DNA from: an uncultured bacterium | GTDB lineage: Bacteria; Babelota; Babeliae; Babelales; Vermiphilaceae | DNA: 64,000 bases | Reading direction: 5' to 3' | Assembly: GCA_963695335.1 (NCBI GenBank) | Contig: OY968764.1 | Span: 256,001-320,000, forward strand | Part shown: in pieces, positions 1 to 64,000 of the stretch | Position numbering within the stretch: the first letter of the stretch is position 1 | Layout: each line of letters starts with the position of its first letter | The notes under the pieces: generated by a model | What the model saw: only the letters and a program-made list of their open reading frames with translations | Database searches by the model: none | Told to the model about the DNA's origin: nothing | Translations under genes and position numbers: made by a program

Positions 1-32
1 TACGCTCAATACTTCACGAGATTGTTCCAATC

Positions 33-124
33 CCGTTCGTGTTGATACTTCGTCAAGCTCAGTAGTAAACGCCCTACTTGCGTGCCCTACGAAGTTTTAA
101 CGAAGTAGGGTCGAAACATACGAA
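33..124. repeat. Nested REP-like composite (family A shell containing an inverted family A core and a family B unit)
   Basis: ccgttcgtgttga (33-45) and tcgaaacatacgaa (111-124) match the ends of the intact copy at 17126-17158; the interior holds cttcgtcaagctcag and tgccctacgaagttttaacgaagtaggg. Confidence 0.7.
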
Positions 125-147
125 TTCATTAAAAAAAAGAGTATTAC

Positions 148-372
148 ATGCTAACACAAATACAACCGGGCCAAATTTGGCGCCATTATAAAAATAAAGA
201 TTATCGTATTATTGCAGTATCCTGCTATTCAGAAGATTTATCATGGTACGTTGTGTATGAAGCGTTATACGATAATCCTGTCAGTAAAATCTGGCATCGC
301 CCTCTTGATATGTTTTTAGAGAATGTAGAAATTGATAGTAAAATTGTGCCACGCTTTAAGTGTATTGAGTAA
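148..372 (+). CDS. DUF1653-family small protein
   Basis: 74 aa with WRHYKNKDY, VVYEALY, WHRPLDMF and PRF motifs typical of DUF1653. Confidence 0.85.
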   Translation: MLTQIQPGQIWRHYKNKDYRIIAVSCYSEDLSWYVVYEALYDNPVSKIWHRPLDMFLENVEIDSKIVPRFKCIE

Positions 373-379
373 AAAAAAG

Positions 380-405
380 AGGCTCCGTGCGGAGCCTTAT
401 TTTTT
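380..405. terminator. Bidirectional intrinsic terminator
   Basis: aggctcc-gtgc-ggagcct flanked by A and T runs between convergent genes. Confidence 0.75.
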
Positions 406-426
406 AGTTAGTCAACTTGTTCCATC

Positions 427-744
427 TCATTTTTCATTTCTTCCTCCAACATTCAACCCAATTTTTTTCAATTCTTGCTCAATCAATCCAGGAAGCAAAC
501 TATAGTTCGGCTTTGCTGGTAAATATTTTTCTCTATTTGCCTGTTCAAGGGTCATAAACCCCATCGCGTTCATTTCCATTTCTATCTCTCTTTTCTTCCA
601 GATTTCTTCAAGAGTTAATGGATGTGAAATCTTTGCAGGAGGTTTATTGGCAACACAACGCGATTTAGTTTCATCTTGCATCCCAAAATTCATTGCACTG
701 AAAAACAACGCACACCATACACTCAACAAGATATACCGTTTCAT
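427..744 (-). CDS. Hypothetical secreted protein
   Basis: 105 aa; signal-like N-terminus MKRYILLSVWCALFFSAMNFG|MQDE; GAGG RBS upstream. Confidence 0.7.
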   Translation of the reverse strand: MKRYILLSVWCALFFSAMNFGMQDETKSRCVANKPPAKISHPLTLEEIWKKREIEMEMNAMGFMTLEQANREKYLPAKPNYSLLPGLIEQELKKIGLNVGGRNEK

Positions 745-827
745 ATAAATTCACCTCTCATGTTTGTTATAACCAATTGTAGTTTAACTTATAGTATCAA
801 ATAATATATGACTACAAAAGGATACTC

Positions 828-1919
828 ATGAAAAAAGTATTAACCATTGGCAGTGGTATTCAAGATGTTTTCACCAAATATGACAGTGTAGAAACATTAG
901 ATTTTCATACCAAAGAAGAAGATCTTGCATATGTATGTTTACGCGCAGGAAGAAAAATAGAACTGCAAGATATTGAATATTATTGTGGTGGCGGCGCAAC
1001 CAATAGCGCCGTATCATTTGCACGTAATGGTTTTGAAGTGCAAAGCTTTTTTAAAATTGGCAATGATAAAAGTGGTGATTTTATTTTAGATAGTTTAAAA
1101 AAAGAAAATGTTTCGACTATACATGTTATTCGCACTGATGAAAAACCAACAGGCCAATCATTTATCATTCCAGGTCCGCATGGCAACAGCGCGGTTTTGG
1201 TATATCGTGGCGCAAATATTACGTTACAACAAAAAGAACTTCCTGAAAATGCAATTAAACAAGCAAATCAACTCTATATCACTTCGCTCAGTGGCCCTAC
1301 TGCACCGTTATTAATTCCCATCACACAGATGGCAAAAAAATATAATGTTCCTGTTGCAGCAAACCCTGGCACGAGTCAATTGCGTGCAGGCGCAGTATAT
1401 TTAAAAGAAGCGCTGTGCAATATAAATATTCTTATTTTAAATAGTTATGAAGCTGAATTGCTCATGACGTCATTAAACATTGAATCACCTTTACTTGCCC
1501 TTCGTAGCTTTAGCGAAGTAGGGCCGGAATTATTACAAAAACCACTTGGATCAATGAGTGCTTGTTTCACATTACAACAATTTTTTACTACCATGCACGC
1601 ATGCGGACCAGACATAATTGTTGTCACTAATGGATCGGAAGGAGTGTATGCGAGTGATAGAAACAGTATCTACTTCCATCCTAGTATAAAAATTAACATT
1701 GTCAGTAGCACTGGTGCTGGTGATGCTTTTGGATCTTCTTTTGTAGCACAACTAAATCATAATAAATCAATTGAAGATGCATTGCGCATGGGTATTATTA
1801 ACAGCTCTTCTGTTATCAAACATCTTGGTACACAAAATGGATTATTGGCAGGTAATGAATTAGAAAAAATAGCAGCTCATCTTGATAAAAAATTGCTGCA
1901 AAAATATCCACTCAAATAA
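828..1919 (+). CDS. PfkB/ribokinase-family carbohydrate kinase
   Basis: GGGATNSA N-terminal signature, NSYEA, and C-terminal SSTGAGDAF anion-hole motif. Confidence 0.92.
   Translation: MKKVLTIGSGIQDVFTKYDSVETLDFHTKEEDLAYVCLRAGRKIELQDIEYYCGGGATNSAVSFARNGFEVQSFFKIGNDKSGDFILDSLKKENVSTIHVIRTDEKPTGQSFIIPGPHGNSAVLVYRGANITLQQKELPENAIKQANQLYITSLSGPTAPLLIPITQMAKKYNVPVAANPGTSQLRAGAVYLKEALCNINILILNSYEAELLMTSLNIESPLLALRSFSEVGPELLQKPLGSMSACFTLQQFFTTMHACGPDIIVVTNGSEGVYASDRNSIYFHPSIKINIVSSTGAGDAFGSSFVAQLNHNKSIEDALRMGIINSSSVIKHLGTQNGLLAGNELEKIAAHLDKKLLQKYPLK
1494..1523 (+). repeat. Family B palindromic repeat translated in frame inside the PfkB gene (LALRSFSEVG)
   Basis: 1496-1523 tgcccttcgtagctttagcgaagtaggg matches intergenic 83-110 at 24/28 nt. 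Confidence 0.7.
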
Positions 1920-1927
1920 AAATGTCT

Positions 1928-2311
1928 TTACATTCTCGGTAAACATTTAAGCTCAACTATAAATTGTATTTTCTTTTTAATATTGCCCATTAATTCCTGA
2001 TATTGAGCATCGGTTATATTGTTATTTCTATGCAATGGCTCACCAATCAAAATATCTGCCATAATATTCAACTGCTGTATGAGATAATTTTTATTACCTA
2101 CTTTCAGTTGAGAGCCATCTAATACAGCCTCTATAGCTTGGGAAATCCAATCATCACGAAGCGTTCCCTGTGCAAAGTAAAAACGCATTCCCTGTTTTTT
2201 ACTGTTTTCTATAAACTTACGTGAATTATCAGACAGTTTCTCCATTGCCATTGATAATTGCACGCTCAAAAAACTTATCATCAATACAATTGTAACCACA
2301 TTCTTCTTCAT
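1928..2311 (-). CDS. Hypothetical secreted protein
   Basis: 127 aa; signal peptide ending LSMA|MEKL; GGGGG RBS. Confidence 0.75.
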   Translation of the reverse strand: MKKNVVTIVLMISFLSVQLSMAMEKLSDNSRKFIENSKKQGMRFYFAQGTLRDDWISQAIEAVLDGSQLKVGNKNYLIQQLNIMADILIGEPLHRNNNITDAQYQELMGNIKKKIQFIVELKCLPRM

Positions 2312-2464
2312 AACACCCCCTGTTTTTTACAAATAATGCTATATACACCCTCATTTTAATCAAACACTTATTCAAACTGCAATAGATAAGTTCTTTTTGT
2401 ATCATTTTTTTTGTTATACTCGGTACAATTTAAAGTAAAAAAATTTATCTATGGAGCTTTTAGT

Positions 2465-5170
2465 ATGGAATCGTATCAACAAACCATTGAAACTATTACG
2501 CAAACATTAAAAGTAGACCCAGAAAAAGGTCTATCTGAGCAAGAAATTATACAAAGGCAGAAAACTCATGGTTACAACGTTTTAAAAGAAGTAAAACAAC
2601 GCGGCATCATCACTATCTTTATCAGCCAATTCCAAAACCCTCTTGTCTACATACTTTTTTTCGCTGCAGTCATTATTTTTATTTTTGGTGACGATAAACT
2701 TGATGCCTTTATTATTAGCGGCGTACTGTTTTTTAATGCTATTTTGGGCACCGTACAAGAAGCACGCACCAAAAATATTATTGAAAGCCTCAAACATTAT
2801 ATCAAAGCAGAGACGGTTGTATTACGAGACGGCGCAAAAACAGTTATTGATGAACGCAATCTTGTAGTTGGCGACATTATTTTCCTACAAGAAGGCCAAC
2901 GTGTTCCGGCTGACGCACGTATTATTACAGCAACCAATCTACGTGTTGACGAAGCAATCTTAACCGGTGAAGCACATCCAGCAACAAAACAATCTGACGT
3001 TATATCTCAACAAGTTCCACTGGGCGATCGCACCAATATGATTTTTAAAGGAACATATATTTTAGCTGGTGCTGGTCAAGCTATAGTTACTGCAATAGGT
3101 TCTGAAACTGAAATTGGAAAAATCCAAGTTATTACTGAAGAAATTGATACTGAAATTCCGTTACGCAAAGAATTGGAGGTTTTATCACACTGGATTTTAC
3201 TTTTTATTATCGCCACTTGCCTCTTTTTATTTGTTGTAGGTCTTTTTACAGGTAAACCAATCAAAGAACTTCTTGTTATGCTCACTGCACTCTTTATTTG
3301 TGTGGTTCCTGAAGGGTTACCCGTTGTACTCACATTAGTGCTTGTTGCAGGAGCACTGCAGATGGCAAAACATTTTGTATTAGTACGCAATATGCAAGCA
3401 GTAGAATCTTTAGGACGCACCAATGTGATTGTGATTGATAAAACAGGCACGCTCACACGTAATGAAATGGTTGTGCCCATTGTATGGACTGCTGATAATC
3501 TTTGGAACATCAGCGGGGAAGGATATCGTTGCGAAGGCACTGTATGCAAAAACGGAACTATTATGACAGACTCAGCACTTGAAAGTGATCTGGTACACAT
3601 GGCGATCGCTGCACATCTGCTAAATAATGCTGAAATTATTCATATCCCCAAACTAGATATTTTTGAAATTAAAGGTGATCCAACCGAAGCTGCACTTTTT
3701 GTTTTTTCAGAAAAAATAAAATCTACGTTTGAGCATAATATTACACAATATCAAAAAATATATGAAATACCTTTTGAATCTACCACACGATATCATGCTG
3801 GTTTTTATAAAATAAATAATGAGGCTATAGCTTTTATCATTGGATCACCAGAAACAGTATTTGCACGCTCATCTGAAATGCCCAAGTCAGCAGAAGATAC
3901 GTTAAACACATTTCTCAAAGATGGATTACGAGTTGTTGCATTTGGCATGAAAAAATTCAATGCTGATGACCTTGCAAACGTTACAGAGCGCGCACAATAC
4001 GAAGATCTTTTAGCAAACAATGTAACATTCCTTGGTCTTGCAGGCATTGAAGATTCCATTAGATCAGAAGTAACACCAATCATTACTAAAGCACGCAATG
4101 CAGGATTATCAATCATCATGGCAACAGGAGATCATCAACAAACCGCACTCAATGTTGCAAAACGTGTCGGTATTTTTCGCGAAGGTGACGATATTGTTGA
4201 TGGATCAAACATCGACCAATTAACCGATGAGCAACTGCTTGTACGCCTTGATCATATCACTGTATTTTCACGCGTATCGGCGCAACACAAAATGCGTATC
4301 ATCAGTTTGTTACAAAAATCAGGAAAAATTGTTGCCATGACAGGTGATGGCATTAATGATGCTCCATCGTTGGTTAAAGCAGATTTGGGAATTGCAATGG
4401 GAAAATCAGGAACAGAAGTTGCAAAACAAGCTGCAGATTTAGTGCTGCTCAATGACTCTTTTGCAACCATTATTGAAGCAATAGAAGAAGGCAGACATAT
4501 TTTTTACACACTCAAACGCATCGTGCTGTATTTCTTTTCAACGAATATGGGAGAAATATTAATTGTATTGTTCGCGTTTCTTACAACACTGTTTACGGGA
4601 ATAGATTTACCACTTCCTATAACTGCCGTTCAAATTTTATGGCTCAACTTGGTAACCGATGGATTTTTGGATGTTGGTTTATCAATGGAACCCAAAGAAT
4701 CAGGATTGCTTGAACAACATTGGCTTGAAAAAAAACAACACCTGATTGATATCCCATTATTACTCAAAATGTTATTCATGGCAATTCCAATGGGAATTGG
4801 TTCATTAGCAGTATTTTTACACTATTATCAAACTGATCTTGCACATGCACGCACCATGACACTTATCACCATGGCAATGTATCAATGGTTTAATGCGTGG
4901 AATTGCCGCTCAGAAACACGTTCACTCTTTTCACTCGGTCTATTCACTAACAAATGGCTTATTGCTGTTATGGCTCTTGTTCTTGCGCTGCAATCAGCAA
5001 TTGTATATCTCCCATTCATGCGTCATATCTTTAAAACTGTACCACTCACAATACATGATTGGATTATTGTTGTGACTGTATCTGCTCCTATTATTATCCT
5101 TGAAGAAATTCGTAAAGCTATTGCGCGTAAGCAACATGCACACATTGACGCTTTACAACAAAAAGAGTAA
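2465..5170 (+). CDS. P-type ATPase, P2A/Ca2+-type cation transporter
   Basis: TGE, PEGL, DKTGTLT, TGD, GDGINDAP, QILWLNLVTDG motifs; start moved to ATG 2465 behind GGAG. Confidence 0.95.
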   Translation: MESYQQTIETITQTLKVDPEKGLSEQEIIQRQKTHGYNVLKEVKQRGIITIFISQFQNPLVYILFFAAVIIFIFGDDKLDAFIISGVLFFNAILGTVQEARTKNIIESLKHYIKAETVVLRDGAKTVIDERNLVVGDIIFLQEGQRVPADARIITATNLRVDEAILTGEAHPATKQSDVISQQVPLGDRTNMIFKGTYILAGAGQAIVTAIGSETEIGKIQVITEEIDTEIPLRKELEVLSHWILLFIIATCLFLFVVGLFTGKPIKELLVMLTALFICVVPEGLPVVLTLVLVAGALQMAKHFVLVRNMQAVESLGRTNVIVIDKTGTLTRNEMVVPIVWTADNLWNISGEGYRCEGTVCKNGTIMTDSALESDLVHMAIAAHLLNNAEIIHIPKLDIFEIKGDPTEAALFVFSEKIKSTFEHNITQYQKIYEIPFESTTRYHAGFYKINNEAIAFIIGSPETVFARSSEMPKSAEDTLNTFLKDGLRVVAFGMKKFNADDLANVTERAQYEDLLANNVTFLGLAGIEDSIRSEVTPIITKARNAGLSIIMATGDHQQTALNVAKRVGIFREGDDIVDGSNIDQLTDEQLLVRLDHITVFSRVSAQHKMRIISLLQKSGKIVAMTGDGINDAPSLVKADLGIAMGKSGTEVAKQAADLVLLNDSFATIIEAIEEGRHIFYTLKRIVLYFFSTNMGEILIVLFAFLTTLFTGIDLPLPITAVQILWLNLVTDGFLDVGLSMEPKESGLLEQHWLEKKQHLIDIPLLLKMLFMAIPMGIGSLAVFLHYYQTDLAHARTMTLITMAMYQWFNAWNCRSETRSLFSLGLFTNKWLIAVMALVLALQSAIVYLPFMRHIFKTVPLTIHDWIIVVTVSAPIIILEEIRKAIARKQHAHIDALQQKE

Positions 5171-5214
5171 AGTTTAAGAAAAAAAATTTTACTTATCTTT
5201 TAACAAGGAAAAAA

Positions 5215-5892
5215 ATGAAAAATCGCATCCTCACAACAACAACTCTCTGTGTAACTCTCCTCAATTCAATCAACGCTGAAACACAAACAGCTGCAAAACC
5301 AAAAACCATTTCTTCTGTAGCAGATGTGATGGGTGATAGCAAAGTTACCATCGATGCAGCAATTGGATTTATTGAATCATTTGCTGTAATGGGAGATTGT
5401 CAAGAAGGCCTCAAGGCACGTAAAGAAATAGAAACAAAACGTGACCTTGCTGGCAAAGAAATCCAAGACGAAGCAAAAAAATATGAAAAAGCAAAAAATG
5501 ATTACATCAGCAAATCAACAACTATGAGTGATGCAGCACGTGCAAAAGAAGAAAAACAGCTGATGAAACTAGAAAATGATATCAAAACTCTTGCATCTGA
5601 AAAAGAAGATGAACTTAAAATGGATATGCAATTTGCTACTGAAAATTTAGCACAAAATCTTGATGCAACTGTGGCAAAACTTGCTCAAGCAGAAAATCTC
5701 GACATCATTTTTGATAAAATGACCGGCCGCGCAATGTATGTTTCTGATAAATTTGATTACACCAATAAAGCAATCAAAGAAATGGACAAAAGTTACGAAA
5801 TTAAACTCGCACAAAACAAACAAGCTGAATCTGCAACAAAGCTAGCTGACAATAAAACAGCTCCTGCTGCAAAAGCTAAAGTAAGTGCGTAA
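5215..5892 (+). CDS. OmpH/Skp-like periplasmic chaperone
   Basis: Signal peptide, IGFI beta strand, long coiled coil, LDIIFDK and YVSDKFDYTNKAIK C-terminal pattern. Confidence 0.75.
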   Translation: MKNRILTTTTLCVTLLNSINAETQTAAKPKTISSVADVMGDSKVTIDAAIGFIESFAVMGDCQEGLKARKEIETKRDLAGKEIQDEAKKYEKAKNDYISKSTTMSDAARAKEEKQLMKLENDIKTLASEKEDELKMDMQFATENLAQNLDATVAKLAQAENLDIIFDKMTGRAMYVSDKFDYTNKAIKEMDKSYEIKLAQNKQAESATKLADNKTAPAAKAKVSA

Positions 5893-5925
5893 TACAACAG
5901 ATCACACAATAAAAAGGGTCCTCTC

Positions 5926-6546
5926 ATGAAAAAAATATTATTCTTATCTTGTTTACTCATTCCTGCAGCTATGCATTGCATGGAGAAAGAAACACAAGTT
6001 ATCAATCGTCCATTGCAGTACTCTGATATAGAACATGAAGTATCTAGATTCGATGAACTTTTGGATAACAATCAACACTGGTTATATAGAAAAGGGGGCG
6101 ATGATCCTTTATCCATTCTTGTAGCATGTAAATATCCTGACCGTACGTATAGATGCCCAGAATATAATATAGGAATTTTACGTGAACATAATTCAACAAC
6201 TCTTGCAACTATGGATTACCTAAAAAATGCTAATTATAATGGTTTCTCTGCTATAGGAGCAGTAACTTTATCAACTACGATACATTATAAGGAACAAAAA
6301 CAAATTATACAGAAACTAATCAAAGCCGGTTATCCAGTTACAGAAAAAGATAAATTGCTTGTTTTGCATCTTGAACAAACAATACATCATAACTACCCTG
6401 ACAAGACATCTGATTTGCTCGATCACACAGAAGAAAGTTATCGCTGCAATCTCTTAGGTCAATTCTGTAATTTCATTGTTTATCTTTGTAATTTATGTCC
6501 TATTAACCTAACACAAGATGAAAAACAAAATCTGCACTTTGAATAA
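5926..6546 (+). CDS. Secreted orphan protein, tandem paralog family member 1
   Basis: MKKILFLSCLLIPAAMHC|MEKE; GFSAIG..KQIIQKL..G...TEKDK motif shared with neighbours. Confidence 0.75.
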   Translation: MKKILFLSCLLIPAAMHCMEKETQVINRPLQYSDIEHEVSRFDELLDNNQHWLYRKGGDDPLSILVACKYPDRTYRCPEYNIGILREHNSTTLATMDYLKNANYNGFSAIGAVTLSTTIHYKEQKQIIQKLIKAGYPVTEKDKLLVLHLEQTIHHNYPDKTSDLLDHTEESYRCNLLGQFCNFIVYLCNLCPINLTQDEKQNLHFE

Positions 6547-6559
6547 CCAAGGCATTCTT

Positions 6560-7006
6560 ATGAAAAAAATACTTTTCTTATCTTTTTTACTCATTCCTGC
6601 TACTACACAGTGTATGAAAACAAAAGGACCCAACTTAAGTAAAATGAGTCCAAAAAAACGTCATGAATTTGTATTACAAAATCTATATAACAAGAAACAG
6701 CCTATTGAAACAGTATACTATCAAGAAAACCATGACCATGCAGGTATAATGCAAAAACAATTAAAAACAATTGATGTTCATGGATATTCTGCTATAGGTC
6801 TTGCGGCTGTATCAATCAAAGTATTGTCTCTCATGCCAACTGATAAAAAAGAGTATTTTAATGAAGAATCATACAAAGAAAAAAAACATTACATTAAACA
6901 GTTAAAAAAACTTGGTATTAAGGCCACATCAAAAGACAAACAGCTTCTTTTACAAATTAAAAAAGAAGCAAGAATGAATTGTCATAGAACTGATGTACGC
7001 AATTAA
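6560..7006 (+). CDS. Secreted orphan protein, family member 2
   Basis: MKKILFLSFLLIPATTQC|MKTK; GYSAIG..KKHYIKQLKKLG...TSKDK; start moved to match paralog. Confidence 0.75.
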   Translation: MKKILFLSFLLIPATTQCMKTKGPNLSKMSPKKRHEFVLQNLYNKKQPIETVYYQENHDHAGIMQKQLKTIDVHGYSAIGLAAVSIKVLSLMPTDKKEYFNEESYKEKKHYIKQLKKLGIKATSKDKQLLLQIKKEARMNCHRTDVRN

Positions 7007-7027
7007 CAAGCATAAAACATATTTTTA

Positions 7028-7057
7028 TAGCGGTTGGGCAATCCAACCGCTATTTTT
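7028..7057 (+). terminator. Intrinsic terminator
   Basis: tagcggttgg-gcaat-ccaaccgcta followed by ttttt. Confidence 0.75.
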
Positions 7058-7070
7058 GAATACATACCCT

Positions 7071-7694
7071 ATGAAACACACAACACTATTTTCAATTTCA
7101 CTTTTTTTATTATTCCCTACTGCAATGCAATGCATGAAAAAAGAAAAAGAAATCATTCTTATTCCAAAAACTATGCAAGAAATCAAAGACGAACGTGATT
7201 TTATTTACAACAAATCTTATTACCACGAAGACCCGATAAATAACATTTTAATTCAACGTAACTGGCAAGGATTTTTAAATTTTTTAAAACACCGACAATG
7301 GATGGAAGCGCAACTACACTATGATTATGATAGCTTAGAGGATGATCCAGATCTTGCTTGGTATCAACAATATACCTCCAGAGGTTATTCACTTGCAGGA
7401 ATTGCTACAATAGCACTCTACACATTCAATCCAGATCTTCCATTCAAACAACATGTATCCTTTTCGGACAAAAAAGAATTTATACTAAAACTTCAAGCAT
7501 TTGATTTTCAAACAACAAGCAAAGACAAATATCTTGCCTTACGCACAAAATATGACGAATTTGGGCCGGCAATAATTAAAAAAATGTTACTTCTGCAGGA
7601 TATGCTGCTTTTATCAGAGATAGATGTGCCACAAGAAGCCATACACGATATACCATTACTTATGTTTGAAGCCGAAGAATCATTACTTTGTTGA
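7071..7694 (+). CDS. Secreted orphan protein, family member 3
   Basis: MKHTTLFSISLFLLFPTAMQC|MKKE..PKTMQEIK; C-terminus EFGPAIIKKMLLLQD..IPLLMFEAEESLLC. Confidence 0.75.
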   Translation: MKHTTLFSISLFLLFPTAMQCMKKEKEIILIPKTMQEIKDERDFIYNKSYYHEDPINNILIQRNWQGFLNFLKHRQWMEAQLHYDYDSLEDDPDLAWYQQYTSRGYSLAGIATIALYTFNPDLPFKQHVSFSDKKEFILKLQAFDFQTTSKDKYLALRTKYDEFGPAIIKKMLLLQDMLLLSEIDVPQEAIHDIPLLMFEAEESLLC

Positions 7695-7746
7695 TGAATA
7701 TGCTATAGTAACAATAAACAAATCTGTAATATAAAATGAGTTTATT

Positions 7747-9315
7747 ATGAAAAAACTATCCATCGGCATTCAAACATTTTCTAAATTAATAAAAGAAAAT
7801 TATATATACGTTGATAAAACTGATATCATTCATCAACTCATCAGCCGTGGTAGTTATTATTTCTTTTCTCGTCCTCGTCGATTTGGTAAATCTCTGCTTG
7901 TTTCCACGCTGGCCGAAATTTTCAGTGGAAATAAGGAACTTTTTTCAGGACTCGCAATAGATTCACTACCATATGATTGGGAAAAACATCCTGTAGTACT
8001 CATTTCTTTTGCAGGAATATCTTATTCTACTCTCGAAACCTTAGAAGATGGCATCAAGCTTTATTTGCAAGATATTGCACATAACTACAATATTTCTCTA
8101 GAAAAAAATCTTACTCCAAGTGAAACATTACGTGCTCTTATCAAAGAGCTCGCAAAAAACAAGCCTGTTGCTTTGTTAATTGATGAATATGATTATCCTA
8201 TTTTAAAGCATATTCATCATCAAGAAATGGCTGATGCAATCCGTGAAACATTGAAAAATTTTTATACCGTTATTAAAGACCTTGATCCTTATCTTACATT
8301 TGTCTTTTTGACGGGTATCAGCAAGTTTCCCCGAACATCAATTTTCTCAGGCCTCAACAATTTAAACGATATAAGCTTAGATGCAAGATATAACAATCTA
8401 CTGGGATATACAGAATCTGAAATAACTACCTATTTTCCAGACTACTTAACGTCTGCAGCTCAACAAAATAATTATAATGTTAATACATTACTGCAAAACA
8501 TAGAGCTTTGGTATGACGGTTATAAATTCTGTAGTGCACCCAATGCTATCAAACTATATAACCCATTTTCAGTCTTACTGTTTTTTTCAAAAGAAAAATT
8601 TTCCAATTATTGGTTTGAAACAGGTACTCCAACATTTCTTATAAATCTGATTAAACACCACAATTATCCTATGCAAGATTTTGAAGCCATACAGGCTACT
8701 GAACTCGAATTAGGAATGTTTGATATGCATACTATTCCATTAAAAACATTATTATATCAAACGGGATATTTAACCATTCGCGGATATGATACTTTTACTC
8801 ACAACTACATTCTTGGATATCCAAATAAAGAAACTATCGATTCGCTCAGCTCGCTTGTTCTTTCATCCATGACTTCTTTATCTGGTGATCAATTTAACAC
8901 CATTGTTGCCAAATTGTCCCAACTTTTTGACCATTACAAACTAGATCAATTACATTCTTTATTAACAACAATCTTTGCAACAATCCCCTATGGTATTCAT
9001 GTCAATGAAGAAAAATATTATCAAACGATTTTTTATTTAATTCTCAAAATGATTGGTGCTCACATAATTGTTGAACATCAAACCAATATTGGTCGAATAG
9101 ATGCAGTTATTCAAACAAAAAATGATTGTTTTATTATTGAATTCAAAATAAACGCTTCAGCTGAAACTGCATTACAACAAATCGAGAACAAAAAGTATTA
9201 TCAACAATATCAATCCCTTAATAAAAAAATCACGTTAATTGGCATTGCATTTGATACAACCACAAAAAATGTTAGCAATGTTATATACAAAGGAATGGAA
9301 GAATCACTCCTATGA
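7747..9315 (+). CDS. AAA-ATPase-like protein with C-terminal PD-(D/E)XK nuclease
   Basis: YVDKT, RPRRFGKSL Walker A, LIDEYD Walker B, SGLNNL, YNPFS, YWFETGTP, GRID..IIEFK, ALQQI..KKY. Confidence 0.92.
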   Translation: MKKLSIGIQTFSKLIKENYIYVDKTDIIHQLISRGSYYFFSRPRRFGKSLLVSTLAEIFSGNKELFSGLAIDSLPYDWEKHPVVLISFAGISYSTLETLEDGIKLYLQDIAHNYNISLEKNLTPSETLRALIKELAKNKPVALLIDEYDYPILKHIHHQEMADAIRETLKNFYTVIKDLDPYLTFVFLTGISKFPRTSIFSGLNNLNDISLDARYNNLLGYTESEITTYFPDYLTSAAQQNNYNVNTLLQNIELWYDGYKFCSAPNAIKLYNPFSVLLFFSKEKFSNYWFETGTPTFLINLIKHHNYPMQDFEAIQATELELGMFDMHTIPLKTLLYQTGYLTIRGYDTFTHNYILGYPNKETIDSLSSLVLSSMTSLSGDQFNTIVAKLSQLFDHYKLDQLHSLLTTIFATIPYGIHVNEEKYYQTIFYLILKMIGAHIIVEHQTNIGRIDAVIQTKNDCFIIEFKINASAETALQQIENKKYYQQYQSLNKKITLIGIAFDTTTKNVSNVIYKGMEESLL

Positions 9316-9968
9316 ACAACAAAATATTATTATCACTCTCACTCTTTTTAGTATTCCCTGCAGCAACACATTGCATGGAAAAAGAAATAGTTTTAAAACC
9401 AAAAACTATGCAAGAAATCAAAAATGAATGTGTTAAGTTTGAAATAACATTACATAATAACTACTTATTCTGGTGGTGGGGTACAACAGATTGCCCCAAT
9501 AGCTTCTTTTTAGACTGCACCTATCGTCAAGAATTTCACAAAGAAACATATAGAGAACGAGCTTCTCATTGCCAAAACTTACAGACTATATTAGATGAAA
9601 ATTTTTTTCGATCATATAATATTAAAAATTTGTCAAAACTACCAGCTGATCAACTAAAAATTCTCAAAAAGATACGTTCTGATGAGGATGCATTATATTC
9701 ATGTTTGGGGTCTGCTACCATGGCACAAAATGTATCGTTTCAAGAAATAAAAGAATTTATACAAAAATTACTAAATCTTGGATTTGCACCAACTCCAAAC
9801 GATAAAGAACTTGCTTTCTTCAGAAAATATCAAGAATTTGGGCCAGCAATAATCAAAAAAATGTTATTGCTGCAAGACATATTGCTTACATTAGACACAG
9901 ACATACGACAAGCATTCATAAAATATATACCTCTCCTCATGTTTGAAATAGAAGAATCATTACTGTAA
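9312..9968 (+). CDS. Secreted orphan protein, family member 4
   Basis: AATHC|MEKE..PKTMQEIK; C-terminus nearly identical to member 3. Confidence 0.75.
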   Translation: MNNKILLSLSLFLVFPAATHCMEKEIVLKPKTMQEIKNECVKFEITLHNNYLFWWWGTTDCPNSFFLDCTYRQEFHKETYRERASHCQNLQTILDENFFRSYNIKNLSKLPADQLKILKKIRSDEDALYSCLGSATMAQNVSFQEIKEFIQKLLNLGFAPTPNDKELAFFRKYQEFGPAIIKKMLLLQDILLTLDTDIRQAFIKYIPLLMFEIEESLL

Positions 9969-9980
9969 AAAAATAAATTT

Positions 9981-10502
9981 ATGAACAATAAAATAAAAAT
10001 AATTATCGGCCTGGGCAACCCCGGCAAACAATATCACTACAATCGTCATAATATCGGCTTTCTAATCCTTGATGCACTCGCAGAAAAGCATAACGCATCA
10101 TGGCACAAAAAAGGTGATTATGAGTATGCAGATATAGAAGTTAAGGGTGAAAAAATTACACTCGTCAAGCCACAAACATTTATGAACAGTTCTGGCAAAG
10201 TGATTCCTGGTTTATTAAAACAAGGCCTTAAAGCAGAAAATTTATTAGTGGTGCACGATGAACTGGAAAAGCCACTGGGAACTATTCAATTCAGAACCGG
10301 CGGAAGCCACCGCGGACACAATGGGTTAAGATCAATTATGGAGTTTTGTGGCCCAGATTTTATGCGTTTACGATTTGGTGTTGGGCGTCCAGAAAAAAAA
10401 GAAGAAGTTGCTCAATATGTTTTAAGCAACTTCGATACACGTTCTGATGATCTTGAAAACATGATTAATCAGTCGGTAAAAATGATTGAAGAAATGTTAT
10501 AA
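9981..10502 (+). CDS. pth: Peptidyl-tRNA hydrolase
   Basis: GLGNPG, RHNIGF, KPQTFMNSSG, VVHDEL, GHNGLRSI, RLRFGVGRP. Confidence 0.97.
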   Translation: MNNKIKIIIGLGNPGKQYHYNRHNIGFLILDALAEKHNASWHKKGDYEYADIEVKGEKITLVKPQTFMNSSGKVIPGLLKQGLKAENLLVVHDELEKPLGTIQFRTGGSHRGHNGLRSIMEFCGPDFMRLRFGVGRPEKKEEVAQYVLSNFDTRSDDLENMINQSVKMIEEML

Positions 10503-10505
10503 TTC

Positions 10506-10739
10506 TTACTGATTCTTGCGAGCACTGACATGTGTTTTATGATTGTGTCTTCTTGGCTGATGTATGCGCGTGTTAGTGCGATTATAATTGTTCTGGTGTG
10601 TGGCGCGATTGTTATTGTTATAAAATTTCTTGTGTGGCACATATATTATACAAACATTGCCTGATGATCTTGCTTGCATGCACAATACTGTGCAAAAAAG
10701 CATACCTGCTAAAATAATCCAATTTTTCTTCATTATCAT
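10506..10739 (-). CDS. Small secreted basic protein
   Basis: Signal-like N-terminus; N/H/R-rich tail resembling the neighbour at 10751. Confidence 0.6.
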   Translation of the reverse strand: MIMKKNWIILAGMLFCTVLCMQARSSGNVCIIYVPHKKFYNNNNRATHQNNYNRTNTRIHQPRRHNHKTHVSARKNQ

Positions 10740-10750
10740 TCCTTTCTTTT

Positions 10751-11215
10751 TTATCCACGTCTTCTATGTTTTGGTTTTGGTTGCTGCACATATTTATTAT
10801 GCTGCGCATGCTTTTGCTGTTTTATTCGATTATTATTTTTATAATATTGTGGTTGTTGTGTATGCGTAACTTTCTTCAATTGCAACAACATCTGCTGACG
10901 CTCAAACCTATCTGCTTGCCGTTCACGAAACTCTGATATACGCAGATTTGTAGAACTTGTTTGTGCTTGTATTCTTTCTTGTCTTTCTCTTGCCTGCCTT
11001 AAACTCAATTGCTCTTGTTGCCGTACAATTTCATTTATCCCTTGCATAAGAACACCGAGAATAAGCGCACACTTCTCATATGCTCTTGTTTGCGATCTTT
11101 GGCATATTTCTTCTATCCACTTATCAATCTTTGCAGAATCAATATTATGCTCAGCCGGCAATGCAACACAAAATATACTCAATAATACTGCAAGTATACT
11201 TTTATTTACCATCAT
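10751..11215 (-). CDS. Secreted Q/R-rich orphan protein
   Basis: Signal ending CVALP|AE; basic C-terminus KPKHRRRG. Confidence 0.65.
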   Translation of the reverse strand: MMVNKSILAVLLSIFCVALPAEHNIDSAKIDKWIEEICQRSQTRAYEKCALILGVLMQGINEIVRQQEQLSLRQARERQERIQAQTSSTNLRISEFRERQADRFERQQMLLQLKKVTHTQQPQYYKNNNRIKQQKHAQHNKYVQQPKPKHRRRG

Positions 11216-11606
11216 ATAACCGCTCTATGTTGAGTTTATAAACCCAGCTCGCTTCTCTGTTTATTTTTATTGCTTTTTTATGCTCAACTGAGCGTCTTTC
11301 ATGACCCTGTTTTGCAGCCTTCTTTTTAATTTTTTCCATTTCCTGTTTTGATATATAATCTTCTGGTTGTTTCCGGCACTGCTCAAGTTCTTTCGTTTCC
11401 CTTGTAAGAAGTTCTAAAATAGTTCTACTATGATACTCTGTTGGTAATTCTTGTCGTATTTGTCTATCAAACACAAATAAACGCCCAACAGGATAGCCAA
11501 TTGGTCTGGGTATAACAACAGCATTACGCTCAGCAGGCAACGCAACGCCAAAACTTATTAATGCAAGTGCAATTATGCTGCACTTTATTATATTTTGTTT
11601 AATCAT
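11202..11606 (-). CDS. Secreted orphan protein
   Basis: Signal ending GVALP|AE, shared with the downstream gene; directly follows alaS. Confidence 0.65.
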   Translation of the reverse strand: MIKQNIIKCSIIALALISFGVALPAERNAVVIPRPIGYPVGRLFVFDRQIRQELPTEYHSRTILELLTRETKELEQCRKQPEDYISKQEMEKIKKKAAKQGHERRSVEHKKAIKINREASWVYKLNIERLYDGK

Positions 11607-11609
11607 AAT

Positions 11610-14198
11610 TTATCTCTGTAACCACTGTTTAATAGCATCACCAAGATGATGATTATATGTGCCGCCACCACCTTGAATACTGTTTTTTACCACTCCACCA
11701 CGCAAACCATGTGAGCTCAACCATGTTGCAAACTGTTTCATATCAACAACGCTCGTAAACGCTGGTGATACTGCGGTGTAAAACATTGTTTGATTATCAG
11801 ATGAACTTGTTACAAAATAAAAACCTGGTAATTTTTGCTCAAACTGGTTCACAATCAAACGCATATCTTCAACAGTAAGTCCGGGAATATTAATACATAA
11901 AAACGGCATATCATTCACACGCTCAACTGATTGTAACCACTCAGGAACACGAGATACAATTAATTGCTGTTTTAGTTGCTTAACTTCCTGTTGTGCAAAC
12001 TTTAATTGCTCTTTTTGTTTGGCAATAACATCAAGCACTTCTTCACGCGTAACTTTATATTCTTGCGACAATGTTTTAACGGTAGAAAAAACATTCTGGA
12101 ACAAATCAATTGCTCCAGGACCAGTTACTGCAACAATTCGACGATGTCCTGCAGAAAGTGCAGAACTTTCTGTTATTTTAAAGGTACCAATATCACCCGT
12201 TGCATGCACATGCGTACCACCACACAACTCAACAGAAAAATCATCAACTTGCACAACACGTACTTTTTCTGGTTTATATTTTTCACCAAAGAATGCAAGC
12301 GCTCCTTTTTGTTGCGCTTCTTTTAAACTGCAATAATCTATATTTACGGGAATATTTTCACGAATTTTTTCATTCACTAAATCTTCTACACGTTTAATAT
12401 CATCTGCAGAAAGTTGACTGTTATAGGTAAAATCAAAACGTAAATAATCAGGGTGCACTAATGACCCTGATTGCTGAATCTGTTTTCCAAAAATCTGCAT
12501 CAATGCCGCTTGCAACAAATGCGTAGCTGTATGATTTTTCATTGCATTGGTACGCCATGTTGTATCAACGCGTGATGTGATTGCATCACCGATATTAATT
12601 TTTGTTGGAGCAACAATCTGTGCTGCAATTGCATTGCCAATAAAACGTACATTGGTAATTGCTGTTTCTGTACCGTTAATAGTGATCCAACCCTGATCAG
12701 GCACTTGTCCACCACCAACAATAAAAAATGGTGATTTTTCTGCGATTACATAGCATTGCTGCCCTGCATCAATAGATTGCACACTTTGTTCACCGGCAAC
12801 CAACGCTGCAACTTTTGATATTGTTTCTAGTTCATTATAACCAGTGAACTCTGAGGTAATGCCAACTTCAAGTTGTGCTAACGCATCAACTGTTTTTTTA
12901 CCTGATTGGTTTTGTTGTTTTTCCATTTCTACATCAAAGCCAGCCATGTCAACGGTGTATCCTTTTTCACGTGCAACAGCGCCAATCAATTCTATAGGAA
13001 AACCATACGTATCATACAGTTTAAACGCTTGATCGCCGGTAATTAATTTAGTTTTTTGAGATTCTTCAAAATATTTAGCGAGTATCACTTTGCCACGAAT
13101 TAAATTTGCAGAAAATTTATCAATTTCACTTTTGAGCGTTGTATAAATAAGATCTTTGTTTGCAATAAGCTCAGGATATATTCCACCAAACTCTTCCACC
13201 ACGGTATAAGAAAGTTCAGGGAAAATATTTTTATCAGTCAGTTTTTGTACAAACAGTGCTGCACGGCGAATAATTTTACGCAACACATAACCACGCCCAT
13301 CATTGGTTGGTGCACATCCATCTGCAATAATCATCGTTGATGATCGGATATGATCTGCGATTACACGAAACGCTGCTTTATGTTCAATATCCTGTTTTTC
13401 ATACGATAGTCCTGTTAACTCTTCAATACGGCTCAATATCGGTGCAAACAGATCGGTTTCATAGACAGAATCTTTATTTTCTACTACAGCACACAGTCTT
13501 TCAAGACCCATTCCTGTATCAACACCGGTTTGTTTAAGTGGTTTTAAATCACCATTAAGTTGGCGATCAAATTGCATAAAAACAAGATTCCATATTTCAA
13601 GAAAGCGATCGCAGTCACAACCCGGTCCACATTCAGCTATATCAGCGTGCCCATATGCTGCACCACGATCAACATAAATTTCAGTACATGGACCACATGG
13701 ACCAACATCACCCATTTGCCAGAAATTATCTTTCGCTCCTAAGCGATAAATTCGGTTTGCAGGAATTTTAATATCATTTGCCCAAATTGCATACGCTTGG
13801 TCGTCTGTTTCAAAAACTGAGACATACAACTTTTCAGCATCAAGATTAACTTCTTTGGTCAAAAAGTCCCACGCGTACTGAATTGCATCTTTTTTAAAAT
13901 AATCGCCAAAAGAAAAGTTACCCATCATTTCAAAAAAAGTAAGATGCCGTTTGGTAAACCCTACATTATCAAGGTCATTATGCTTACCGCCAGCACGCAC
14001 ACATTTTTGAATAGACACAGCACGATTATAACTCCGCTTTTCTAAGCCTAGAAAAAGATCTTTAAACTGATTCATTCCCGCATTGGCAAAAAGGAGCGTT
14101 GGATCTTGCGCTGGAATTAAAGAGGAACTTGCGACTGCTTCATGCCCATTTCTGACAAAAAATTGTATAAATTTATTTCTAATATCACGGGATTTCAT
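11610..14198 (-). CDS. alaS: Alanine--tRNA ligase
   Basis: DPTLLFANAGM, RHLTFFEMMGNFSFGDYFK, GPCGPCTEI, HTATHL, ELCGGTH; start moved to MKSRDIR. Confidence 0.98.
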   Translation of the reverse strand: MKSRDIRNKFIQFFVRNGHEAVASSSLIPAQDPTLLFANAGMNQFKDLFLGLEKRSYNRAVSIQKCVRAGGKHNDLDNVGFTKRHLTFFEMMGNFSFGDYFKKDAIQYAWDFLTKEVNLDAEKLYVSVFETDDQAYAIWANDIKIPANRIYRLGAKDNFWQMGDVGPCGPCTEIYVDRGAAYGHADIAECGPGCDCDRFLEIWNLVFMQFDRQLNGDLKPLKQTGVDTGMGLERLCAVVENKDSVYETDLFAPILSRIEELTGLSYEKQDIEHKAAFRVIADHIRSSTMIIADGCAPTNDGRGYVLRKIIRRAALFVQKLTDKNIFPELSYTVVEEFGGIYPELIANKDLIYTTLKSEIDKFSANLIRGKVILAKYFEESQKTKLITGDQAFKLYDTYGFPIELIGAVAREKGYTVDMAGFDVEMEKQQNQSGKKTVDALAQLEVGITSEFTGYNELETISKVAALVAGEQSVQSIDAGQQCYVIAEKSPFFIVGGGQVPDQGWITINGTETAITNVRFIGNAIAAQIVAPTKINIGDAITSRVDTTWRTNAMKNHTATHLLQAALMQIFGKQIQQSGSLVHPDYLRFDFTYNSQLSADDIKRVEDLVNEKIRENIPVNIDYCSLKEAQQKGALAFFGEKYKPEKVRVVQVDDFSVELCGGTHVHATGDIGTFKITESSALSAGHRRIVAVTGPGAIDLFQNVFSTVKTLSQEYKVTREEVLDVIAKQKEQLKFAQQEVKQLKQQLIVSRVPEWLQSVERVNDMPFLCINIPGLTVEDMRLIVNQFEQKLPGFYFVTSSSDNQTMFYTAVSPAFTSVVDMKQFATWLSSHGLRGGVVKNSIQGGGGTYNHHLGDAIKQWLQR

Positions 14199-14319
14199 GT
14201 TTTTATCCTTTATATCATGACTTATATCTTTATTATTATGCAGCAGATTACGTTTCTTTTCTATTTTTTTAAACTGCGATAACCTGATGAAATATTTCAA
14301 ATTACCAAGCCCCCCCAAA

Positions 14320-14450
14320 CCGTTCGCCCCTGAGTGTTCTACGAAATGCAATGTAGTAGAATATATCGAAGGGTGCAAAAAGGTACAAAGTTATTGTTAT
14401 TCCGCATCCTTCGATACGTTTTTGAAGACAAAAACACTCAGGACGAGCGG
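14320..14450. repeat. Inverted pair of family A REP-like elements with expanded internal hairpins
   Basis: 14320-14376 ccgttcgcccctgag...tcgaagggtgc and 14404-14450 gcatccttcga...ctcaggacgagcgg. Confidence 0.75.
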
Positions 14451-14477
14451 GGGGAAATCAAAAAAAAAGGAGCCCCT

Positions 14478-15395
14478 ATGTTTCTTCCCATCGTACTTTT
14501 ATTATTATCTTCATATACTCACGCAATACCAAGCTGGCAATATATGCCATTCGATCAAGCAATGCAAAAAGATATCTTCCCCAACGCCATCCCCGCAACA
14601 GAACGCATCACCGGCATTGATGGAATTGGACTGTATAACTTTTTTAAAGATATATATGAAGCATACAACCCAGCAGTTATTGAACAAAGCACTGAGCTTA
14701 AAATCCCTAAAATTATTCACCAGATTTGGCTGGGCAGCCCCGTACCAGAAGCATTTGTAGATCTGCAGCAATCATGGATTGAACATCACCTCGGGCGTGA
14801 TTGGTTATATAAATTATGGACTGATGAAGATGTTGCACAGATGCAACTGTATAACCAAGAGTTTTATGATGCATCAGATAACTATGGGGTAAAATCAGAC
14901 ATTTTACGCTGGGAAGTTTTATATACATTCGGCGGAGTTTACGTTGATATGGATTATGAATGTTTGCGCGCACTCGATGATTTCCATTACACCTATGATT
15001 TTTATACTGCCCTACAACCACTCGACACTTTGTTTGTTCAACTCGGAGCTGCACTCTTTGGCTCACGCCCAGGTCATCCAATTTTACAACATTGCATAGA
15101 GACGATTAAAAATGATTGGCATCTACAAGGAGCACCTAAAAAAACAGGGCCCGTGCATTTTACTAAATCATTTTGTGAGCGTGCATGCATGAACGGCAAC
15201 ATAGATATTGCATTCCCTGCGCTATACTTTTATCCGCTCGGTTGCCGAGACACTGAAGCAAAAAGAATTGAATGGATACAACAAGGTTCTTATGCTGTGC
15301 ATTGGTGGGCAAAGAGTTGGATGCCAAAAAATTATCGTCCGGCTGTGTTTAGAGATATAGATAATGACGCTTCTGCTGCCCGCTGGAATGATTAA
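14478..15395 (+). CDS. GT32-type glycosyltransferase (DXD sugar-binding region) with signal peptide
   Basis: KIPKIIHQIW, SDILR..VLY.FGGVYVDMD, TGP, AVHWWAKSW; start MFLPIVLLLLSSYTHA behind AGGAG. Confidence 0.88.
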   Translation: MFLPIVLLLLSSYTHAIPSWQYMPFDQAMQKDIFPNAIPATERITGIDGIGLYNFFKDIYEAYNPAVIEQSTELKIPKIIHQIWLGSPVPEAFVDLQQSWIEHHLGRDWLYKLWTDEDVAQMQLYNQEFYDASDNYGVKSDILRWEVLYTFGGVYVDMDYECLRALDDFHYTYDFYTALQPLDTLFVQLGAALFGSRPGHPILQHCIETIKNDWHLQGAPKKTGPVHFTKSFCERACMNGNIDIAFPALYFYPLGCRDTEAKRIEWIQQGSYAVHWWAKSWMPKNYRPAVFRDIDNDASAARWND

Positions 15396-15400
15396 AAAGT

Positions 15401-15432
15401 AAAAAAAGCCTCCTTTTGCAGGAGGTTTTTTT
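15401..15432. terminator. Intrinsic terminator
   Basis: cctcct-tttgc-aggagg with flanking A and T runs. Confidence 0.7.
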
Positions 15433-15443
15433 ATTATTCTTTT

Positions 15444-15490
15444 CCGCTCACCCTGAGTATCTTTGTCTTCAAAAATGTATCGAAGGGTGC
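15444..15490 (+). repeat. Family A REP-like element
   Basis: 41/47 identical to the reverse complement of 14404-14450. Confidence 0.8.
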
Positions 15491-15507
15491 AACAATGCCA
15501 TACATTT

Positions 15508-16155
15508 TTACCGATTAAAATAATACATCAAAAAAGCAATCAATCCAGCAGAGCAAACTATTATTGTTTCTGTATATGGCATATAAGACTTTTCACCAGT
15601 AATCTGTTGCATTTGTTCTTTCGTTAAAACTACTTCAACAAAATTAATAGGGTCTTTCTTCATAACACTTTGTACTACTTCATTCGTATCTGCAATATCT
15701 ACATTGGATACAAAACGAATCATACATTTTGGAGTAAGCATTTTTGAATTATCTATCATTCGATGAACTAAACCTGCATGCGCTACTTTAGTACTTAACT
15801 CTTTTCTTAATTGATTTTTTAATTCTACTAAAGATTCATCTGCAAGATCTATTTTATACTCATTTTTTGAATGTAAACCGTTAGATTGGTGTTGATATTC
15901 TTTGCTATTCCCGTGTATTGTTATGTTATCTGGATTAACAATTAATTGTAATTCACTTATCTCGTCTGTTTTTATAAAATCATCTAACTCTGAAACTGGC
16001 ATAGCACTAAGCCTTGGAACTATCTTAGAAATTCTATAATCACTAACATCGGCATTATTCCTCCGAACTTGAGCAATTATATTTTGTTCAGGTTCAGATG
16101 CTACTACAGAAGAAAAAGCACATATCATAAGAAAAGAAAGTAATTTATTATTCAT
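15508..16155 (-). CDS. Secreted protein with C-terminal membrane anchor (paralog A)
   Basis: MNNKLLSF..VVA|SEPE; C-terminal VLTKEQ..AGLIAFLMYYF. Confidence 0.75.
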   Translation of the reverse strand: MNNKLLSFLMICAFSSVVASEPEQNIIAQVRRNNADVSDYRISKIVPRLSAMPVSELDDFIKTDEISELQLIVNPDNITIHGNSKEYQHQSNGLHSKNEYKIDLADESLVELKNQLRKELSTKVAHAGLVHRMIDNSKMLTPKCMIRFVSNVDIADTNEVVQSVMKKDPINFVEVVLTKEQMQQITGEKSYMPYTETIIVCSAGLIAFLMYYFNR

Positions 16156-16283
16156 AAAAAAACCTTATATTGTTAATGTAAGAAATTAAATAATATTTCT
16201 AGTGTATCGCATTATGCTGTAAAATCAAACAAAAAAGCCTCCTTGGAATAAACCAAGAAGGCTCATATAAATTTTAAAATTAT

Positions 16284-16934
16284 TTACCCGCGTCCCAATA
16301 ACGCCATGCCTTTAGAATAAAGATCCAAATACCACATCAAAAAAGTAATAAATCCCGCTACGCCTAAACTTACTAACATTGAACGCATAGCAGATGGTTT
16401 TTTCATAGATATAATTTCTTCAACTTGATCTTGTGTAAGTACTAAAGAAATTACATCAGACTGATCTTGTTTCTTTAGAAAATGCATATAAAAATACGTA
16501 TACTTATCTTTTTTATATAATTCATAACCATCTTTAATTCTTTGCCGAAAAAGAAGACTATTACGATTATCCATCGAAATAAGAATGTTAGCTTCATCTG
16601 TTTTTGTTCCGTGATATGTTGAAAAACCTTTTATATCAATAGGATAACCAACCTCGCCCCCCTTGCTACTAGCAAAACCAAATTCTCTTCTATCTCTAAC
16701 CGAACCATTTACATCACCAAATGATAATGGTTTATATGTTCCTATAATCATGTATCCAGCGAAGTCTTTTTTCCGTGATGAAGTACGCTGCACCTGAATA
16801 AATGCCTCTATGCTGTTTTCCGATTCTGTTAAAGATGGAGTCTTTTCCGGTATCATTACAGATGAATCATGTTCCGATGCTATTAAAGATGAAGTGAAAA
16901 ACAAGACGATACAATAAACAAATTTATTATTCAT
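16284..16934 (-). CDS. Secreted protein with C-terminal membrane anchor (paralog B)
   Basis: MNNKFVY..LIA|SEHD; C-terminal VLTQDQ..AGFITFLMWYL; start moved by paralogy. Confidence 0.75.
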   Translation of the reverse strand: MNNKFVYCIVLFFTSSLIASEHDSSVMIPEKTPSLTESENSIEAFIQVQRTSSRKKDFAGYMIIGTYKPLSFGDVNGSVRDRREFGFASSKGGEVGYPIDIKGFSTYHGTKTDEANILISMDNRNSLLFRQRIKDGYELYKKDKYTYFYMHFLKKQDQSDVISLVLTQDQVEEIISMKKPSAMRSMLVSLGVAGFITFLMWYLDLYSKGMALLGRG

Positions 16935-17027
16935 AAAAAACTCATATATATGTAAAATTGAAAACATTAATTATTATGTTCAGTGTATCGCGTTATGCTT
17001 TAAAATCAAACAAAAAGCCCCCTTTTT

Positions 17028-17062
17028 ACCCCAATCTCCACTTCGTTACAATCGGGGACCCC
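17028..17062. repeat. Family C palindrome
   Basis: accccaat...atcggggacccc resembles the reverse complement of 37616-37650. Confidence 0.55.
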
Positions 17063-17090
17063 ATCAAAAGAAACTGGAGATAAGATCAAA

Positions 17091-17158
17091 CAAGTTCAGC
17101 ACAAACGGAAGAAAATATTTCTATCCCGTTCGTGCTGAGCCTGTCGAAGCATACGAAC
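17091..17158. repeat. Inverted pair of family A REP-like elements
   Basis: caagttcagcacaaacgg ... ccgttcgtgctgagcctgtcgaagcatacgaac. Confidence 0.8.
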
Positions 17159-17186
17159 TCTTTTTATAAACTATAAAAAAATTATT

Positions 17187-18668
17187 TTAATCTTTTTTAG
17201 ACAAAAACCTATTCGATGGCACGCCTCTATGAACATGTATCGGCACCAACGTACGCACATATTCATTACGGTTTTTGCACAAATATGATTGCCCAATAGC
17301 ATCACATGCAAAACCAAGATATTTCAGCACTTCTGGATTTACAACATTACGTGCATCAACAATAATTGGGTAATGCATCACTTTTTTTAAACGTGCAAAA
17401 TCAATCTGTCTAATTTCATCCCAATCAGTCATAATAATAACCGCATCTACATCCATTGCTGCTTTGTAAGGAGAAGATGCGTACTCAATATCAGGAAATA
17501 TCATACGCATATTGTCTGTTGCAACGGGATCATACGCCACAACGTTTGCACCGAGCTCTTGTAACAGTTCAATTGTTCTAATAGAAGGAGAATAACGAAC
17601 ATCGTCCGTGCCTGCTTTAAATGCTAATCCAAGTACAGCAACTGTTTTGCCTTCTAGATCTTCTTGTAATTCTCTTGCCATAAGATTTTCTAATTTTTCA
17701 ACAGCTTTACCTTGTTGCTTTTCATTAACATCAAGAGCTGCTTTAACCGTATAAAATGGTAAATGGTGTTTTCCTGCAATATGCACTATTGCTTGAGAAT
17801 CTTTTGGAAAACAAGAGCCACCAAAACCAGGCCCTGGATTTAAGAATGCGGGACTTATACGGTGATCAAGCCCCATAGCATATGCAACTGTTTTAACATC
17901 AGCATCTGTTGCATCACATAAATTAGCAATTTCATTAATATAACTAATTTTTACTGATAAAAAGGCATTGGATGCATATTTAGTCATTTCCGCAGTTTGC
18001 ACATTAGTTAAAACATACGGAACACCACTTGCAATGAGTGATTCATACACTTCACACAAGGCAATAAGTGCTATATCAGAATCAGTTCCAATCACTAAGC
18101 GATCTGGATACAAAAAATCTCTTACTGCAAGGCCTTCACGCAAAAATTCAGGATTAGACACAACGCTAAACATCTGTGGATCTATACCATATGTATTTTC
18201 TAATTGAGCTCGTATACCTTTGCCAGTTCCAACCGGAACGGTGCTTTTGGTAACAATAATTTTGTAAGAATTCATATTTTCTGCAATCATTCTTACAACA
18301 CCATCTACATATGATAAATTTGCGCTCCCATCTGCTCCCATAGGAGTTCCAACAGCAATAAAAATAATGTCACCAAGTGCTATAGCTTCAGCAACATTAT
18401 CAGTAAACATCAATCGCCCTGCATCAACATTGCGTTCAACCACTTCACTTAAGCCCGCCTCATAAATTGGCATAATTCCATTGTTTAACATCTCTATTTT
18501 CCGCGAATCAATATCAGCACAGATCACTGAATTGCCAATTTCTGCAAGACAAGCACCAGAAACAAGACCTACATATCCTGTACCAATAATGGTAACAATT
18601 CTATCACTCTGAGCTTGCAAAAACATTGATACACACAAAATTTGCGCCATAACAATTTTACGCAACAT
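17187..18668 (-). CDS. ugd: UDP-glucose 6-dehydrogenase with signal-like N-terminal extension
   Basis: IGTGYVG, IAVGTP, KSTVPVGT, SNPEFLREG, KYASNAFL, GFGGSCFPKD, GLAFK..TDDVR; start MLRKIV behind AAGGAG. Confidence 0.95.
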   Translation of the reverse strand: MLRKIVMAQILCVSMFLQAQSDRIVTIIGTGYVGLVSGACLAEIGNSVICADIDSRKIEMLNNGIMPIYEAGLSEVVERNVDAGRLMFTDNVAEAIALGDIIFIAVGTPMGADGSANLSYVDGVVRMIAENMNSYKIIVTKSTVPVGTGKGIRAQLENTYGIDPQMFSVVSNPEFLREGLAVRDFLYPDRLVIGTDSDIALIALCEVYESLIASGVPYVLTNVQTAEMTKYASNAFLSVKISYINEIANLCDATDADVKTVAYAMGLDHRISPAFLNPGPGFGGSCFPKDSQAIVHIAGKHHLPFYTVKAALDVNEKQQGKAVEKLENLMARELQEDLEGKTVAVLGLAFKAGTDDVRYSPSIRTIELLQELGANVVAYDPVATDNMRMIFPDIEYASSPYKAAMDVDAVIIMTDWDEIRQIDFARLKKVMHYPIIVDARNVVNPEVLKYLGFACDAIGQSYLCKNRNEYVRTLVPIHVHRGVPSNRFLSKKD

Positions 18669-18832
18669 AACAATCTCCTTTTTTAAATAAACTTTCATAC
18701 AAAACATAGAATATTTTTTCCATCGTTGTATAGATTTGTTTCATAAGATCAGCAACTATTGGGTTTTTTGATAAAATTTGCTACGGTGTTGTGTAATCGT
18801 CAGCAATGTCGTTTTTAAAAAAGGAAATGATA

Positions 18833-20356
18833 ATGAATTATATTAAAATAATAACAGTATTGCTCTTGTGTCTTAGTCACAATATCTTCTCATCAACCTC
18901 TCCAGAAAGAAAATCAACTGAACTCCCATTTGTTATTGTCGTCTGTTCTTATAATAATGATCAATGGTCAGAAACCACACTTACATCACTTTTCACTCAA
19001 AATTATACAAATTTTCGTGTTATCATTGTTGATGACTGTTCATCAGATAATAATTGTGAAGTAATCGAACAATGCATCGATAAACATAATTTTAGTGATC
19101 GAGTTACTTTTATCAAAAATGAACAACGTCATCGGAAGTTGTTTAATTTGTATCGCGTACTTTATGAATGTAACGATAATGAAATTGTTTTAATGGTGGA
19201 TGGCGATGATTGGCTCATCGATGAAAATGTACTTTCATTTTTCAACAACATTTATGCTGATGACGGTATATGGTTTACCTATGGACAATATCGCAATGTC
19301 CCAGCTTCTCAAGCTATCCAATGGGGACACAAAGAGATGGGATATTGTCGACCTGTTCCCAAACATGTTCAACGTCAACAAGCCTACCGTTACTACAGCT
19401 TTATTTATATGCATCCACGTACCTTCCGTGCATGGTTATTCAAACTCGTGAAACTAGAAGATCTTATCGCAGATAAAATTGAAGGTTTTGAGGGGAATTT
19501 TTATCCTGCAAGCAATGATGTTGCTATGTATTTTCCCATGGTAGAAATGGCCCATACGCATATTAAATTTATCCCCGATATTCTGTATATCAGAAATCTT
19601 TACTCAGAAATTGTTGGTTTTAAAGTTGATCGTCGTCTGCAAACAACTTCTGCCCGTGAAATCAGGAAAAAAAAATGTTACCAAGTACTCTTCCAGGCTA
19701 AAAAAAACAGACTCAATTCCGTACAAAAAGCTCTCACTGACACCTTTTTACTGTGTCGTTATAATTTAACAGATATTCAAACCACGCTCACAAATCTCCA
19801 GAATAATACTACCAATCTTGGATCAATCTATGTTTTCTTCCATAACACAGAAGATAATAAAAAAATATGCCGCTTTATTAAAAAAGATTTCCCTGACGTA
19901 ATTTTTGTTCCTTATGACACAAATGGTAATAAAGCGTTAAAAAATCGACTTTTAGACTATATAAGCTTATGCAAAAATGATCATATTCTTGTGCTGACCG
20001 ACTCATGTTCTATTTTAAAACCATTAGATCTTTCTTATTACATCTTTTGGCTTGAAAAAACATATGCGTATCGTTTTTACCTGGGCAGATCTTCACTTGA
20101 TAAGGCAGCTCCATTCTACATCACTCTCAATGATGATATATGCGCATGGAAAAACCCTCCCGGCACAGACACCTGGAAGGGTTTATCAATAGGCGATGAT
20201 GCATTTATTTGTCGCAAAACAACGCTTTATAAAGAAATTAAGGATTTAAATTTCAACAATACATACGGACTTTTAAAAGGAATGATGCTTTCATCATCAC
20301 AATCAGCACGTGTTGGTTTATTTTTAAAGAATGAAACAATTAAGATTGGTGCTTAG
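18833..20356 (+). CDS. GT2-family glycosyltransferase with signal peptide
   Basis: IVVCSYN, SLFTQNY..FRVIIVDDCSSD, VDGDDWL; hydrophobic N-terminus MNYIKIITVLLLCLS. Confidence 0.88.
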   Translation: MNYIKIITVLLLCLSHNIFSSTSPERKSTELPFVIVVCSYNNDQWSETTLTSLFTQNYTNFRVIIVDDCSSDNNCEVIEQCIDKHNFSDRVTFIKNEQRHRKLFNLYRVLYECNDNEIVLMVDGDDWLIDENVLSFFNNIYADDGIWFTYGQYRNVPASQAIQWGHKEMGYCRPVPKHVQRQQAYRYYSFIYMHPRTFRAWLFKLVKLEDLIADKIEGFEGNFYPASNDVAMYFPMVEMAHTHIKFIPDILYIRNLYSEIVGFKVDRRLQTTSAREIRKKKCYQVLFQAKKNRLNSVQKALTDTFLLCRYNLTDIQTTLTNLQNNTTNLGSIYVFFHNTEDNKKICRFIKKDFPDVIFVPYDTNGNKALKNRLLDYISLCKNDHILVLTDSCSILKPLDLSYYIFWLEKTYAYRFYLGRSSLDKAAPFYITLNDDICAWKNPPGTDTWKGLSIGDDAFICRKTTLYKEIKDLNFNNTYGLLKGMMLSSSQSARVGLFLKNETIKIGA

Positions 20357-21095
20357 ACGAATTTTTTCTTTTACGCACCACTTTACGCACATATACAAGC
20401 TGAGCTATTTTATTCTTTATGCCTTTTGTCCAATTAGCATGATGCATCATAATGCCATGCGGCACTGGTAAGCGCATTCCTGGAGACCACTCATGACCTG
20501 TTAGAGTACCTCCTCCAAAAAATGTATTTGGTAAATAGCCCCACACTACGTTATAGGGATTTGTTTTGCTATGTCTTTTTATGCAACGATTTAATGAATT
20601 TTGATCACTATTTAATTTATCTTTTTGCATTGTTAATTTTACATCTTGCCACAATTGCAACGTTTTTTCATTCGCTCGGCATGCAAAAAAACCTGAACAA
20701 AGTACTCCATTTGGTGAATTTTTTTGAATCATCAAATCTTTATTTTTCATCAATTTTAAAATTGTCGCTTTAATTGGAGAAAAAAATTGAATATCAACAT
20801 CTGAAAAAATAAAAATTGAACCCCAGTTTTCCTGAATTGCACGAATAATCAAATCTACTTTGCGTATGGTTGTATCTGTCCAACCTTCATCCATAAATTT
20901 TGCCGATAGACATGTTTGTTCAGAAAATTCAAAAATAATATCAAAATCATCTTTAATAGAAGGTAAAAAGAATTGATCTTTTAACTGCTCATGAGATGGA
21001 GTATACAAAGCATATAGTTTCATTTTTTCTTGAGCTACTATATGCAAAAAACAAAAAACAAAAATAAAATTACATATCATTAAACATTTTTTCAT
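20340..21095 (-). CDS. Nucleotide-diphospho-sugar transferase (GT77-like) with signal peptide
   Basis: FSDVDIQFF DxD motif, CSGFF, DQNSLN, HHANW. Confidence 0.75.
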   Translation of the reverse strand: MKKCLMICNFIFVFCFLHIVAQEKMKLYALYTPSHEQLKDQFFLPSIKDDFDIIFEFSEQTCLSAKFMDEGWTDTTIRKVDLIIRAIQENWGSIFIFSDVDIQFFSPIKATILKLMKNKDLMIQKNSPNGVLCSGFFACRANEKTLQLWQDVKLTMQKDKLNSDQNSLNRCIKRHSKTNPYNVVWGYLPNTFFGGGTLTGHEWSPGMRLPVPHGIMMHHANWTKGIKNKIAQLVYVRKVVRKRKNSSKHQS

Positions 21096-21161
21096 TACAA
21101 CTCCTTTTTAAATAACTGTACTTTGTATTATGCTTACCACAGTTATAAAAAAAGGACACTC

Positions 21162-22091
21162 ATGAAAAATTTTTTTTTTACATTAACACTCTTTTCAATA
21201 ACGGTTTTGCATACTGCAAAGCCCACAACCAGCGCAATAACCTGGGAACCAAATGGAGGTAGATTTGGTGACAATCTCCTTTCTTATTCGCGTGCAAAGT
21301 GGCTTTCTTACAAATTCAATATCCCTGTTCTTTATCTGCCATTCAAATACTCTGATGAACTCATGATGTATGAACAAGAAGCTATGTATACACAAGAATT
21401 GGCACAACAATTTGCATATATTATCAGAATTCCAAGTCTAAAAAGATATCAGCTCCTACCAGACAACAACACTTTGTACATTAGCCATTGGTATGCAGAT
21501 GTAACCATTGATTGGTTTGATATTCCTTTTATAGAAGATCTCAAAGCAAATATTTATCCTCGTAATCCAATTGAAAAAGTGTCCATTCCTGAAAATTGTG
21601 TATCTATAGCTGCTCATGTCAGAAATGGTGGCGCATTTGCCGCTGACACACAACAAGAAAAAGATCGTTGCCCATTACGATTTGTTCCCGATGAGTTTTT
21701 TATTGATCAAATAGCTCGTATTGCCGGCATGTTCCCTGAACAAAACTTGTATGTATATATCTTTACCGATCATCAAGAACCTGCTTTATTAAAAAAAAAA
21801 TTTAAAAAGGCACTCAATAATCCACGCATTACTTTTGACTATAGAAAACAAGACAATGCTCACAATGCCAACGTTTTAGAAGACTTTTTTTCTATGATGG
21901 ATTTTGATTGTCTGATTCGTCCTGGATCACATTTTTCACGTTTTGTGCAACGTCTCGGTCGCAATAAGCTCGTTATTTATCCAGAAAGTGTTAAAAAAAT
22001 TGACGGAAAGCCTGTTATAAATGTAATTAATATAAAAAAGCGCAATAATCCCGGAGAGCGCTGGAAAACAAAAAAAGTAACTATTTTATAA
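21162..22091 (+). CDS. Fucosyltransferase-like (GT11/GT23-like) protein with signal peptide
   Basis: GRFGDNL, AAHVRNG, YIFTD, EDFFSMMDFDCLI..SHFS resemble GDP-fucose-binding motifs. Confidence 0.65.
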   Translation: MKNFFFTLTLFSITVLHTAKPTTSAITWEPNGGRFGDNLLSYSRAKWLSYKFNIPVLYLPFKYSDELMMYEQEAMYTQELAQQFAYIIRIPSLKRYQLLPDNNTLYISHWYADVTIDWFDIPFIEDLKANIYPRNPIEKVSIPENCVSIAAHVRNGGAFAADTQQEKDRCPLRFVPDEFFIDQIARIAGMFPEQNLYVYIFTDHQEPALLKKKFKKALNNPRITFDYRKQDNAHNANVLEDFFSMMDFDCLIRPGSHFSRFVQRLGRNKLVIYPESVKKIDGKPVINVINIKKRNNPGERWKTKKVTIL

Positions 22092-22772
22092 CTTCTGCAC
22101 TTCAATATTCCTTATACCATCATCACCTTGCACAATCTCAAAATAGTAGCCTGGTGCATATGTCATTACAAGCTCTTTATCATGAGATATAATCAATACA
22201 GTTATATTAAGCTCCTGAGCAAGCTTTTGGATACATTGCATTACTATATGCGCATTTTTTGGATCAAGTGCAGCTGTTGGTTCATCAAGCAAAAGTAACT
22301 TTGTGGGTTTTTGCGATGCCATAACAATAGCCAAAATCTGTTTTTGACCACCTGACAGTTCATCAATTGTTTTATTACTGTCAATGCTAAAATCTTTTAA
22401 TACAGAAAGATTTTGCGCTTCAGGTAAATCTTGCAAACCTGGATGCCGTAGCAAGTTAACACATTGCATATTCTGTAACACAGAAAATTGTGGCGCTATC
22501 ATTTCATTAATATCTTGCACTACTATGGTAACATCCTGATCTTTCATTTTTTGCCCATCAATCATAAAATCACCAGTTAATCGAGCATTGTGAGGAATAG
22601 CCCCTTGCAAAATATTAAAAAAAGTTGATTTACCCGAGCCATTTTTTCCCTGTAAAAAGTTAAGTTTACCAGGCAAACAATGTAATGAGACATCTTTAAA
22701 AAATAAGTTCTGTTGTGGAGAGAAAGCAAAACTCATATGTTGAACACGCAAACCTTTTATTGTTTCTGACAT
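22086..22772 (-). CDS. ABC transporter ATP-binding subunit
   Basis: GKNGSGKST, LSGGQKQ, LLLLDEPTAALDP, ISHD. Confidence 0.95.
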   Translation of the reverse strand: MSETIKGLRVQHMSFAFSPQQNLFFKDVSLHCLPGKLNFLQGKNGSGKSTFFNILQGAIPHNARLTGDFMIDGQKMKDQDVTIVVQDINEMIAPQFSVLQNMQCVNLLRHPGLQDLPEAQNLSVLKDFSIDSNKTIDELSGGQKQILAIVMASQKPTKLLLLDEPTAALDPKNAHIVMQCIQKLAQELNITVLIISHDKELVMTYAPGYYFEIVQGDDGIRNIEVQKL

Positions 22773-22774
22773 AG

Positions 22775-23662
22775 TTATACCCCCAAATGATCAATATGTT
22801 TTTTAGTTTGTTTGCGGTATGTCAACACCAAAATACATAACGTCACAAGCGCTTGTACGGTTGTAAAATATTTTAAATTAAACCCAACTTTTAAAAGTAA
22901 TTGCTGTAATGCAAAATATGCACAACAACCAACTAAAGGCATTGCTATAACAATAGGATGTTTTGATCGCACAATAACTTTTCCAAGAATAAGAGATGTA
23001 ATACATAAAAGCGCTTTTCCAAAACCCATGGTGATATCAGCAAAACCATTCGATTGCGCAAATAAATAACCACTTAACCCTGCAAGTGCATTACTCAACA
23101 CAACTCCTGTAATAAAAACATAGGGAACAGAAATACCATAATGTCTTAAAAAATGAGAATTGTTACCATACAAAGCAAATGCATAACCAAGTTGTTTTTT
23201 GAATAGTATATATAGCCCAACACTAACAATAATTGCAATAAACATGAGCGTCACCATTTCTGGATGACGCTCTATTACATTATATATCAAAGGATTTTGA
23301 TATACACTTAATGATATGTAACTACCTGCTATTAATTGATTAACACCATAAAAAACACCAAACGTAATAATGCTCGAAAGTAAATGTGGCAACCCTGCAT
23401 ATTGCGTTAACATACTTGATGTAATTCCCACTATTGCACCGCCAAACAAACTTGCAATAACAACAATTGGTAACTGCATACTCACCGGTAATGCATCAGT
23501 GCATGCAATAGCATACGCACCTATAATTGCACCAGAAACATACGCACTTTCTATACTCAAATCAGGTAATTTCATTAATGAAATAGTGATATATGCTCCA
23601 AGAAGTAAAGGCACATGCATTAAACATTGTTCCATTACAATCAATAACATATCTACATTCAT
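22775..23662 (-). CDS. ABC transporter permease (TrpY-like)
   Basis: LPDLSIE, LLSSII, LSNALAGLSGYLFAQ..GFADITMGFG. Confidence 0.9.
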   Translation of the reverse strand: MNVDMLLIVMEQCLMHVPLLLGAYITISLMKLPDLSIESAYVSGAIIGAYAIACTDALPVSMQLPIVVIASLFGGAIVGITSSMLTQYAGLPHLLSSIITFGVFYGVNQLIAGSYISLSVYQNPLIYNVIERHPEMVTLMFIAIIVSVGLYILFKKQLGYAFALYGNNSHFLRHYGISVPYVFITGVVLSNALAGLSGYLFAQSNGFADITMGFGKALLCITSLILGKVIVRSKHPIVIAMPLVGCCAYFALQQLLLKVGFNLKYFTTVQALVTLCILVLTYRKQTKKHIDHLGV

Positions 23663-24660
23663 ATAATAATAACTCCCTCTTTTTGCAATTGAGCTAATCT
23701 TTCTTTACTCAGATGTAAACCTTGTTGCTCCATCGTTTTTGTATTTATCTTCAGATATAGCTTTTCTAACGGAAGTACGGCAATAGAAGCTGGTGATTCT
23801 TTATCCTCAAGAATACGATGGGCTAACTGAGCACCCAAAACACCATAATCAGCTTGCTGTACTCCAAATGATAATGCTGCTCCTTTATCTCCTGAATTAA
23901 GCTCAGATGTAAATAGTGTCACTCCATAACGCCCACATAATAAAATTAAACTATCAACACCCGCAACCGTTGTATGATCTGTTAAAATCATTAATACATC
24001 AACATCAGTTAAAAAGTGTGGCACTTTTTGCGCTATTTCATTTTGATGCGCAACAGTAACGATACGTAAGCTAATATTTTTTTCTTTCAAAATTTTCTCA
24101 AGTTTTCCAGATTTTTTCTCCAAATGTCCTTGCGCAGGATTATATACTAACAATACTGTTTTTATATTCGGTTTTATATGTAAAAGAGCATGTATTTGTT
24201 GCTCATAATCATCTTCATCATTAGTACCTGTTACCATACCTCCTGGATGAGCAAGTGACGCAATAATCCCCATCGCCACAGGATTATCAACCGCAGTAAA
24301 AACTTGTGGCGTTTTTGATTGTCTTTTTTGAGACAGTTCAAAAATAGATTGCGAACATTGTGCACCAATAGTAAATACTAAATCATAATTATGTTGCACT
24401 ATTTCATCCGCTTGCGCACGGAGTAACGTGGCATTACCATTGGCATTATATTCATCAAATGAATATTTTTTATCACTCCCACTATGTATAGTGTCTTTAA
24501 ATCCATTCATAATATCTGTCATTGATGGATGCACCGCTGGTGCAAATAAAGCAATGCGATAATCACTCAATGCTGAACGGTTTCGTTGCAATACAATTTC
24601 TGCACCTATCAACACAACTAAACATACAGCAACAGCAATACATATCTGTTTTTTATTCAT
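23659..24660 (-). CDS. ABC transporter substrate-binding protein (TrpX/aromatic amino acid-type)
   Basis: HPSM..I..GF, NANGN, P.VFTAVDNPV..GII.SL.HPGG.VTG, TDHT, L.IN. Confidence 0.85.
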   Translation of the reverse strand: MNKKQICIAVAVCLVVLIGAEIVLQRNRSALSDYRIALFAPAVHPSMTDIMNGFKDTIHSGSDKKYSFDEYNANGNATLLRAQADEIVQHNYDLVFTIGAQCSQSIFELSQKRQSKTPQVFTAVDNPVAMGIIASLAHPGGMVTGTNDEDDYEQQIHALLHIKPNIKTVLLVYNPAQGHLEKKSGKLEKILKEKNISLRIVTVAHQNEIAQKVPHFLTDVDVLMILTDHTTVAGVDSLILLCGRYGVTLFTSELNSGDKGAALSFGVQQADYGVLGAQLAHRILEDKESPASIAVLPLEKLYLKINTKTMEQQGLHLSKERLAQLQKEGVIII

Positions 24661-25876
24661 AATATTCCCTTGAATACATAGTTACACAAAAATTTTTCAA
24701 AAAATTGACCATAATGTTTTTTCCTTGAATTAAATCAACAATTGGCAAAGATTCATTAGTTTCATGAAGAGCGCTTTGAGTAGTAAACGGAGTAAAACCA
24801 ACTCCATCCAAACCTAACGCTCTGTAGTATCTTAAATCAGTTGATCCTTCAAAAAAGAGTGGTTGCGGCTGCATACCATAGTTATGCACTGTTTGTGCAA
24901 GCACATTATACAATGGTGTACAATAATCATCACCCATTTCATAATCAGGCACAGTAGCATGAATTATATAGCTACTATTTGTATACCCACGCAGTATATC
25001 TTCAATAAAATGTATTATTTTATTCATCTTCATTGTTGGAGGAACACGTATATCAATAGTAGCCGACGCCTTTTCTGGCACTATATTTAATGATGTTTTG
25101 TTATTACTAATCACACCTGCTGTTACTGATGTAATATTCATAGAAAGTAACAAACCATCAGCCTGAGTAATACTTTTTTGCTGTTGCATAGCGTGATGCT
25201 TTACCAATGTATGCAAAATAGTTGTTAACTCGTGAATTGCATTAAAGCAGTTAAGTTTAGAGCCATGAGCAAGAGATCCCTTTGTTATAATCTCTATCTG
25301 TATTGGCTTACGTTCAGAAACTTTAATTGCAATGGTATTTGATTGCCCTGAAGAAACTCCTTCATCAAGGACAAATTGCGCATTCATATGTGCAAAACAA
25401 TCTGTTTGTATAAACTGCCGTGTCCCAGTAAATCCACCAACCTCTTCATCAGGCACTACGACAAAATGAATTGTATGTCGTGGCTGCACACCAGCATCTT
25501 TAAGCGCTTTTAATGCAAAATAGCATGCAACTCCTACCCCTTTCATATCTTGCACACCACGACCAATAATAACATCATCAACTATAGCGCCTTCAAAAGG
25601 ACCCGCTAACCATTCCTTTTCATTTAATGCAGGAACAACATCCATATGATGATTAAGTATCAATGATGGTAATAAAAGATCTTTTCCCTCATACGTAACA
25701 ACAATAACCGGATGACCAGAAGGAAGCATAACTTTTTGATATTTAAAACCATCTTGTTCCGCTTGCACCTGAAAGAGTGAGCAAACAGATTCATAATCAG
25801 GATTTGGTTGAGCAGTATTAATCCTCAAATATCGCTGTAAAAATGAAATCATATCCCTTTCCATATGATTTTTCAT
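24653..25876 (-). CDS. M20 aminoacylase (ACY1-like N-acyl-L-amino acid amidohydrolase)
   Basis: YLRINTAQPNPDY, LNHHMDVVP, GRGVQDMK, VPDEEVGG, LDEG, HGS, TDLRYYR, GFTPF, LHETNE. Confidence 0.88.
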   Translation of the reverse strand: MKNHMERDMISFLQRYLRINTAQPNPDYESVCSLFQVQAEQDGFKYQKVMLPSGHPVIVVTYEGKDLLLPSLILNHHMDVVPALNEKEWLAGPFEGAIVDDVIIGRGVQDMKGVGVACYFALKALKDAGVQPRHTIHFVVVPDEEVGGFTGTRQFIQTDCFAHMNAQFVLDEGVSSGQSNTIAIKVSERKPIQIEIITKGSLAHGSKLNCFNAIHELTTILHTLVKHHAMQQQKSITQADGLLLSMNITSVTAGVISNNKTSLNIVPEKASATIDIRVPPTMKMNKIIHFIEDILRGYTNSSYIIHATVPDYEMGDDYCTPLYNVLAQTVHNYGMQPQPLFFEGSTDLRYYRALGLDGVGFTPFTTQSALHETNESLPIVDLIQGKNIMVNFLKNFCVTMYSREYYE

Positions 25877-26661
25877 TTCTTAATGAATGAAAACAGTAAC
25901 ACATTACCGTATCCTGGAATTGATTGATCATCTGGTAATGGCTTACATTCACTGTCTTCTGGATCAAAAGTAGGCATAAATGCTTGATAACGACTGTGAT
26001 ACAGATCAATGTCTTCGTTACAGTTACATTCAATAGCAACTTGTTGGGCAAACGCTCTAAACGCGCGTATAATTGATGGAGTTCGATCTATTCCATCAGA
26101 TGTTTCACCTGAATTTGCTTTGGTAAGTCCGTACAATAGTACAATGTTGTGCGCCTTTTTAGTTTGCACAGCTTTTATAACATCATCTTTTATGTCTTCA
26201 AGTGTATGTCGAATAAGACGAGAATTTATCCCCTGATGCCGATAATGTGGGACTGTATAATCACCACCAAAATAGATACTGACACTATCCTTAAAAGTAA
26301 ACGATGGCATCATACTATTTTTATCATGACAACGTATTTCATTCTGAGTAATATCATCGTATTCATTTTCATCATTAATAATGAAAAGCTTTTTAAAAGC
26401 AATTATTCCATCCGATCCTTCTTTTGTAACACAATACAATCTGTTTTTAACAATATCACCCTCAAGAGCTCCTTGTCTAAACTTTTTAGGCAAAATAACT
26501 ATTTTGGTACTATCATTGATAGCCTGCTCATCAATCACCTTCAGCAAAGAGTTGACATCAGATTGAGTAGCTTTTTTATATATCAAAGCTGGTTCCATAG
26601 CAACAGTTGTGATACATACTAAGGGTAAAAAACAATTGATTACATACGTAATTAATTTCAT
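25873..26661 (-). CDS. Secreted GNAT-like (putative acyltransferase) protein
   Basis: Signal ending TTVA|MEPA; IYKKATQSDV N-terminal GNAT-like pattern; YTVPHYRHQGINSRLI resembles acetyl-CoA motif A. Confidence 0.6.
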   Translation of the reverse strand: MKLITYVINCFLPLVCITTVAMEPALIYKKATQSDVNSLLKVIDEQAINDSTKIVILPKKFRQGALEGDIVKNRLYCVTKEGSDGIIAFKKLFIINDENEYDDITQNEIRCHDKNSMMPSFTFKDSVSIYFGGDYTVPHYRHQGINSRLIRHTLEDIKDDVIKAVQTKKAHNIVLLYGLTKANSGETSDGIDRTPSIIRAFRAFAQQVAIECNCNEDIDLYHSRYQAFMPTFDPEDSECKPLPDDQSIPGYGNVLLFSFIKK

Positions 26662-26778
26662 ATAAAATCCTTGTAAAAAAATTAAATTAAACACATTGCC
26701 AATAGCAAGAGACCATCGGCATATCTTGAAATTATTAAATGGAAATAGAGAGAAAATGTAATTAAAGGAAAAAAAAGA

Positions 26779-26886
26779 TTAGCGCCACCAGCGCCAAGAA
26801 AGAAGAAGAGTTTGCGTGCAAGATTTTGTTTGAATCATACAGTTCAATGACATGCTTTGTGCAGTAGTCATAGAAAAAGAAATCAT
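26779..26886 (-). CDS. Tryptophan-rich leader peptide (TrpL-like)
   Basis: MISFSMTTAQSMSLNCMIQTKSCTQTLLLSWRWWR*; TGG CGC TGG TGG CGC TAA; GGGA 6 nt before ATG; alternative in-frame ATGs at 26898, 26871, 26853 and 26838. Confidence 0.8.
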   Translation of the reverse strand: MISFSMTTAQSMSLNCMIQTKSCTQTLLLSWRWWR

Positions 26887-26935
26887 ATGAAATCCCATAA
26901 TTAAGGGGGTTGAACAAAATACCTTACTAATAATA

Positions 26936-26964
26936 ACAATACTGTAGGTTATTCACCTTGTCAA
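26936..26964 (-). promoter_or_regulatory. Sigma70-type promoter of the leader/GNAT/aminoacylase/ABC operon
   Basis: TTGACA-17 bp-TATTGT. Confidence 0.55.
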
Positions 26965-26993
26965 TAAACAAGTCATATAATCCAGTATAAACA

Positions 26994-27659
26994 TCAGCGA
27001 TTGCGGGCTAGAAAGAGTGCATTGCCAAAAAAAGATTGTATAGTATCAGCAAAATCGCGTCCAACAAGGTCAAATCTATGCTCTGCCATCCAAGCAACCA
27101 CATCTTCATATAACGGCTGTCCCTCATAACTTTCTATAAAAGATACCTCCGCCAACACTACCTTGATATTGTGAATCATTTGGGGTGCTGCCTGCAAAAT
27201 GGTAAGTTCATGACCTTGTGTGTCAAGCCAAAGCAAATCGATCATCTTAACTCCATTTTCATCCGCCCATTGATCAAGTGTGATGGTATGCACAGTTGCC
27301 ATCCGAGGAAAAATTATTGGAGACCGGGATAAACGTTCTTTTGGTTTATGCAAAGACCCTGCTTGAGAAGCAATGCCAGGCTTAGTTGGTTTTTCTGAAA
27401 TATAAAACTCAGCAGTTCCGGTGTGATCGCTTAACGCCACTGGATACCTGTGAACATTGGGCAACATACTTGTATTTTTCACGAGTCGATCAAAAATTTC
27501 TGGCACCGGCTCAAAAGCATGAACTGTACATTGCGGCCATTGTGATACCATTTTTTTTGTATCATGACCATCAAAAGCTCCTGCTTCTACAATCACCGGA
27601 TTGTCAGGTAAAAATTGCTGTATTACTTCTATGGTTTTATAGGAATTGAATATAATCAT
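26994..27659 (-). CDS. FkbM-family methyltransferase
   Basis: VEAGAFDG, HAFEP, ITLD, IDLLWLDTQGHEL, EVSF..YEGQ. Confidence 0.9.
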   Translation of the reverse strand: MIIFNSYKTIEVIQQFLPDNPVIVEAGAFDGHDTKKMVSQWPQCTVHAFEPVPEIFDRLVKNTSMLPNVHRYPVALSDHTGTAEFYISEKPTKPGIASQAGSLHKPKERLSRSPIIFPRMATVHTITLDQWADENGVKMIDLLWLDTQGHELTILQAAPQMIHNIKVVLAEVSFIESYEGQPLYEDVVAWMAEHRFDLVGRDFADTIQSFFGNALFLARNR

Positions 27660-27755
27660 AATTTTTTAAGTAAATTTTCTTCTTTATAAAAATATATTTA
27701 TCAATTATAGTAACCCTGTTCATTAAGAATTTATACAAAAAAAAGAAAGGGTTCT

Positions 27756-28301
27756 ATGTTCAGTGTATCTAAAAAATCAATTTTATTATCAATCATTTTT
27801 TTTACAGCTTCTAATATACAATGCAGTGAACCTCAAAGAGCCACAATAACAGGTACTCTACAAATTAAATCTAACGACATCTCAGAACAAGAAACTTCCC
27901 ATGCATGGAAAATGATGACTCTTTTTGGACCAGCTATTGTTACTTGGGCACTAACTCAAGCCGTTCAAAAATATTATGAAGATCCCGAGATATCTACCAA
28001 CAATAAAGAACTTAAAAAAACTGAACTTGAGCTTAAAAAAATTGAGTTAGAAACAAAAAAACACCCTGATTATCCTACAATTAGTTTACAGCTTAAAAAA
28101 AATAAAGCCGAAGAAAAAAGTCTTATTAATAGAGAAAAACAACTCGAATTAGAGTTCAAAAATGGTCAATTAATGGAACATTATGAAGAGAGATTAGATC
28201 ATTTTAGAAAATGCGATGAGCCTCTTACGCAAGATTACTGTAATAATATGACCAAAATATACCAAAAAAGAGTAGAAAGACTTACTGAGTTAAAATCATA
28301 A
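27756..28301 (+). CDS. Secreted/membrane coiled-coil orphan protein
   Basis: Signal ending IQC|SEPQ; K/E-rich helix. Confidence 0.7.
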   Translation: MFSVSKKSILLSIIFFTASNIQCSEPQRATITGTLQIKSNDISEQETSHAWKMMTLFGPAIVTWALTQAVQKYYEDPEISTNNKELKKTELELKKIELETKKHPDYPTISLQLKKNKAEEKSLINREKQLELEFKNGQLMEHYEERLDHFRKCDEPLTQDYCNNMTKIYQKRVERLTELKS

Positions 28302-28407
28302 GGCAAACAAATTTTCCCTCTTTTTTCTCACTTTTATGATAAACTATATATATACTTGACATTAAAATCCCAAAAATCTTACAATAACCCCTAGTAAAAG
28401 GAATGCT

Positions 28408-29271
28408 ATGAAACATCCTTTTTTGACCATAGCCTTTGTTGTATCTTCATGCATTGTTGCTTTATTCGCTTTTAGATGCACACAAGAGCTGTTTCAAAAG
28501 AAAAAAGAGAGTAAATCTATAAACAAAGATGTGAACAATATGAAACTCAGTATTGTTATTCCCGCATATAATGAAGCAAATCGGATAGAAAGAACCCTAC
28601 GAACATATCATGAATATTTTGCAGCAAAACATATGCCTTTTGAATTGGTTGTAGTATTAAATGGTTGCAAAGATAATACTATTGGTGTTGTTGAACGCGT
28701 ACGCAAAGATCTTGCAACTAATACCATAGTGATCATTGATCTACCACAAGCAGGAAAAGGCCTTGCTATTAAAGCAGGTTTTGCTGATGCGCTTACCAGA
28801 AATAATGATTTAATTGGCTTTGTTGATGCTGATATGGCAACAAAACCTGAAGCATATGATGATCTTATTGCTAATATTGGTGACAATGACGGTATTATTG
28901 CAAGCCGTTACATGCCTGGCGCACAAATTTCTCCACCACGCCCTGCATACAAACGTTATGGAAGTAGATTAGTATACGACCCGTTAAAATGGCTACTTTT
29001 TGGTTTATCATATTACGATACCCAGTGCGGTGCAAAGCTGTTCAAACGAGCAACTTTAGAGACCGTTAATCCACAATTAACAGTCGCTCAATGGGCTTTT
29101 GATGCTGAATTGTTATATCTATGCAAAAAAGCTGGTTACACTGTCATAGAAATTCCAACAGTCTGGGAAGATCAAGCTGAAAGTAAACTCACCCTTAAAG
29201 GTGGCATACGCATGATTAGTTCTCTATTCCAAGCGCGATGGCAACATTTTTGGTCAAAGAAAAAAGCATAA
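28408..29271 (+). CDS. GT2 polyprenyl-phosphate glycosyltransferase (ALG5/DPM1-like) with N-terminal anchor
   Basis: LSIVIPAYNE, GKG.AI..G, FVDAD, ASR, DTQCGAKLF, WAFDAELL. Confidence 0.9.
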   Translation: MKHPFLTIAFVVSSCIVALFAFRCTQELFQKKKESKSINKDVNNMKLSIVIPAYNEANRIERTLRTYHEYFAAKHMPFELVVVLNGCKDNTIGVVERVRKDLATNTIVIIDLPQAGKGLAIKAGFADALTRNNDLIGFVDADMATKPEAYDDLIANIGDNDGIIASRYMPGAQISPPRPAYKRYGSRLVYDPLKWLLFGLSYYDTQCGAKLFKRATLETVNPQLTVAQWAFDAELLYLCKKAGYTVIEIPTVWEDQAESKLTLKGGIRMISSLFQARWQHFWSKKKA

Positions 29272-29275
29272 AACA

Positions 29276-29299
29276 AAAACCCCGAGCAATCGGGGTTTT
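29276..29299. terminator. Bidirectional terminator
   Basis: aaaaccccga-gcaa-tcggggtttt between convergent genes. Confidence 0.75.
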
Positions 29300-29318
29300 A
29301 TGATTCATCAATTACATA

Positions 29319-29705
29319 TTACCGTTTATAGGTCAACACCGTATCAACCAAATTATCAATTAATTCACTTAAGGATAATTTTCTTTTTTGCGCCTCTTTG
29401 CTAATCAGATAATGTCGCCTACTTGTTGTCCGATACGATATATTACCTTTAAAATCTTCTGCCCTAATGGGCTCTGGAATATCTTGATTATTTTCCATAT
29501 AAAATTCAATTGCTGCAGATATTGGCTCTTGAATTAATTTCATCGCCTCATCTACCGATGGGGCATCTGTACATATCCCCGGCAATTCATTAACACACAC
29601 AACATATATTTTACTATCATTTTCATCTCTTGCTTGTTCAACTGTGTATGTCCATGGCAAATTGAGATAATAACTTAATTTTTTATACTGTTTTTTAATA
29701 GCCAT
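29319..29705 (-). CDS. hicB: HicB-family antitoxin
   Basis: YYLNLPW, ELPGIC.D..SVDEA, IPEP, FKGNISYR, LSLSELI ribbon-helix-helix tail. Confidence 0.88.
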   Translation of the reverse strand: MAIKKQYKKLSYYLNLPWTYTVEQARDENDSKIYVVCVNELPGICTDAPSVDEAMKLIQEPISAAIEFYMENNQDIPEPIRAEDFKGNISYRTTSRRHYLISKEAQKRKLSLSELIDNLVDTVLTYKR

Positions 29706-29922
29706 GATCTTTTAAAACCTCCTCTAAATCTTTGAGTTGATATGATAACAGTTGCGATCGCTTTTTAATAGTTACATGTTTATAGCCATTTTTTCTAAAA
29801 ACATGATGCGATCCTCTAATTTTTAACTCATACCCTAATCCTAGCAATATCTTTTCTGCATCGCTATAAGATACCTGCTGATAATCAAAAATCTTCTGAA
29901 TTAATTTCTCGATTTTACTCAT
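29695..29922 (-). CDS. hicA: HicA-family toxin
   Basis: 75 aa; L..LGY...RGSHHVF; overlaps hicB. Confidence 0.88.
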   Translation of the reverse strand: MSKIEKLIQKIFDYQQVSYSDAEKILLGLGYELKIRGSHHVFRKNGYKHVTIKKRSQLLSYQLKDLEEVLKDHGY

Positions 29923-29957
29923 AAGAGATCTTTTCCTTTGAAAGATTTACACAATTA

Positions 29958-29988
29958 AAATGATATCATATACGATATCATTTGTCAT
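29958..29988 (-). promoter_or_regulatory. hicAB promoter with overlapping palindromic operator
   Basis: aaatgatatc-atatac-gatatcattt perfect 10-bp arms; ATGACA-17-TATCAT on the minus strand. Confidence 0.65.
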
Positions 29989-30039
29989 CCCTAAAAAGCA
30001 AATATCTAAAAAATTAAAATCAATTAAACAAAAAATATT

Positions 30040-31272
30040 TTAAACCTGTATCGGATATTCCGCACACATACCACGCACCTTAACTTTGATCGCATTCAAC
30101 ACCGTATCATTATCATGGTGACGAATAGCATCATCGATTAAATGCACAATCTGTTGTGCTACCTCAATCTTCATACCACGCGTTGTAATAGCAGGTGTTC
30201 CAATACGAATACCACTTGTTATCCATGGTTTTTCTGGATCAAATGGAATACAGCTACGCGTTACAGTAATACCTGCTTTTTCTAATGCCACTTCTGCTTT
30301 AAGGCCTGTAATATTTTTTGACCGCAAATCAACAATAAACAGATGATTATCCGTTCCACCAGAAACTATACGATATCCCAAATCAATCAACTCTTGTGCC
30401 ATTGCATGCGCATTAACAATGATTTGCTTTTGATATTCAACAAATGATGGTTGCAGCGCTTCATGGAATGCTACCGCTTTTGCAGCGATTGTGTTCATCA
30501 ATGGCCCACCCTGCATACCCGGTATAATTGCACGGTCAATTTTGGCTGCATGTGCAGCTGTTGTCATAATTAAACCACCTCGCGGACCGCGCAATGTTTT
30601 ATGTGTTGTACTGGTGGTAAAATCAGCGCAATTAACAGGATTTGGATGCAGCCCAGCAGCCACTAAACCAGCAATATGAGCAATATCAGCGAGCAATAAC
30701 GCATTTACATCATGTGCTATTTTAGCAAGCCGTTCAAAATCTATGGTGCGTGAATATGCTGAAGCGCCGGAAATAATCAGTTTTGGCTGACATTCTTGCG
30801 CCATCTTTTCAATAGCATCGTAATCAAGAAGTTCTGTTTCTTTATCAACGGTATATTGAACACTTTTAAATAACGTTCCAGAAAAGTTAACGCCATGGCC
30901 ATGCGTCAAATGCCCACCAGAAGCTAAACTCATGCCTAAAATAGTATCACCCGGCTGCAATAAAGAAAAATATACTGCCATATTTGCCTGTGAACCAGAA
31001 TGTGGTTGCACATTAGCATGCTCTGCATGAAATAACTGCTTACAACGCTCAATAGCAAGCATTTCTGCCTCATCTATCACTGCACATCCAGGGTAATACC
31101 TTTTTCCTGGATATCCTTCAGCGTATTTATTGGTGAGTACTGATCCTGTTGCTTGCATCACTGCCGATGAAGCATAATTTTCTGAAGCAATCAGGTTAAT
31201 TGTCTCTTCTTGACGCTGTTCTTCACGCTCGATCAATTGAGCTACTTGGGGGTCTACTATATTCAAATTCAT
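30040..31272 (-). CDS. glyA: Serine hydroxymethyltransferase
   Basis: [45 protein letters not shown]. Confidence 0.98.
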
Positions 31273-31359
31273 AACATACCTTCAAATAATTTTTATAGTT
31301 GTATCTAGAATATATACCATAAAAACGTAACTTCCACTCCTTCTTATTTTTCTCTCTAG

Positions 31360-31427
31360 CGCTCGCCCTGAACTTGTTGAATGGTATCTTGGAGCGCTTA
31401 ATCCTTCGACAAGCTCAGGATGAGCGG
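31360..31427. repeat. Inverted pair of family A REP-like elements
   Basis: cgctcgccctgaacttgttgaatgg ... ccttcgacaagctcaggatgagcgg. Confidence 0.8.
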
Positions 31428-31525
31428 TGAAGGATGCCCTTTTTGCAACCCGCTTCATTTGCCTTTTTTCAAGCCTTTTTTTATACTGAGAAAAGAAACA
31501 AACCCATATCCATAAGGGAAATATC

Positions 31526-32092
31526 GTGATATCTACGACTGAATTTAAAAAAGGCGCAAAAATTCTTTATAACAACGCCCCATACATCATTCTTGATTAC
31601 CATAGCGTAAAACCAGGAAAAGGCGGCGCATTCGTTAAAACTAAAATGAGAAACATGATCACCGGGCTTATTTGGGAAGATACCTTCCGTTCTGGTGAAA
31701 AATTTGAGCAACCTGACCTTGAGTACCATGAAATGCAATATCTTTACGCTGATGGCGAATTATACAACTTCATGGACCAAGAAAGTTTCGACCAAATAGC
31801 ATTCAATAAAGAACAGATTGAAGAAGTATTAGATTTCTTAAAAGAACAAGAGATTTATAACGTTGTTTATTTTGATGGCAAACCAATCACGGTAACTCCT
31901 CCAATGTTTATGGAAATGACCATCAAAGAAGCTATGCCAGGTGTACGTGGCGATACCGCTCAAGGTGGCGCAACAAAACCAGCAACACTTGAATCAGGTC
32001 TTGTTGTCCAAGTGCCTTTATTTGTTAACGAAGGCGATATCGTAAAAATAGATACACGTGATAGAACCTACATGGAACGTGTTAAAAAATAA
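31526..32092 (+). CDS. efp: Elongation factor P
   Basis: KPGKGGAFV, YLY.DG, GVRGDT, KPATLESG..VQVPLFV; GTG start. Confidence 0.97.
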   Translation: MISTTEFKKGAKILYNNAPYIILDYHSVKPGKGGAFVKTKMRNMITGLIWEDTFRSGEKFEQPDLEYHEMQYLYADGELYNFMDQESFDQIAFNKEQIEEVLDFLKEQEIYNVVYFDGKPITVTPPMFMEMTIKEAMPGVRGDTAQGGATKPATLESGLVVQVPLFVNEGDIVKIDTRDRTYMERVKK

Positions 32093-32119
32093 TCTTAATT
32101 TAATAGGGGGAATTGAGTT

Positions 32120-32668
32120 ATGTCTTCACTTTTTGTATCACCAGATGATGATAAATTACAAGAAAACGAATTATCCAGCCCTTCTTCTCATGAAGATTCA
32201 GAAGAAAGTGGAATGACACCTAAATCATATGATGATTTATCTCGTCGCGATGTTCGTTCTCTTGTTTTTCATTTTTTATATGCAGCAGAAGCTTTTAACT
32301 ACGAAGAATCCGTACAATCTATAATTGATAATTTTAATCGTGGCTACGATCTCAATGTACCTCTACAAGGTGAACTTTTTAATGTGGTTAATGATATTGT
32401 TAACAAAAGAGAAGAGCTTGAGCACATTTACTCACCGTATCTTGCAAATTGGCGCTCTGAACGCGTAAGTGTCTGTACTAAACTCATTTTATTGTTTGCT
32501 ATTTGGGAACTGAAATATACAGAAACTGATGCTCGCATTATTATTAATGAAGCGATTGAACTTGCTAAATGTTTTGCAGAAGAAGATGCCTACAGATTTG
32601 TTAATGGGATATTAGATTCAGCTTCCAAAGATTTACGTAAAGAATTAACTATCAATACTGAAAGTTGA
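32120..32668 (+). CDS. nusB: Transcription antitermination factor NusB
   Basis: RR..R, L.NW..ER, IINEAIELAKCF, FVNGILD; acidic N-terminal extension. Confidence 0.93.
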   Translation: MSSLFVSPDDDKLQENELSSPSSHEDSEESGMTPKSYDDLSRRDVRSLVFHFLYAAEAFNYEESVQSIIDNFNRGYDLNVPLQGELFNVVNDIVNKREELEHIYSPYLANWRSERVSVCTKLILLFAIWELKYTETDARIIINEAIELAKCFAEEDAYRFVNGILDSASKDLRKELTINTES

Positions 32669-33432
32669 CGATCTCTTTCTAACAAATCGCCTCTCTGCGC
32701 ATCATGAATAAATAGAGGCTCTTTATCATCGTCAAAATGAATAATATTTGGTTCTGATATATTATCTTTAACATCTTTATTTTCTAAATACTGCTTAAAA
32801 TGCCGATGTACATAAGCAATCCATTTGCCAATTAATGGATGATGTAACCCAGCATGATCTGGTTCTTTTCCATTAATCAATACACGTAAATTAGCAATAC
32901 GTTTATGATCAGGAAATTCACGAACAGATAAGCCTAAAACGGTTTGAATAAGATCTTCAAAAGAAAAGAGATTATACAAATACTGTATAATCTTCATATT
33001 GGGCAAATAGTTGCTCATAACAGGCGTACCAAGTGTAAACAACGCACGAATACAATGTTTATTACCCTCTTCTTGCGCCAGAAAATGCGATGCTAAAGTT
33101 ACTACATTACCGCCATGGCTGTGAGCTATAATAAAAATGGTCGTATTTTCATCATATGTTTTAATAAGTTGTACAAGATTTTGTGCTGCTTTTATCCGTG
33201 ATTCATGACCACATCCTCCACTCCAACGAAACGGCACGACAACACTGTTTTTGTCATAGACAGTTTTTTCTAATGCTACAAAAAAATCACCTTCTGGAAC
33301 ATACCAACTGCAATCGGCACCCCATGTGCCGTGAATAAGAATAAATACAGATTGCGCCTTAATAAGCGCTCCCATCCATATCATGCATATAAAAAAAAGT
33401 GTCCTAATTTTTCTGATAACACGCATACTCAT
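32590..33432 (-). CDS. Secreted alpha/beta hydrolase
   Basis: ILIHGTW, FRWSG, IAHSHGGNV nucleophile elbow, TLGTP; signal-like N-terminus. Confidence 0.85.
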   Translation of the reverse strand: MSMRVIRKIRTLFFICMIWMGALIKAQSVFILIHGTWGADCSWYVPEGDFFVALEKTVYDKNSVVVPFRWSGGCGHESRIKAAQNLVQLIKTYDENTTIFIIAHSHGGNVVTLASHFLAQEEGNKHCIRALFTLGTPVMSNYLPNMKIIQYLYNLFSFEDLIQTVLGLSVREFPDHKRIANLRVLINGKEPDHAGLHHPLIGKWIAYVHRHFKQYLENKDVKDNISEPNIIHFDDDKEPLFIHDAQRGDLLERDRQLSVLIVNSLRKSLEAESNIPLTNL

Positions 33433-33592
33433 CTCTTATAAAAAAACCTCTGTTTTTAGTATAAGCATCACGCTTTTTTCAGTCAAAATTTTATAGAATT
33501 ATTTTTATCTTATTGACAATCTAAAATAGATAAATTTATAATTTCATAGTGAAATTTACCTAGATCAAAGCCCATCAAAAAAGGAACCTCGT

Positions 33593-34546
33593 ATGAAAAA
33601 AATATCATTGTTAACAGCCACTGTACTCTGTATTTCTACCATCAACAATAACATCACTGCCCCCCGACAAAAATTTTCTGATGAACACATTCTGGGGCCA
33701 CAAATGATCAGAGAATTAGGAGAAGATGTAAAAGTAAAAAATCTTGCTTTTAGAAACGCTGTTGGAGACGTTGAAAGACAAGAAGCATTAAAAAATGCGC
33801 ATATGGCTGCACAAACATTACTCAATACACTGAATGACATCAAAACATATGGCAATGAAACTATTAGAGGTTATAATGCTGCGCAAAGAAGACAAGCTGG
33901 TATAAACTTGGCTGAATTACGTACACGTGCAAACTGTATCAACGTAGAAATTGATAATAAAAGAATGGAAAAAATGGATATGACAGAAGAAGGTTATATC
34001 TTTGAACCTGTAAAGCTAGGAAAAGCAGAGCCTTACGCACAAGCCACAAAAGATCTGAGAGCTCTTATTGCAGAAGAAAAAAGCACACAACTGGCTATCA
34101 AAAATCAAGAAGCAATCTTAGGAACAGAATGGAGCAATGCAATAAAACTCGCTATACAAAATTTAATCGTAGGAAATTCATATGGTATTGCATACGGAAT
34201 TGATTGGTATTTTGGCGATCGTGGTGCAAAATTAATGGTGGAGAAAAATCAACCTCAAGCAGCAGCTCCTGCGAGAAAAGTTAAAAAATCAATGCCTTTG
34301 ACTCAAAAACAGAAATCTGCTATAAAATCATGGAATCATCTCCGTAAAAATGAACTTTTATCTAAAGAAATCACAACAGCTTACCAATTAACTCAAGCAA
34401 AAGAACTTCTTAATAAACTCAATATGGTTAAAGATGATCTACAAAATATCCCATTAAAACATAAATATATTTTAGATAGAGTTACAGAAAGTTCTGAATC
34501 TCTTACAAGAAAAATAGATCGTGCAAAAACGCGTTGGTTAAAATAA
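33593..34546 (+). CDS. Hypothetical secreted helical protein
   Basis: 317 aa ORF with signal-like N-terminus and AGGA RBS. Confidence 0.7.
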   Translation: MKKISLLTATVLCISTINNNITAPRQKFSDEHILGPQMIRELGEDVKVKNLAFRNAVGDVERQEALKNAHMAAQTLLNTLNDIKTYGNETIRGYNAAQRRQAGINLAELRTRANCINVEIDNKRMEKMDMTEEGYIFEPVKLGKAEPYAQATKDLRALIAEEKSTQLAIKNQEAILGTEWSNAIKLAIQNLIVGNSYGIAYGIDWYFGDRGAKLMVEKNQPQAAAPARKVKKSMPLTQKQKSAIKSWNHLRKNELLSKEITTAYQLTQAKELLNKLNMVKDDLQNIPLKHKYILDRVTESSESLTRKIDRAKTRWLK

Positions 34547-34566
34547 ATTACACAAAGAAGCATAAC

Positions 34567-34599
34567 AAAAACCCCTGCAAAAAAATTGCAGGGGTTTTT
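34567..34599. terminator. Bidirectional terminator
   Basis: aaaaacccctgcaa...ttgcaggggttttt between convergent genes. Confidence 0.8.
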
Positions 34600-34618
34600 A
34601 TTTTAAATTCAAATGAAT

Positions 34619-35119
34619 TTATTGTTCTTCATCGCAAGATTCATCGTCACAAGAACCTTCTTCACAAGATTCATCATCTGAACATGAACTTGGAGCTTCA
34701 TACTCAAAAAGATCAGGGAAGAACAGTTCCAATTCAAATACTGCAGTTGCAGATGAATCTGAACCATGAACAGCATTGTTGCCAATACTTGTTCCAAATT
34801 TCTGACGAACTGTTCCTGCAGCTGCTTTAGAAGGATCTGTAGCACCAATCAACTCGCGCCATGAATTAATAGCATCATCTTTATGAAGCGCCATAATAAT
34901 CACAGGAGCAGATGTAACAAATTCAACAAGCTCGCCAAAGAAAGGTCTTTCTTTGTGTACGCCGTAAAATTCGTGTGCCAAATCACTTGCAATAATAACT
35001 TTTTGCAAACGAACAATTTCAAAACCGTTTTGCTCAATCATGTCAATGATTTTACCACTGTTTTTAGCAGCAACAGCATCAGGTTTGATCATCGCAAAAG
35101 TCAATTTTGTTAATTCCAT
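34619..35119 (-). CDS. ndk: Nucleoside diphosphate kinase with acidic Cys-containing tail
   Basis: TFAMIKPDAV, FYGVHKERPFF, GTVR, NAVHGSDS. Confidence 0.96.
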   Translation of the reverse strand: MELTKLTFAMIKPDAVAAKNSGKIIDMIEQNGFEIVRLQKVIIASDLAHEFYGVHKERPFFGELVEFVTSAPVIIMALHKDDAINSWRELIGATDPSKAAAGTVRQKFGTSIGNNAVHGSDSSATAVFELELFFPDLFEYEAPSSCSDDESCEEGSCDDESCDEEQ

Positions 35120-35137
35120 ATCAATATCCTTATGCTC

Positions 35138-37012
35138 TTATTCTTGAGAATTTTTATCAGATTTTTGCATTGCAGATTCAAGAGCAATCTGTAAAGAACC
35201 ACGCACTTTTTGTTGCGTTTCTTCTTTTTTCTCTTTTTTAGGCTGCGGTCTGTTCTCTATAACTCTAGGCTGTTGCTTAGGTTGAACTGAACGTGCAGAT
35301 TCTGATTTTTCTTTTTTAGATTGTTCAGTTTTTTTAGGCTCAACTTTTTTGGGTTCTTGTTTTTTCTCTTCAAGAAGTGTACTTAAAGCAAGCTTACGTT
35401 CTTCTTTGTTGATATTAACAATACGGAATTGAGCTTTTTGACCAACAGTAAAGATTTCTTCAGCTTTTTTGCCTTGTTCTTGTGAAAGAACTGTGTTATG
35501 CACAAGACCTTCAATATGATTTGGCAATCTTACAAAAGCACCAAAATTAGTTATTTTGCTCACTTCACCTTCAACAATTGATCCTGCTGGATATTCTTCT
35601 GCAACTTTCTCCCATGGATCAATAGATAATTGTTTGATACCAAGTGAGATTTTTTTATTGTCTTTATCAATCGCTAAAACAACAGCTTCAACTTCTTGCC
35701 CTTGTTTATAACGATCTGATGGATGTTCAATATGTTCTGTCCAAGAAAGATCAGAAATGTGCACTAAACCATCAATACCTGGTAACAATTGTACAAACAC
35801 ACCAAAATCAGTAATGTTGCTGATTTTACCTTTAATTGTTTGCCCTGGTTTAAATTGTTCATTCACAGTTTCCCAAGGATTTTTGCCAAGCTGTTTCACA
35901 CTCAATGACATACGACGATTTTCTTTGTCGAGAGAAACAACAAGAACTTCAATCTCTTCGCCAACTTTATACAGACGATGAAGATCAGTAATGCGATCAG
36001 TCCATGAAATTTCAGAAATATGTACTAATCCTTCAACCTCTGGAGCAACTTCTATAAAGAGACCATAATCGGTAATACTTGAAATTTTACCTTTGATCTT
36101 GTTGCCAACCGCGATATCTGAGCTAATTTGATCCCATGGATTTGTTTGCAACTGTTTCAAGCCAAGAGAAATTTTCTCATTGTTTTTATCAAAACTAAGA
36201 ACTTTTACGCCAATAGTTTCGCCAATGCGTACCATTTCACTTGGATGAGCAACACGACCCCATGTCATATCAGTAATATGAAGAAGTCCGTCAACTCCGC
36301 CTATGTCTATAAATACACCATAATTAGTGATGTTTTTAACAACGCCTTGAATTATTTGACCTTCAGCCAATGTTTCTAAGATTTTCTTACGATCTTCTGA
36401 ACGTTGGTCATGGAGGTATTTGCGACGAGAAATGATCACATTTCCACGTTTTTTGTTCAATTTCAGAATACAAGCTTTGATAGATTGACCAACATATTGA
36501 TCAAAATCAGTGACGCGTTGTAGATCAATTTGTGAGCCTGGTAAGAATGCTGGAATACCAACATCTACATTCAAGCCACCTTTAACTTTATGAGTAACGA
36601 TACCTTCAATAGGCTCGCCTTTCTCAAAGAGCTTAGTAACCGCATCCCATGCGCGCATTTCTTTAGCTTTTTCATATGACAACACAATTCTGCCATTAAC
36701 ATCTTCGAGTTGATCAAGAATAACTTCGATTGCGTCGCCTGAATGTAACTTTTTAAGTTCATATTCGCCAAATTCATAGCGAGGGACTAGTCCACGAGAT
36801 TTGTATTTAATATCAACAAGAACACCACTATCTTCTACTGCAACAACCGTACCTGTGATCAATTTACCCAATTGAAAGGTTTCAACAGCACCTTTATAGA
36901 GGGCATCAAGCTCACGAAGAAGGTCTTCATTGAGTTGTAATGGTATTTCGTCGATATTTGCTTTGCTTTTAACCGTACAGAATTGTTCCGGTCTTATGAG
37001 TTCTTTTGACAT
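35138..37012 (-). CDS. rpsA: 30S ribosomal protein S1
   Basis: Six S1 repeats (GLLHITDMTW, GLVHISEISW, GLVHISDLSW). Confidence 0.97.
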   Translation of the reverse strand: MSKELIRPEQFCTVKSKANIDEIPLQLNEDLLRELDALYKGAVETFQLGKLITGTVVAVEDSGVLVDIKYKSRGLVPRYEFGEYELKKLHSGDAIEVILDQLEDVNGRIVLSYEKAKEMRAWDAVTKLFEKGEPIEGIVTHKVKGGLNVDVGIPAFLPGSQIDLQRVTDFDQYVGQSIKACILKLNKKRGNVIISRRKYLHDQRSEDRKKILETLAEGQIIQGVVKNITNYGVFIDIGGVDGLLHITDMTWGRVAHPSEMVRIGETIGVKVLSFDKNNEKISLGLKQLQTNPWDQISSDIAVGNKIKGKISSITDYGLFIEVAPEVEGLVHISEISWTDRITDLHRLYKVGEEIEVLVVSLDKENRRMSLSVKQLGKNPWETVNEQFKPGQTIKGKISNITDFGVFVQLLPGIDGLVHISDLSWTEHIEHPSDRYKQGQEVEAVVLAIDKDNKKISLGIKQLSIDPWEKVAEEYPAGSIVEGEVSKITNFGAFVRLPNHIEGLVHNTVLSQEQGKKAEEIFTVGQKAQFRIVNINKEERKLALSTLLEEKKQEPKKVEPKKTEQSKKEKSESARSVQPKQQPRVIENRPQPKKEKKEETQQKVRGSLQIALESAMQKSDKNSQE

Positions 37013-37142
37013 TCGTCTGATCCATGCTTTCCCCAGGAAGGGAAAAGGATTAAAGGGTTAAAAAATATACGATTATTAAAAATATCTTATTTTAGAGTAG
37101 CACAATTATCATAATCTGACAAATTGTCACTGAAAGGCGATT

Positions 37143-37478
37143 TTATACCTGATAGCCCCATTTTTTCAACTCTTGCTGTGCCTCTTGTCTCCAATCTTCT
37201 TGGAATTGTAAAGCTTGCTCTTTAGCACTTTCTCTCATCTGTCTTGCCAATTCATGCCGGCCAATTTGTATCATAGTGACAACCAAACGGTCATTATCCA
37301 TAATAACTCTAGCTCCATTTCGAGATGCTTCATATATAACATCCAATCTACGGCGATGATTATAATTCTTAGTTGGAATAGCATATACATCTATAAAACC
37401 TTGAGGTTCTTCAAGAGCATATCCTGTTGTTCCTGTCACTACCATCATACCTAACATAATCATGCGTATATTTTTCAT
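37143..37478 (-). CDS. Hypothetical secreted protein
   Basis: 111 aa; signal ending GYA|LEEP; AGGGG RBS. Confidence 0.65.
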   Translation of the reverse strand: MKNIRMIMLGMMVVTGTTGYALEEPQGFIDVYAIPTKNYNHRRRLDVIYEASRNGARVIMDNDRLVVTMIQIGRHELARQMRESAKEQALQFQEDWRQEAQQELKKWGYQV

Positions 37479-37615
37479 AATAACCCTTTAGCAAACTTAA
37501 AATTGATCCCCTATTAGTATAGCTAGACAACAAACTATTATAGCATGTTATATTCAACAAAAAAATTGAAAAACAAATTATAACACTATCTACGCTTATT
37601 TGACCTTTAAAAACA

Positions 37616-37650
37616 GGGTCCCCCAATAAAAGCGTAGCGATATTGGGGTC
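37616..37650. repeat. Family C palindrome directly upstream of ldh
   Basis: gggtc-ccccaata-aaagcgtagcga-tattgggg-tc. Confidence 0.55.
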
Positions 37651-37652
37651 AA

Positions 37653-38555
37653 ATGAAACACTCAAAAATAGCAATTATCGGAGCAGGAACAGTCGGCTCA
37701 ACCATTGCATATACTTTGCTACTTAAAACAATAACAGCCGAAGTAATCTTAGTAGATATTGATCAAACCCGCTGCCATGGTGAAATTTTAGACCTTTCTG
37801 ATGCTATGGCTTTTAATGGAACATCCATGATACGTGCAGGCACACCTACCGATGCGTCCCAAGCAGATATCATTATTATAACCGCAGGTAAGCCCCAAAA
37901 TCCTGGCGAAACTCGCTTAGACTTATTTACAACCAATAAAGCAATTATTACCGATATTTTTACTTCTATTAAACCAATCAATCCCCAAGCAATCATTATT
38001 ATGGTAACCAATCCGCTTGATCCATTAACTATGCTCGCGCAAAAATTATCAGATTTGCCTACTCATCAGGTATTTGGCACAGGAACATTTTTAGATACAT
38101 TACGCCTACGTGGACTTATTGCTCAAAAAACAGATGTTGCCATTGAATCAGTTAACGCATATGTTGTCGGTGAGCATGGAGATTCGCAATGCGCTGTATG
38201 GTCATCAGCAGATATCGCCGGAAAGCCCATCACCCAATTTCCGGGCATACAACAAAAAGATTTAGACATAATTGCTCAACAAGTAAAAGATAAAGCGTAT
38301 GAAATTATACAATGCAAAGGCTCAACTGCGTTTGGAATTGCTGCATGTGTTACAAAAATATGTGAAGCTATCATTTTTAATCAAAAAATAGTTATACCTC
38401 TTTCTACATACATTAAAGATTATAAAACATGCTTGAGTATGCCAGCTATTTTAGGAGAAAATGGTATTGAAAAAATTTTGTCCATGACGCTAAATGATAA
38501 TGAACAAAAAATAGTAAGCGACTCAGCTCAACAATTACATAAGTTCTTGATATGA
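37653..38555 (+). CDS. ldh: L-lactate dehydrogenase (LDH/MDH family)
   Basis: IIGAGTVG, TAG.PQNPGETRLDL (Gln at the specificity site), TNP.D, GTFLDTLR, GEHGDS. Confidence 0.88.
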   Translation: MKHSKIAIIGAGTVGSTIAYTLLLKTITAEVILVDIDQTRCHGEILDLSDAMAFNGTSMIRAGTPTDASQADIIIITAGKPQNPGETRLDLFTTNKAIITDIFTSIKPINPQAIIIMVTNPLDPLTMLAQKLSDLPTHQVFGTGTFLDTLRLRGLIAQKTDVAIESVNAYVVGEHGDSQCAVWSSADIAGKPITQFPGIQQKDLDIIAQQVKDKAYEIIQCKGSTAFGIAACVTKICEAIIFNQKIVIPLSTYIKDYKTCLSMPAILGENGIEKILSMTLNDNEQKIVSDSAQQLHKFLI

Positions 38556-38594
38556 TTTAAAAAAATTTAAAAATAATACTGTAAAAGTTTACCC

Positions 38595-39533
38595 ATGAAT
38601 AATAAAATAATACTCTCTTTTATTATCTTTTGTTGTAGCAACACATTAATAAACATGGAACTCCACAGACTACATCCAAATCAATCACAAACCTGGTATT
38701 TATATAAAGAAATTAACGTTGCTGAAAAAACAGTTGGTACTTCTCAAAAAGATATTTTAAGAAAATGCGAAGAATATTATATTACCTCAATATGTATTGA
38801 TCCTTCCGAAACATCATTAGGCATAGCTTCTTGTGACCAAAAAGTACACATTATGGATATACAATCAGAAGAAATAATTATGTCTCTTGATTGTAAAAGT
38901 GATATAGCTTCAATTTGTTTTGATCGTTCTGGAAGAGAGTTTGCAATAACATCATACAACTCAACAACACATATTTTGAATATTAAAAGAAATGAACACA
39001 AAAAAATAATACCTAATCTTTCTTATTCCGTTTTTGATTACAACAAAGAAATATCTTCTATTTTTTTCGATAACTCCAATAATGCTCTTGGCGTAATACT
39101 AGATCGCAGTGATAGCACAATGAATATCATCAATATTCCCCAAAACAAAAAAGTATTTTCTTTTGATTATCATGAATATATTAAATTAGGATCTGTTTCT
39201 CCATCAAAAAAATATTTTATAACTACATCTGGCACAAAGCAAGCACGTTTATTTAACTTAACAACAGGCCAACCAACGTGCGTATTTACATTGCGAGGTC
39301 CAGCAAGTGCTTTTGCATTTGATAATAGAGAAAACTTACTTGCAATTGCATCCACTGAACCAAAAGCTCACACCAACGAACATAAAGTTCGTATTTTTGA
39401 TTTAAAAACATTTCAAGAAATTGCAACGTTCGGAAATAAAAAATATATTTCCACTGTTGCCTTCAGCTCTTCAGGAAAAACATTAGCATTCGGTTCTTTT
39501 GACGGCAAAGTATATCTTTTTAAAAGAAGATAA
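38595..39533 (+). CDS. Secreted WD40-repeat protein
   Basis: Signal ending LIN|MELH; repeated SICF/AF-D/S..G..LA..S.D..V.I.D blades. Confidence 0.8.
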   Translation: MNNKIILSFIIFCCSNTLINMELHRLHPNQSQTWYLYKEINVAEKTVGTSQKDILRKCEEYYITSICIDPSETSLGIASCDQKVHIMDIQSEEIIMSLDCKSDIASICFDRSGREFAITSYNSTTHILNIKRNEHKKIIPNLSYSVFDYNKEISSIFFDNSNNALGVILDRSDSTMNIINIPQNKKVFSFDYHEYIKLGSVSPSKKYFITTSGTKQARLFNLTTGQPTCVFTLRGPASAFAFDNRENLLAIASTEPKAHTNEHKVRIFDLKTFQEIATFGNKKYISTVAFSSSGKTLAFGSFDGKVYLFKRR

Positions 39534-39537
39534 AAAA

Positions 39538-39559
39538 AGGGTTGGAAATTTCCAACCCT
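39538..39559. terminator. Palindrome/terminator
   Basis: agggttggaaatttccaaccct perfect palindrome after an A run. Confidence 0.65.
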
Positions 39560-39613
39560 ACACTCGTTCCACACGTATGGTAACTAAATTATCTGATACA
39601 AAAATCTTTTTGA

Positions 39614-40108
39614 TTAATGACATCTTAAATGTAATTGCACTAAATCTTTTTTAATAAGTTCACGAAAATCATCAGAACATTTGTTCCAATCAACAACATC
39701 AACTTTATAAGGCAAATCAGATTCCTCAAAATTGTTAATTATATTTTTTAAAAAATCATGTAATTCTTGTGAAAAACCAGAAAAAACAGAGATAATTTTC
39801 TGTGCTTCACTTTCTTCATATGAATGCTCTATCAAATTGCGTTTTTTAAGAAAATCAAACCATAATTCCGGATCTTTAATAAAACCTTCAAGTCCTGCCA
39901 TACGAAAGGCTTCTTTTGGAGAGTTTGCCACTTTACCACGTACACCCAACAACCGTTGCATTATCTTCCATGATAATTCAAAACAGTATTCAAATGTTTG
40001 AATTGCTCCTGCTTGTTCTTGTTCAGTCGTAAGATTTTGCCGAAAAAGTTCAAACTTTTTAATTGCTTTTAAAAACGGCTCTATATTTACAGTATCAATT
40101 AAAATCAT
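39614..40108 (-). CDS. HEPN (HI0074-type) protein fused to the C-terminal remnant of a minimal nucleotidyltransferase
   Basis: AIQTFEYCFELSWK, SPKEAFR, RNLIEH; tail FEESDLPYKVDVVDW typical of MNT C-termini. Confidence 0.8.
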   Translation of the reverse strand: MILIDTVNIEPFLKAIKKFELFRQNLTTEQEQAGAIQTFEYCFELSWKIMQRLLGVRGKVANSPKEAFRMAGLEGFIKDPELWFDFLKKRNLIEHSYEESEAQKIISVFSGFSQELHDFLKNIINNFEESDLPYKVDVVDWNKCSDDFRELIKKDLVQLHLRCH

Positions 40109-40128
40109 ACTATTTCCTTAACCTAAAA

Positions 40129-42921
40129 TTACACTCGCCCAGCACGTACAGTGATCAACTTATCCGATGCAAGAATATTTTTAACCGCCCTTTTCATATC
40201 ATCAAGCGTAACTTTATTGATCTGTGCAGCACGGTTATTAAAGTAATCAGCAGGAAACTTAAAGCGATCAACATATAAGAATGTTCTTGCCATATCACTG
40301 TTAGATACAAAATTATCAACAAGTGTATTAATAACCGCAGCTTTTGCCTCTTCAAGATCTGTTTCTGTTAATGTATCAACCACTGTATCAATTGTGTTTT
40401 TAATGGCTTTTTCCGCTTCAGCAAGTCTATCAACTGAAACAATAGTACGCACCTGGAACATTCCCGGTTGTTCATCTGTTCCTGCAATCAATGATCCACG
40501 AATCGTATAAAACAGTCCTGTTTGTTCACGTAAATCAAACAAACGAGAACTCATAGAACCCAATACACCGCCACCAAATATTTGATCAAACAATAAATAT
40601 GCATCAAAAAGAGGATCTTTGCGATCAATAGATAACTGCGCTAAACAAAGAACAACTTGATCACGATTAATAGGATAATTAATCTCTTGCTCTGGAGCAG
40701 GAGATAATTGTGGATAATCCAAATCATTAACAACCGATCCCTGCCAATCTCCCAAAACTTTTTCTAATTCTTGCTGTAAATCATAATCATCCAAATCACC
40801 AACAATCGCTATGTGTGCGCCAGAAGGAGAAATAAATTTTCTATAAAGATCCACTAAGTCTTGACGCGTAATTGCTGTAATAGATTCTTCTGTTCCAATA
40901 CCCTGTTTACTGTATGGATGACCTTTATAAATAACTTCACGCACCAGATGACCAACAAAAGAACGCGGTTCATCCCAATATTGTTTAATATCAGTTAACA
41001 GTTGATCACGTACTTTTTCTATTTCTGATTCTGGAAACGTTGCGCGCGTTAAAACTTCTTTGAGTAATTCAAGTCCAAAAACAAAATCAGATTTAAGCAT
41101 TTTTAATGCAACACCACCGGGATACACATCTAATGACATGCCATGTGATTCAATGGCATCTGCAAGTTCTTCACCACTATAGTTTTGAGTTCCTTCAGTC
41201 ATCATATCAGTCATAAAACCATATAATCCCTGTTTATCCTGAGGATCAAAATAAGAACCACGAGCTTTAAGCTCTACTATAATGTTGATTTTAGGAGTCA
41301 TATTATTGTGGTGATACAAAACTTTTAGACCATTTGAAAGATGCACTGTTTTTGGTTGGGGGAAATGGAATTGTGTTGGTAATTGAACTTCAATTGTGTT
41401 TGCATATACTGGCCCACCAACTTCAGTGTCTCGTATCCGTGCAGAAAGAATTGCTTCATCTTCTTTATCTGATTCTTCTTGCAATACCGCCCATTCATCT
41501 TTTTCTGATTGTGGTAACGGTAATACAAAACCTTTATGCATCACAGCAGGACGGAAATATAAACGCACCAATTCTTCTATTTGTGCTTGTAACAACTCTT
41601 CTGGTTGTTCTAAAGAAGTAAATACATAATTTTCATCACCAGTTGCCAAATAAGCTTGCCCAATTGCAAATGCTTGATCATCGCTTGCTTCAAGAAGACT
41701 ATAAAATGCCATTTGCGTTTTTTTAAATCCTCTTTCAAACTCATCGGCGCTCATACCATTCTGCGCAAGATCTTCTAATTCTGCCAACATAATACGTTCA
41801 ATTTCTGAAGCATCTTTTATATTTTTAGGCTCCATGACAATAAAAAAAAGACCGTGATCAAACAAGTTCCAATAACCTGTTGATACACTGGTCACCAACT
41901 GAGTTTCATTAACCAATTTTTTATATAATCGTGAACTTTTTCCTTTACCAAGAGCCCATTCAAAAATATCAAGCGCGGTATCTTTTTTATCAACAGCTCC
42001 TGGAACAACAAATGCATACGCAAGCGTTGGTTGTGCAACTTCACGGTATAATGTTAATGATTTTGATGCAATGTCACGGTGAAAAAAGTTTTCTTTTTTT
42101 CTATATTCTGGATCTTTTGGAATTTCACCAAAATATTGATTCGCAAGTTCTACTACTTCATCGGGATTAACATCACCAACAATAACGAGTGTTGCATTGT
42201 TAGGCTTATAATGTTTCTTGTAAAACGCCAATAAATCTTTACCAGCGACGCTCCATAAATCTTGTTTGTAGCCAATGATTGGAAAATGGTACGGATGCTC
42301 TGAAAAAATCATACTGATCATCTCTTCCATCAAAGAACGGTCATACTGATCTTTGTACAGCTTAAGTTCTTGAATCACCGCTTTCATTTCTGAATTAAGC
42401 ATATCGTCATCAAACAAACAGTTGGTCATGCAGTCAGCAACAACCGGGAACGCTTCACGCCAATGATGAGTTGGGAAACTAAACTGATATCCAGTAAAAT
42501 CATGCGAAGTAAATGCATTACAACTACCAGAAAGTTTATGAACAAGAATGTTAATATCAGATTCAGATAATGTATCAGTACCTTTAAAAATCATATGCTC
42601 AATAAGATGTGCTATACCTTTTTCACCGGTCAATTCATCTTTTGAACCAACGTTGTACCAAATCTGAAACGATACTTTGGGAATTTCATGAGATTCGCGG
42701 ATTAAAATAGTTAATCCGTTGCCTAATACCCTTTTTATTACATGCTGATGGATTGATTTCATAGAACCCCCTGAATCTGTTGGAATATCATCATTGTTGA
42801 CATCACAAAACAACGATGCATTCAAAATAAACAAGCCTATAAGAATTACAGAATACCTAAGAGCGGATAATTTAACAAGATAAGCACGCATACACAGTAC
42901 CTCAATATCAAAGATTTTCAT
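40129..42921 (-). CDS. M16 zinc metallopeptidase (two-module, PqqL-like)
   Basis: VGSKDE..G.AHLIEHMIFKGT inverted HXXEH, NAFTS.D.T.Y, SRLY, SRLF..LRE..GL; start uncertain. Confidence 0.93.
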   Translation of the reverse strand: MKIFDIEVLCMRAYLVKLSALRYSVILIGLFILNASLFCDVNNDDIPTDSGGSMKSIHQHVIKRVLGNGLTILIRESHEIPKVSFQIWYNVGSKDELTGEKGIAHLIEHMIFKGTDTLSESDINILVHKLSGSCNAFTSHDFTGYQFSFPTHHWREAFPVVADCMTNCLFDDDMLNSEMKAVIQELKLYKDQYDRSLMEEMISMIFSEHPYHFPIIGYKQDLWSVAGKDLLAFYKKHYKPNNATLVIVGDVNPDEVVELANQYFGEIPKDPEYRKKENFFHRDIASKSLTLYREVAQPTLAYAFVVPGAVDKKDTALDIFEWALGKGKSSRLYKKLVNETQLVTSVSTGYWNLFDHGLFFIVMEPKNIKDASEIERIMLAELEDLAQNGMSADEFERGFKKTQMAFYSLLEASDDQAFAIGQAYLATGDENYVFTSLEQPEELLQAQIEELVRLYFRPAVMHKGFVLPLPQSEKDEWAVLQEESDKEDEAILSARIRDTEVGGPVYANTIEVQLPTQFHFPQPKTVHLSNGLKVLYHHNNMTPKINIIVELKARGSYFDPQDKQGLYGFMTDMMTEGTQNYSGEELADAIESHGMSLDVYPGGVALKMLKSDFVFGLELLKEVLTRATFPESEIEKVRDQLLTDIKQYWDEPRSFVGHLVREVIYKGHPYSKQGIGTEESITAITRQDLVDLYRKFISPSGAHIAIVGDLDDYDLQQELEKVLGDWQGSVVNDLDYPQLSPAPEQEINYPINRDQVVLCLAQLSIDRKDPLFDAYLLFDQIFGGGVLGSMSSRLFDLREQTGLFYTIRGSLIAGTDEQPGMFQVRTIVSVDRLAEAEKAIKNTIDTVVDTLTETDLEEAKAAVINTLVDNFVSNSDMARTFLYVDRFKFPADYFNNRAAQINKVTLDDMKRAVKNILASDKLITVRAGRV

Positions 42922-43040
42922 CCATTTTTTTTAATAAAAAACAGCATAGCTAAAAACCTCTGGCATTTCAAAGAACATAAAAAAAGGCCCCCGAAAAATT
43001 CAGGAGCCTACAAATATTCATTTCTTATGTATAAAAATTA

Positions 43041-43730
43041 TTATTCTTTTGATGATGAACTCATATCTCTAGAAGTAGATGATTGATTTGGTTCAAAAGA
43101 ATGATATTCATATTCTTGCTGTGGAATTGTACTTGATCCATAATTTGTTTGTCCGAATGATCGAACCCAATCAGTAAATCGACTCCAAAGGCTTTGTTGT
43201 TTTGGCATCATATATCTTGTGCCAGATATTCTTCCTTTTTCCACATCAAGAAGTCGTTTTCTCTCCTGAGCTGCTTTTGCCTTATATTCAGGACTAGCTA
43301 ATATCGCTTCACGGCGGTTAATATCTTTTTGAGACATCTCTTCACCCAGTAAACTTCTCATGTATTCAGGGTGACGACGTACAAACATTCTTTCTTCAAA
43401 TTCTTCTTTGGGCTCATAACCTTCAATAAACTGATTATAATATTCATGACGTGTAGAAATAGGCAAATTTTTCACATAAAATTGACCTTCTCTATGATAT
43501 CCTTCAGGAGCAACTTCACCGACTTTGGAAACAGGTATATTTGCTTCAGATATAGGCTTATATAATTTTTTTCTAAAATTATTTAGACCAAAAACACCAG
43601 GAAAAGGAGAATCTGGACGTAAATTAGACATTTTAGGCGTAAATCTAATATCCTCATCTTTAATTTGACTTCCCTTCACCGTTACGCCAACCGCCCCTAC
43701 CAAAAATAACATTATTGTTACTTTTTTCAT
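43041..43730 (-). CDS. Hypothetical secreted low-complexity protein
   Basis: Signal ending VKG|SQIK; Ser-rich tail; GGGG RBS. Confidence 0.7.
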   Translation of the reverse strand: MKKVTIMLFLVGAVGVTVKGSQIKDEDIRFTPKMSNLRPDSPFPGVFGLNNFRKKLYKPISEANIPVSKVGEVAPEGYHREGQFYVKNLPISTRHEYYNQFIEGYEPKEEFEERMFVRRHPEYMRSLLGEEMSQKDINRREAILASPEYKAKAAQERKRLLDVEKGRISGTRYMMPKQQSLWSRFTDWVRSFGQTNYGSSTIPQQEYEYHSFEPNQSSTSRDMSSSSKE

Positions 43731-43777
43731 AATGACCCCTTTATTAAAATAATAATATAAATCATAATCTTATTCTA

Positions 43778-43805
43778 ATAGTAACATTGCGGGGGGGGCA
43801 GTCAA
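43778..43805 (-). promoter_or_regulatory. Sigma70-type promoter with a C8 tract in the spacer
   Basis: TTGACT-gccccccccgcaatgt (16 bp)-TACTAT, with extended -10 TG. Confidence 0.55.
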
Positions 43806-44055
43806 TGGTTTACTACATGGTATAAGAAGAAAAAAGAGAAATAAGCTGCCGAAGAAGTATTTTGAAGAATATGAAATGAGTTAGACTGAAATAAGAAGCC
43901 AATTTTCATATCCTTATTTCAATTTTGAGGCTTATATTGAAATAAGAACAACTTTTTCAATATTTTGGAAAAGAAACATTATTATGTTATTGTATAAAAT
44001 ACAATTTTAAAAAATAATAAGACTTATCTTCAAAAATCAAAAACTCTTGCGCCTT

Positions 44056-45183
44056 ATGCATTTTATCACACAAAATTTTCATCTTATTAATATTTCACCA
44101 CTTTTTCTCATCACCCTCTCGTTTATTATTGGGATTATTTTTCATACACTCCTTATGCCATTATCAATACTTTGTGCAACACTTCTCTGTTTCGTTCCTT
44201 TTTTACAACAACATGCATTCTTCAAACAACTTATACTTTGTTCTTTTTTTATATACGCTGGAGCATGTTTGCATCACAAAGAACTACGTGATTATGATAA
44301 TTTTTACACATTATTTGAGAACAAAAAAATTACCATCACCGGAACGGTTATTGATAAAAATGAAGTGATATCACAGTACAAAAAATTAGACGCTATTACT
44401 GTTGCAATTAATACTATTGCAACAGACCAATTCGCTCAAACAAGCAACAAAACAATGATTTTTTACACAAAAAGCAACACTTCCATCTTTGTGGGCGATA
44501 CAGTCGCATTTTACGACATACTATGCAAACGACCTTCTAGTAATGATTTTCAACGCTATCAGATCAAAGAACAGGTTGTTGCAACAATTTTTGACGATGC
44601 ACCAAAATACAATATAAATCATCACCCAACATGGTCGTTGCGCAACTGGATATGGAAACAAAAAAAGAGACTTTTAGACAGTTTAAAAAATAAGTTTTCT
44701 GATACCTGTTTTCGTTTTTTTACATCACTTTTTTTGGGTAATCGCGCTTGTGTTAAAAATTCACTTGAAGCTACAAATGAACAGTTTAAAATTTGGGGAA
44801 TTTCACACTTTCTTGCACGTTCAGGATTGCATTTGGCACTTTTTCTTCTGATCTGGCACACTATTTTTTGTTTTATTCCCATTCCACTCACAAGCAAACA
44901 ACTCATTGTCACATTACTCAGCTGTACTTATTTTATATTAACGTGGACATCTGCCCCATTCACACGATCATTTGCCCTTTTTATGATTGGTAAATTATGC
45001 TTATTCACCAAAACATCATTTCACTTGCTCCACTATGTAACGCTCGTTTGTTTGTGTTTTTTATTATACTGCCCTCTTTATCTTTTTTTCCTCGATTTTC
45101 AACTCAGTTTTATATTAACTTTTGCACTCGCTTGGTTTAACCAATTATCAGCTCAATACCGCCCACAACAATCAAAATATTGA
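44056..45183 (+). CDS. comEC: ComEC/Rec2 competence channel protein
   Basis: N-terminal TM and OB-like region, SLFLG, F..WGISHFLARSGLH, PFTRS, FQLSF. Confidence 0.85.
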   Translation: MHFITQNFHLINISPLFLITLSFIIGIIFHTLLMPLSILCATLLCFVPFLQQHAFFKQLILCSFFIYAGACLHHKELRDYDNFYTLFENKKITITGTVIDKNEVISQYKKLDAITVAINTIATDQFAQTSNKTMIFYTKSNTSIFVGDTVAFYDILCKRPSSNDFQRYQIKEQVVATIFDDAPKYNINHHPTWSLRNWIWKQKKRLLDSLKNKFSDTCFRFFTSLFLGNRACVKNSLEATNEQFKIWGISHFLARSGLHLALFLLIWHTIFCFIPIPLTSKQLIVTLLSCTYFILTWTSAPFTRSFALFMIGKLCLFTKTSFHLLHYVTLVCLCFLLYCPLYLFFLDFQLSFILTFALAWFNQLSAQYRPQQSKY

Positions 45184-45252
45184 TTATTACCACCCTTTTT
45201 GCCTAGCATAAGAACATGTTGGCTCGCATAAAACCAAAAAAGGAGACGCGCA

Positions 45253-46758
45253 ATGTTAAAGTTTATTTCTCGATTATGTAACAAAAAAATACATAATCTC
45301 ATTCTCATCAGTTTATATTTTACGTTAGGAACAAACAGCACAAAAGCGCGTAATACATCATATGACATGCAAAATGAAGCTTCTTGTGAAATGTGCTACT
45401 GTGACTTTTGTAATGAAATCCGCAAAGAAAGCTCAATTAAAACATGCAAAGAAAACTGTACAAAAAAAGCAAAACAGCAACATAACGACAAACATAAAGA
45501 AAATAAAAATATTCCAACCAAGCGCGTCATGATGATATACATGGCAGCGGATAATGATTTACGACCCTTTGCTGCGCGCAACATTCAACAAATGGCAAAC
45601 ATTGGTTCAAATCAAAATATCACCATTGTTGTTCATTTGGATATTCGCATATCAGGCAACAAAAAAATAACACGTCGTTACTTAATTGAAAAAGACCAAG
45701 TGTTGCACATTGACCCTTATAACCCTCTTACGCAACAAATGGATAGCGGAAACCCTGCAACACTCATTTCTTTCTGCGAATGGGCTATTAGAAACTATCC
45801 CGCAGAAGAATATGATCTTATCCTTTGGAATCATGGCACTGGAATTCTTGAACCACCTCATGGAAAAATTATAAACCCTATGGATCTGTTTGTATTCAAT
45901 CCAGCAACTCGTCTTTTTGATCTTGATAGATCAGTTGGTTTTATGGATATTATTGATCACACAGATCAACAATATCGTGGCGTCTGTTGGGATGATTCAA
46001 CAGGAAACTATTTATCTAACAGAAAAATGGAAATTGCCTTACAAACAATATGTCAAAATTATCTTGGTGGTAAAAAGTTTGGCATAATTGGTTTTGATGC
46101 ATGTCTTATGTCGATGATAGAAGTGAGTAGTTTTATTAAAAAATATGCGCACGTAATGGTCAGCTCTGAAGAAGTTGAACTTGGAATGGGATGGAAATAT
46201 GATGAAGTACTTTTCCCATTTCTTAATAATAAATTAGACACCTTCTCTTTTGCTCGTCATATTGTTGCAGCATATGAAAGAACATATCAAACAATCACTA
46301 ATGATTACACCCTGTCTGCAATAAATCTTGATTTTATTAACATGCTTGAACAAAATGTTGATCAAGTTGCAAAAATGCTTATAGAAGGTCTTGATAAACA
46401 AAAAGTTGTGTTTGGGTCCATCATAAAAGAAAGTAAAAACAAACTACTTTGCACACACTTTGATGAACCAACATATATTGATCTTCATCATTTTTATAAA
46501 AATCTTACAACCAATCTGAAAAAGATAGCCGCCACCAACAGCTCACTGCTTAAAAACAATCTCCTTACTAAATTGAACGAAGGCATGCAATTAATCGAAG
46601 AGCTAGTAATTGCAAATGCTACGGGTAAAAACTTAAAAAACGCTCAAGGAATTGCAATATATTTCCCTGAACGTGGCATTCATAATTCATATCAAGAAGC
46701 TGTATTCTTGGCATCTAATGCATGGGGAAGCTTACTCATGCGCTATCTTTTTGGCTAA
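45253..46758 (+). CDS. Clostripain-family (C11) cysteine peptidase
   Basis: MIYMAADNDL, LWNHGTG (catalytic His), GFDACLMS (catalytic Cys), SEE, TLSA, GIAIYFP. Confidence 0.9.
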   Translation: MLKFISRLCNKKIHNLILISLYFTLGTNSTKARNTSYDMQNEASCEMCYCDFCNEIRKESSIKTCKENCTKKAKQQHNDKHKENKNIPTKRVMMIYMAADNDLRPFAARNIQQMANIGSNQNITIVVHLDIRISGNKKITRRYLIEKDQVLHIDPYNPLTQQMDSGNPATLISFCEWAIRNYPAEEYDLILWNHGTGILEPPHGKIINPMDLFVFNPATRLFDLDRSVGFMDIIDHTDQQYRGVCWDDSTGNYLSNRKMEIALQTICQNYLGGKKFGIIGFDACLMSMIEVSSFIKKYAHVMVSSEEVELGMGWKYDEVLFPFLNNKLDTFSFARHIVAAYERTYQTITNDYTLSAINLDFINMLEQNVDQVAKMLIEGLDKQKVVFGSIIKESKNKLLCTHFDEPTYIDLHHFYKNLTTNLKKIAATNSSLLKNNLLTKLNEGMQLIEELVIANATGKNLKNAQGIAIYFPERGIHNSYQEAVFLASNAWGSLLMRYLFG

Positions 46759-46823
46759 AAACAATACAGTGCATTGCTTAGTATATTTTGCATATATTAA
46801 GCAATGCACTATTATTAAAAATT

Positions 46824-47396
46824 ATGAATCAAAAAGAAACAAAAAGAGTTTTATTAGAAACATTATACGAGCCATATAAAAAGTGCATGTCATGCCCTCT
46901 TGCAACCCTCGGCAGACAAACCGTTGTCTTTGGAGAAGGCAACCCTGACGCTCAATTTATGATTATCGGAGAAGCACCTGGGCAAAAAGAAGACGAACAA
47001 GGAAGGCCCTTCGTTGGAAGATCTGGCAAGCTCCTGACAAATATATTGACCTCTCTCGGCATAGATAGAAAAGAAATATTCATCACCAACATTGTTAAAT
47101 GTCGCCCTCCTCAAAACCGCAAACCAACTGCACTAGAAAGCAAAACATGCAAAGATATTCTGCTTATTAATCAGATCAATATCATCAAACCAAAAGTCAT
47201 ATGTACCCTTGGATCATCTGCCATAGAAGCTCTCCTTGGAAAACCAATTAAAATGGGTGAAATTCATGGCCAACAGCTTATTTTTGGCGCAAGCATCATC
47301 ATTCCAACCTATCATCCAGCCTATGTTCTGAGAAATCAAAAACTGACAGCTAACTTTAAACATGATATACAAACATCCTATTCTCTTTGTAAATAG
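46824..47396 (+). CDS. udg: Uracil-DNA glycosylase family 4
   Basis: C..C.L, GEG, IGEAPG..ED..GRPFVG.SG, NIVKCRPP.NR.P, TYHPA. Confidence 0.95.
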   Translation: MNQKETKRVLLETLYEPYKKCMSCPLATLGRQTVVFGEGNPDAQFMIIGEAPGQKEDEQGRPFVGRSGKLLTNILTSLGIDRKEIFITNIVKCRPPQNRKPTALESKTCKDILLINQINIIKPKVICTLGSSAIEALLGKPIKMGEIHGQQLIFGASIIIPTYHPAYVLRNQKLTANFKHDIQTSYSLCK

Positions 47397-47455
47397 TTGA
47401 ATAAAAACATTTATGTTGCTAAACAGTGTAAAAATACACCAAGAAAACCTCAGGG

Positions 47456-47786
47456 GTGGTGCATAAGTGGTTGATAAGTGGTGCATAAGTGGTTGATAAG
47501 TGGTGCATAACTTTTTTTGCACTATATTTTTTTACACTCAAATACAGTGATCAGATAGCCATATCCAGAGTTATCATACACAGAAATCCTCACCTAGTCA
47601 TTGTTTTTAGAGTTATCCACCAGTTATGCACCACTTATCAACCACTTATGCACCACCCATTTTAAAAAAATTATATCGACCAGATCGCTCTTTTAGAAGA
47701 AAAAATGGCAAGTTATGCACCACTCACCCCTTCGCCTATTATTATTATATATATATATATTTAATTATAAGATAATAATAACAGGC
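47456..47786. other. Probable chromosomal replication origin (oriC)
   Basis: Five 11-bp units on the minus strand (47456-47510), four on the plus strand (47613-47656) and one more (47713-47723), TTATGCACC/TTATCAACC/TTATCCACC; then gcc-(tat)4-(at)6 AT-rich tract; G/C skew reverses here. Confidence 0.8.
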
Positions 47787-47985
47787 ACCCCTTGCATTTG
47801 TTTTTATTAAAAATCAAAAAAACCAGTTTGCCATTCCTTAAAAACAAGGGAATTACTGTTTTCTATTGCCAGAAAAAAATAATTATAATAAGCTTTGATA
47901 ATAAGCTTTGATAGAATCTTATCAAAAAACGATCTTTTTGGTCGTTGTAAAATTAATTAATATCATCATCACTTTGAGGTTGCTT

Positions 47986-49047
47986 GTGAAACTTGTTGAC
48001 GTAATAGACGAATTAGTTGAAGAGCGTGGATTAAAAAAAGAGTCGTTGGGCGCGATAGTATGCGAAGGTATGCTTGCAGCTTATCAGCGGAAATATCCAG
48101 ATTTAATCCTTAAGGCAGAAGAAGATCCGGTTACGGGTGATCTTGTTGTGCTCGTTCAAAAAACAGTTGTTGCGTCTGTTGAAGATGATTACAATCAAAT
48201 CAGTTTAAAAAAAGCTCGCAATATTAACAAAGACGCTGCTCTAGATGATGTCATCTGGCTTCCTTTTGAGGGAACGATTGGTCGAGTGGAAGTTTTAAGA
48301 GCTCGTCAAGTTATTGCAACTCGCATCAAACAAGTTGAAGCTCAAATTGTTTATGATCAGTTTAAAGATAAACGTGGCCAAATCATTGTTGGCACTATCC
48401 ATAAAGCCGAACGTAACGGAGTATCTGTTAAGTTTGGCGATGTTTATGCATTCTTGCCATATTCTCTCTCTATTCCTGGTGAAAGATTTGCTGTTGGATA
48501 TACCGTTAAAGCATTGTTAAAAGAAGTGTTGCTAGAGCCACAGGGTGATAGCCAGCTTGTTTTAGATCGTGTTTCGCCAGAATTTTTAGAAGCTTTATTT
48601 GCTTTAGAAATTCCAGAAGTCTTTGAGAAGTTAGTTGAAATTAAAAAAATAGTTCGCTCTCCTGGTTATAAATCAAAAGTTGCTGTTTTTTCACACGATA
48701 GAAACATCGATCCTGTTGGTACATGTGTTGGTGTTGGTGGTAGTCGTATAAAGCCTATATTAAAAGAGCTTGGCGGCGAAACAATAGATGTTTTTTTATG
48801 GAGCGACGTTTTACCGTTGTTTGTGAAAAATTCTTTAAAGCCAGCTGTTATTGACCGAGTAGAAATAAGTGCTGACAATACAATTGCTCGTGTTTGGCTT
48901 GCTGAAGACCAAAGACCGTTTGCTATTGGAAAAAGTGGGCAAAATATATCATTAGCTTCTCAAATTACTGGAGTTACTATTCAGTTGATTCGTGAAGATG
49001 GAGAAAAAAAAGAAGAAAGTTCTAATCAAGTGTTAACTGATGATTAA
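47986..49047 (+). CDS. nusA: Transcription termination/antitermination factor NusA
   Basis: E.PEV, RSPGYKSKVAV, DPVGTCVGVGGSRI, AIGKSGQNI; GTG start behind GAGG. Confidence 0.96.
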   Translation: MKLVDVIDELVEERGLKKESLGAIVCEGMLAAYQRKYPDLILKAEEDPVTGDLVVLVQKTVVASVEDDYNQISLKKARNINKDAALDDVIWLPFEGTIGRVEVLRARQVIATRIKQVEAQIVYDQFKDKRGQIIVGTIHKAERNGVSVKFGDVYAFLPYSLSIPGERFAVGYTVKALLKEVLLEPQGDSQLVLDRVSPEFLEALFALEIPEVFEKLVEIKKIVRSPGYKSKVAVFSHDRNIDPVGTCVGVGGSRIKPILKELGGETIDVFLWSDVLPLFVKNSLKPAVIDRVEISADNTIARVWLAEDQRPFAIGKSGQNISLASQITGVTIQLIREDGEKKEESSNQVLTDD

Positions 49048-49080
49048 TTTTAGAAAAAAAGAGATAGTTAATTTTTTATT

Positions 49081-51114
49081 ATGCGAATATATGAATTTGC
49101 TCAATTACATAATATTTCAAGCAAAGATCTTGTAGAAAAATTGCAAAAGCAGGGCTTTGATGTAAAAAGCCATATGTCTCTTTTGGATGAAAAAGCACTT
49201 TCTTTTTTGAATAAATCATTTACAAATGCTGATAAAAATGAGCACAAAAATGAACCGTTAAAAGAACCAAAATCTCCTAGTACGATTGAAAAGCCAGTGT
49301 TACAAACTTCACCAGTAAAAGCTCAAAAATCTTTAAAAACTTCTAAAGACAAAAAACAGCAATTTGTTTCTGACAAAAAAGAACATCTTGTAAAAGAGCA
49401 GCAAAAAGAAGTTCCTGTTGAGTTGGTTGTTCGTCAAATGAGTGTATTGGATCTTGCTGATAAAATAAAAAAACCTGTCACTGATATTATTATTACGTTG
49501 CTTAAATGGGGAGTTATGGCAACGAAGAATCAAATTATCCCCGAATCAATGGTTCAGCGACTCGCTGAGCATTATGAAGTTTCTATCATTAAAGCTACTG
49601 ACAAACAAGAAAAAGCAGAAATACGTAGACAATCAACAACTGGCACAGCTCTCGAAAAAAGAGAACCGGTCGTTGTTGTAGTTGGTCACGTTGATCATGG
49701 AAAAACAACGTTGCTTGATTATATCAGAAAAACCCGTGTTGCCTTTAAAGAAAAGGGCGGAATAACACAGCATTTGGGTGCGTATGAAGCAACAACTCCC
49801 CATGGAAATATTGTTTTTTTAGATACTCCTGGCCACGAAGCGTTTGTTAAGATTAGACAACGTGGCATACGTGTTGCAGATATTGTTATTTTGATTGTTG
49901 CAGCTGATGATGGTGTTATGCCTCAAACCGTTGAAGCAATTAAATATGCTCTTTCTTCAAAAGCACCAATCGTTGTTGCGATAAACAAAGTTGATAAAGT
50001 TGATGCAGCTCGCCTTGATGTTGTTAAAAGACAACTCAATCAACATGGTATTACCGTAGAAGATTGGGGCGGAGACGTTATCTGTGTTCCAATTTCAGCA
50101 AAAACAGGTCAAGGTGTTGATCGTTTGCTTGAAATGTTAAGCTTACAAGCTGAAATGATGGAGTTACGAGCAGAAATTAATGTTCCAGCGAGTGGATATA
50201 TTTTAGAATCAAGCATAGAAATAGGGCGTGGTTCTGTTGCGACAGTTATTGCGCAAAATGGAATTTTAAAAGTTGGTGATTACATGTTGTGCGGAAATAC
50301 AACAGGTCACATTAGTTCATTATTCGATTCACATGGCAAACGCGTCAAAGAAGTGCATCCATCGATTCCAGCTCAAGCAGCAGGTTTTGACGGTCGACCA
50401 GAGGCTGGAGATTTTTTTAGAGTTGTATCAAAAGAAGAATATTTAAAAGCACGTTCTACGGGCGGCGAAGCTAAAGTATCTCTTGCTGGTAAACGTTTGA
50501 TGCATGAAAAAGGCATTAATCTTATTGTTAAAGCTGATAATCATTCATCCCTTGAAGCGGTTGTAGAAGAGATTGATCGACTTTCTAAAAAAGTACAAAA
50601 AGGTTTTAATATTTTACGTCAAGATGTTGGTAATATTAATGAGAGTGATGTTGAATTTGCATTCAATTCAGGAGCTCGCATTGTTTGCTTTAATATAAAA
50701 GCTGAATCAAACGCTCAAGAGCTTGCTGATCGTAAAAAAGTAACAATTTTACATTATGGTATTATTTATAAACTTCTTGAAGCTTTACATGCAATTGCTG
50801 AATCAGAAAAAGATATAGAAATGGTTCGCACCAAGATTGGTGAGGCTACCGTTTTACGTGTGTTTGATATTAAAAAAGTTGGTGTTATTGCTGGTGCAGT
50901 TGTGCGCGATGGTAGATTTACTCGCGAAGGTATTCTTGTTATTTGGCGAGGGAAAACAAAAGTTGGAGAAGGTAAAATTTCAAGCTTACAACGTGATAAA
51001 AAATCAGTGAAAGAAGTGCAGACTGGTTTTGAATGTGCATTCATGGTGCATAATTTTGTTGATTGGCAAGAAGATGACCGCGTGGAATGCTTTATTGATA
51101 TTCCAAAAAAATAA
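49081..51114 (+). CDS. infB: Translation initiation factor IF-2
   Basis: [45 protein letters not shown]. Confidence 0.98.
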
Positions 51115-51208
51115 AGAAATTAAATTTTTTGTAAAAATGAAAAAATGTGACGCTATAATTATTATTATGGCGTCTTTTTTAATGGTGAATAAAAGGAGAG
51201 ATATTTGT

Positions 51209-52894
51209 ATGAAAGCAACTTCTGAAGTTTCTACTTTAATTGAAAAAGTGCGTAATTCTTCCGTAAAATTTATTGTTGTCACTGGTGGCGTTTGTTCATC
51301 TATTGGTAAAGGCATTTTGATTGCATCTCTTGGTGTTATTTTAAAGGGGGCAGGGTATTCGGTCTCTATTGTAAAGTGGGATCCTTATTTGAATGTTGAT
51401 CCAGGCACTATGTCTCCACTTGTTCATGGTGAAGTTTTTGTGACAGCTGATGGTGCTGAAACCGATTTGGACCTTGGTCATTATGAGCGATTGGTGGGGC
51501 TTAACTTGGAAAGAGATTCTTCTGTTTCATCAGGTCAGATTTATAAAGAAGTGCTTGATGGAGAGCGAGAAGGAAAATTTTTAGGTAAATGTATACAGTT
51601 GGTTCCTCATGCTGTTGATGTTGCAAAAAAACGGCTTTTGGAATATGCACTGCGTCATGATGTTGATTTTGTTTTATTAGAAATAGGCGGCACGGTTGGA
51701 GATATAGAAGGGGAACTATTTTTAGAAGCTATCCGTCAACTTAAAATGGATTTGGGCTCGCAACATATGATGCATGCGCATTTGAGTTTGGTTCCTTTTT
51801 TAAACTGGGCGAATGAAGTTAAAACAAAACCAACGCAACATAGTGTTATGGAATTAAAGCGTGCAGGATTAGTGCCAGATTGTTTGTTTTTGCGTACAGA
51901 TAAAGCAATTGATCAGCAATCAATAGATAAACTTTCTGTTATGTGTGAAGTAAAAAAGGACTATATTTTTCAGGTATTAACATACGACCCGGTGTATAGA
52001 ATATTTCTTGAATTAGATAATCAGAATATTGGTGAAAGAATTCAAGATTTTTTTAAACTTTCACGCATACAAAAATCAGACATATCAGATTGGCAACAGT
52101 TTGTTAATCAAATTGGTGAAAGTAAAGAAAATATAACAATTGGACTTGTTTCAAAATACGTTGGCAGCAATGATCCTTATATTAGTGTGTTTGAAGCGAT
52201 TAAATCTGCAGCATATAATGCACATCGTCGTGTTACTATTGTGACTATTGAAGCAGAAAAACTCAGTCAGGATTGTAACGATCAAGAAAACAGCAAAGCA
52301 TGGCAAGATTTGAAAGCAGTTGATGGCATTGTGGTCCCAGGAGGATTTGATTCGCGAGGAGTTGAAGGTAAAATTTTAGCATGTACATGGGCTCGTGAAC
52401 ACAAGATACCTTATTTAGGATTGTGTCTTGGTATGCAGGTAATGATTATAGAAGCTGCCCGTTCATTGTTGCAGCTTTCTACAGCAAATAGTACAGAGTT
52501 TGATAAGCAGACAAAAGATCCAGTTATATGTTTAATGAGTGAGCAGAAAGATATTATCACCAAAGGGGCGAATATGCGTCTTGGCTCATATTTGTGTGCG
52601 CTTTCTGAAGGGACGCGTGCGCACAGAGCATACAAAATGGATATAGTTTCTGAAAGACATAGACATCGTTATGAGGTGAACAAAGAATATAAGCAACGGT
52701 TTGAGGATGCAGGAATTGTGTTTTCTGGAATAAATACAACTATGGATTTGGTTGAAATATCAGAAATCAAAGATCATCCGTTTATGGTTGGAGCACAATT
52801 TCATCCAGAATTTCAATCTTCACCAATTAAAGTACACCCTTTATTTAAGGACTTTATTGGTGCGGTAGTGGAGCGAGTGGCCGAAAAAGAGTAA
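51209..52894 (+). CDS. pyrG: CTP synthase
   Basis: TGGV.SSIGKG, DPYLNVDPGTMSP, ETDLDLGHYER, GLCLGMQ, ERHRHRYE, QFHPEF; start behind AGGAG. Confidence 0.98.
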   Translation: MKATSEVSTLIEKVRNSSVKFIVVTGGVCSSIGKGILIASLGVILKGAGYSVSIVKWDPYLNVDPGTMSPLVHGEVFVTADGAETDLDLGHYERLVGLNLERDSSVSSGQIYKEVLDGEREGKFLGKCIQLVPHAVDVAKKRLLEYALRHDVDFVLLEIGGTVGDIEGELFLEAIRQLKMDLGSQHMMHAHLSLVPFLNWANEVKTKPTQHSVMELKRAGLVPDCLFLRTDKAIDQQSIDKLSVMCEVKKDYIFQVLTYDPVYRIFLELDNQNIGERIQDFFKLSRIQKSDISDWQQFVNQIGESKENITIGLVSKYVGSNDPYISVFEAIKSAAYNAHRRVTIVTIEAEKLSQDCNDQENSKAWQDLKAVDGIVVPGGFDSRGVEGKILACTWAREHKIPYLGLCLGMQVMIIEAARSLLQLSTANSTEFDKQTKDPVICLMSEQKDIITKGANMRLGSYLCALSEGTRAHRAYKMDIVSERHRHRYEVNKEYKQRFEDAGIVFSGINTTMDLVEISEIKDHPFMVGAQFHPEFQSSPIKVHPLFKDFIGAVVERVAEKE

Positions 52895-53038
52895 AATTAA
52901 AATGTGTTGCTTTTTGTTGTTTTTTAAATAAAACAACATTTATTTTTGAAAACCTCTTTAAAATGCGATGTTTTTTGTTGTTGCACAAATTTGATTTAAA
53001 AAAAAATTGTTTTTTATCAGATCATGTTCAGAATTAGT

Positions 53039-53202
53039 AGTGCTTTTAATTGTTTTGATTCCTTTTTTATTAGTGGTTAGTTGAAAAGGGATGTTTGAAA
53101 GCACTGTTTAGTGACGGGATAATGGATTATATTTTTGGATATATACTACAATTTCTTCTTAGCTCATTTTTTGGAAATATAATCTATTATCTCAGTTTCT
53201 AA
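53039..53202 (+). ncRNA. Candidate structured RNA (two long stem-loops)
   Basis: Stem 53116-53136/53173-53193 pairs 21/21 with 4 G-U; stem 53039-53048/53096-53105 with inner helix; wobbles work only on the plus strand. Confidence 0.4.
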
Positions 53203-53227
53203 TAAAAACCAAAGATTTTTCTTTTGT

Positions 53228-53311
53228 GTTCGTTTCCTTCGACAAGCTCAGGACGAACGGATTAGAAAATTTTTATTTCCGTTCGTATTGAGCCTGTCGA
53301 AATATACGAAC
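53228..53311. repeat. Inverted pair of family A REP-like elements
   Basis: gttcgtttccttcgacaagctcaggacgaacgg ... ccgttcgtattgagcctgtcgaaatatacgaac. Confidence 0.82.
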
Positions 53312-53312
53312 T

Positions 53313-54206
53313 TCATTCTTTTTCCTCAACATGCAGCAACTTCTTTGTTTTCTTATCTAGCAATCCCAACAAAACGTCCATATTCCTTCTATCATCAGAA
53401 AGATCTTCTTTTGGAGTTTCTAAAATTTTAGGAACATCAAACAATTTTGGATCATTGCATAAAAGTTCAAATGCTTTGAGTCCAATTTTTCCTTTTCCAA
53501 TATCAGCATGACGGTCAACAGAAGAACCAAGACCTTGTTTTGAATCATTCACGTGAATAGCTTTAAGCCTGTTAATACCAATGATTGTATCAAACTGTTG
53601 CCACATGTGATGATACGATTTTTCATCACTCAAATCATATCCTGCGGTAAATACGTGGCATGTATCCAAACATACACCAAGTCTATTTTTATGTTTTGAA
53701 TGTTTAATGATGTCGGCCAGTTGTTCAAAACTGTTTCCTATGTTTGTCCCTTGGCCGGCCATAGTTTCAAGTAAGATAGAGGTTTTTGGATGCGTATCAA
53801 ACAGATCATCTAAATTTTTACTGATACGTTTAAGGCATTCTTGCTCGTCAGAGTTAGAATGTGATCCGGGGTGCAGTACAAGGTAGGGAATACGAAGTTG
53901 TGCGCACCGGTCTATTTCTATCCCAAGTGCGTGAACTGACTTATGTTCAATCTCTTTGTTGGGTGATCCAATATTAATAAGATACGATGCATGCGCAATG
54001 ATGGATGTTATAGAAGAGTTTTTCCAAGCATCTTTGAACGCTGCTGCTTCTTTGTCTGAAATAGGCTTTGCATGCCATTGGCGGTTACTTTTGGTAAATA
54101 TTTGAATTGCAGTACAACCAATTGATTCTCCGCGTTCTATAGCATTAGCTGGTTCGCCTGATATAGACATGTGAGCGCCGTATAAAAATGAATGCTTTTT
54201 TTTCAT
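53313..54206 (-). CDS. nfo: Endonuclease IV
   Basis: GAHMS, HASYLIN, HPGSH, LETMAGQG, CLDTCH, HVNDSK, DRH, ILETP. Confidence 0.97.
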   Translation of the reverse strand: MKKKHSFLYGAHMSISGEPANAIERGESIGCTAIQIFTKSNRQWHAKPISDKEAAAFKDAWKNSSITSIIAHASYLINIGSPNKEIEHKSVHALGIEIDRCAQLRIPYLVLHPGSHSNSDEQECLKRISKNLDDLFDTHPKTSILLETMAGQGTNIGNSFEQLADIIKHSKHKNRLGVCLDTCHVFTAGYDLSDEKSYHHMWQQFDTIIGINRLKAIHVNDSKQGLGSSVDRHADIGKGKIGLKAFELLCNDPKLFDVPKILETPKEDLSDDRRNMDVLLGLLDKKTKKLLHVEEKE

Positions 54207-54354
54207 AAAAATCCTTTTGTAGAAGGGTTAAAAGAGTTATTTGAGTTGACAAATTAGCCTAATCAAGTACTCTGATTTAAAGTAATCTATTCAGATAAAA
54301 TTTCGAATTTTTTACCATTCTATCATTTTTTATCATCCAGGAATAAAGGAAGAC

Positions 54355-56286
54355 ATGCGTATTAAGGGATATTTATTAGCATTTGCTGCATTGCAATGCT
54401 TTGCTACGGGCTTATTACAAGCCGATTTAAGGTCAACATCAGGCGATGTTGAATATATTTTTTCAGGGGTATTTAAGCCAGAAACTTTTTATGGTAGAAA
54501 TATCAATTGGCAGAATAATGATAATGAATTTGATCGATCTATTGTTTCTAAGCATACATTAGATCTTTCTGTGGATCTTTTGTATGGTGCGCAAACATAC
54601 GGGGAAAATATTGCAGAGTGTTTATTCCAAATGCGTAATAAGGGAATATGGGGAGCTCCTGAAAGTATAGCAAGTACAACGTTTGCCGATATTAAAATTC
54701 TTGATGCAATTCGAGGATCACATAATCATGGTTTTCCTCGACATGTTTTTTGGATTAGACAGTTGTGGTTACGTTTTAATATTGATAAAGTATTTGGTAT
54801 ACCTTTCAAAAATAAACATACGTTTACTGTTGGAGCATTTCCTTTCCAATTGGGCAGAGGTATTGCGCTTGGTGATTCATATGCATCAGCGCCTGAAGTA
54901 CTTGGTTTTTGGGCTGACAGCTTTGTTGATCAATATGCATTTGGTGCAAAATTTTCAGGAGAGATTTTTCCTAAGATTGTATCATATGATGTGTATGCTG
55001 CCATTTTACAAAATAGTAGTACAGGTCTTTCTGATACGGAAAAAGTTATCTATGCACAAGCAATTGATCGTACAGATAAAGAACTTAAACGTGGTTTTGG
55101 CCATGTCAATTATATCATAGCTGGGCGTTTTAATTGGAATGTGTTTGATAACGAATGGCTTGGAAGATTAGCTCTTGAACCTTATGGTATGTATAATAAT
55201 GATCCTGAACAAAAAATAGAATTCCCAGCAGATGCTTCAAGCAAACTTGGCACCGCAGGATTAGCGGGTGAGTTTTTTGGTAAACGTTTTGAATGTGGTT
55301 TTGATTATGCTGTTAACTTTGGTCAACAGCGTGTGCATGGTTGGGATCGTAATATTATTAAAGAAAACAATAATAAAGCGGTTGTCGTTTTAGTTAATGA
55401 TAAGGTGATTGCTACGTACACCAATTTGCAAGGTGAGGAAGTGACTGAACAAGCTCCTTTTGTTCCTAAAAGTAAAGCTCAGGAAGTTATTAACACAACT
55501 GATAGAGATGAACTGCAAAATGGGCAACAGATTGGAGAAGTTGATTCCTTGGGTTATTTAATGAATCAACCAGGAACTGAAATTATTCTGAAGAATAGCA
55601 AAGACCGTTTTGGTAATAAATATACTAATCTTTATAAAGGTTGGATGTTTGTAGCTGATGCTGGTTACTGGTTCCGTGACAAGAATTTATTCTGGTCAGT
55701 TGCTGGCGGTGTTGCTTCTGGTGATGATAATCCTAATTTTGAAACTAAAGATGGCAACTATAATGGATTCATTGGATTGCAACAAACGTATTCTGGTAAA
55801 CGTGTCAGAAGCGTGTACTTGCTTGGTGGAGCAGGAAAATTAAAACGACCGTTTTCAACTCCATCTCAAAATCAATTACAGGCACCAAATACAAAAGCTC
55901 AGAACATTTCTGGATTATCTAATTTGGTTTTCTGTGGAACAGCATTAAAATGGACTCCAAAATCATGGGCAAAGTTTTTTGAAGTCAATCCTAACGTGTA
56001 TGCTTACTGGCAAGAACATCAGATTGGTAATGCGCGTACGTTCCTTGGAACAGAAGCAAATATTTTCATTAATTATAGTTTGCTTAAAGATTTGAAAATT
56101 TTCTGGGTATCTTCTATGTTCTTCCCTGGATCACATTATGCAGATCGTAAAGATGCGACTGTTTTGACGCCTGAAGAAGCGGCATTTTATAATAGTTCTA
56201 ATCCGACAAGTATAAAAGATCGTATTCCTAATTTGGGCAATGATATTGGATATACATTTAACTTAGGTTTAATTTATACATTTTAA
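54355..56286 (+). CDS. Putative outer-membrane beta-barrel protein
   Basis: Signal peptide, amphipathic strands, LGRGIALG, ASGDD, C-terminal beta-signal LGLIYTF. Confidence 0.7.
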   Translation: MRIKGYLLAFAALQCFATGLLQADLRSTSGDVEYIFSGVFKPETFYGRNINWQNNDNEFDRSIVSKHTLDLSVDLLYGAQTYGENIAECLFQMRNKGIWGAPESIASTTFADIKILDAIRGSHNHGFPRHVFWIRQLWLRFNIDKVFGIPFKNKHTFTVGAFPFQLGRGIALGDSYASAPEVLGFWADSFVDQYAFGAKFSGEIFPKIVSYDVYAAILQNSSTGLSDTEKVIYAQAIDRTDKELKRGFGHVNYIIAGRFNWNVFDNEWLGRLALEPYGMYNNDPEQKIEFPADASSKLGTAGLAGEFFGKRFECGFDYAVNFGQQRVHGWDRNIIKENNNKAVVVLVNDKVIATYTNLQGEEVTEQAPFVPKSKAQEVINTTDRDELQNGQQIGEVDSLGYLMNQPGTEIILKNSKDRFGNKYTNLYKGWMFVADAGYWFRDKNLFWSVAGGVASGDDNPNFETKDGNYNGFIGLQQTYSGKRVRSVYLLGGAGKLKRPFSTPSQNQLQAPNTKAQNISGLSNLVFCGTALKWTPKSWAKFFEVNPNVYAYWQEHQIGNARTFLGTEANIFINYSLLKDLKIFWVSSMFFPGSHYADRKDATVLTPEEAAFYNSSNPTSIKDRIPNLGNDIGYTFNLGLIYTF

Positions 56287-56308
56287 ATAATTTGTTTTGA
56301 TGAAAAGT

Positions 56309-56347
56309 AAAAAGAGCACTTACAAAGTTGTAAGTGCTCTTTTTTTG
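56309..56347 (+). terminator. Intrinsic terminator
   Basis: agagcacttaca-aagt-tgtaagtgctct followed by a T run. Confidence 0.85.
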
Positions 56348-56399
56348 TGTAATATTACCATGCTGAGAATACTTTCAAGCGTAAAAAATAGGAGAAAAA

Positions 56400-57011
56400 G
56401 TGAGTACAATTGCGAGTATTGTATTTTGTTTGTGCGCAGCTATTCCTGTAATGGGTATGGAAAAAGAGCTGCAACACATAAAAAAAGAGAAGAGGTCATT
56501 ACTTATAACCCCTGAAGAAAATAAAAAATTTGTTTCTTTTATGGAAGATCGTCTAGTTTTTTGTAGACAAGTTGTTTCTGTGAAGTATCTTCCCCAAGAT
56601 AACCCCATATATACTATTCAACAGATGTTATTTGTAGATTATTTAAAAGATTGTGACAATGATGTCTTACAGCTTATTAAATCTCAAGAATTAGAAGAGC
56701 GAATTAATCATTACAAAAAGAATGCTGATTCAAGCAGGGTAGTTAAGTTTTGTTTATGTCAAATTAAGAGTAAAGATGGCGACGTGAAGGAAGCGCGTAA
56801 TTGTGCGGCAAAAAATCGACAAATAATTGCCGAGATAGAGTTGTCTCATTTGCAACAAAAGTATTCGTATTGTTATATGGGTGATGATTCTATAACAGGA
56901 AAAATAAATTATATGAAGCGCAATGCAGAATACCCAACAGATGAAAAAGCGATAAAAGATTTTATAGCTTTATTGATTTATCAGGTTATATTTGCGTATC
57001 AAACGCATTAA
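56400..57011 (+). CDS. Secreted orphan protein (tandem paralog 1)
   Basis: VMG|MEKE; DNDVL..IK.Q.LEERIN.YK; YPTDEKAIKDFIALL.YQ.IFA. Confidence 0.75.
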   Translation: MSTIASIVFCLCAAIPVMGMEKELQHIKKEKRSLLITPEENKKFVSFMEDRLVFCRQVVSVKYLPQDNPIYTIQQMLFVDYLKDCDNDVLQLIKSQELEERINHYKKNADSSRVVKFCLCQIKSKDGDVKEARNCAAKNRQIIAEIELSHLQQKYSYCYMGDDSITGKINYMKRNAEYPTDEKAIKDFIALLIYQVIFAYQTH

Positions 57012-57023
57012 AAATAGAAAAGG

Positions 57024-57620
57024 ATGTTTCAGATGAATAGATTGATGATTACAGTTGTAAGTTTGCTGATTGCAGCTCCTGTCATGGCCATGGAATTGAA
57101 TAAGCAAAAAACAGCACTGAGCATATCAAAAAAAGAAAATAAATCATTTATTGATAGCATATCTAATACCATTCTAGCTATAGATACAAATAATAGAATT
57201 TCCTCGCAAAATTCTATTTTATGTATATTGAATAAAATAGCAAAAGATGTTGAATCATCGGATAATCATGTTTTAAGTATGATTAAGATTCAAAAATTAG
57301 AAGATCGCATTAATGGGTATAAAAATGATGATAATGCTGATCCAATATTGCAATTTATGTTGAATGAAATTCAAGATAAACCGAACAGCATTAAAGAAAA
57401 AAAAGCAAAAAGTTTTGTGATAACATATCGTATAACACGAGCATCATTAATATTAAAAAAATTGAGACCCCAATATTATCCTATATCTAGGTGGTCAAAC
57501 TTTGATGAAATGGTAGATTTTGTTTTGATGAATACTAAATATCCACTAGATGAAGAGGCAATAAAAGATTTTGTAGCTATGCTTCTTTATCAAATGATAT
57601 TTGCTCAGCAGATTGATTAA
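57024..57620 (+). CDS. Secreted orphan protein (tandem paralog 2)
   Basis: VMA|MELN; DNHVL..IK.Q.LEDRIN.YK; YPLDEEAIKDFVAMLLYQMIFA. Confidence 0.75.
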   Translation: MFQMNRLMITVVSLLIAAPVMAMELNKQKTALSISKKENKSFIDSISNTILAIDTNNRISSQNSILCILNKIAKDVESSDNHVLSMIKIQKLEDRINGYKNDDNADPILQFMLNEIQDKPNSIKEKKAKSFVITYRITRASLILKKLRPQYYPISRWSNFDEMVDFVLMNTKYPLDEEAIKDFVAMLLYQMIFAQQID

Positions 57621-57639
57621 ATTTAACTATGAGACTTGT

Positions 57640-57678
57640 AGGGTAGCACCGCAATAAGCGCGTGTTACCCTTTTTTTT
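57640..57678 (+). terminator. Intrinsic terminator
   Basis: agggtagcac...gtgttaccct followed by a T run. Confidence 0.7.
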
Positions 57679-57748
57679 GGTTATGATATACTAAAATTAT
57701 TACATCTTTTTTTGCTGAAGAGCAGTTTTTATTTTTTAAGGATTAGAT

Positions 57749-59533
57749 ATGCAAGTATATGAACGTACAACTGGATGTGGGTTGGTTAATGAACAGAATT
57801 TAAATCAACAAATATGTCTCTCTGGATGGGTGCATCGTCGACGTGATCATGGCGGGTTAATTTTTATTGATTTGCGAGATCGCAGTGGGTTGATGCAGCT
57901 TGTTTGTAATCCAGAATTTTCAAAAGAGGTTCATGAAATTGCCCAGAAGGTGCGTTCAGAATACGTTATAACAGTGTGCGGCAGAGTGGTAGAGCGTGCT
58001 CCAGAAACTGTTAATAAAGAGTTAGCAACAGGAAGATGGGAGTTGCACGTTGAAAGCATTGCCATTTTAAACAGTGCAAAAATGTTGCCATTTTCTATCG
58101 AAGATGCGGATGTGATTGATGAAGAGCTACGTTTACAATATAGATATTTAGATTTACGCCGTCCTGAGATGCAAAGAAATTTTGCGTTGCGTCATAAAGT
58201 GATCTATGCAATGCGCGAGTTTTTAAATAACCAAGCATTCTATGAAATTGAAACTCCTATTTTAACAAAAAATACGCCAGAGGGAGCGCGTGAATTTTTA
58301 GTTCCATGCCGCATTCACCCTGGCTCTTTTTATGCGCTGCCACAGTCGCCTCAGTTGTATAAACAGATTTTAATGTGTGGTGGCATGGAAAAATATTTCC
58401 AAGTTGCTCGCTGTTTTCGTGATGAAGATTTGCGTGCAGATCGTCAGCCAGAATTTACACAACTTGATATTGAGATGTCATTTATCTCTGAACATGATGT
58501 GCAGCATTTGATTGAACATTTATTAAAACATGTGTTTGACAAAGTTCTTGGTAAACATTTGCAAATTCCTTTCAAGCGTCTTACGTATGATGAAGCTTTT
58601 TCATCGTATGGATCGGATAAACCAGATTTACGTTATGATTTAAAAATTCATGATTTTAGTCCTGTGTTTACAGATACTGAACTTAAATTTTTACGCGATG
58701 TACTTGCGCGTGGTGAAAAAATTGGCGGCATTCATGTTTCTGGCCATTCATTTACGCATTCAGAACTTAATCGTTGGGTAGATAAAGCGCAGAAATTAGG
58801 AGCAAAAGGGTTGTTATGGATTGATCTTCAAAGCCCTGATAGTATCAGTTCTCCTGTTGCAAAATTTTTACCAACAGATTTTTTTGCACGTGCATTGCAA
58901 ACATGTGATGCAGTTATTAATGGTAGTGTTTTATTTATTGTAGCAGGTCAATACGAAGCTGCATGGGAAATATTAGGAAGATTACGCCAGGAACTTGCAA
59001 AAGAACTTAATGTTATTCCACAAGATGAGCTTAACTTTTCATGGGTAACTGATTTTCCTTTGCTTGAATATGATGAAAAAGATAAAAGTTGGCATGCAAA
59101 ACATCATCCGTTTACTTCACCTGCCAAAGGTTGGGAAAATCAAGAATTGGGTGATATAAAAGCACGTGCATATGATGTTGTTTTGAATGGTATTGAACTT
59201 GGTGGTGGATCAATCCGTATTCATGATAGAGCTGTTCAAGAAAAAGTATTTAAACTGCTTGGGTTAAGCAAAGAAGAAGTTGATTTAAAGTTTGGATTTT
59301 TACTTGAAGCACAAGAACTTGGTTTCCCTCCGCATGGTGGTATTGCACTTGGTCTTGACCGTTTTATTATGTTGTTAACTAATTCTATATCTATTCGTGA
59401 AGTTATTGCATTTCCTAAAACTGCGCGCGGATATGATCCTATGATGGAGTGTCCAACTCCAGTTGATAATAAACAACTGAAAGATTATGGGTTACAGTTG
59501 TCACCTGTAGTAGGGTCCGCTAAAAAAGAATAA
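57749..59533 (+). CDS. aspS: Aspartate--tRNA ligase
   Basis: GWVHRRRDHGG, YRYLDLRR, EGAREF, YALPQSPQLYKQ, FRDEDLRADRQPEFTQLD, GGGSIRIH. Confidence 0.98.
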   Translation: MQVYERTTGCGLVNEQNLNQQICLSGWVHRRRDHGGLIFIDLRDRSGLMQLVCNPEFSKEVHEIAQKVRSEYVITVCGRVVERAPETVNKELATGRWELHVESIAILNSAKMLPFSIEDADVIDEELRLQYRYLDLRRPEMQRNFALRHKVIYAMREFLNNQAFYEIETPILTKNTPEGAREFLVPCRIHPGSFYALPQSPQLYKQILMCGGMEKYFQVARCFRDEDLRADRQPEFTQLDIEMSFISEHDVQHLIEHLLKHVFDKVLGKHLQIPFKRLTYDEAFSSYGSDKPDLRYDLKIHDFSPVFTDTELKFLRDVLARGEKIGGIHVSGHSFTHSELNRWVDKAQKLGAKGLLWIDLQSPDSISSPVAKFLPTDFFARALQTCDAVINGSVLFIVAGQYEAAWEILGRLRQELAKELNVIPQDELNFSWVTDFPLLEYDEKDKSWHAKHHPFTSPAKGWENQELGDIKARAYDVVLNGIELGGGSIRIHDRAVQEKVFKLLGLSKEEVDLKFGFLLEAQELGFPPHGGIALGLDRFIMLLTNSISIREVIAFPKTARGYDPMMECPTPVDNKQLKDYGLQLSPVVGSAKKE

Positions 59534-59547
59534 AAGAGTAAAAAAGT

Positions 59548-59577
59548 AAAAAACCTGGTTTTTATGCCAGGTTTTTT
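59548..59577 (+). terminator. Intrinsic terminator between aspS and eno
   Basis: aaaaaacctgg...ccaggtttttt. Confidence 0.6.
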
Positions 59578-59605
59578 GTTTTTTTATGAAGAGGAGGAAT
59601 TTGTA

Positions 59606-60844
59606 ATGAAAATTAATGCTATTCACGCGCGTGAAATTTTTGATTCTCGCGGTATTCCAACAATAGAATGTGGTATTGCGTTGAGTGATGGAGCTTTTAT
59701 CACAGCATCAGTGCCTGCAGGTATTTCCCGTGGTGCGCATGAAGCGGTTGAGTTGCGAGATGGCGGAGATCGTTTGATGGGCCTTGGTGTGCACAAGGCT
59801 ATAAAAATTATAGAAGAAATTATAGCACCAACATTGGTTTATAGACCACTTGATCTGATAGCATATGATATTGAACTGTTACATCTTGATGGAACTGATG
59901 ATAAGTCTCAGCTTGGTGCGAATTCTATGCTTGCAGTAAGTATGGCTGTATGTAAAGCCCAAGCATATGCTGAAGGGGCTGAGTTATATGAATTTATTGC
60001 CCATATTTCTCAATATTCTACCGTAGCATTGCCTTGTCCTATGTTTAACTTGTTAGGAGGAGGATTACATGCAAATAATAATTTTCCAATTCAAGAACTT
60101 CTTATTGTCCCCACACGCGAGTTTTCATTTAATGATGCAATGAATACCGGTGTTACCATTTATCATGCGTTAAAAGAGATTTTACGTGCAAAAGGGAAGA
60201 TGACTGCTGTTGGATATGAAGGTGAATTTGTTCCGAGTTTTACTAACCAATATGAACCATTTGATCTGGTAATGGAAGCAATTGAAAAATCTGGCAATGG
60301 AAGCAATGTTATGTTGGCAATAGATGTGGCAGCTTCCCATTTTTATAATAAAGTGACAGGGTTGTACGCATGGGATAGCAAAGAAGTGACTTCTCATGAC
60401 CTCATAGAATGGTATGAAGATCTTATATCTCGGTATCCAATATATTCTATTGAAGATGGTTTGGGTGAATCTGATTGGAATGGATGGCGCGACATGAAAA
60501 AAGAGTTAGGTTCACGCATTAAGATTGTTGGTGATGATATATTTACCACTGATCCACAACGCATTTGGTATGGTATAGAAAACCATTCTGCAACAAGTGC
60601 CATTATCAAACCTAATCAAATTGGTACGGTCACTGAAACGTTGCAAGCAGTTCAGTTGTGCAAGGATAATGAATGGGATGTGGTTGTTTCTCACCGTTCA
60701 GGGGAAACAAATGATACGTTTATTGCAGATCTTGCTGTTGGTGTGAGTGCTACACATATTAAAGCTGGTGGATGTTCACGTGGTGAACGGATGGCGAAAT
60801 ATAATCGTTTACTGCAGATAGAAGAAATATTATTGTCAGCGTAA
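59606..60844 (+). CDS. eno: Enolase
   Basis: AREIFDSRG.PT, EAVELRD, DVAAS, SIEDG, VGDD, IKPNQIGT, SHRSGET, ER.AKYNRL; start behind GAGGAGG. Confidence 0.95.
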   Translation: MKINAIHAREIFDSRGIPTIECGIALSDGAFITASVPAGISRGAHEAVELRDGGDRLMGLGVHKAIKIIEEIIAPTLVYRPLDLIAYDIELLHLDGTDDKSQLGANSMLAVSMAVCKAQAYAEGAELYEFIAHISQYSTVALPCPMFNLLGGGLHANNNFPIQELLIVPTREFSFNDAMNTGVTIYHALKEILRAKGKMTAVGYEGEFVPSFTNQYEPFDLVMEAIEKSGNGSNVMLAIDVAASHFYNKVTGLYAWDSKEVTSHDLIEWYEDLISRYPIYSIEDGLGESDWNGWRDMKKELGSRIKIVGDDIFTTDPQRIWYGIENHSATSAIIKPNQIGTVTETLQAVQLCKDNEWDVVVSHRSGETNDTFIADLAVGVSATHIKAGGCSRGERMAKYNRLLQIEEILLSA

Positions 60845-60899
60845 AAAGTAAAAGAAGATACTTCGATTGAAGTACCTTCTTTTTTTTAAGTTGAGCGTG

Positions 60900-61349
60900 T
60901 TACTTAATTTGTCTGATTTGTCCTGCTGAAACGTTGTTTTTTAATGGTAAACCAGATTTTGTTTTACCCATGAGTCCTAATAATGGTCCTGTTTGTGGGT
61001 AAAGAGCTGGAGTTTTGTTAAGATCAATTGACATATATTTTGTTTTACCTGGAGCATCAACTTCAAAACGAGCGATAAGTTTGTTCTGTTTTAAAAGTTC
61101 AATTAAAAGTTTAGTAGTCATATTAATTACTCGAGAACCAGAATTCCATTGCTGATCTCCTGATACGTAAGCAGTTGTGATAGTTTTTTGTGAAGAACCA
61201 CTTATATCAATAATATTCACCTGGATACTGTCTTGATTTTTATTATAAAATTCAATGACAGGGGCGTGTAAAGTTACGGGTTCTGCCTGCATTAAGATAG
61301 TAACGAAGGCGATAGCAGCTGCTATTGATGGGAAAAATTGTCTTTTCAT
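60900..61349 (-). CDS. Hypothetical secreted protein
   Basis: Signal ending LMQ|AEP; C-terminal LYPQTGPLLGLMGKTKSG; AAGGAG RBS. Confidence 0.75.
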   Translation of the reverse strand: MKRQFFPSIAAAIAFVTILMQAEPVTLHAPVIEFYNKNQDSIQVNIIDISGSSQKTITTAYVSGDQQWNSGSRVINMTTKLLIELLKQNKLIARFEVDAPGKTKYMSIDLNKTPALYPQTGPLLGLMGKTKSGLPLKNNVSAGQIRQIK

Positions 61350-61489
61350 GAGAACTCCTTATTTTTATAAACATTTGTACTATTATCATCCTTATATTAC
61401 AATAATAATTTTTCAAATTGCAATGATTTTGATTAAATAATAGTAAAGAACCGTTCTAGAGCTTATTTTAAAACGGTTCTTTTTGTGAT

Positions 61490-61557
61490 TAAGTTTATGC
61501 TTTTAAAAACGGATTTGGAGCGTCTTGGATGATGAATTTAAGATCATTGAGCTGATT
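61490..61557 (-). pseudogene. Duplicated 3' end of the gene at 63659-64000 (left direct repeat)
   Basis: 60/68 nt identical to 63654-63721; encodes NQLNDLKFIIQDAPNPFLKA*. Confidence 0.75.
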
Positions 61558-61646
61558 GGTAAATTTGAATCTCTTGAGATCAAAATTCTTATTGTTTATT
61601 CTAAAACTTAAGAAACAATAAAAAATATTTAATATAAGGTTAATGT

Positions 61647-61871
61647 ATGAAAGCAATAGAATTTTTTACGACCGTTACAAATGGAAAGTCTATTGAAATT
61701 CCTAAAGAATATACAAAGCAAGTATCAGGAGAAATTCATGTTATCCTTCTTTTGAATAAAGAAGCTGTTCCAAAAACATTAAAAACCTCAAAAAAAAAAG
61801 CATTTAATGCTTTAAAATTAAAAACAAAAGGGTTTAAATTTAATAGAGAAGACATCTACAATGATGAATAA
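61647..61871 (+). CDS. Putative antitoxin
   Basis: 74 aa; MKAIEF.T.V.NG..IEIP; GFKFNREDIY; overlaps the PIN gene. Confidence 0.75.
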   Translation: MKAIEFFTTVTNGKSIEIPKEYTKQVSGEIHVILLLNKEAVPKTLKTSKKKAFNALKLKTKGFKFNREDIYNDE

Positions 61872-62268
61872 AATTTTTTTAGATTCGAATATTTTGATTT
61901 ATCTTTATTCTGTAAATGAGGACAAAAAAACAACTGCGATCAAAACAATTATCCGTGATTACGAAGATATTGTAATTAGCACTCAAGTTTTATTTGAATT
62001 CAGTTATGTTGTGAATAGAAAATTTAAATTAAGTTATGCCGATATCGAGAAAGCATTCAAAGAAATCTATAGCATTTGTGATGTTGTATTAATAACTTAT
62101 GAGACACTTTTGTATGCCCTGAAAATTGCATCAAAATATCAATATTCTTTTCCCGATAGTTTAATTATAGCAACGGCAATCGAACAACATTGCGCTATTT
62201 TAGTTACCGAAGATATGCATAATAAACAAGTCATAGAAAATTATTTAACTATTTTAAATCCTTTTTAA
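61861..62268 (+). CDS. PIN-domain (VapC-like) toxin
   Basis: IFLDSNILIY, STQVLFE, SFPDSLIIATA, LVTED. Confidence 0.92.
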   Translation: MMNKIFLDSNILIYLYSVNEDKKTTAIKTIIRDYEDIVISTQVLFEFSYVVNRKFKLSYADIEKAFKEIYSICDVVLITYETLLYALKIASKYQYSFPDSLIIATAIEQHCAILVTEDMHNKQVIENYLTILNPF

Positions 62269-62280
62269 GGAAAACATCGA

Positions 62281-63426
62281 ATGGCAACAATAAAAAATGT
62301 CTGGAAAAATAATAAGTCATATATATTTTTTGGATTTATTGTTTTAGGTGGAATTTTCATTTTTAGAGATTTTTTTGTACAAAAACCAGTAGCACGTGCA
62401 ATGAAGCATTTCTCAGTTGATTCAAATAATATTATTATAGAACAATATGCTCGTGGAATTGCTTTACCTGGTCAAGATAGTACCATTACCGCGGTCGCAT
62501 TTAGTCCCGATGGAAATAAGATGGTTTCAGGAGGTGTAGATCCTAAAAACAATCTTTTATTGTGGGATATTAGTGATCTTGGGAATATAAAGCCTATTCA
62601 ACTTATTGAGCATCTAGATATGGTGAATGCTGTAGCATTTAGTCCTGATGGTAAGAAAATTATTTCTGGAGGCAAAGGTAAGCGAAAAAATCTTATTTTA
62701 TGGGATATTAGTGATATTAATAATGTGAAAAATATAGATTTTGATGCTTCAAATGAGGGTGTTTGGGCAGTAGCATTTAGCCCAGATGGTAGTAAAATTG
62801 TTTCAGGATCTTTTAGGGATAAAGAAGATCAAAGCAATTGTATAATATGGGATACTGCAACAGGTCAGAAGATAGTTAACTTGGATGGAGGACAAAGTTT
62901 TGTTAGTTCATTAGCATATAGTCCAGATGGCAGTAAAATTATCACGGGGGATTGGTGGGGAGATGAAAATAATCTTATTTTATGGGATGTGAGTGATATT
63001 AATAATATACAACAGATAAAACTTGTTGGACATCCAGGTCAAATTACAGGAGTCGCATTTAGCCCTGATAATAGTAAAATTGTTTCTGGAGGAAAAGGTG
63101 AACACAGTAATCTTATTGTGTGGGATATTTATGATATCAACAAAATAAAAAGTGTTGTATTGAGCCACGAATATGCTGATGTTAGGTCAGTAGCATTTAG
63201 TTCTGATGGTAGTATGATAGCGGAGGGAAATGTTGTAGAAATGGAAGAGTTGAAAAATCAAAATAATATTACATTTTGGAATGCTGTAACGAATAAAAAA
63301 ATAACAACTCTTGATGGTCAACAAAATGGTGTTTGGTCAATAGCATTTAGTCCTGATGATAAACAGTTTGTTTCAGGAGGTACGTTTGGCGATCATAATC
63401 TTATATTATGGACATTGCTATTTTAA
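62281..63426 (+). CDS. WD40-repeat protein with N-terminal membrane anchor
   Basis: Seven VAFSPDG..IVSG....NLILWD-type repeats. Confidence 0.92.
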   Translation: MATIKNVWKNNKSYIFFGFIVLGGIFIFRDFFVQKPVARAMKHFSVDSNNIIIEQYARGIALPGQDSTITAVAFSPDGNKMVSGGVDPKNNLLLWDISDLGNIKPIQLIEHLDMVNAVAFSPDGKKIISGGKGKRKNLILWDISDINNVKNIDFDASNEGVWAVAFSPDGSKIVSGSFRDKEDQSNCIIWDTATGQKIVNLDGGQSFVSSLAYSPDGSKIITGDWWGDENNLILWDVSDINNIQQIKLVGHPGQITGVAFSPDNSKIVSGGKGEHSNLIVWDIYDINKIKSVVLSHEYADVRSVAFSSDGSMIAEGNVVEMEELKNQNNITFWNAVTNKKITTLDGQQNGVWSIAFSPDDKQFVSGGTFGDHNLILWTLLF

Positions 63427-63484
63427 ATAACTCGAGTTTGATCTAAGAAAAATTAAAAAGCATTTACCCTGTGCGCTCAAGGCC

Positions 63485-63508
63485 CCTTCAACAAGTTCAG
63501 GGCGAGCG
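63485..63508. repeat. Family A REP-like element
   Basis: ccttcaacaagttcagggcgagcg is the near-exact reverse complement of 31360-31384. Confidence 0.75.
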
Positions 63509-63658
63509 CGGAGAAACAATTAACCAAATAGCGTAGTTTTTTTTCTTATATCGAACTCACGTTAGTTTTAATATTTTCAATTACAAGTCCCGCCATATAT
63601 GATTCATCAAAATCACATGGCGGGACTTATAATATAATAAGATTTTTTATGACTAAGT

Positions 63659-64000
63659 TTATGCTTTTAAAAACGGATTCGGGGCATCTCGAATGATTGA
63701 TTTAAGATCATTGGGCTGATTTTTACTGTTTTCTGCAACAAAACCATCAGCGGTGTGAGTTAATATATCATTACTTTCATTGATAATCTCTTTTTTGCTT
63801 TTTTTAGAACTTTTTTTCTGAACTATAGCATTTTGAGGTAGTGTTTCATCTTTTGCTACAAATTTTTCTATTGCTTGTTCGGAGTTTGTTTCCCCGGTAA
63901 AAAACCAACGGGTAATAGGATCTTTTAGAGAATCAAAGAGATTACCGCGAGATTCTTGTTTTGCAATATTAATATAATCTTGCGTGTATTCATTTGCGCC
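63659..64000 (-). CDS. Partial CDS (3' end), hypothetical protein running off the window
   Basis: Open frame of 113 codons plus stop ending NQPNDLKSIIRDAPNPFLKA*; followed by hairpin aagtcccgccat...atggcgggactt. Confidence 0.75.
   Translation of the reverse strand, partial: GANEYTQDYINIAKQESRGNLFDSLKDPITRWFFTGETNSEQAIEKFVAKDETLPQNAIVQKKSSKKSKKEIINESNDILTHTADGFVAENSKNQPNDLKSIIRDAPNPFLKA

Follow-up and report, generated by a model that had tools for sequence, protein, structure and literature searches.

Five genes on the minus strand of the window (the whole stretch of DNA that was analysed, 64,000 nucleotides) probably constitute a tryptophan (Trp) acquisition operon of a Dependentiae parasite, induced by Trp starvation. 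An ABC importer would be the core of this operon, complemented by an accessory pair, a GNAT-fold protein and an M20 amidohydrolase, for acylation outside the bacterium and deacylation. The explanation presumes an intracellular parasite that would be unable to make Trp. It builds on gene content, folds, Trp-linked signals and co-occurrence, all of which are observed. This combination of a Trp switch with an importer, a putatively exported GNAT-like protein and a deacylase seems to represent a strategy, so far undescribed, for obtaining an amino acid in short supply.

Operon layout and the Trp leader

The five open reading frames (ORFs; 26694/26661..25873, 25876..24653, 24660..23659, 23662..22775 and 22772..22086) are tightly coupled. 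Within the operon (22086-26661) successive genes overlap by 4, 8 and 4 nt and are then separated by a 2-nt gap. A sequence-only reading of the window had described five coupled minus-strand genes, overlapping or 2 nt apart, behind a Trp leader. The ORF coordinates confirm this description, as does a leader ORF that ends in SWRWWR-stop upstream of gene 1. The relatives are TM6/Babeliales MAGs, and the organism is of the Dependentiae (TM6/Babeliales) type. Its genome (G000) is 1.37 Mb in size and contains two TLC ATP/ADP translocase genes, and trpA was not found in it (the control search was positive in 14 of 14 cases). The operon proteins contain a single Trp in 1525 residues as opposed to 0.94% genome-wide (binomial P 8.6e-6).

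The leader ORF (26779..26898, minus strand) starts at ATG 26898 (39 codons) or ATG 26886 (35 codons) and ends with SWRWWR-TAA, the Trp codons being located at 26796-26794, 26790-26788 and 26787-26785 and the stop codon TAA at 26781-26779. Pattern matching and folding revealed a terminator-like hairpin, TTGGCGCTGGTGGCGCTAA, followed by the T-run TCTTTTTTTT (26769..26797, minus strand). The stem of this hairpin (26797..26779) holds both the leader Trp codons and the stop codon. A second hairpin of 10 pairs (26697..26721, minus strand) separates this terminator from the gene 1 ribosome-binding site. The promoter-like site TTGACA-17 nt-TATTGT (26936..26964, minus strand) agrees with the consensus at 10 of 12 positions; promoter-like sites in the region are no more numerous than in shuffles, and the one at 26964..26936 is to be read as a consensus match only.

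Trp-ended leader ORFs are conserved in relatives. At least two TGG codons among the last eight of the upstream ORF were found in 30 of 48 related loci versus 10.0% of 1032 upstream regions of G000. The remaining 18 loci have fewer than two terminal Trp codons (about ten have one and in eight none were seen). The more stringent form, at least three TGG in the last eight codons, occurs upstream of 1.55% of long ORFs in G000. A T-run was present downstream of 36 of 39 related leaders versus 118 of 400 control ORF ends. The hairpin arms vary by lineage yet remain complementary (TTGGCGC/GCGCTAA, TTGGGC/GCCCAA, TGGCC/GGCCA, TGGC/GCCA), and Shine-Dalgarno-like sequences are present upstream of several related leader ORFs. 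Trp control of the operon, conserved across relatives, is well supported. The stability of the leader fold does not exceed that of shuffles (z -1.37), and local hairpin energies of related leaders equal those of controls (median -9.0 versus -8.9 kcal/mol). An antiterminator alternative is absent from both the minimum-free-energy and the centroid folds of the leader. The leader has no Rfam match, which rules against a T-box.

For this leader, a single-hairpin mode of attenuation is possible. The leader peptide would end in Trp codons inside the terminator hairpin, so that a ribosome waiting there for Trp-tRNA would block the hairpin and transcription would enter the operon; with sufficient Trp, the ribosome would finish the leader and transcription would stop. 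We infer this mechanism from the anatomy of the leader and its conservation. Attenuators of the E. coli trpL type combine a short ORF, in which codons for the regulated amino acid cluster, with a downstream hairpin and U-run. The leader described here is similar in having a short ORF with clustered Trp codons, a hairpin and a T-run. Unlike in the trpL type, the genes under its putative control are for uptake and accessory functions rather than biosynthesis, the Trp and stop codons lie inside one terminator hairpin, and folding showed no antiterminator pairing. In the literature searched we found no description of a leader-peptide Trp attenuator of this kind in Dependentiae. The leader sequence alone leaves termination by a single hairpin under plentiful Trp without explanation.

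Products of the five genes

Gene 1 (25873..26661, minus strand) codes for a 262-residue protein of an unnamed family, which we labeled GNATL. According to the alignment with 20 homologues, it starts at ATG 26661 (MKLITY...) and not at GTG 26694. The family comprises 261 cluster representatives. Trp is absent from the gene 1 product, and 148 of 169 relatives are likewise Trp-free. We are confident that the product adopts the GNAT fold, as modeled by AF2 (pLDDT 89.4, pTM 0.82). Foldseek returned at least 366 matches at E <= 0.001, those listed being GNAT enzymes. VIA-align against 48,161 chains placed EctA first (Z 14.0, rmsd 3.1 over 157 residues), with 196 chains at Z >= 8. The earlier assignment to GNAT holds at the level of predicted structure, the matches listed in both structural searches being GNAT proteins only. 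GNATL has no Pfam or NCBIfam match at E <= 0.01; none of the Pfam GNAT models reaches its cut-off (the best, Acetyltransf_7, matches 7 of 21 members at E >= 0.062), and when PDB sequences were searched with a profile, nothing matched at E <= 10. The canonical GNAT motif A, with which helix alpha3 begins, reads Q/R-x-x-G-x-G/A. The motif A-like segment noticed previously, TVPHYRHQGINSRL, is indeed present in gene 1, but the motif is imperfect: the region reads R-H-Q-G-I-N in G000 and follows the pattern R-x-x-G-x-N. Conservation of the Arg and Asn is 90% or higher, but many relatives have K/Q/R/E in place of the central Gly.

The N-terminus of GNATL consists of MK, about 19 uncharged residues and (T/I/A)-x-A, followed by M-E, and its position is conserved. 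An uncharged hydrophobic N-terminal run is present in 139 of 169 relatives, with the N-flank more positive in 116. The KD15 values of GNATL (2.27) and the binding protein (3.19) stand against those of M20 (0.05) and the ATPase (0.27), a KD15 of at least 2.0 being reached by 29% of long ORFs in G000. These features suggest a signal-peptide-like N-terminus, as proposed earlier, and heuristics predict export.

Gene 2 (24653..25876, minus strand) codes for an ACY1-like M20 amidohydrolase of 407 residues, one of them Trp. Both PF01546 (105.1 bits) and PF07687 (42.5 bits) score above their cut-offs. The best of 54 NCBIfam matches is the ACY1-type TIGR01880 (251 bits, below the cut-off of 338.6). The best solved relative is human ACY1 (1Q7L; 122.6 bits over residues 6-193). 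As in this eukaryotic enzyme, the metal-binding/catalytic positions are preserved: HxD, D, EE and E are all four identical in the alignment with 1Q7L chain A, the C-terminal His lying beyond the solved fragment. Unlike eukaryotic ACY1, the enzyme comes from a bacterium and is encoded in an operon. Roughly half of its relatives in Dependentiae (53 of 116) have an N-terminal membrane segment, for which the charge balance suggests an outward-facing orientation in 41 of 53. The G000 enzyme itself has no N-terminal hydrophobic segment. The ACY1-like match and the low KD15 agree with the earlier view of an M20 aminoacylase without a signal peptide.

Genes 3-5 code for the importer. They comprise a TrpX-like substrate-binding protein of 333 residues with a hydrophobic N-terminus (23659..24660, minus strand), a permease of 295 residues (PF02653; 22775..23662, minus strand) and an ATPase of 228 residues (PF00005; 22086..22772, minus strand). 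The binding protein matches PF04392 (154.3 bits, cut-off 25.9). Its best NCBIfam match is NF041285 TrpX, at 141.5 bits far below the equivalog cut-off of 390. One specificity position is Gln-284 in the Trp binder SP1069 and Tyr in Tyr/Phe binders (PMC6816091). The G000 protein has Glu253 and Gln269 at the two specificity positions. Gln269 is the equivalent of Gln-284, and this position is Q/E in 19 of 21 aligned operon-type proteins, N in G087, S in G185 and Tyr in two orphan paralogues. The Pfam matches and the Trp-type Gln in the pocket bear out the earlier assignment to a TrpXYZ-type importer of the aromatic-amino-acid family.

Other ligand contacts differ. Those given as conserved for S. 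suis TrpX are T108, A127, T129, D152 and N233 (PMC9382623). The G000 protein has A, A, D, D and H instead (Thr108->Ala, Thr129->Asp and Asn233->His, that is, 3 of 5 changed), and an orphan PF04392 paralogue in G000 has T, A, T, D and N. The Thr108 equivalent is non-Thr in 15 of 17 GNATL/M20-linked binding proteins and Thr in all four ABC-only ones. At the Asp152 equivalent, 9 of 17 versus 4 of 4 have an acidic residue, and G000 keeps it. Overall, the importer resembles TrpXYZ (S. suis TrpX; S. pneumoniae SP1069, PDB 3LFT) in its PF04392 binding protein, its permease and ATPase types and the Gln where the indole ring is admitted. The streptococcal TrpXYZ is reported to be raised in expression by transcription attenuation at Trp shortage (PMC9382623, PMC6816091). 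Unlike in TrpXYZ, a leader peptide containing Trp codons, and not a T-box RNA, is the putative sensor, the operon has two extra enzymes, and the ligand contacts are changed as listed.

Distribution across relatives and the role of the accessory pair

Among 261 Dependentiae genomes, M20 was found in 32 and GNATL in 43, and all 32 genomes with M20 have GNATL. The two lie next to each other in several gene arrangements, so the linkage expected from the sequence-only reading does extend to relatives. M20 is without a hydrophobic N-terminus in 15 loci with ABC genes in the operon and has an N-terminal membrane segment in 13 loci without them, with two exceptions overall (28 of 30 fit). Membrane-segment forms occur in genomes without any PF04392 gene, and PF04392 genes are absent from G012 and G024. 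The idea that M20 acts on the product of GNATL gains support because M20 was found only in GNATL genomes and because the M20 N-terminus differs between loci with and without the importer.

The modules also occur separately. The leader and ABC genes stand alone, with no GNATL and no M20 seen, in G005, G002, G007 and G001. G005 and G002 have the same leader and a 68-82% identical ABC system, and a 50-residue GNATL remnant is present at the G002 locus. Therefore, the importer needs no conjugate, and its cargo most likely includes free Trp. GNATL is intact in G003 and G009, where a search at E <= 1e-20 returned no M20, and in G009 it stands alone under a Trp leader. Nine more genomes have GNATL-type matches without M20, and three contigs have GNATL beside ABC genes without M20.

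In the Trp-acquisition operon that we favor, the TrpX-like importer would be the core that takes up Trp, and GNATL and M20 would be an accessory pair, placed between leader and importer and travelling together. Outside the bacterial cytoplasm, exported GNATL would N-acylate Trp or a substrate that bears it. M20 would free Trp again, inside the cell in loci whose operon includes the importer and on the external face of the membrane in loci without it. The export, acyl donor, acceptor and importer cargo are the steps that we infer. The scheme recalls Meister's gamma-glutamyl cycle idea, according to which an amino acid is conjugated outside, the conjugate is taken up and the amino acid is released inside. 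The concept is the same, but the proposed enzymes and the conjugating group are different.

We put forward a more specific version only tentatively. On Trp starvation, the parasite may export the Trp-free GNATL to tag host Trp or Trp-tRNA with a host-derived acyl group. The resulting private pool of N-acyl-Trp would be retrieved by a remodeled TrpX-type importer together with a cytoplasmic ACY1-like deacylase, or by an outward membrane-anchored deacylase in lineages without the importer. If true, such 'tag-and-retrieve' nutrient piracy would have no counterpart among described systems.

The original acylate-import-deacylate idea thus stands in part. The restriction of M20 to GNATL genomes and the match between its N-terminus and the importer speak for it; the leader and ABC genes without the enzymes, and GNATL without M20, speak against it. 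In its strict form, exported GNATL uses host acyl-CoA to acylate free Trp of the host, the ABC importer is dedicated to the conjugate and cytoplasmic M20 releases Trp, so that the five genes make up one obligatory pathway. GNATL does look exported, M20 does look cytoplasmic and is confined to GNATL genomes (32/32), and GNATL/M20-linked binding proteins differ from stand-alone ones at ligand contacts (PMC9382623). In addition, G000 has two secretins, and neighboring glycosyltransferases bear signal sequences (window ORFs, Pfam), which suggests secretion of enzymes needing cytosolic cosubstrates. Nevertheless, we consider such an obligatory pathway unlikely, given the closely similar stand-alone systems of G005 and G002 (likewise G007 and G001), the acidic residue kept at the Asp152 equivalent in G000, GNATL without M20 in G003 and G009, and membrane-segment M20 forms in genomes lacking PF04392.

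It might also be argued that GNATL is directed at the host. Secreted on Trp starvation, it would acetylate a macromolecule of the host, such as Trp-tRNA or protein N-termini, cutting host Trp use or raising turnover, and M20 would only salvage the N-acetyl-amino-acid by-product. Acetylation of aminoacyl-tRNA is known from TacT/AtaT-type GNAT toxins. The nearest folds include the N-terminal acetyltransferases NatA, Ard1, Naa60 and RimI, M20 is closest to a eukaryotic enzyme recycling N-acetyl amino acids, and the lone GNATL of G009 fits a benefit without a deacylase. However, the 50 fold matches listed show no specific likeness to tRNA-acetylating toxins, and the move of M20 to the membrane where the importer is missing is explained no better than by the favored Trp-acquisition operon; a role as an effector is decidedly unlikely.

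It is very improbable that GNATL and M20 are mere passengers, co-regulated but each with a role of its own that has nothing to do with the other protein or with Trp uptake. Such independence would suit the many module combinations (ABC alone, GNATL alone, GNATL with ABC, GNATL with M20), but not the presence of GNATL in 32/32 M20 genomes, the adjacency kept through several gene orders, the almost complete avoidance of Trp by the GNATL family or an M20 N-terminus that tracks the importer in 28/30 loci.

The B. subtilis yxe (scm) operon codes for the ABC importer YxeMNO, the GNAT YxeL, the monooxygenase YxeK and the M20 deacetylase YxeP, and serves amino-acid salvage with acetylation first and deacetylation last (PMC9706529). 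Since yxe combines ABC, GNAT and M20 genes, the earlier statement that no system with such a layout had been described was too strong. The least probable reading copies yxe in gene content, with a Trp derivative imported, N-acetylated inside by GNATL, converted and deacetylated by M20, but it leaves the hydrophobic N-terminus without an export role despite its conserved position and N-in signal look in 116/139 relatives, requires a middle-step gene that is missing from every locus examined, and disagrees with M20 membrane forms whose charge balance suggests that they face outward in 41/53. In yxe, the GNAT is located in the cytoplasm, and between acetylation and deacetylation a breakdown enzyme works on a cysteine adduct. 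The operon described here shares the three joined components and is distinguished by the lack of a middle enzyme, the export-type N-terminus of GNATL and the putative control by Trp.

Operon layout and the tryptophan-codon leader

The operon consists of five minus-strand genes coding for a GNAT-like protein (gene 1, 26661..25873, with an in-frame GTG at 26694 upstream that is likewise open), an M20 protein with Pfam M20 peptidase and dimerisation domains (gene 2, 25876..24653), a PF04392 binding protein (gene 3, 24660..23659), a PF02653 permease (gene 4, 23662..22775) and an ABC ATPase (gene 5, 22772..22086), the assignments of genes 2-5 coming from Pfam and NCBIfam. The tight coupling described in the sequence-only reading is seen again in the ORF list, where consecutive genes overlap by 4, 8 and 4 nt and the last two are 2 nt apart. 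The top NCBIfam models are TIGR01880 (ACY1 type, 251 bits; cut-off 338.6) for gene 2 and TrpX NF041285 (141.5 bits; cut-off 390) for gene 3. Among solved structures, that of human ACY1 is the closest to the gene 2 protein.

The genome holding the window (G000) is a single contig of 1.37 Mb, of which the window represents G000:C1:256001-320000. Relatives of gene 1 come from candidate division TM6/Candidatus Babeliales, and so the Dependentiae origin guessed from the sequence alone fits. A search that, as a positive control, detected trpA in 14 of 14 genomes did not find it in G000. This genome has two genes for TLC-type ATP/ADP translocases and two for secretins, and its profile is that of an energy parasite that is intracellular and possesses an outer membrane. 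Just past the window end, at G000:C1:320016-325269, the two secretin genes are close neighbours, with open frames of 866 and 854 aa. GC skew flips near window position 48,000, all 2-kb bins being negative before and positive after (44000-50000), and the cumulative minimum falls at 46-48 kb, a pattern as at a replication origin or terminus.

A promoter-like TTGACA-17-TATTGT (26964..26936, minus strand) lies upstream of a short leader ORF, which precedes gene 1 and ends in TCT TGG CGC TGG TGG CGC TAA (TAA at 26781-26779). Its final six codons make up a stem resembling a terminator, TTGGCGCTGGTGGCGCTAA, with TCTTTTTTTT behind it. The FkbM-type methyltransferase gene further upstream (26994..27659) was discarded as a pathway member because its synteny is limited to the closest relatives (G005, G002 and L041) and because it sits upstream of both promoter and leader.

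To follow leader conservation, we considered a locus positive if at least two TGG codons occur within the final eight codons of the upstream ORF. Of the genome loci, 12 of 14 were positive (one such codon in G010, none in G003). Metagenome loci were used if their upstream sequence reached 150 nt, which left out four; 8 of the remaining 15 were positive, as were 7 of 14 additional loci of the phylum-wide sample and 3 of 5 loci having ABC genes or M20 without gene 1. Overall, this amounts to 30 of 48 loci compared with 10.0% upstream of 1032 long ORFs in G000, the locus counts overstating independence because some loci are close kin (e.g. L047, L048 and L053). Three TGG codons at the end of an upstream ORF occur for only 1.55% of the same 1032 ORFs. 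Five further metagenome loci have a single terminal Trp codon (RWR*, SSWRC*, SCWP*), and several leaders are preceded by a properly spaced Shine-Dalgarno-like sequence. The hairpin arms covary among lineages (TTGGCGC/GCGCTAA, TTGGGC/GCCCAA, TGGCC/GGCCA, TGGC/GCCA), and 36 of 39 leaders have a T-run behind them, versus 118 of 400 control ORF ends.

The encoded proteins are themselves poor in tryptophan. Proteins 1-5 contain a single Trp in 1525 residues, compared with a Trp share of 0.94% over 854 long ORFs (binomial P 8.6e-6), and Trp content is likewise low in the operons of relatives. Trp is entirely absent from 148 of 169 gene 1 relatives, the whole set having 28 Trp in 48,060 residues. Of 116 M20 relatives, 95 contain one Trp and 21 contain two.

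A T-box or any other described RNA element was rejected for the 5' region, as no Rfam family reached the gathering score anywhere in the window; tRNA genes are also absent from the window. A loose scan of G000 returned 56 short frames with at least two terminal TGG codons and a T-run, of which, judged by eye, only that of the operon combines a hairpin with an immediate T-run, leaving no candidate for a second Trp leader. We saw no antiterminator pairing in the fold of the leader, which is no more stable than its shuffles (z -1.37). Local hairpin energies of leaders are the same as those of control ORF ends (median -9.0 versus -8.9 kcal/mol), and hairpin stability was therefore dropped as a statistic. 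The position of the last TGG in the 5' arm was also uninformative (16 of 39 leaders versus 232 of 400 controls).

Leader-peptide attenuation is a known regulatory concept. In this case, a ribosome stalled at the leader Trp codons would cover the hairpin, and transcription would continue. Tryptophan control of the operon, as proposed initially, is strongly supported by leader conservation, by the Trp-poor proteins and by a pocket residue of the binding protein; the mechanism is its weaker side, the sequence giving no explanation of termination by a single hairpin at plentiful tryptophan. The leader represents a clear, conserved Trp-sensing element in Dependentiae. Even if the acylation idea discussed below is false, it provides a compact example of an attenuator with the regulatory codons inside the terminator.

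The GNAT-like family and its N-terminal segment

Gene 1 has no Pfam or NCBIfam assignment, and a profile search of PDB sequences likewise gave nothing usable. In the 90% collection its family forms 53 clusters, all lacking a Pfam domain, and in the 50% collection it has 261 representatives at E <= 0.001. Pfam GNAT models match the family below threshold only; the ESM Atlas look-alikes are exclusively GNAT clusters. The AlphaFold model, built from 21 input sequences, is confident (pLDDT 89.4, pTM 0.82). A Foldseek search of the PDB with this model produced at least 366 matches at E <= 0.001, and among the matches listed all are GNAT acetyltransferases. In an independent all-against-all structure alignment (48,161 chains), EctA came out on top (Z 14.0, rmsd 3.1, 157 residues) and 196 chains reached Z >= 8; the chains listed there are acetyltransferases of small molecules, amino acids and protein N-termini. 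Thus, at the level of the modelled structure, the GNAT fold first suspected from a short motif is confirmed, with cofactor use being only a candidate property. The motif itself, R-H-Q-G-I-N, occupies the place of motif A, where strand 4 ends and helix 3 begins, and its central Gly varies among relatives.

The N-terminus of the gene 1 protein consists of MK, about 19 uncharged residues and A-M-E, its position being conserved but its sequence not; AlphaFold modelled this segment as a separate low-confidence helix. The uncharged run was counted among the 169 relatives that reach 240 residues and is present in 139. Among these 139, the N-flank is more positive than the C-flank in 116 and less so in 8, with 15 ties. 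This pattern points to export, which is predicted as likely by a heuristic on the N-terminal segment; in G000, 29% of long ORFs have an equally hydrophobic N-terminus. The usual lipobox residues ahead of the Cys are G/A/S. Those preceding the conserved Cys in this N-terminus are mostly bulky (V, I, L), and we rejected the lipoprotein reading. A disulfide between two conserved Cys residues was also rejected as a sign of export, as several relatives retain one without the other. Collectively, the data define an unnamed, nearly Trp-free family of predicted exported GNAT-fold proteins.

Three genes with signal-like hydrophobic N-termini adjoin the operon at 18806-22091: a GT2 gene (18806..20356) and a PF03407 Nucleotid_trans gene (20340..21095), both for sugar-nucleotide transferases, and a gene without a Pfam family (21123..22091). 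Because of these neighbouring glycosyltransferase-like genes and the presence of secretins, secretion of the GNAT-like protein into the host is plausible as a prediction. Exported enzymes requiring cytosolic cosubstrates may be a theme of this organism.

Gene linkage across Dependentiae

Searches for gene 1 were positive in 43 of 261 Dependentiae genomes and, among 61 near relatives, in 12; the gene nearly always comes first behind the leader. The order GNATL-M20-SBP-permease-ATPase (GNATL, GNAT-like gene; SBP, binding protein) is shared by G000, the related genomes G016, G156, G237, G213 and G216 and the fetched locus L058. In G008, G010, G018, G087, G185 and L048 the order is GNATL-SBP-M20-permease-ATPase, in G180 SBP-GNATL-M20-permease-ATPase and in G047 SBP-M20-permease-ATPase. 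L045, L052 and L057 have GNATL-SBP-permease-ATPase without M20. GNATL and M20 stand alone at thirteen loci, GNATL alone in G003 and G009, and the leader with ABC genes alone in G007 and G001. In G005 and G002 (same genus, same place downstream of the FkbM-type gene), the leader and ABC genes flank a 50-residue GNATL remnant. This remnant lies in an ORF of about 90 codons upstream of the binding-protein gene (L073 and L074, respectively) that retains approximately the first 50 GNAT-like residues, namely the signal segment and the domain start. It is a deletion scar from which most of the GNAT-like gene and the entire M20 gene are gone.

M20 occurs in 32 of the 261 genomes, and all 32 also have the GNAT-like gene. 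The reverse does not hold: eleven genomes have a GNAT-like match without M20, seven of these matches being distant (E 1e-15 to 1e-27). Tandem GNAT-like copies without an adjoining M20 were observed in L091 (G245:C28) and G147:C27. M20 is decaying in L056 (8903-9463), where the genes for the binding protein and the permease enclose a 186-residue fragment. In G088 (C1:1099099-1101829) it is broken in two, and the GNAT-like gene is in pieces (7-130 and 241-282). Relatives of M20 are otherwise from Dependentiae, except for one close relative (P0303, 45% identity) labelled Parachlamydiaceae, another amoeba-symbiont lineage; this label may reflect gene exchange among co-resident symbionts or mis-binning.

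The N-terminus of M20 varies with the importer. At 15 loci M20 lacks a hydrophobic N-terminus and ABC genes are present in the same operon (G047 was judged by ORF length only), whereas at 13 loci M20 has a 20-residue membrane-type N-terminal segment and no ABC gene occurs in the fetched flank. This tally, which treats loci as independent, leaves out L041, L054, L050 and L051, where the contig ends at or in M20, and L056 with its shortened M20. There are two exceptions: in G258 M20 has the segment and ABC genes are convergent on the opposite strand, and in G070 M20 is without it and no ABC genes occur within 6.8 kb. No PF04392 gene was found anywhere in G012 and G024 (97% and 95% complete). Among 53 membrane-segment forms, the charge balance would place the N-terminus inside and the enzyme outside in 41 and the reverse in 5, with 7 ties. 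Thus, the ACY1-like deacylase depends on the GNAT-like family, and its membrane topology signal shifts with importer presence.

Possible roles of the importer and the enzyme pair

In close relatives, the leader and ABC genes occur by themselves, with neither enzyme. The importer is therefore most readily taken as a TrpXYZ analogue with another type of sensor, a Trp uptake system that is induced by Trp starvation. Streptococcal TrpXYZ, the closest importer, is under T-box control (PMC9382623), whereas the G000 operon is of the leader-peptide type.

The GNAT-like protein and M20 behave as a pair, and their predicted activities are complementary (N-acylation of an amine versus hydrolysis of N-acyl-L-amino acids). 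In the simplest account, an N-acyl amino acid, probably N-acyl-Trp, would be formed outside the cytoplasm and hydrolysed by M20 after import or at the membrane. We favor it because M20 depends on the GNAT-like family, the chemistry is complementary and M20 topology follows the importer. The sequence-only reading had proposed that an exported GNAT acylates an amino acid and that the conjugate is imported by the ABC transporter and deacylated by M20. Judging from gene content and predicted activities, this mechanism is plausible as an accessory route of the enzyme pair; as an obligatory five-gene pathway it is contradicted by the relatives with leader and ABC genes alone. A GNAT-like protein acting as a host-directed effector is an alternative that is still alive: G003 and G009 have the gene without M20, which argues that the protein brings some benefit on its own.

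If acylation outside the cell and deacylation upon retrieval is indeed the fate of Trp, this would be a new principle of host competition over a scarce amino acid. Dependentiae are widespread, mostly uncultured protist parasites, and little is known about their amino-acid acquisition. The gamma-glutamyl-cycle is a known concept. PMC9706529 describes the B. subtilis yxe operon, in which an ABC importer, a GNAT and an M20 deacetylase serve an 'acetylation, breakdown, deacetylation' scheme; it differs from the G000 operon in its cytoplasmic GNAT and its middle enzyme. We found no paper describing such a system in Dependentiae (supplements aside), and searches on Dependentiae with tryptophan or aminoacylase, on trpXYZ and on N-acetyltryptophan with aminoacylase or ABC transporter gave nothing relevant among the papers listed.

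The binding protein bears on specificity. According to Bradshaw et al. (PMC6816091), PF04392-type proteins have two specificity positions, at one of which the Trp binder SP1069 has Gln where Tyr/Phe binders have Tyr. According to alignments with 3LKV and 3LFT, the G000 protein has Gln269 at this position, and Gln or Glu occupies it in 19 of 21 aligned operon-type proteins (Asn in G087, Ser in G185). We also compared the ligand-contact positions of S. suis TrpX listed in PMC9382623. At the Thr108 equivalent, 15 of 17 binding proteins linked to GNATL/M20 have Ala, Ser or Val, but all four ABC-only proteins and both orphans have Thr. An acidic residue occupies the Asp152 equivalent in 9 of the 17 linked proteins and in all four ABC-only ones. 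For such a small sample of related proteins, and with contact positions compared irrespective of the ligand group touched, this shift is a lead only.

An orphan PF04392 gene of G000 lies outside the window (415733..414726; G000:C1:414726-415733, L039:1483-2490) and has neither an adjoining permease or ATPase gene nor a leader. At the specificity positions its product carries Asp/Tyr, as does the tyrosine binder CD0873. The product retains each of the five canonical contact residues and may share the permease and ATPase of the operon. The genome of G054 has 32 PF04392 matches, many of them in tandem, compared with 0-3 in the other 60 relatives searched.
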